A program made the translations under genes and the position numbers. Shown one piece after another: positions 1-22,141 of a DNA stretch of 22,141 nucleotides (positions within the stretch are counted from its first letter, which is position 1; every line of letters starts with the position of its first letter). The DNA comes from Abditibacteriaceae bacterium (GTDB lineage: Bacteria > Armatimonadota > Abditibacteriia > Abditibacteriales > Abditibacteriaceae): positions 1-22,141 of the forward strand of contig JANMKN010000316.1 in assembly GCA_031372065.1 (NCBI GenBank). Reading direction: 5' to 3'. The notes under the pieces are model-generated. The model had not been told where the DNA came from. It worked only from the letters and a program-made list of their open reading frames with translations, and searched no databases.

Positions 1-109
1 TGCCGCCGAGCAGCAGCCAGACGATTTTGTGGTCGTGACGCCGCAGCAGCAAAAGGCCTGCTAAGACAATCGCAAAAAAAAGAAAAAAGTGCAGCGATGT
101 AAATTGCAT
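1..109 (-). CDS. Partial (5' end) probable MBOAT-family O-acyltransferase (AlgI/DltB-like), runs off the window
   Basis: Not in the ORF track. Manual translation from ATG at 109 gives MQFTSLHFFLFFAIVLAGLLLLRRHDHKIVWLLLGG, matching the typical AlgI/DltB N-terminus (MxFxSxxFxxFF...LLL). It lies 35 bp downstream of the acyltransferase, co-directional with the polysaccharide locus. Confidence 0.7.
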   Translation of the reverse strand, partial: MQFTSLHFFLFFAIVLAGLLLLRRHDHKIVWLLLGG

Positions 110-144
110 TTGCTTGTCAATAGGCCGCGTATGAAATTAGCAGC

Positions 145-879
145 CTATTGCTGAGTCGGATAGGTTTCATCGGGCAAGTCGGGGCGCGTTTTGCCGAAGA
201 TTAATTCGTAATCGTCGGGCGTTAAAGCGCGGCACGGTTTGGCGGGCACGCCGGCGATCAGTTGAAACGGTTCACCCGTCGCTTTGGTGATAACCGAAGC
301 CAAACCGACCACGCAGCAATCGGGAATTTGCGCGCCGGGCGCCATGCGAATTTCCGAGCCGACATAACAATAATCGCCAATAGAAACCGGCGCGCCCGCG
401 CGGCGATTATGCGTCCAAATGGACGAATTACGGCCTCCCAAAATTGAACAGCGGCCAATTTTCACTTCGTCGGTAAAATCAATGCGATGCTCCGAAGTGA
501 CAACCGCGCCGTAGCCCAAAGTGAAAACCGCACGCGGCGCATTGGTGCAGTCGTTGTCAGGAATCGCGTTGATGACATTAGCGCGCAAAACTTGCGACCA
601 ATCTCCCAAATTTATCGCTTCGCCGCCCCGAAAAACATTCAATGTGCCAATGACAACATGGTTTCCGACGCTCACGTCGCCGCAGCGCAAAAACGCCACG
701 CCATGCCCGATGCGCACATCATCGCCGATATTTAATTTCGCGCAGTCCAATAAGGCAAAGCCTATTTTCACGCGGGCGCCGATGCGGTAACCGAAAAAAA
801 AGCGATAAAGCGGGCGCTTCAAAAATTCCGGCAAAAGGGCCGTGAAGCAAAGTCCCAACAGGCGCAGGCGTTTTTTCAT
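145..879 (-). CDS. Hexapeptide-repeat (left-handed beta-helix) acyltransferase
   Basis: Repeated [LIV]G-x4 hexapeptides (RIGARVKIG, NIGDDVRIG, SVGNHVVIG, SIGDYCYVG) and the C-terminal IAGVPAKP motif of LbH O-acetyltransferases; polysaccharide locus context. Confidence 0.85.
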   Translation of the reverse strand: MKKRLRLLGLCFTALLPEFLKRPLYRFFFGYRIGARVKIGFALLDCAKLNIGDDVRIGHGVAFLRCGDVSVGNHVVIGTLNVFRGGEAINLGDWSQVLRANVINAIPDNDCTNAPRAVFTLGYGAVVTSEHRIDFTDEVKIGRCSILGGRNSSIWTHNRRAGAPVSIGDYCYVGSEIRMAPGAQIPDCCVVGLASVITKATGEPFQLIAGVPAKPCRALTPDDYELIFGKTRPDLPDETYPTQQ

Positions 880-899
880 CGGAGGAGCAAAGCGGAAAT

Positions 900-2405
900 T
901 TAGCGGGCGCTTTGAGTGGCAGAAGCCGCGAGGGTTTCAGGCGCGGAATAATAACCGTAGGCCGCGCGGCTATAACGATAGTTGTAGCCATATTTTTTGT
1001 CTGAAGTGCCTTGCAGCGATTTTTGCAGACGGCGGCGGCTCAAACTTTCGTATCCGGCGGCGATAATCAGCAGGAAAAACGGCATCAACTGCGCGCGTTG
1101 GCGATAAACAAGCCCAATGTTGGCAAACGACAGCGAATAAATGAGAATCAACGGCATGACAAATAGAAAAATGCCCACAAAAAGCTGTTTGTGATAACGC
1201 CAACATTCGATGATGCCCGGCACAATAAAAACGGCAATTAGGGCATACCACATCAGAGATTCGGGCAAAACCAAAAGCTGTCGCATACTGGCATCGCTAA
1301 GAAACTGCCACGGAAACGGCGCAAAGAGCAGATACGCAGCACCGGTAGCAAACATCAAAACAAAACCTTTGGCTGTTGTCACGTCGTAATCGAGATGCAC
1401 GGCAGAATCGCGGCCTGTGTCTTTGGCCGTGGCGATGCTATCGCGCAAATCGGTCATGGCAAAAAGCATTTTCTGCACAGTGCCGCCCAAATCGAAGTGG
1501 ATTAATCCCATTTGAGTCAAGAAGAAATACACGCCCAATGAGCCGCCCACGCACAAGCCCAGCGTGCGAAGCGGGCGCGGCGAACGCAGGCAGAAATAGC
1601 CCAGCAGCACCATCGGCGTCAGCATCCACGCCACATAAAACCGCAGCGACTGCGTGATGATGATCATAAACAAAATCGCCAGCGCATAAAGCCACGATTT
1701 GGCGCTAAAACCGCTGCGTGTCATGCGCCAGAGCGTGAATAAAACGACTATTTCCAGCAAAATCAGCCACGTTTCTTTGACAGTCATCGCCGACCAGACC
1801 AGATAACCGGGCAAAATCAGAGCGACAACGGCAGCAAACTGACTGGCACGATGCGAAAAAAATTCGCGCGCCAATTGATAAATCACAACAACGGTAAGCG
1901 CGTTGAAAAAACAATTCAAAACGGCTAATCCCATTTGGCTGGGAATGTTGATAACGTAAAAGAAATAAGTCGCAAAAAAACGATAGCCGGTGTTTTTAAT
2001 GACCGCGCCGTTATATAAGTCCATCAAGCTGTTGGCAGTCTGCGAACGGATAAAGTTATCTGCCAAAAATGGGTTGGAAACGCCATGCACCCAGTAAAGC
2101 GATTGCTGCCACGCTTGCTCCCAGATGACTTCATCGCCGCCTCCCAGCGTTTGGGCGGCCCCAGTTTTATAGAAAATCAGCGTGACGCCCAAACGCAAAA
2201 GATAGGCAACGCCAAATAATTTCAAGACGATGCCGCGCCGCGCGGCATCGCGCAAAAACGAGAGACCGCCAAAGCCCAGCGCACCGCAAAAAAGCGCCAC
2301 GCTAAAGGCCGCAATATCTTCGGGTGAAGCCGTGCCCAGCAGCGCTACAATAGCGCCGCAGGCCACAAATAAAACCAAAGAAATTTTGAAGTTAGCAGAA
2401 CCCAT
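900..2405 (-). CDS. Polytopic membrane protein, GT-C-like / probable Wzy-type polysaccharide polymerase
   Basis: About 10-12 hydrophobic segments, an acidic DE pair in the first large loop, KE motif (TVKETW), APFPWQ and NIGLVYRQR motifs typical of polysaccharide-locus membrane proteins; directly downstream of wzc. Confidence 0.65.
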   Translation of the reverse strand: MGSANFKISLVLFVACGAIVALLGTASPEDIAAFSVALFCGALGFGGLSFLRDAARRGIVLKLFGVAYLLRLGVTLIFYKTGAAQTLGGGDEVIWEQAWQQSLYWVHGVSNPFLADNFIRSQTANSLMDLYNGAVIKNTGYRFFATYFFYVINIPSQMGLAVLNCFFNALTVVVIYQLAREFFSHRASQFAAVVALILPGYLVWSAMTVKETWLILLEIVVLFTLWRMTRSGFSAKSWLYALAILFMIIITQSLRFYVAWMLTPMVLLGYFCLRSPRPLRTLGLCVGGSLGVYFFLTQMGLIHFDLGGTVQKMLFAMTDLRDSIATAKDTGRDSAVHLDYDVTTAKGFVLMFATGAAYLLFAPFPWQFLSDASMRQLLVLPESLMWYALIAVFIVPGIIECWRYHKQLFVGIFLFVMPLILIYSLSFANIGLVYRQRAQLMPFFLLIIAAGYESLSRRRLQKSLQGTSDKKYGYNYRYSRAAYGYYSAPETLAASATQSAR

Positions 2406-2435
2406 TAGAAATCAGGGGAATTTGGCAATTGCAGA

Positions 2436-2466
2436 ACCCCATTCCTCCTGCCCAGAGGGATGGGGT
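2436..2466. repeat. Intergenic GC-rich hairpin (REP-like or mRNA-stabilising)
   Basis: ACCCCATTCCTC (2436-2447) pairs with GAGGGATGGGGT (2455-2466): 12-bp stem with one G-T pair and a 7-nt loop, no U-tract. Confidence 0.6.
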
Positions 2467-2498
2467 GCAAGGCCGTTTAGCCTTTCTATCAACTCGTT

Positions 2499-4856
2499 TT
2501 AGTCAACAACTGCTTCTTCGCGCTCTTCGCTTGGTTCTTCAGTTTGCGAGCGGCGCCGCTTGCTTTTGTTGCGTTCGGGCGTCCAGTCGCCGCCATCTTC
2601 GGTGGTTGGCGCGTAGTAGGAATAATACGAGCCATAATAAGCGTCGGGATCGTTGTGCGCCTTCACTTTGTTGAAAATAACGCCCAAAACGCGGCCTCCA
2701 GCGTTGCGCAAAACGCTGTGAGCGCGCTGCACATGACCACGCGCTGTCTGGCTGGCGGCTACTACTAAAATCGCGCCATCCACAAACGAAGCCAACACTT
2801 GTGAATCGGTTAAGAACATCAAAGGCGGGCTGTCAATGACCAGCAAATCGCACTCGTTGCGCAATTCTTCGAGCAATCTTTGTCCGGCGTGGCTGGATAA
2901 AAGTTCCGGCGGATTGGGTGGCAACGTGCCCGACGGCATAACGCGCAGGTTGTCCACCGGCGTCGGACGCAAGGCGTCTTGCAGCGCCACCGAACCGGAT
3001 AACACATCCACAAAACCGGGACGCATCGGCACTTTATTAGTGTCCGAACTGCACAAGCGATGTTGTGTCGGGCGACGCAAATCGCAGTCGAGCAAAATGA
3101 CGCGCTTGCCGTCGTAGGCCATCACGGTAGCAAGGTTGAGCGCGCACATAGATTTACCTTCGCCGGGGTCGGCGCTGGTCACCAAAACGCTGCGTAGCGG
3201 CGCATCCATCATCGAAAAATTCACATTCGAGCGCAAAATGCGGCACGCTTCGAGCAAAGGCCGCGCGGCGGAAAAACGCGCCGTTTCCGCAGGCGATTGC
3301 GGACGCGCCAATTCCGTGGAAACCTTGCCGTCGGCAGTAGTCTGCTTCGAGGGAATGGCAAAGGCCAAACGGCGCTCAGCGTCATCGTTAAACATCGGCA
3401 AACTGCCCAAAACGGGTGAACCGATCAAGCCTTCAAGTTCCTGGGTCGAATGCACGGTGTTATCAATTTGCTCGGCCACAACACCGGCCAGCACCGATAA
3501 AATCAGGCCGCATAAAACCGCCATTAAAATCACGCGCGACCAAGTGCGTCCGGTAACAATGGCATCGGTAGCCGGAACCACCATTTTGGCCGTGCTGACA
3601 TCGGTATTACCCGTAAGCTGTAAAGCGTTATAGCGGTCGACAAGGCTTTTGTAAGTGTTTTCCAGCAAATCGGCTTTGGTGGATAGCTCGTTAAATTTGG
3701 AAGCAATCGGCGGCAAGGAAGCACTTTCACTTTTGGCTTGTGCCAGTTGCGCATTGACTTCTGAAGCTCTTTGGCTAATCTGCGAAAGAAACGCGCGACG
3801 GCGCGTTTCTAATGAGCGTTTTGCGGCTTCCAGCGATTGGCGGGCCGCTTGCGTTTTAATGTCATCGGGCTGATAGCGTGCGGCGATGGCATCATAATTT
3901 TGCTGCGCATCAAAGGCGCGTTTTTCCAGTTCAGGAATCGAAGAATCGGCCATGACTTTATCGCTGGTTAGACCGGCGGATAAATCCAGTTGGGCGGCTT
4001 GCGAATCAATGGTTAGTTGTTGAATGCGCGTATTTAGCGCCGTGACCCGCTCGATAATCGAAGTCACGCCGGTTTTCTGCTGGAATTCCTGCAATTCCTG
4101 CTTGGCTTTTAAGTATTGCCTTTCGGTTTGTTCGACTTGCCTTTTGGCCGAAGCGATGTTTTTCACGCTTTCTTCATCGGCCCACGCGCGCATTTGCAAA
4201 CGATAAACGGTGACCAGATTATTCGCCATGCTTTTGGCGGCGTCAGGGTTGAGCGCGGTGACGGTCACTTCCACTAAATCGGAAGATACAGGGGCCGCGC
4301 CGCGCACGGCTTGCATTGGCACTTTGCCCAAAGGCCAACCTTGTTTTCGCAGCGATTCAGGCACGGTTAGCCATGCCCTTTGCACCAAAGGCTTGCTGGT
4401 TACAATGGCAATCTGCGTTTGCACGTTGGATGAAATATCTGAAGAGCGTGTCTGCGTGATAATATCAGGCATCATGCTCTTGTTTTCTTTGGGCAAAAGC
4501 ATGGTGGCCGTCGCCATATAAGAAGGCTCGCCGGGCCGCAGTTTCCACGCCACAGCCGCCGAAATCAGCAGAAACACGCCGAGCATAATCGGCCAGCGGC
4601 GGCGCAGCATCGCCCAAGCGGTGCTCATATCGAATTGGCGCGCCGCCGGTTTGTCTTCGCCATGACGCCGGTTTTCCTGCGCCAGCACATTCACCAGTTG
4701 ATCCATCAAAAGGCGCGTGCGCGGATCGCTCAGGTTCAAATTAGCGTCGTCAGCCTCGCTTTCATAACGAGCCAACGGCGCGCCGTTTGGCGTGCCATGA
4801 ACGCGCCCGTTTTGCTGTCCGGCACCGTTTTTTTCCGATTCTCCTGCTGGATACAT
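2499..4856 (-). CDS. wzc: Polysaccharide co-polymerase / bacterial tyrosine autokinase (Wzc/GumC-CapB fusion)
   Basis: Two TM segments around a coiled-coil periplasmic region; Walker A (ADPGEGKS), A' (LLDCDLRRP), B (LVIDSPP); C-terminal tyrosine cluster YYGSYYSYY. Start is ATG 4856 or TTG 4871. Confidence 0.92.
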   Translation of the reverse strand: MYPAGESEKNGAGQQNGRVHGTPNGAPLARYESEADDANLNLSDPRTRLLMDQLVNVLAQENRRHGEDKPAARQFDMSTAWAMLRRRWPIMLGVFLLISAAVAWKLRPGEPSYMATATMLLPKENKSMMPDIITQTRSSDISSNVQTQIAIVTSKPLVQRAWLTVPESLRKQGWPLGKVPMQAVRGAAPVSSDLVEVTVTALNPDAAKSMANNLVTVYRLQMRAWADEESVKNIASAKRQVEQTERQYLKAKQELQEFQQKTGVTSIIERVTALNTRIQQLTIDSQAAQLDLSAGLTSDKVMADSSIPELEKRAFDAQQNYDAIAARYQPDDIKTQAARQSLEAAKRSLETRRRAFLSQISQRASEVNAQLAQAKSESASLPPIASKFNELSTKADLLENTYKSLVDRYNALQLTGNTDVSTAKMVVPATDAIVTGRTWSRVILMAVLCGLILSVLAGVVAEQIDNTVHSTQELEGLIGSPVLGSLPMFNDDAERRLAFAIPSKQTTADGKVSTELARPQSPAETARFSAARPLLEACRILRSNVNFSMMDAPLRSVLVTSADPGEGKSMCALNLATVMAYDGKRVILLDCDLRRPTQHRLCSSDTNKVPMRPGFVDVLSGSVALQDALRPTPVDNLRVMPSGTLPPNPPELLSSHAGQRLLEELRNECDLLVIDSPPLMFLTDSQVLASFVDGAILVVAASQTARGHVQRAHSVLRNAGGRVLGVIFNKVKAHNDPDAYYGSYYSYYAPTTEDGGDWTPERNKSKRRRSQTEEPSEEREEAVVD

Positions 4857-4882
4857 ATTTTCTCGCTTCAATCAAACCGTCA

Positions 4883-7042
4883 CTAAAATGAGCGGAACAA
4901 CAAGCCAAGCGGCCCCAAAAAAGACAGAATCGAGCGTGTTTTCGATTCGGTTACTTTTCCCGGATAAACGTAAATCACATCGCCATTCTGCAACTGCTGC
5001 TGCAACTGCTGCGTGTTGTTTACGCCTTTTTTCCCTGTGGGATACGGATTAATGACCAGCACTTCGGGATTATCCGGTTGACCTACACGCGGACGGATTA
5101 ACACAATGTCTTGCGCATTGGTTTGGCGCCCGCCTGCCGCTGTCAAGGCTTCATCCAACTTTAAGGTGCCTTTTTCAGGAATCGGAACAATGCCTGGACG
5201 GTTGACAGCTTCCATAACCGTTACATGATCGGTGTGTTCGGGAATCGTCACCAAATCATGATTCTGCACGGGAAAATTCAAAGGTTTTCCTGATTTCATA
5301 GCATCAAAAACGTCCACCACTTGCATTTTGCCATCGCGCTGCACCACAACGCGCGCTAAGGCCGCTTTGTCTGTAGTGCCACCAGCACGCAGAATGAGTT
5401 CCTGCAAATCCAGATTGTCCGTAAAATCAACCATGCCTGCTTTGACGACTTGGCCGCCGATGTGAGCGATTTTTATTTCTTTTTCTTCCGGCTTCACTTC
5501 GGCGATAGTAATTGCATCGCCCGGCTTCAATTTCACGTTTTGTTCAGGGCTAAGTTCGGACAGTTTGACCGGATCAATGTCCAGATTGATTAATTTGCCA
5601 TTTTCTTCGCGGCGCAGGATGGTGATTTTGGTTTTATCCCATTTCAGACCGGGATTCAAACCGCCCGCATTGATTAGGGCATCCATTAGTCTGCTGTCCA
5701 AAGGCAACTTAGCGGCTTGCGGTTTCGGCACCGTGCCGGCGATTTGCACTTCGATAAAATCAGGTTCTTCGAGTTGCAAAACATCGCCGTCTTGGAGCGG
5801 CACATTTAATTTTTTGTCATTGGGGTTCAATCGCGCCTTGTCCAAATCCAGTGGCGTTTCGATGTTGCGACGCCAAATGGAAGCGCGGATGTCTTTGACA
5901 TCAAATTCCGGTTTCGGGCCGCCCGCTTTGACAATGGCATCCAAAAACTGTGCGCCCGTTGTCATTTGAAATTGGCCGGGCGCTCGCACCAAGCCATCCA
6001 CACGCACCGTTACCGGCGGCACCAAAGTAACATTGATGTAATCACGCGGCTGCAAAACAATGTCGGCAGCAGGATCGGCTTTGCTCAGAGCCTGTTGCAC
6101 ATTCAATTCCAGCGTTTGGTTGTCGCGAAACAAAACGCCTTTGTAATTGTAAGCGCTGTTTTCAATCGGCACCGTGCCCGTCGCGGGCACAGGAATGCTC
6201 AAACCGCCCGCCAACAGCAAAAGCTCCGATAAATGTGGCTTTTCGCTGAGTTCGGGCGCGCCCGGCTGAGGCAAACGGCGCATATAATAAGTGTTTGGCC
6301 GCGTGACGGCGCCCGAAAGAAAAACCGGTTTGGCTTCGTCGGGAATTTCCGAGACCGTAATCACATCGCCGGGCCGCACTTCGATATTCGAAGGCGAATC
6401 CGGTTTCTGCGAAATTGCCACCAAATCAATCGTGCGTAAAGGTTCTCCGGCACGGGCCAAAGTGACTTTGACGCTATCCAAGCGCCCGCTGGCTGGGCCA
6501 CCCGCCACACTTAGCGCTTCAAAAATGCGAAAGCCATCTTTGATTTCAACCGGCCCTTGCGTCTTAACTGCGCCCAGAACTTGCATAAAAACCGCTAATG
6601 GGTCGGCTTCTTCGATAATCGGGCGTGGCTGCGGCACGCTGAGAACCAGTGCATTGGCGAAATTTGGTTTGATGCGCTTAACCAACAAACGACGCAATTC
6701 CCTTTGCACATCTTCTATGGTGCGATTATTGGCCTTGAGGGTGCCATAAAACGGCAGCGCCACGGTGCCGTTGGGTAAAACCGTCATTAAATCCACGCTG
6801 AATTCGGGAAATTCCGGCACGGTGATGCGCAAAACATCGCCCGGCCCTAAAACGTAGCTGCGTTGCCGAAGCGCGGCATCGCGCGCCGCCCGCGCCGCCG
6901 CCGCTTTGGGCGAAATCGGGCGCTGAATGGCGTTTTTAGGCGCTTCGCCAGTAGTTTTCTCGTTGGGCGCGGCAAAACCAGCAACGGAGCAGCAAAGGGG
7001 CAGCAAAAACAAGGGGACAGCAGGAAAACGGCGGTGAATCAT
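4883..7042 (-). CDS. Polysaccharide export protein (OPX/Wza-like) with PES domain and six SLBB repeats
   Basis: Poly_export motif YVLGPGDVLRITV...VLPNGTVALPFYG, six G-x-V..G..L.(D/E)A...AGG units and a C-terminal amphipathic helix. Signal peptide follows MIHRR (ATG 7042; alternative 7063). The ORF-track extension to 7282 is probably non-coding. Confidence 0.88.
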   Translation of the reverse strand: MIHRRFPAVPLFLLPLCCSVAGFAAPNEKTTGEAPKNAIQRPISPKAAAARAARDAALRQRSYVLGPGDVLRITVPEFPEFSVDLMTVLPNGTVALPFYGTLKANNRTIEDVQRELRRLLVKRIKPNFANALVLSVPQPRPIIEEADPLAVFMQVLGAVKTQGPVEIKDGFRIFEALSVAGGPASGRLDSVKVTLARAGEPLRTIDLVAISQKPDSPSNIEVRPGDVITVSEIPDEAKPVFLSGAVTRPNTYYMRRLPQPGAPELSEKPHLSELLLLAGGLSIPVPATGTVPIENSAYNYKGVLFRDNQTLELNVQQALSKADPAADIVLQPRDYINVTLVPPVTVRVDGLVRAPGQFQMTTGAQFLDAIVKAGGPKPEFDVKDIRASIWRRNIETPLDLDKARLNPNDKKLNVPLQDGDVLQLEEPDFIEVQIAGTVPKPQAAKLPLDSRLMDALINAGGLNPGLKWDKTKITILRREENGKLINLDIDPVKLSELSPEQNVKLKPGDAITIAEVKPEEKEIKIAHIGGQVVKAGMVDFTDNLDLQELILRAGGTTDKAALARVVVQRDGKMQVVDVFDAMKSGKPLNFPVQNHDLVTIPEHTDHVTVMEAVNRPGIVPIPEKGTLKLDEALTAAGGRQTNAQDIVLIRPRVGQPDNPEVLVINPYPTGKKGVNNTQQLQQQLQNGDVIYVYPGKVTESKTRSILSFLGPLGLLFRSF

Positions 7043-7063
7043 AGGGTAAGTCCAGAAACTCAT

Positions 7064-7398
7064 GGATTGAATGACGACAATGGCCGTCGGAGTGAGAGCA
7101 ATTCTTTTGAAGTAAAAATACTTTTGGCAAACAACTTCGCAAAACAGTGTTCGCGATGAAATCTTTGCCGCCAATTTAGCCTCATACGCTTGGCGTTTTG
7201 AAAACAATCGCGGGCAACAGAAAAGATTATCATAAAACGGGCTATTTTCCAATAATGGCAGCTTATAACACCATGCGGACACTTAAAACAACATCGCTCA
7301 TGACAAACCGTTGCATGGCTGGTAAAAAATGCAAGGCGCCTAAAAAGCACAACAATCTCAAATGCAGTCAAACTGTATTTGCAAACAAGCTGAACATT
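7064..7398. promoter_or_regulatory. Divergent promoter region between the EPS export operon and the epimerase gene
   Basis: About 335 bp, AT-richer, between divergent start codons; contains four AAACA-N(1-4)-TCGC direct repeats. Confidence 0.5.
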
Positions 7399-8370
7399 AT
7401 GAACATTTTGATAACGGGCGGCGCCGGTTTTATCGGCTCGCATCTGGCGGAACTGCTGCTGCAAGACGCCGACAATCGTCTCACCATCGTTGACAATCTG
7501 GCGACGGGCAAATTCACCAACATCGAACACCTGACGCACGACCCGCGTTACCGCCTCATCGTCGGCAGCGTGACCGATGCTACGCTCCTTGAGCCTCTCA
7601 TCGCGCAAAGCCAGCATATTTATCATCTCGGTGCCGGTGTGGGCGTGCGGCGCATCATCGAACAGCCGGTTGAAACCATTGAAACCAACATTCTCGGCAC
7701 TGAATCGGTTTTGAAACTGGCCGCGAAATATCACAAAAAGGTGCTAATCGCCTCAACCAGCGAGGTTTACGGCAAAAACACTAACACGCCGTTCAACGAA
7801 GAAGACGACAGCGTATTTGGCTCGACCACCAAAAGCCGCTGGAGCTATGCCTGCTCTAAAGCCATTGATGAATTTTTGTCACTCGCTTATCACAAAGAAA
7901 AAGGTCTGCCCGTCGTTATTTGTCGCTTTTTCAATACGGTGGGGCCGCGCCAAACCGGGCGCTATGGTATGGTCATTCCGAATTTAGTGCAGCAAGCTCT
8001 GCGCGGCGAACCGCTCACGGTTTATGGCGACGGCAATCAAACCCGCTGTTTCACGCACATTAAAGATTCAATTCGTTGCCAGCTGGCGCTGATGAACGAT
8101 AAGCGCGCTGTCGGCCAGATTTTCAATTTGGGCAGCAATCACGAGGTTTCCATCAAGCAATTGGCCCAGCGCATTATCGAACTGACTGGCTCGAAATCGA
8201 AAATCATTTTTATTCCTTACGAAGAGGCTTACGAAGCCGGTTTTGAAGATATGCAGCGCCGTGTGCCCGACACCACTAAACTGCGCAACTTCCTCGGTTT
8301 TGCGCCCGAAACTGACCTCGACAGCATCTTGAACGATGTAATTGCCTATTTTCGCTGCACAAAAGCGTAA
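7399..8370 (+). CDS. NAD-dependent epimerase/dehydratase (extended SDR, UDP-glucuronate decarboxylase-like)
   Basis: MNILITGGAGFIGSHL Rossmann motif, STSEVYG, catalytic YACSK, RFFNTVGPRQ, GDGNQTRCF. True start ATG 7399. Confidence 0.9.
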   Translation: MNILITGGAGFIGSHLAELLLQDADNRLTIVDNLATGKFTNIEHLTHDPRYRLIVGSVTDATLLEPLIAQSQHIYHLGAGVGVRRIIEQPVETIETNILGTESVLKLAAKYHKKVLIASTSEVYGKNTNTPFNEEDDSVFGSTTKSRWSYACSKAIDEFLSLAYHKEKGLPVVICRFFNTVGPRQTGRYGMVIPNLVQQALRGEPLTVYGDGNQTRCFTHIKDSIRCQLALMNDKRAVGQIFNLGSNHEVSIKQLAQRIIELTGSKSKIIFIPYEEAYEAGFEDMQRRVPDTTKLRNFLGFAPETDLDSILNDVIAYFRCTKA

Positions 8371-8385
8371 AAGTGGACTAAATCC

Positions 8386-9651
8386 ATGCCCGACACCAAC
8401 ATTTTCGCCCTCACGCGCCGCGATTTTTTGCGCGGCGTGACTGTGGCGGCGGGCGCGGTTTTAGCCGGATGCCACAAAGAAAACGTGAGCGGCGCCAAAG
8501 TGACGCTCACGCAGTGGTATCACCAATACGGCGAAGAAGGCACGCACGATGCCGTGATGCGCTATGCGCTGCAATACACCAAAGCCTTTCCTGATGTTGC
8601 CATTCGCGTCCAATGGGTGCCGGGCGACTATCAAACCAAACTCAACACCGCGCTTTTAGTCGCCGGCGGCCCCGATGTTTTTGAAAAGCAGCTTGCTATT
8701 CCGATGGTGACAGCGGGCCAAGTTGAGCCGCTGGATGATCTTTACACGCCCGAAGTGCGCCGCGATTTTCTGGACAAGGATTTGGCGCTCAATCGCGTGA
8801 ACGGCAAAATTTACGGCATCAAAATGGTCGGCGATACCGGCGTTTTGTATTTTCGCAAAAGCCTTTTACAACAAGCCGGTTTAACGGTGCCGAAAACCTT
8901 CGATGAACTTGCCACAGCCGCAAAAAAACTGACGATAAAAGACCGCAAAGGCTTGTTTTTGGGCAACGATGGCGGCGTGGGCGCGCTTTTGCAAATTTTG
9001 CCGTGGTCGGCGGGCAGCGATTTTTTGGTGGATAACAAAATCGTTTTTAACAACGAGCGCACCGCCCACTCCTACGAAAAACTGCGCGATTTACAAAAGA
9101 CTGGCGCGCTTCTTATCGGCGCGCCGACGGATTGGTGGGACCCGTCCGCCTTCACGCAAGGCCTGTGCGCGATGGCATGGGGCGGCTTGTGGGCCTTTCC
9201 CGCCATCAAAAAGGCGCTCGGCGACGATGTTGGCGGCATCGCGTGGCCCGCATTAGATCAAAAAGGCGCGCCCGCCACATTTTCCGGCGGCTGGTCGCAA
9301 ATGGTCAATGCGCGTAGCCCATATTTAGACGAAGCGAAAAAATATATCAAGTGGCTGTGGATTGCCAATAAAAAGATTCAGGAAGACTGGAATTTAAGTT
9401 ACGGTTTTCACGTCCCGCCGCGCCAGAGCGTCGCGCAAACAGCCCAAGCCTTAAACGATCCGGTTGCCGCTTTAGCCGTGAAAAACGTCAAAGAATTCGG
9501 GCGCCCTACCCCTCCCGCATGGACGGCCAGCATGAACACCGCATTAAGCGACGCCGCGACAAATATCGTCAAGCAAAACCGCGATGCCGCTGCGGAATTG
9601 GCCGTCGCCGAGAAAAAATGCAATCGCGTTTTAGAACGCTTGCTGCGCTAA
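8386..9651 (+). CDS. ABC-type carbohydrate-binding lipoprotein with Tat signal
   Basis: TRRDFL twin-arginine motif, lipobox LAGC, SBP family 1 motifs (GGPDVF, LYFRKSLLQQAG..VPKTFDEL). Confidence 0.88.
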   Translation: MPDTNIFALTRRDFLRGVTVAAGAVLAGCHKENVSGAKVTLTQWYHQYGEEGTHDAVMRYALQYTKAFPDVAIRVQWVPGDYQTKLNTALLVAGGPDVFEKQLAIPMVTAGQVEPLDDLYTPEVRRDFLDKDLALNRVNGKIYGIKMVGDTGVLYFRKSLLQQAGLTVPKTFDELATAAKKLTIKDRKGLFLGNDGGVGALLQILPWSAGSDFLVDNKIVFNNERTAHSYEKLRDLQKTGALLIGAPTDWWDPSAFTQGLCAMAWGGLWAFPAIKKALGDDVGGIAWPALDQKGAPATFSGGWSQMVNARSPYLDEAKKYIKWLWIANKKIQEDWNLSYGFHVPPRQSVAQTAQALNDPVAALAVKNVKEFGRPTPPAWTASMNTALSDAATNIVKQNRDAAAELAVAEKKCNRVLERLLR

Positions 9652-9669
9652 AACCAAGCGTTTTTATTT
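9635..9669 (+). terminator. Possible intrinsic terminator at the convergent SBP/phosphoesterase junction
   Basis: AACGCTTG (9635-9642) pairs with CAAGCGTT (9655-9662), followed by TTTATTT; overlaps the SBP stop codon. Confidence 0.4.
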
Positions 9670-10611
9670 CTGAATGAACTTGATGCCGGTAAGAGAAAAC
9701 TTCGATTTGTCGTCTCTGATTTTGTCATAAAACGGCGAATAAACGCGCGCCTCAATGGTGCCTGCTGCCGTATCAATATCGAGCAAGCGAATGTAACCGC
9801 CGCCCGCATCTTCGCCTTGATAATCCTGCAAAACCTGATAAATAATGTTGCCGTTTTCGCCGATGTCGGTGCGATACGCCGAGGTATCAACGTGACCGCT
9901 GAGAACCAGCAACACATTGGCGTGTTTTTTTATCATCTGGTCGAAAATAGATTGACTGGTCAGGTTTCCATAACCAGCGTTCGTCTGATTGATTTCGCCT
10001 TTGGACGTGAGATGAAAATGCGTCAGTATGATGACATTGTGCTTGGGAAACTGCGTCAGCACTTGGTTGGCCCAATCCACCGGCCCCTGACGCGCGCAAA
10101 ATTCCAGCGTCAGAACCAGCCAATCCAAGCCGCCGGCCTCGAAGGTGTAATAGGCGTTATCGCTTTTGCCTTCTTCACAACGCCCTTTTTGCGCCGAAAA
10201 ACGCGCCACGGGGAAATAGGAATTGAACTTTTCGGTGTTGCGCAAATTGAGGTTGACATTGCCCGGCGCCGCGCTGCCGCTGTTTTCGCCGACAGCCGCC
10301 GTATCGTGATTGCCGACAGCTAAGGCATAGGGAATTTTCGCTTCGTCCAGCACTTTGAAGGCTTCGCTGGCCGTTGTCCATTGCTTGTCGTTGTGAAAGT
10401 CCACAATATCGCCGACATGAAGCACCATCGGCATTTTCAAGGGCACCGCGTTTTTGACCAGCCAATCCAATTGACTGTGCAACATTTCCGGCTTACGATT
10501 GACTTCCACCTGCGTATCCGGCAAAACCGGCAAGGTAAACGGCTCGGCAAAACACGGCGCGCAAAAAAACAAAACAACGGCGATTAAACAGTGGATAAAG
10601 AACTTTTTCAT
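9664..10611 (-). CDS. Secreted calcineurin-like metallophosphoesterase
   Basis: Sec signal peptide (MKKFF...CFA), motifs LPDTQ, VGDIVD, GNHD, LTH, LSGH. Confidence 0.88.
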   Translation of the reverse strand: MKKFFIHCLIAVVLFFCAPCFAEPFTLPVLPDTQVEVNRKPEMLHSQLDWLVKNAVPLKMPMVLHVGDIVDFHNDKQWTTASEAFKVLDEAKIPYALAVGNHDTAAVGENSGSAAPGNVNLNLRNTEKFNSYFPVARFSAQKGRCEEGKSDNAYYTFEAGGLDWLVLTLEFCARQGPVDWANQVLTQFPKHNVIILTHFHLTSKGEINQTNAGYGNLTSQSIFDQMIKKHANVLLVLSGHVDTSAYRTDIGENGNIIYQVLQDYQGEDAGGGYIRLLDIDTAAGTIEARVYSPFYDKIRDDKSKFSLTGIKFIQK

Positions 10612-11495
10612 CAGACATCACCAGCTTTCTTTGTCAAAGATTTACGGCCTGTTCTCATTGTAGCGATATACCGAGTCAATGAAGGCAATTCAAGATATGA
10701 ATTGGTTAGGTGATTTAATAAATCACAGTAGAGAACCCCAAGATGATTCCCTGCGAATGATCCTGTTTCCGTGCCTACGCAGGGAGAGAAATACCAATCG
10801 TAATTCTCTCCCTGCTCATCCTCCGGGCAACGAACAAATCCTAATCCGCGCTCATCAAATCTGGCATAAGAAATCACGCCAGACGTGAGCAACGTAGTCA
10901 TGTTTGGCAGAAAAGATTTGTTCCGATTCAAGTAGAACGGTGCAATATCTTCAAATTTGAAATCGCCTGCATCCACGCATAATATAAAAGAGAATATTCT
11001 GTTTAAAATGCGATTCTCCTTTTGAAGATATATATCCCGCAACAAAGTTTCATCTGAAATTTCACTCCCATAGGCGGTATTTATAATATCCTCATGAAAA
11101 AGCCGCGTGCGGATGTCTTGAATTGTCTGGCTAAAACCCTCAATATATTTCTTGGATTTATAGTATGTAGATTTGATTTCACCTATCGCGTAAACCGAAT
11201 CAATAGGAATGTATTCTGTGCCGTCCTTAGTAGTTAGAAGAGAAGGCAGATTGAAATTATCCGCAATTATAATATCAAGTTGCGGGCTAACCTCACCACT
11301 TATATCAATCAAATGCCCATGAGTGACATAATATCTTGGTGGGAGCATACGCTTGAAGTAATCTCGAACGCACATTTCTACATCATTGCCTGCGGCACGT
11401 ATATCGGTTCCGTGAACCATGATAGCGTTCTGACGCACCCTTAAAATATCGTCGGCATCTAATTTAAATATTGCGGGGATGTCAAGTTTTTTCAT
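10611..11495 (-). CDS. NucC-like (DUF6602) PD-(D/E)xK endonuclease, AT-rich
   Basis: G-x3-E...LPPRY...G.LID..G..SPQLDIIIAD...PIDSVYAIGEIKS matches the NucC/DUF6602 core, with a D-x31-EIK catalytic motif. Three hand-counted 60-nt lines are 28-42% GC, versus 47% and 72% for two lines of the neighbouring gene. Confidence 0.75.
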   Translation of the reverse strand: MKKLDIPAIFKLDADDILRVRQNAIMVHGTDIRAAGNDVEMCVRDYFKRMLPPRYYVTHGHLIDISGEVSPQLDIIIADNFNLPSLLTTKDGTEYIPIDSVYAIGEIKSTYYKSKKYIEGFSQTIQDIRTRLFHEDIINTAYGSEISDETLLRDIYLQKENRILNRIFSFILCVDAGDFKFEDIAPFYLNRNKSFLPNMTTLLTSGVISYARFDERGLGFVRCPEDEQGENYDWYFSPCVGTETGSFAGNHLGVLYCDLLNHLTNSYLELPSLTRYIATMRTGRKSLTKKAGDV

Positions 11496-11526
11496 AGAGA
11501 TTCACGCTGCTAATTTCGCACATTAC

Positions 11527-11555
11527 ATAATAGCACGCAAGACGAGCGTTTTCCA
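11527..11555 (-). promoter_or_regulatory. Candidate sigma70-type promoter for the NucC-like gene
   Basis: The minus strand reads TGGAAA-N17-TATTAT with an extended -10 TG (TGcTATTAT), about 30 bp upstream of ATG 11495. Confidence 0.4.
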
Positions 11556-11563
11556 CTTCCACG

Positions 11564-11935
11564 TCATCGCTGTGCCAATTGCTCTGCCGTTGTTACAATG
11601 GATTCGACCACAGCATCCAATTGACGATAAATTTGCTTGTTCGAGAATCTCAAAAAGCAGATACCGTAACTTTCGATGAATGCCTGACGATTGGCATCAT
11701 AGGCGGCAGCTTCATCGCCTTCATGTGTTGGGCCGTCAATTTCGAGGGCCAGTTTTAACTGCGGACAGTAGAAATCCAAAACGTAAGGGCCGACTGAATA
11801 TTGTTGGCGAAATTTCCAGCCGCCGACCTGTCCGGCGCGCAATCGTTGCCAGAGCAACACTTCCGCTTTTGTTCGCTCGCGGCGCAACGCCTGACGCTTT
11901 TCTTTTTGTTCAGGACGATTGTAGATTTTCGTCAT
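11564..11935 (-). CDS. DUF559 / very-short-patch-repair-like endonuclease
   Basis: LRRERTKAEVLLWQRLR...KFRQQYSVGPYVLDFYCPQLKLALEIDGPTH...D..RQAFIESYGICFLRFSN is the typical DUF559 signature. Confidence 0.92.
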   Translation of the reverse strand: MTKIYNRPEQKEKRQALRRERTKAEVLLWQRLRAGQVGGWKFRQQYSVGPYVLDFYCPQLKLALEIDGPTHEGDEAAAYDANRQAFIESYGICFLRFSNKQIYRQLDAVVESIVTTAEQLAQR

Positions 11936-11937
11936 TT

Positions 11938-12070
11938 AACCCCCAACCCCCTTGGTAAGGGGGCTAAATTATTACTTGGTTAAAACAAGCAAACTCGTCT
12001 GAAACTCAAATGCATTTTAACTATGCAGAAGCGTTCTACCATAGCCCCCTTACCAAGGGGGTTGGGGGTT
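11938..12070. repeat. Inverted pair of identical 29-bp REP-like palindromic units around a 75-bp spacer
   Basis: AACCCCCAACCCCCTTGGTAAGGGGGCTA (11938-11966) and its exact reverse complement (12042-12070). Each unit has an internal CCCCCTT-N3-AAGGGGG hairpin. Confidence 0.92.
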
Positions 12071-12071
12071 C

Positions 12072-13949
12072 CTACTTCCAACTCATCGCCGCGCCCAAGT
12101 AATAACCGAGGTGCGGCGGCTGGTTGTAGGCGACGTTTTGCCATGCGATGCCCAGGCGATAAATTGGGTCGTGCATGAAAGTGGGAAAACGATAATTGGT
12201 GGGAATTGTCGTCGAAAAGATGCGCAATTCTTTGTTGTCGCGCGTGCGCCAGATGACTTCTTCGCGCCAGTCGCCCAAAATGTCCGCCGATAAAACCGGA
12301 TTGGCCTTGGTGCTGTTATTCGAGGCGCAATCGAAATCTTGCGCCGCCAGCAGCGTATTGGTTTTCTTGTTTTCCCAATCCCATTTGCTAACCGTTGTGC
12401 CGTCCAGAAGTTCACTCAACAAATCGCCGTCCCAATAGATGCCCATATTCACCGAAGGCGTGGCATCGGCGATTTGGTTGCCTTTGCAATCCCACATTTT
12501 TCGGCCAAGGCCCGCGCCCGCCGCCCAGCATTCAAAGCCGGGATAGCGCGGATCAATATCCAAAGCAAGGCCGCGCCCCGGCCCTTCGCCTTTGTCACCG
12601 CCGGTTGTGGCTGCCATCAGCGAGGCTTTTTTCCAGAGAATTTCGCCGGTTTTGGCATCGAACATATGCGCGCCCGCATCATCGAAGCGCTCTTGAATGC
12701 GAAACACTTCCAGGCCCGGATGCGTCGGGTCAAGGTCGGAAAAATGCAGGGCGTCGCCGTGACCAAGGCCGGTAGAATACAATCCCTTGCCATTGTCGTC
12801 AATCGCCATGCCGCCATAGATGATTTCATCTTTGCCGTCGCCGTCCACATCGCCCACACTCAGATTATGATTGCCCTGTCCGGCGAATTTCTCGTTGCCT
12901 TTGTCATTGGAATCGAAGACCCAACGCGAGGTAAGTTTTTTATCGCGCCAGTCCCACGCCGCCAAAACAGTGCGCGTGTAGTAACCGCGACACATGACAA
13001 CGCTGGGATGCACGCCATCAAGATAAGCAATGCACGCCAAAAAGCGATCTACGCGGTTGCCATAGTTATCGCCCCACGTTTTTTTCAATTGGTCGCCGCT
13101 GGGATTCTCGGTTTCGGGATGGCGCGCCGGAATGTATTTTGTGGTCGCCAAAGCCGCGCCGGACAAGCCATCGAACACGGTTAAATATTCCGGCCCGCTC
13201 AGAATGCGTCCGTCTTGATTCACATAATTCGCCTTGGCATCGCCGATGACTTTGCCTCGGCCATCAACCGTTCCATCGGCAGTTTTGCAGACCACTTCGG
13301 CGCGGCCATCGCCATCCAAATCGTAAACCATAAACTGCGTGTAATGCGCGCCTTCACGGATGTTTTTGCCCAGATTGATTGTCCACAGCAGCGTGCCGTC
13401 AAGTTTGTAGCCTTGCAAAATCGGCGGGTCGGTTTCGCCGTTTTGCGAGTTGTCTTTGCCTCGCCCGGCCTGATGCAAAACAATGTCATATTCGCCATCG
13501 CCATCCAAATCAGCCGCCGAGCCATCATTGGGCGCGTAACCGTCGGGAGTTTGCAACGGCACACTGAGATAAGGCCGCGCCGGAGCATTTTCGGGCAAAG
13601 TAAACGCGCGACTTTGTTCGGTTTCCTGACCGTTCACAATGGGCCGCACGAAATACGAAACGGCGCCTTGCGGCACGTTTTTATCGAGAAAATTTGTGCC
13701 GCCCGCAATGGCTTGCACGTTCAATTTTTGTGTCGCGCCGCCTGCCGTCCGATACAAATTAAAAGCAATATCGCGCGGGTCGGTGCCCGTCATGCGCCAA
13801 CTGATAAAAGCGCTGCCATCCGCTTGTTTGAGCGCAAAGACGCCGCGCCCCAACGCTTCCATTTGGCGCGCGTGAACAAGCGGCGCTTTTTCGTTGCAAT
13901 GACAGTTTTCAGCTTGCGCGAATAGCAAACCAGCGAGTGTAAAAAGCAA
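12072..13949 (-). CDS. Rhamnogalacturonan lyase, family PL11 (YesW/YesX-like)
   Basis: RQMEALGRGV, ISWR, repeated Ca-binding DLDGDG loops, NIREGAHYTQFMVYD, RGYYTR, GQGNHNLSVGDVDGDG, GDWREE, WQNVAYNQPPH. Probable start TTG 13949 with AAGGA 9 nt upstream; start uncertain. Confidence 0.93.
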   Translation of the reverse strand: MLFTLAGLLFAQAENCHCNEKAPLVHARQMEALGRGVFALKQADGSAFISWRMTGTDPRDIAFNLYRTAGGATQKLNVQAIAGGTNFLDKNVPQGAVSYFVRPIVNGQETEQSRAFTLPENAPARPYLSVPLQTPDGYAPNDGSAADLDGDGEYDIVLHQAGRGKDNSQNGETDPPILQGYKLDGTLLWTINLGKNIREGAHYTQFMVYDLDGDGRAEVVCKTADGTVDGRGKVIGDAKANYVNQDGRILSGPEYLTVFDGLSGAALATTKYIPARHPETENPSGDQLKKTWGDNYGNRVDRFLACIAYLDGVHPSVVMCRGYYTRTVLAAWDWRDKKLTSRWVFDSNDKGNEKFAGQGNHNLSVGDVDGDGKDEIIYGGMAIDDNGKGLYSTGLGHGDALHFSDLDPTHPGLEVFRIQERFDDAGAHMFDAKTGEILWKKASLMAATTGGDKGEGPGRGLALDIDPRYPGFECWAAGAGLGRKMWDCKGNQIADATPSVNMGIYWDGDLLSELLDGTTVSKWDWENKKTNTLLAAQDFDCASNNSTKANPVLSADILGDWREEVIWRTRDNKELRIFSTTIPTNYRFPTFMHDPIYRLGIAWQNVAYNQPPHLGYYLGAAMSWK

Positions 13950-13951
13950 AA

Positions 13952-16762
13952 TTAAATGTCCTTTTTCATCAGCGGCACCAATTGCACCGGGCCGAGCAAA
14001 CCCGAAGGCAGTGGCTCCCATTGCGAGGCATCGAAGGGCTTGTAATCAATGTTGACAAAGAAAAACGGATGCCAGTCCACTTTGCGCCGGTCTAAATCGG
14101 CCAAGCGATTCGCCATTAAATTGGTGACTTCAATTTCCAGCGTGTTGTCGTTTTGCAGCAATGCGTTTTCAAAGCTCACGCGCCACGGACGCGAAATCAC
14201 CGTTCCCAAATCGTGGCCGTTCAATTTCACCCGCGCGCTGTAACAAACCTCGCCGAGATGGATTTCCCACGCGTCAGCTTTGGCAATAGGCCGCGCAAAG
14301 TGAATTGCATAGCGCGCCGTGCCGGAAAAGGCACGCAAGTCTCCATTATCTTGCGGCCATTTTGTCCAATCGGAAAGCGTATTTATGTCGCGCACGAGCG
14401 GCAAATTCGGGCCGCCTTCAATAAATTCCACGCGCCACTTTTGGTTTAAAGGCAAGTGCGCCGGAGACGCCGCGAAAGTGCCGAAAGCGGGTGATTCGAT
14501 TTTTTGCGGCGCGGCGCGAATAATCAAAGATTCACCGACTTCTAATTGCACATAAATTTGCGTTTTGCCGTTTTGCGTTTGTGTCGGCAAGGCGCCGGTT
14601 TTTCCCGTCATTGCATCAAAACCAAGCGCACTTTTTATATTTTGTGGCACGGCAAAATCGAGCCATTTATCAACACGAGCCTTACCGAGATTCACCACGA
14701 AATAAATCCAGTTTTCGCCGTTTTTGCGCCGAATCCATTCAAGACCGTCATCGGTCAAGGTTTCGCGCTGCACTTTAGTCGCAGAAAGCATTTCTTCGAG
14801 ATCGGCGCCGACGAAAAACGCGCCTTTGCCAAGAGCGTGACGAGCAAAATCTTCTTTGGCTTTCTTATCCAATAAACCGTTTTTAATTTCTTGAATAAGA
14901 GATTGAAACTTCGCGCGGCGCACTGGTAAATCACTCAGTCCCGGCACGTCTTGCGGCAAATTATCAACGCATAAAATCGTCGCGCCGTTGCGGGCCAATT
15001 GCGCTAATTTTTCCAATGTTTCAACAGGCATTAAACGGCTATTTGGCACCACGATGGTTTTGTAACTCGCGCCCGTCGTTTGTAAGCTGCCATTGAATTG
15101 CACGCTTTGCAATTGCGCGTCGGAAATGCTGTCGAAACTGTAGCCGCGATTCCACATCTGCAACTGCGTTTTGGCATAACCGGCCATGCCTTTGTTCATC
15201 CAATCCGAGGCATTATGCACTGTCATAAATTGCAAATTATCGCGGCTGCCAGCATCGCGCGACCACAAATCATAAATCGGCAAATACAGCAGAATATCGT
15301 TGTCTGGTTGGCCTCTTTGCAAAAACGATTGGCAGCGCGCGATGTAATGATTTAACGCGGGAACATCGCGCCAAAACGTGTTAGTCGGCGCCATGTGCGT
15401 GGTCGCATAAAACATCCAGCCGGGCCATGGAATATCTTTTGGAGAGAGCGGCGTGCCGTGAAAAAAGATATGATTGACGCCCGCTGTCAATAGCAAATCT
15501 ACTTCGGCCTTGCCGTGTTCGAGGGGCACTTTGCCATGTTCGCCGAGCCATGTAAACGATTCGCTGGAACACAACTTTTTGCCCGCGACGTGTGCCGCCG
15601 AAGACGCCAATTTGCAGACGAAAAGTTCTTCGGTCAAATCGCCTTGCTGCGGCGTGCCGGGCAACGGTTTAAGTCCGGCCATTTCGATAAACGAAGTGCG
15701 AAAAACTTCGGTTTCGGGCACGTCCGTCGCGGCGTATAAATCAAGAATATTACCCGGCGAACCATGCGCCTGATTGCGCGTTTTGGCGCCCTTGGCGTTG
15801 GCCCATTTCGTCCATTGCTGCGTAAAATCTCCCAACAAAAGTTCATGCACGGTTTGGCGATAATCGCTGCGCACGCGCGAAATTATTTCTTTGTCGCCTT
15901 CGCCATTTAAAGCAGGCAAATGAGCGCGCAAATCATAGCCGCGCCGCGCCGCAAATTCGCGCCACAAATCGCTTGTCCAGTTGGCGCCGAAAACTTCATA
16001 CGAATCATTGAAAAAACAGCGTGGCAAATCGTCGTTTAATTCTTTCAAAGGCGCGTCGAAATGCCGCAAATAACGCTGCACGGCGGGCGCCGAAAGATGA
16101 TCCAACACGTTGCCATCGCCACCCGGCCCGGCGCGTTTTACTTGCTGTCCGCTGCCGATTAAAAACGCGCCTTCTAACTTCCAATCGCCTGCGGGCGCGT
16201 CCCACTTTAAAGTGCCATCGGCGCTGACTTTATCGGTTAAATCCAGAATTTTCTCGCCCGAATACGCCATCAACACGCTCAATTTTGCTTTGGGTTTGTC
16301 TTTGCTGCGAATAGGTTCGCCGACTTTTAAAATTTGCAAATACAATTTGAGCGGCGCGTCTTCCGCAGGCACCCACAAGCCGCCCAGCGGCCAGCCGGTG
16401 CCGGTTATCATGTCCACGCCCATATCAAGGCGCTTGCCTTCGCGCACCGTATAGCCGAGCATTTTCATCCACGCGTCGCTGAGATACGGAACGTTGCGGT
16501 TTTCGTAGCCCGGCACGGCATAAATGGGGCTGACTTCAACGCCGCCCATGCCGGCCTCGTGAAAGGCTTGTAAATGGCGCGTGATTTCAGCTTGGGTGAC
16601 AGCACTGCCGAGCCACCACCAGCGCGTCCACGGGCGATTTTCTTTGGTAAGTTGAGGCCAATCGGTCATATTATTTTGGGTTTGCGCCAAGCACGGCGCG
16701 GCGAGGCAGAGCAAGATTGCCAAAGCGTAAAACGGTTTGCGAAACAGTGCGGTGAAAGCCAT
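13952..16762 (-). CDS. Glycoside hydrolase family 106 (alpha-L-rhamnosidase), secreted
   Basis: Signal peptide, RPWTRWWWLGSAV, GMGGVE, FFNDSYE, NQAHGSP, PETE, KLASSAAH, C-terminal FSGTARY / NTLEIEVTN / SGLLGPV. Start ATG 16762. Confidence 0.85.
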   Translation of the reverse strand: MAFTALFRKPFYALAILLCLAAPCLAQTQNNMTDWPQLTKENRPWTRWWWLGSAVTQAEITRHLQAFHEAGMGGVEVSPIYAVPGYENRNVPYLSDAWMKMLGYTVREGKRLDMGVDMITGTGWPLGGLWVPAEDAPLKLYLQILKVGEPIRSKDKPKAKLSVLMAYSGEKILDLTDKVSADGTLKWDAPAGDWKLEGAFLIGSGQQVKRAGPGGDGNVLDHLSAPAVQRYLRHFDAPLKELNDDLPRCFFNDSYEVFGANWTSDLWREFAARRGYDLRAHLPALNGEGDKEIISRVRSDYRQTVHELLLGDFTQQWTKWANAKGAKTRNQAHGSPGNILDLYAATDVPETEVFRTSFIEMAGLKPLPGTPQQGDLTEELFVCKLASSAAHVAGKKLCSSESFTWLGEHGKVPLEHGKAEVDLLLTAGVNHIFFHGTPLSPKDIPWPGWMFYATTHMAPTNTFWRDVPALNHYIARCQSFLQRGQPDNDILLYLPIYDLWSRDAGSRDNLQFMTVHNASDWMNKGMAGYAKTQLQMWNRGYSFDSISDAQLQSVQFNGSLQTTGASYKTIVVPNSRLMPVETLEKLAQLARNGATILCVDNLPQDVPGLSDLPVRRAKFQSLIQEIKNGLLDKKAKEDFARHALGKGAFFVGADLEEMLSATKVQRETLTDDGLEWIRRKNGENWIYFVVNLGKARVDKWLDFAVPQNIKSALGFDAMTGKTGALPTQTQNGKTQIYVQLEVGESLIIRAAPQKIESPAFGTFAASPAHLPLNQKWRVEFIEGGPNLPLVRDINTLSDWTKWPQDNGDLRAFSGTARYAIHFARPIAKADAWEIHLGEVCYSARVKLNGHDLGTVISRPWRVSFENALLQNDNTLEIEVTNLMANRLADLDRRKVDWHPFFFVNIDYKPFDASQWEPLPSGLLGPVQLVPLMKKDI

Positions 16763-16770
16763 TATGTTTT

Positions 16771-17853
16771 TCAAACCGACTTCACGCTTTGGCGATGCAC
16801 TAATTCGCCTTTGGTGATGATGGTGCGCGGCGGCTCGGTGCTGCCTTCGAGCCGCGCGTTGAGCAATTCCACAACAGCGCCGATAGTTTGCTGCACCGGT
16901 TGCGAAATGCAAGTTAGCGGCACCGGGCAATATTCGGCGATGGGTTGGTCATCGTGCCCAATAATGCTGACATCATCCGGCACGCGCAGAGACGCGCGCA
17001 TGATTTGCGTCATGAAGGCCAGCGCCACATAATCATTGACGATGCATAATCCGCTGGGCCGTTTTTTGAGCGCTAAAAACTGCTTTGCCAACGCGCCGCC
17101 GCCCACTTCGTAAGGCGGGTTTTCGAATAACCATTCGGTGCGAAACGGCACCTTATATTCTTCAAGCGCCCTTTTAAAACCTTGCACGCGCAAATCTTGT
17201 GGCACATTGACTCGGCTTTGCCAATCGGTGGGCAGCGAAATGCTCAGGCCCAAATCGCGGTGCCCATGTTCCAGCAAATAGCGCGCGGCTTGATAAGCGT
17301 TGTCTTCGCGGTCAAACACAACTTGATCGCAATTAAGGGGCAACGCGATGTCGTAAGTCACGACAATTCCACCGCTTTTCTGATAATTTTCCAAAGCGCC
17401 CAAAACAGCTTTATCCACCATTTGCGCGGCGCAGATAATGGCGCGCGGGCGTTGCAGACAAAGCTGGCGCAATTCTTGGGCTTGCGCGGCGCCATCGAAG
17501 ATATTCGCTTCGCCGCTGGTATAAATCGGCACCTCTAATTTCAAGCGATTGAGGTGCCTTTGCAACAGCAGAATCTTCTCGGTGGCAAGGCCCACATCTA
17601 ACACGCCACTGAAAATATAAACCACATTATTGTTGGCGCCAAAAGCCAAGCGCTGCGCCAAAGGATTGGGCGAGTAGCCCATTTCGCGCGCTTTGGCTTC
17701 CACAACTATCCGCGTTTTTTCGGCGATGTTACCACGCCCCGAAAGTGCCAACGAAATAGTGGATTTATGCATTCCCAATTCATCGGCGACATCTTGAATG
17801 GTAATAGGACGCAGCGTTGTTTTTTGTTCGTTTTTACGCGTTGATTTTGTCAT
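16771..17853 (-). CDS. LacI-family transcriptional regulator
   Basis: N-terminal HTH ITIQDVADELGMHKSTISLALSG...MGYSPN..AQRL, and sugar-binding domain (NDYVA, VPDDVSIIGHDD, LTCISQP). Confidence 0.93.
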   Translation of the reverse strand: MTKSTRKNEQKTTLRPITIQDVADELGMHKSTISLALSGRGNIAEKTRIVVEAKAREMGYSPNPLAQRLAFGANNNVVYIFSGVLDVGLATEKILLLQRHLNRLKLEVPIYTSGEANIFDGAAQAQELRQLCLQRPRAIICAAQMVDKAVLGALENYQKSGGIVVTYDIALPLNCDQVVFDREDNAYQAARYLLEHGHRDLGLSISLPTDWQSRVNVPQDLRVQGFKRALEEYKVPFRTEWLFENPPYEVGGGALAKQFLALKKRPSGLCIVNDYVALAFMTQIMRASLRVPDDVSIIGHDDQPIAEYCPVPLTCISQPVQQTIGAVVELLNARLEGSTEPPRTIITKGELVHRQSVKSV

Positions 17854-17873
17854 GTTTCCCTAAGTTTTCGGGC

Positions 17874-18908
17874 CTATTGTTGCCACTTCTTGCGCCACGA
17901 CTCATAATCTGAAAACAATTTCACCGGCCAGTTGCCATACCAAGCATAGCCATTGCGGCGCTCGTAAGAAATATCAGCCAGATTTTTTCGAGGCACGCCA
18001 TCACGGCTCACGAAAAAGGGTTCATTCGTTTGAATATCATAAAAACGCGCCCACAAAGGCGGCGTGTTCGGGTCAGGCACGACAACCGAATCGTAACCTT
18101 TTTCAGCAGTTTTGTCGTCACGCTTTTCGATTTTAATGCCGGTTAATTTCGCTTTCTCGAACCACGCCATCGCCGCTGCAATGGCGGTTTGAATTTCGGG
18201 AGAAGGCTGGTCAAGACTCATCAAAAGGCGCGTAATGCCCGCCGATTCGCTGCCGCTGAGTGACACCAATTCAAAAGCGCGCGCCGAGCGCGGTTCCAAG
18301 GTTTTTTCGTCGTGCTGCGCGCACCAAACCGTAAGAACACCCTTGACTTTTATTTGGCATTTGAGAATGCAATTGATGCCACTGTCGAACGCTATTTGCG
18401 CTTTGGCACGCCGCTCTTTGTCAACGAAATCATACAGCGGCTGCGTCGCAATTTCGCGCAAAATCTCCATCAAATTCACCATCGTGTTGTCATTGAAGGT
18501 AATGTAGCGCGGATAATCTTGGCGCGGCGGAAATGATTGCGGCCAGCCGCCGGTTGGATATTGCGCGGCCAAAATATGATCGAGCGCTTTGAAAAAGGCC
18601 GCTCGATATTTTGGGTCTTGCGTCGCCTCAAACATTCGCGCTAAAAAGCGCATTTCGTTGATCGTCGCACCGTTGTCGAAAGTGCCATGTAAATCTGTGG
18701 CGACCCCTTTATAGGGCAGAGTGGTATCGCCGTTTTTGGGCCAGTCGCCAAAAGACGATTGTTGCGATAAAACATTCGCGGCCAGAGTTTTGGCCTCGTC
18801 GCCTTGAAACCACGCCATAGGTTTTTTCAGCAAAGACCGCACATCGGCTTTTGCCACCAAAGCAAAGAAAACGGCACATGACAGCAAAAGAAGCGCTTTG
18901 ACTTTCAT
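17874..18908 (-). CDS. pelA: Pectate lyase, family PL10 (PelA-type), secreted
   Basis: Signal peptide; GDWPKN, TFDNGAT, AQYPTGGWPQ, ITFNDNTM, WCAQHD, ARAFEL.SLSGSES, WARFY, ERRNGYAWY. Confidence 0.92.
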   Translation of the reverse strand: MKVKALLLLSCAVFFALVAKADVRSLLKKPMAWFQGDEAKTLAANVLSQQSSFGDWPKNGDTTLPYKGVATDLHGTFDNGATINEMRFLARMFEATQDPKYRAAFFKALDHILAAQYPTGGWPQSFPPRQDYPRYITFNDNTMVNLMEILREIATQPLYDFVDKERRAKAQIAFDSGINCILKCQIKVKGVLTVWCAQHDEKTLEPRSARAFELVSLSGSESAGITRLLMSLDQPSPEIQTAIAAAMAWFEKAKLTGIKIEKRDDKTAEKGYDSVVVPDPNTPPLWARFYDIQTNEPFFVSRDGVPRKNLADISYERRNGYAWYGNWPVKLFSDYESWRKKWQQ

Positions 18909-18983
18909 AACAGGAACTTTTTAACAACTCTTGGAACACGCGGCACTGTCAAAGTTCTCGCTTTACAAAAGCCGACAAAAATT

Positions 18984-18996
18984 TGAAGCCGCTTAA
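18984..18996. promoter_or_regulatory. Candidate LacI-type operator
   Basis: Imperfect palindrome TGAAGCCGCTTAA in the divergent intergenic region upstream of the pectin cluster. Confidence 0.3.
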
Positions 18997-19048
18997 CCAT
19001 AGTTTGGCTCAGATATGTTGAAATAATGGCACCGAGGAAAATCTGACT

Positions 19049-19855
19049 ATGAAGACCACCCTGAAAGACTTGAAATTGCCCGCGATGATGACGGTTTTGG
19101 GCCTGTCGACTCTGATGACCCAGGCGCAACCCGATTTAGGCGCCGCCAAAGGCGCCAATCCGCCAAACCGCACGCCCGGCCAATTGGTGGCAAACATGAC
19201 ACCAGAACAGCGCCGCACGCTGATGCAAGGGCGCATTGAGGAGCAATTGCAAAATCGTCGCACCGAAATGCTGCGCCAATCGCTAAACCAAAGTGGTTTT
19301 GATGATAAAACCGTGCAAGATGCGATTATAGATTTCTCGAACCAGCAGATCAAAGCCGCTTTATCAATTCGTGATAAAACGGATAGAGTCTCTGAATCTC
19401 TCGCCGACAAAGCCACTGCTGACACGCAAATTTCAGTGCTGTTAAACGATTTGCGCACCGCACAGGCCGATGAAAAAGAGCGCCGCGCAGCTGCCGAAAA
19501 AGCGTTGGATGCAAAAATCAACTACACCAAAAAACCGCGTCTCGAAGCGTTGCTAACCACGCTGAATTTAATCGGCGTCGATGGCGGCCTGATGAATATT
19601 GTGAGCAGCATTGGTGGCGGACGTGGCGCTGGTCTGGGCGCTGGTGGCCTTGCAGGTAGAGGTGTGGCTGGTGGCGCCTTTGGTGGCGGGCGTCGTGGTT
19701 TTGGCGCATATCAAAACGGCGCGGGCGCCGGACAAAATGCACAAGGTAACGCACAAGGCAACGATGTCTTTGGCTTGCGCCGCGAACGGGGCTTGCGCCG
19801 CAACAATAACGAAGACGCCAATAAACCAAAGACCGACGCCAAAGTTGGTGCATAA
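19049..19855 (+). CDS. Secreted hypothetical protein: helical Spy/CpxP-like core plus Gly/Arg-rich low-complexity tail
   Basis: GAGGA 8 nt before the ATG, probable signal peptide ending TQA, MTPEQ (LTxxQ-like), long charged helices, tail GGGRGAGLGAGGLAGRG...NAQGNAQG. Confidence 0.7.
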   Translation: MKTTLKDLKLPAMMTVLGLSTLMTQAQPDLGAAKGANPPNRTPGQLVANMTPEQRRTLMQGRIEEQLQNRRTEMLRQSLNQSGFDDKTVQDAIIDFSNQQIKAALSIRDKTDRVSESLADKATADTQISVLLNDLRTAQADEKERRAAAEKALDAKINYTKKPRLEALLTTLNLIGVDGGLMNIVSSIGGGRGAGLGAGGLAGRGVAGGAFGGGRRGFGAYQNGAGAGQNAQGNAQGNDVFGLRRERGLRRNNNEDANKPKTDAKVGA

Positions 19856-19861
19856 AATATC

Positions 19862-19887
19862 GTAGGCGGCTGAGGCTTTTCAGCCCT
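19862..19887 (+). repeat. GTAG-tagged REP-like hairpin
   Basis: GTAG followed by GGCTGA-GGCTTT-TCAGCC, 6 bp after a stop codon. Confidence 0.4.
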
Positions 19888-19927
19888 GAGCCGTAATATC
19901 TTGCTATCGAATCCGTTGTATTGCACG

Positions 19928-19965
19928 AAAAGGCGCCAAGCGATTTTAATCTTGGCGCCTTTTTT
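19928..19965. terminator. Bidirectional intrinsic terminator
   Basis: AAAAGGCGCCAAG-N10-CTTGGCGCCTTTT(TT): perfect 13-bp stem with A and T tracts, between convergent genes. Confidence 0.85.
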
Positions 19966-20097
19966 ATGCGAATGGCTCGTCTTTCTGGTCGGGAAGCCCC
20001 CGAATTTGCGCCTGATATTCTGCGCCCACATCGGTCTATAAAAACCGGCGCGCGCCATGAAGCCTGTCAGCAGCATTTTTATACAAAATTCGACTTT

Positions 20098-20406
20098 TCA
20101 CTTTCCTGTTTCTTCATTTTCTATTTTAGTCTGCTCGCGGCATTCAGTTTTCACGACTTCGGGCACCGATTTGAGTGCCCACAAAACCAAACCGGGCACG
20201 ATTAAAGCGTCGTCCAAATGACCGATAACCGGAATAAAATCGGGAATTAAATCAATCGGCGATAAAGCATAGCCAAGCGCCAACGCCAGTAAAATTTTCG
20301 CGCCGCGTGGCGTATCGGGATGTTTTGAAACACGCTTGTAAAAATCAAATTCGCGCTTCAAACTACGCCGCGCATCGGCGAGTTTTTCTTTCAATTTTCC
20401 CACCAC
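20098..20406 (-). CDS. YkvA / DUF1232 family membrane protein
   Basis: P.TP..AK......GYALSPIDLIPDFIPVIGHLDD signature; start overlaps the end of pgeF. Confidence 0.92.
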   Translation of the reverse strand: MVGKLKEKLADARRSLKREFDFYKRVSKHPDTPRGAKILLALALGYALSPIDLIPDFIPVIGHLDDALIVPGLVLWALKSVPEVVKTECREQTKIENEETGK

Positions 20407-21179
20407 GCTATTAAACCAAAACGCCCCGCCGTGCCGTTTTGTCCGCGATGCGAAAAGAACAAATCATTCTGACAGCGCGGACACTGCGGCATAACTTCGA
20501 TATTTTCCGGCAGCACGCCAACATTTTCCAAATCACGCCGCAGTAGCAAACGCAAATCAAGATGCGGCTTTTCCCAATCGTCGCGCTGAATAACCGCTTC
20601 CGGCGCGATTTTTTGCGTCGCTTCAACAACTTCTGGGCCAATTTCAAAGCAATTCACGCATAGGCAAGGGCCAATGCCGACTTTAAACTCGGATGTTTGT
20701 AATGATTTCTCAACCCAGAGAAACTTAATACGGATTGCTGCATCGCTTGCGATGCTTTCAACGGCGCCGCGCCAACCGGCGTGAACGACCGCCAGCATAT
20801 GTTTTTGTTGAGAGACAATCAGAAGAGGCGCGCAGTCGGCAACTTGAATTAAAACCGGAATCTGCGGCGTTTGGACAATAAGTCCATCGCACTGAGGCCG
20901 CGCACTGTTCCAATCGAAGGCGCCGCGACTGGCCAATTCTTCCCAAACTGGCTTTATACGCGTGCCGTGAACCTGCTGCGCTGCGACCAATCGCGCGGCA
21001 TCGTAGCCCAATTCTTCCGCTAACTTCTTGCGATTTTCTGTCACGCGCGACGCGTCATCGCCAACGTGATAGGCCAGATTCAATTCGTCATACGGCCCGT
21101 TGCAAGCGCCACCACGTGTTGTAATGGTGTGGCGCAAATGCGGAATATTTTTGAGCGAATCAAAGCGTAGAAACTGCAT
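20391..21179 (-). CDS. pgeF: PgeF/YfiH laccase-domain protein (peptidoglycan editing factor / purine nucleoside phosphorylase)
   Basis: LNLAYHVGDD...V.ENR, QVHG, ADC.P, HAGWRG, IGP...C.E.G, FFSHR. Confidence 0.92.
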   Translation of the reverse strand: MQFLRFDSLKNIPHLRHTITTRGGACNGPYDELNLAYHVGDDASRVTENRKKLAEELGYDAARLVAAQQVHGTRIKPVWEELASRGAFDWNSARPQCDGLIVQTPQIPVLIQVADCAPLLIVSQQKHMLAVVHAGWRGAVESIASDAAIRIKFLWVEKSLQTSEFKVGIGPCLCVNCFEIGPEVVEATQKIAPEAVIQRDDWEKPHLDLRLLLRRDLENVGVLPENIEVMPQCPRCQNDLFFSHRGQNGTAGRFGLIAWWEN

Positions 21180-21184
21180 ATTAA

Positions 21185-21276
21185 AAACACAAAGGGCACA
21201 AAGATTTCACCAAGTTACACAAAGATTTTGAAATCTCTTTGTGTGTCTTTGTGTCTTCTTTGTGCCCTTTGTGTTT
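21185..21276. repeat. Palindromic array of CACAAAG units (four forward, four reverse)
   Basis: AAACACAAAGGGCACAAAGA (21185-21204) is the exact reverse complement of 21257-21276. Inner units CACCAAG, CACAAAG, CTTTGTG, CTTTGTG recur with a 9-11 bp period. Confidence 0.88.
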
Positions 21277-21287
21277 AATTCCGTAAA

Positions 21288-22141
21288 TTACTTGCCGAGT
21301 TTGGCGCGAATATCGGCCAACTGTCCGGCGCTGCCGAGTTTTTCGTTTTTGTGCGCGATGAATTCGGCATAAGCGGCGATGAAAATCTTGCCGGGGCCAC
21401 GCAAATCGAAATCTTCGGGCTTGTCGCGGAAGAATTCGCGATGCACGCGCGTCCATACCAAGCGGCCATCGGTGTCCACGTTCACTTTGGTGACGCCGAG
21501 TTTTGCGGCGGGCAAATACTGCTCTTCGTCCACGCCTTTGGCGCCTTCTTTAAGTTTGCCGCCCGCTTCGTTGATACGGCGCACTTCGTCTTGCGGCACG
21601 CTGGAACTGCCGTGCATCACAATCGGAAAACCGGGCAAAAGTTCCTGAATTTTCTTGATGCGATCAAAGTGCAAGCCTTGTCCGCCGCTGAATTTATAAG
21701 CGCCATGCGAGGTGCCAATTGCCGCCGCGAGGCTGTCGCAGCCGCTTTGCTCAACAAATAATTTGGCTTCTTCGGGGTCGGTCAGGCAAGCGTTTTTCTC
21801 ATCCACAGCAACGTGTTCTTCCACGCCGCCGAGCATTCCCAGTTCGGCTTCGACGGAAATGCCTTTGGCGTGCGCGGCTTCGACAACGCGCTTGGTGATG
21901 GCAACGTTTTCATCGAACGGATCGTGCGAGGCATCAATCATCACGCTGGAATAAAAACCCGAATTGATGCAATCGTAACAAGTCTGCTCATCGCCGTGAT
22001 CAAGATGCACGGCGAAAATCGCTTCGGGAAACACTTCTTCCGCCGAGCGAATAATGCCTTCGAGCATCGCTTTGTCGGTATAACTGCGCGCGCCCTTGGA
22101 AAGCTGAATAATAAAAGGCGCCTGCGAATCAATGCAGCCCT
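21288..22141 (-). CDS. fba: Class II fructose-1,6-bisphosphate aldolase (5'-truncated by window edge)
   Basis: HLDHG, SSVMIDAS, EAELG, IGTSHGAYKF, VMHGSS, KVNVDTD. The frame stays open to the window edge (GCIDSQAPFIIQLSKGARSY). Confidence 0.95.
   Translation of the reverse strand, partial: GCIDSQAPFIIQLSKGARSYTDKAMLEGIIRSAEEVFPEAIFAVHLDHGDEQTCYDCINSGFYSSVMIDASHDPFDENVAITKRVVEAAHAKGISVEAELGMLGGVEEHVAVDEKNACLTDPEEAKLFVEQSGCDSLAAAIGTSHGAYKFSGGQGLHFDRIKKIQELLPGFPIVMHGSSSVPQDEVRRINEAGGKLKEGAKGVDEEQYLPAAKLGVTKVNVDTDGRLVWTRVHREFFRDKPEDFDLRGPGKIFIAAYAEFIAHKNEKLGSAGQLADIRAKLGK

Follow-up and report, generated by a model that had tools for sequence, protein, structure and literature searches.

A stand-alone, probably acquired DUF6602 gene of an Abditibacteriaceae bacterium, predicted to encode a trimeric nuclease with the NucC fold

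NucC is known as a second-messenger (cA3) effector of CBASS and type III CRISPR systems (10.1101/694703; 10.1101/2022.06.20.496707). The account of the E. coli enzyme places its active site at D73, E104 and K106 and describes cA3 as held by R53, Y81 and T226, a single mutation of any of these three residues abolishing activation by cA3 (10.1101/694703); the same three contacts are described for Serratia NucC (10.1101/2022.06.20.496707). Damona, meanwhile, is presented as a single-gene anti-phage integron cassette that encodes a DUF6602 protein with matches to Cas PD_DExK and CBASS endonuclease models (10.1101/2024.07.02.601686). The accessible part of that preprint relates Damona to RmuC, gives no mechanism and does not name PADLOC as the source of the two models. 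In PANGU systems, YejK-like proteins released by genome degradation are described as activating the effectors; ten clusters are reported, two of them unnamed hypothetical proteins, and the accessible part of the account names no NucC or DUF6602 effector (10.64898/2026.04.06.716658). The YejK domain is also listed as newly validated in defence (PMC13092281). Judging by titles and abstract openings, the literature searched contained no account of stand-alone NucC-fold nucleases, and DUF6602 was met in the Damona preprint (10.1101/2024.07.02.601686) alone, most subscription journals lying outside the search.

We analysed a window of 22,141 nucleotides (contig JANMKN010000316.1, the whole stretch) from a bacterium of the family Abditibacteriaceae. 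An earlier note on this DNA had singled out a 294-aa AT-rich gene with NucC-like motifs, and the reading frame was borne out at 10611-11495 on the minus strand. Its GC content is 40.3% against 53.2% for the genome, and its GC3 is 38.6% against a genome median of 59.4%; GC as low as this occurs in just 0.2% of 3100 long reading frames. The gene and its elements are the following.

10611..11495, minus strand: DUF6602 / NucC-fold endonuclease gene, protein P0001, 294 aa (Pfam, PADLOC, predicted structure)
11172..11378, minus strand: catalytic core codons, E40 ... D74-x31-E106-I-K108 (conservation in 118 distant representatives)
10995..11102, minus strand: gate-loop-equivalent region, about residues 132-167 (model and alignments)
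10614..10652, minus strand: C-terminal arm, residues 282-294, extending past where NucC stops (predicted model)
11527..11555, minus strand: candidate sigma-70-type promoter with extended -10 (consensus match only)

The reading frame is a real gene, since it has 355 homologues among 904 candidates, with identity up to 68% over the full length, and matches Pfam DUF6602 (E 1e-18). All of the motifs quoted for it are present in the 294-aa protein, with LPPRY at residues 51-55, SPQLD at 70-74, PIDSVYAIGEIK at 97-108, LGVLYCDLLNHL at 252-263 and PSLTRY at 271-276. The PADLOC models for a Cas-associated PD_DExK nuclease and two for NucC matched residues 2-142 only; in true NucCs the NucC models match over the full length, with E values no higher than 1e-66. 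NCBIfam assigned no family to the protein, and a search of the ESM Atlas returned DUF6602 clusters only. A search for fusions that scored 7999 candidates between 589 and 2000 aa in length found none at E 1e-8; as evidence this is weak, lengths of 515-588 aa lying outside the search. Pfam showed DUF6602 alone in 14 longer representatives. Two homologues, P0170 and P0198, are extended at the N-terminus by about 125-130 residues that match nothing in Pfam.

The proposal that the gene has its own promoter stood in part. The candidate (TGGAAA-17-TATTAT with TG, 11555-11527) agrees with the consensus at 9 of 12 positions, lies 31 nt upstream of the ATG within the acquired segment described below, and is plausible as a promoter; it falls short of proof, with ten promoter-like sites in 1.8 kb against 3.9 +/- 2.1 in shuffled sequences.

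The protein is predicted to be a trimeric DNase with a full-length NucC fold. An AlphaFold2 model built from 119 homologues (pLDDT 93.8) matched NucC 6p7p over the whole chain in VIA, with Z 21.9 and rmsd 4.0 over 237 aligned residues, and the next non-NucC row of the comparison stood at Z 9.9; Foldseek gave E 4e-15 and TM 0.65/0.77 for the same likeness. The model displays the restriction-endonuclease fold together with the NucC-specific embellishments along the entire chain. The NucC-like active site that had been proposed, D74-x31-E106-I-K108, of the PD-(D/E)xK type, is intact and conserved, as E40 (97%), D74 (100%), E106 (99%) and K108 (94%) are retained across 118 distant representatives, in which H28, G36, R44, G60 and H61 are likewise 94-100% conserved. 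The alpha0 helix and linker, which in NucC order the active site, are strongly conserved as well (R21, H28, I32, G36, E40, R44).

Prediction as a homotrimer scored 0.47 against 0.00 for the best control. This lies above the mark, which in a calibration on two copies 20 of 30 solved pairs attained and 1 of 23 single chains did, but likeness to the solved NucC trimers may have driven the score. Contact agreement between trimer runs was at least 83%, and partner pLDDT at least 81. Among the residues at the predicted interface are 52-54, 80-85 and 270-294, the counterparts of pocket elements of NucC in the alignment, and the C-terminal arm (282-294) is predicted to pair with strand 233-238 of the adjacent subunit. 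The protein had also been thought longer than NucC, with extra sequence after the core. The greater length holds (294 against about 241-250 aa), but the extension is not C-terminal only: some 50 additional residues are shared out among the gate-loop region, a beta-hairpin region and the C-terminal arm, and in the model they are local additions and not an added domain. The gate-loop-equivalent region is longer than that of NucC and contains an extra predicted helix; it is conserved within the close subfamily and variable across the DUF6602 family to which the protein belongs.

The pocket gave a different picture. R53, Y81 and T226 are all kept in 6 of 6 control NucCs that were fetched. Their equivalents here are R54, N82 (for Y81) and Y267 or L268 (for T226, where the C-terminal register against NucC is uncertain by one residue), and two of the three cA3 contacts, Y81 and T226, are thus absent. 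F81 adjoins the Y81-equivalent position. No contact is conserved family-wide: in the 118 distant representatives R54 is present in 25%, no residue exceeds 14% at positions 81-82, the commonest residues at 267-268 do not include Thr, and 267 is variable. The close subfamily (the 119 closest homologues) displays a pocket and gate of its own, with N139 at 100%, T140 at 95%, S266 at 99% and L268 at 98%, and an altered nucleotide pocket may persist in this protein. For the gate-loop latch of NucC, H136/Y141, the alignment is not decisive, the corresponding region being longer and variable here and Serratia NucC differing too.

The search for partners agreed with the earlier observation that no CD-NTase, Cap or Cas gene is present in the window, as none appeared among the 12 proteins scanned with Pfam and the 3 scanned with PADLOC. 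For the capsule-type genes at 145-7282, coverage came from the genome-wide searches. The organism's own assembly (94% complete, 410 contigs) had no match to SMODS, CBASS_cyclase_a, CBASS_cyclase_b or two Cas10 models, with controls matched for each. A custom cyclase profile of 15 sequences, whose positive control was one of those same 15, found nothing in 839 + 468 open reading frames of the loci or in the own genome. PF21654 matched no genome, positive controls included, so its blank is uninformative.

Beside the homologues, PADLOC gave 0 cyclase or Cas matches. For the 67 genome loci this covered the 235 neighbours that lie no more than two genes away, and for the metagenome loci it covered 142 of 161 neighbours, the other 19 belonging to redundant loci or being two type I R-M genes that had fallen into clusters with known ones; control genes adjoining true NucC were detected by the same tool. 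No CD-NTase or Cas10 was thus found beside about 150 homologous loci, a neighbour test limited by the presence of a 3 kb flank on both sides in just 55 of 148 loci. Among the best 50 of 70 homologue genomes, 38 were without both SMODS and Cas10, and 12 in total had a match (SMODS in 11, Cas10-like beyond the HD domain in 3); among chromosome-level homologue assemblies, 7 of 11 were without both. These counts are to be read with a SMODS model that covers some cyclases, not all, and with many searched genomes being incomplete. The flanking DUF559 and metallophosphoesterase genes were considered as partners and rejected, as both persist in relatives without the nuclease. A TIR gene as a fixed partner was likewise rejected, being found at about 3 of 123 non-redundant loci. 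The TIR genes in question adjoin homologues at L148 (2602-3786), L150, L059 (1460-2671) and L172 (6869-7840), about three independent loci since L148 and L150 form one 90% cluster, and one of these genes is fused to Mrr. The own genome holds 7 TIR_2 matches.

The homologues occur in diverse contexts. In raw counts, clear PADLOC defence neighbours lie within two genes at 14 of the 67 genome loci and are absent at 53. Three homologues (L054, L053, L005) are single-gene cassettes bounded by attC-like repeats. Four others lie between hsdS and hsdR of type I R-M loci (L007 7989-8879, L014 7989-8879, L017 7995-8903, L167 6001-6858), and several more adjoin type II R-M or GmrSD-like genes. The HsdS proteins of L007 and L017 carry a minimal nucleotidyltransferase as a fusion, with substrate-binding genes adjacent. 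No relative of the nuclease was found in IMG/VR viral contigs or a phage collection, and plasmids gave just 3 weak N-terminal DUF6602 matches. In a different setting, L091/L120 (G221:C1 103145-106903), a canonical NucC lies beside a short 249-aa cyclase with weak attC-like matches flanking, and the pair looks like a two-gene CBASS within an integron array; about 4 kb from this NucC there is another, unrelated DUF6602 cassette.

The surroundings of the gene allowed its history to be addressed by comparison with a same-genus genome, and the relevant features are listed here.

10612..11572, no strand assigned: 961-bp segment, where a same-genus genome has 95 bp instead, L086 8980-9074 (comparison with relative)
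11564..11935, minus strand: DUF559 gene, upstream flank (Pfam; present in a relative without the nuclease)
9664..10611, minus strand: metallophosphoesterase gene, downstream flank (Pfam; present in relatives without the nuclease)

In the same-genus genome, the lyase, DUF559 and metallophosphoesterase genes are adjacent and 82-87% identical to those of the window, and the nuclease is lacking; the 95 bp comprised the final codons of DUF559 and a single copy of a repeat. The nuclease was not found in 40 relatives, except for one distant 28% match from another clade, and its closest named homologues belong to other lineages, Chloroflexota and Acidobacteriota, at 58-64% identity. Of the 87 loci with sufficient flanking sequence, 82 have a lower GC content in the gene than in the DNA around it. 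From the absence in relatives, the empty site, the foreign closest homologues and the low GC we infer gain rather than loss, and the gene was probably acquired horizontally, as the earlier note had supposed. Both junctions are bridged by contigs of a second study, the 3' one in a related strain and the 5' one by a separate contig; the arrangement is therefore no assembly artefact.

Several further observations concern this region. In run X4, compared over 10230-10797 of the window, the related strain differs at 33 of 382 positions in the metallophosphoesterase and at 3-4 of 186 in the 3' end of the nuclease (Fisher p 0.003; one contig, depth 4.5), a contrast that hints that strains have recently exchanged the inserted gene. 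Ahead of the DUF559 gene, a GC-rich repeat of 29-31 bp occurs as an inverted pair (11938-11968, 12042-12070); the relative carries a third copy, downstream, and the repeat recurs as pairs at C23 and C200 and also at C11 and C311. The DUF559 gene and these repeats possibly form a small mobile unit or a recombination hotspot. The metallophosphoesterase has an N-terminus that looks, by eye, like a signal peptide. The wider surroundings (145-9651 and 12072-18908) include a capsule-type cluster recognised by eye, a sugar epimerase, a binding protein and pectin-use genes, which Pfam identifies as a PL11 lyase, a GH106, a LacI regulator and a pectate lyase. The window copy thus lies among polysaccharide-use genes, outside any defence island. 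A same-family genome (L073/L087, G023:C101) carries a stand-alone DUF6602 of the Damona-side clade.

Based on these findings, we postulate that the gene belongs to a clade of stand-alone NucC-fold nucleases, a distinct sister clade likely to act against phages. For the protein itself, we give an even chance to a stand-alone, probably acquired trimeric DNase that serves cyclase-free phage defence and answers to a cue other than cA3. The trimer would rest in an inactive state, as NucC does. The regulatory switch is probably kept, because R21, H28, I32, G36, E40 and R44 of the alpha0 helix and linker are so strongly conserved, and the face formed by pocket and gate loop probably senses infection directly, through a phage product or some other cue, because this face varies between subfamilies. 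Activation would pair the active sites, DNA would be cut with little specificity, and the degradation of DNA in the infected cell would lead to abortive infection. A single-gene defence nuclease with a different trigger, one of two readings offered by the earlier note, fits the evidence and has a published precedent in Damona.

A restriction-type enzyme without an allosteric trigger, cutting modified bases or exposed ends selectively in a type IV-like manner, is the alternative that survives best, and we hold it to be unlikely. The nearest folds after NucC in the structure comparison of the model are type II restriction enzymes; the four loci between hsdS and hsdR occupy a slot that is described as used by the modification-dependent TgvAB (PMC12409362), and other homologues lie beside type II R-M or GmrSD-like genes. 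Yet the type I loci in the tree all belong to one subclade and may stem from one event, no modified-base reader domain or fusion was recognised (Pfam on the protein and representatives; fusion search), and the trimer elements and regulatory linker of NucC are kept.

It is distinctly improbable, in our judgement, that another small-molecule signal, for example one made by a TIR protein or borne by the infection, binds a remodelled three-fold pocket. The conserved pocket and gate residues of the close subfamily would suit such a signal, as would the TIR genes beside L148/L150, L059 and L172 and the TIR_2 matches of the own genome; the scarcity of TIR neighbours, the movement of single-gene cassettes alone between phyla and the want of family-wide conservation at the pocket positions speak against it. 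A little less probable again is that this is no working defence gene but selfish or neutral cargo, an anti-plasmid nuclease or a gene with some other role. Its housekeeping-like surroundings, the lack of a conserved partner in most loci and the scarcity of relatives in viral, phage and plasmid collections would agree with this, but the catalytic residues are intact and conserved across phyla, the related strain of the second study shows the gene in the same position and little changed, and the sister clade Damona is reported to be anti-phage (10.1101/2024.07.02.601686).

Least probable of all, and very much so, is the other reading of the earlier note, in which the protein is an orphan NucC and a CBASS or type III CRISPR system encoded at another locus supplies the cA3 that activates it in trans. 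Some room is left for it by the complete NucC fold, by R54 with F81 close by, by the matches to SMODS or Cas10 in 12 of 50 homologue genomes and by a 94% complete assembly in 410 contigs from which a cyclase locus could be missing. But the equivalents of Y81 and T226 are lost, either of which is indispensable for activation of E. coli NucC by cA3, and the searches found no cyclase or Cas10 in the organism's own genome, beside any homologue or in most homologue genomes, 7 of 11 chromosome-level ones included.

A stand-alone nuclease of this kind has implications beyond the locus. A clade that is widespread, has retained NucC's fold and catalytic residues and is found without the cA3 contacts or a cyclase offers a route to ask how such a nuclease is held off and switched on in the absence of a messenger, and it would supply a mechanism for Damona-type defences, which the published accounts, in their accessible parts, leave open. 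Annotation tools will label such genes as orphan CBASS effectors or Cas-associated nucleases, and these labels are probably wrong. Single-gene DUF6602 defence is already published with Damona, which limits the surprise.

Damona itself is the nearest functional precedent. VC_A0399 (P0354) is a DUF6602 protein whose number stands on the list of 16 active cassettes in the preprint (10.1101/2024.07.02.601686), and we infer that it is Damona; that Damona is among five systems lost in one deletion (PMC12409362) is compatible with this identity. P0352 is identical to P0354 over 262 residues. Our protein shares with Damona the single-gene form, DUF6602 and the matches to Cas-associated PD_DExK and CBASS endonuclease models, and a model of the Damona clade is NucC-shaped too. 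In pairwise comparison with P0352, identity is 30% (27 of 89 residues, about one third of the length, E 5e-7). The published rule for Damona homologues is a blastp query coverage of at least 50% and E below 1e-5 in RefSeq (10.1101/2024.07.02.601686); with an alignment of 89 aa the protein falls outside it, a result that depends on the identity of VC_A0399. At the level of profiles, the Damona clade aligns with our family over 246 columns (E 9e-21), and NucC over just 140. A quick tree, unrooted, with long branches and no order of events claimed, separates our family (62 rows, support 94) from the Damona group (96) and NucC (95). Damona is an integron cassette, whereas the window copy is not, because the stop codon of the nuclease gene overlaps the ATG of the next gene, the metallophosphoesterase, and leaves no room for attC; the homologues L053, L054 and L005 are cassettes. 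DUF6602 occurs in 30 of 285 genomes of the genus Vibrio, many copies lying between attC-like repeats, and stand-alone forms are therefore common.

The comparison with PANGU concerns a subclade. An NA37/YejK-like gene lies directly 3' of the homologue in 12 loci (L051, L057, L058, L061, L063-L067, L219, L224, L225), mostly in Bacteroidota, and the seven such pairs in the quick tree form one Bacteroidota clade. R21 is missing in 10 of 10 aligned NA37-paired members and kept in 120 of 125 others; as the paired members are kin, this counts as one event. The subclade has the PANGU layout of a YejK-like protein and an effector and is a candidate for an undescribed PANGU type, and it suggests that the NucC fold can be wired to a non-nucleotide input. 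The window copy has no such partner, and the own genome gave no match to NA37 (the control matched in E. coli), so that PANGU-like pairing does not explain it. Compared with TgvAB, which is described as embedded in type I loci (PMC12409362), the four homologous loci between hsdS and hsdR share the slot; TgvAB is GmrSD-like (DUF262/DUF1524) and modification-dependent, with no homology to our protein.

The last comparison is with NucC. The protein shares the whole-length fold of the solved structures (PDB 6p7p, 6q1h, 6uxf, 7zgv) in its predicted model, the H..G..E linker motif before helix 1 and the active site, D74-x31-E106-I-K108 here and D73-x30-E104-A-K106 in NucC, at 15-19% identity in structural alignments. 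The homotrimer is solved for NucC and predicted for our protein. NucC forms a cA3-induced hexamer, cleaves DNA upon cA3 activation and is encoded with a CD-NTase or type III CRISPR; here no cyclase, HORMA/TRIP13 or Cas neighbour was found, Y81 and T226 are lost, and the R53 equivalent is not conserved in the family. We regard as possible, though doubtful, a broader scheme in which the NucC trimer is a general allosteric DNase chassis with cA3 reading as one branch, most DUF6602 proteins (our clade and Damona included) are messenger-free sensor-nucleases that recognise phage or host proteins directly at the pocket and gate face, and one clade has been rewired to a YejK-like genome-integrity sensor as an undescribed PANGU type. 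As to membership, the protein is likened to NucC at the fold and the catalytic site, and is set apart from it by its pocket and its operon.
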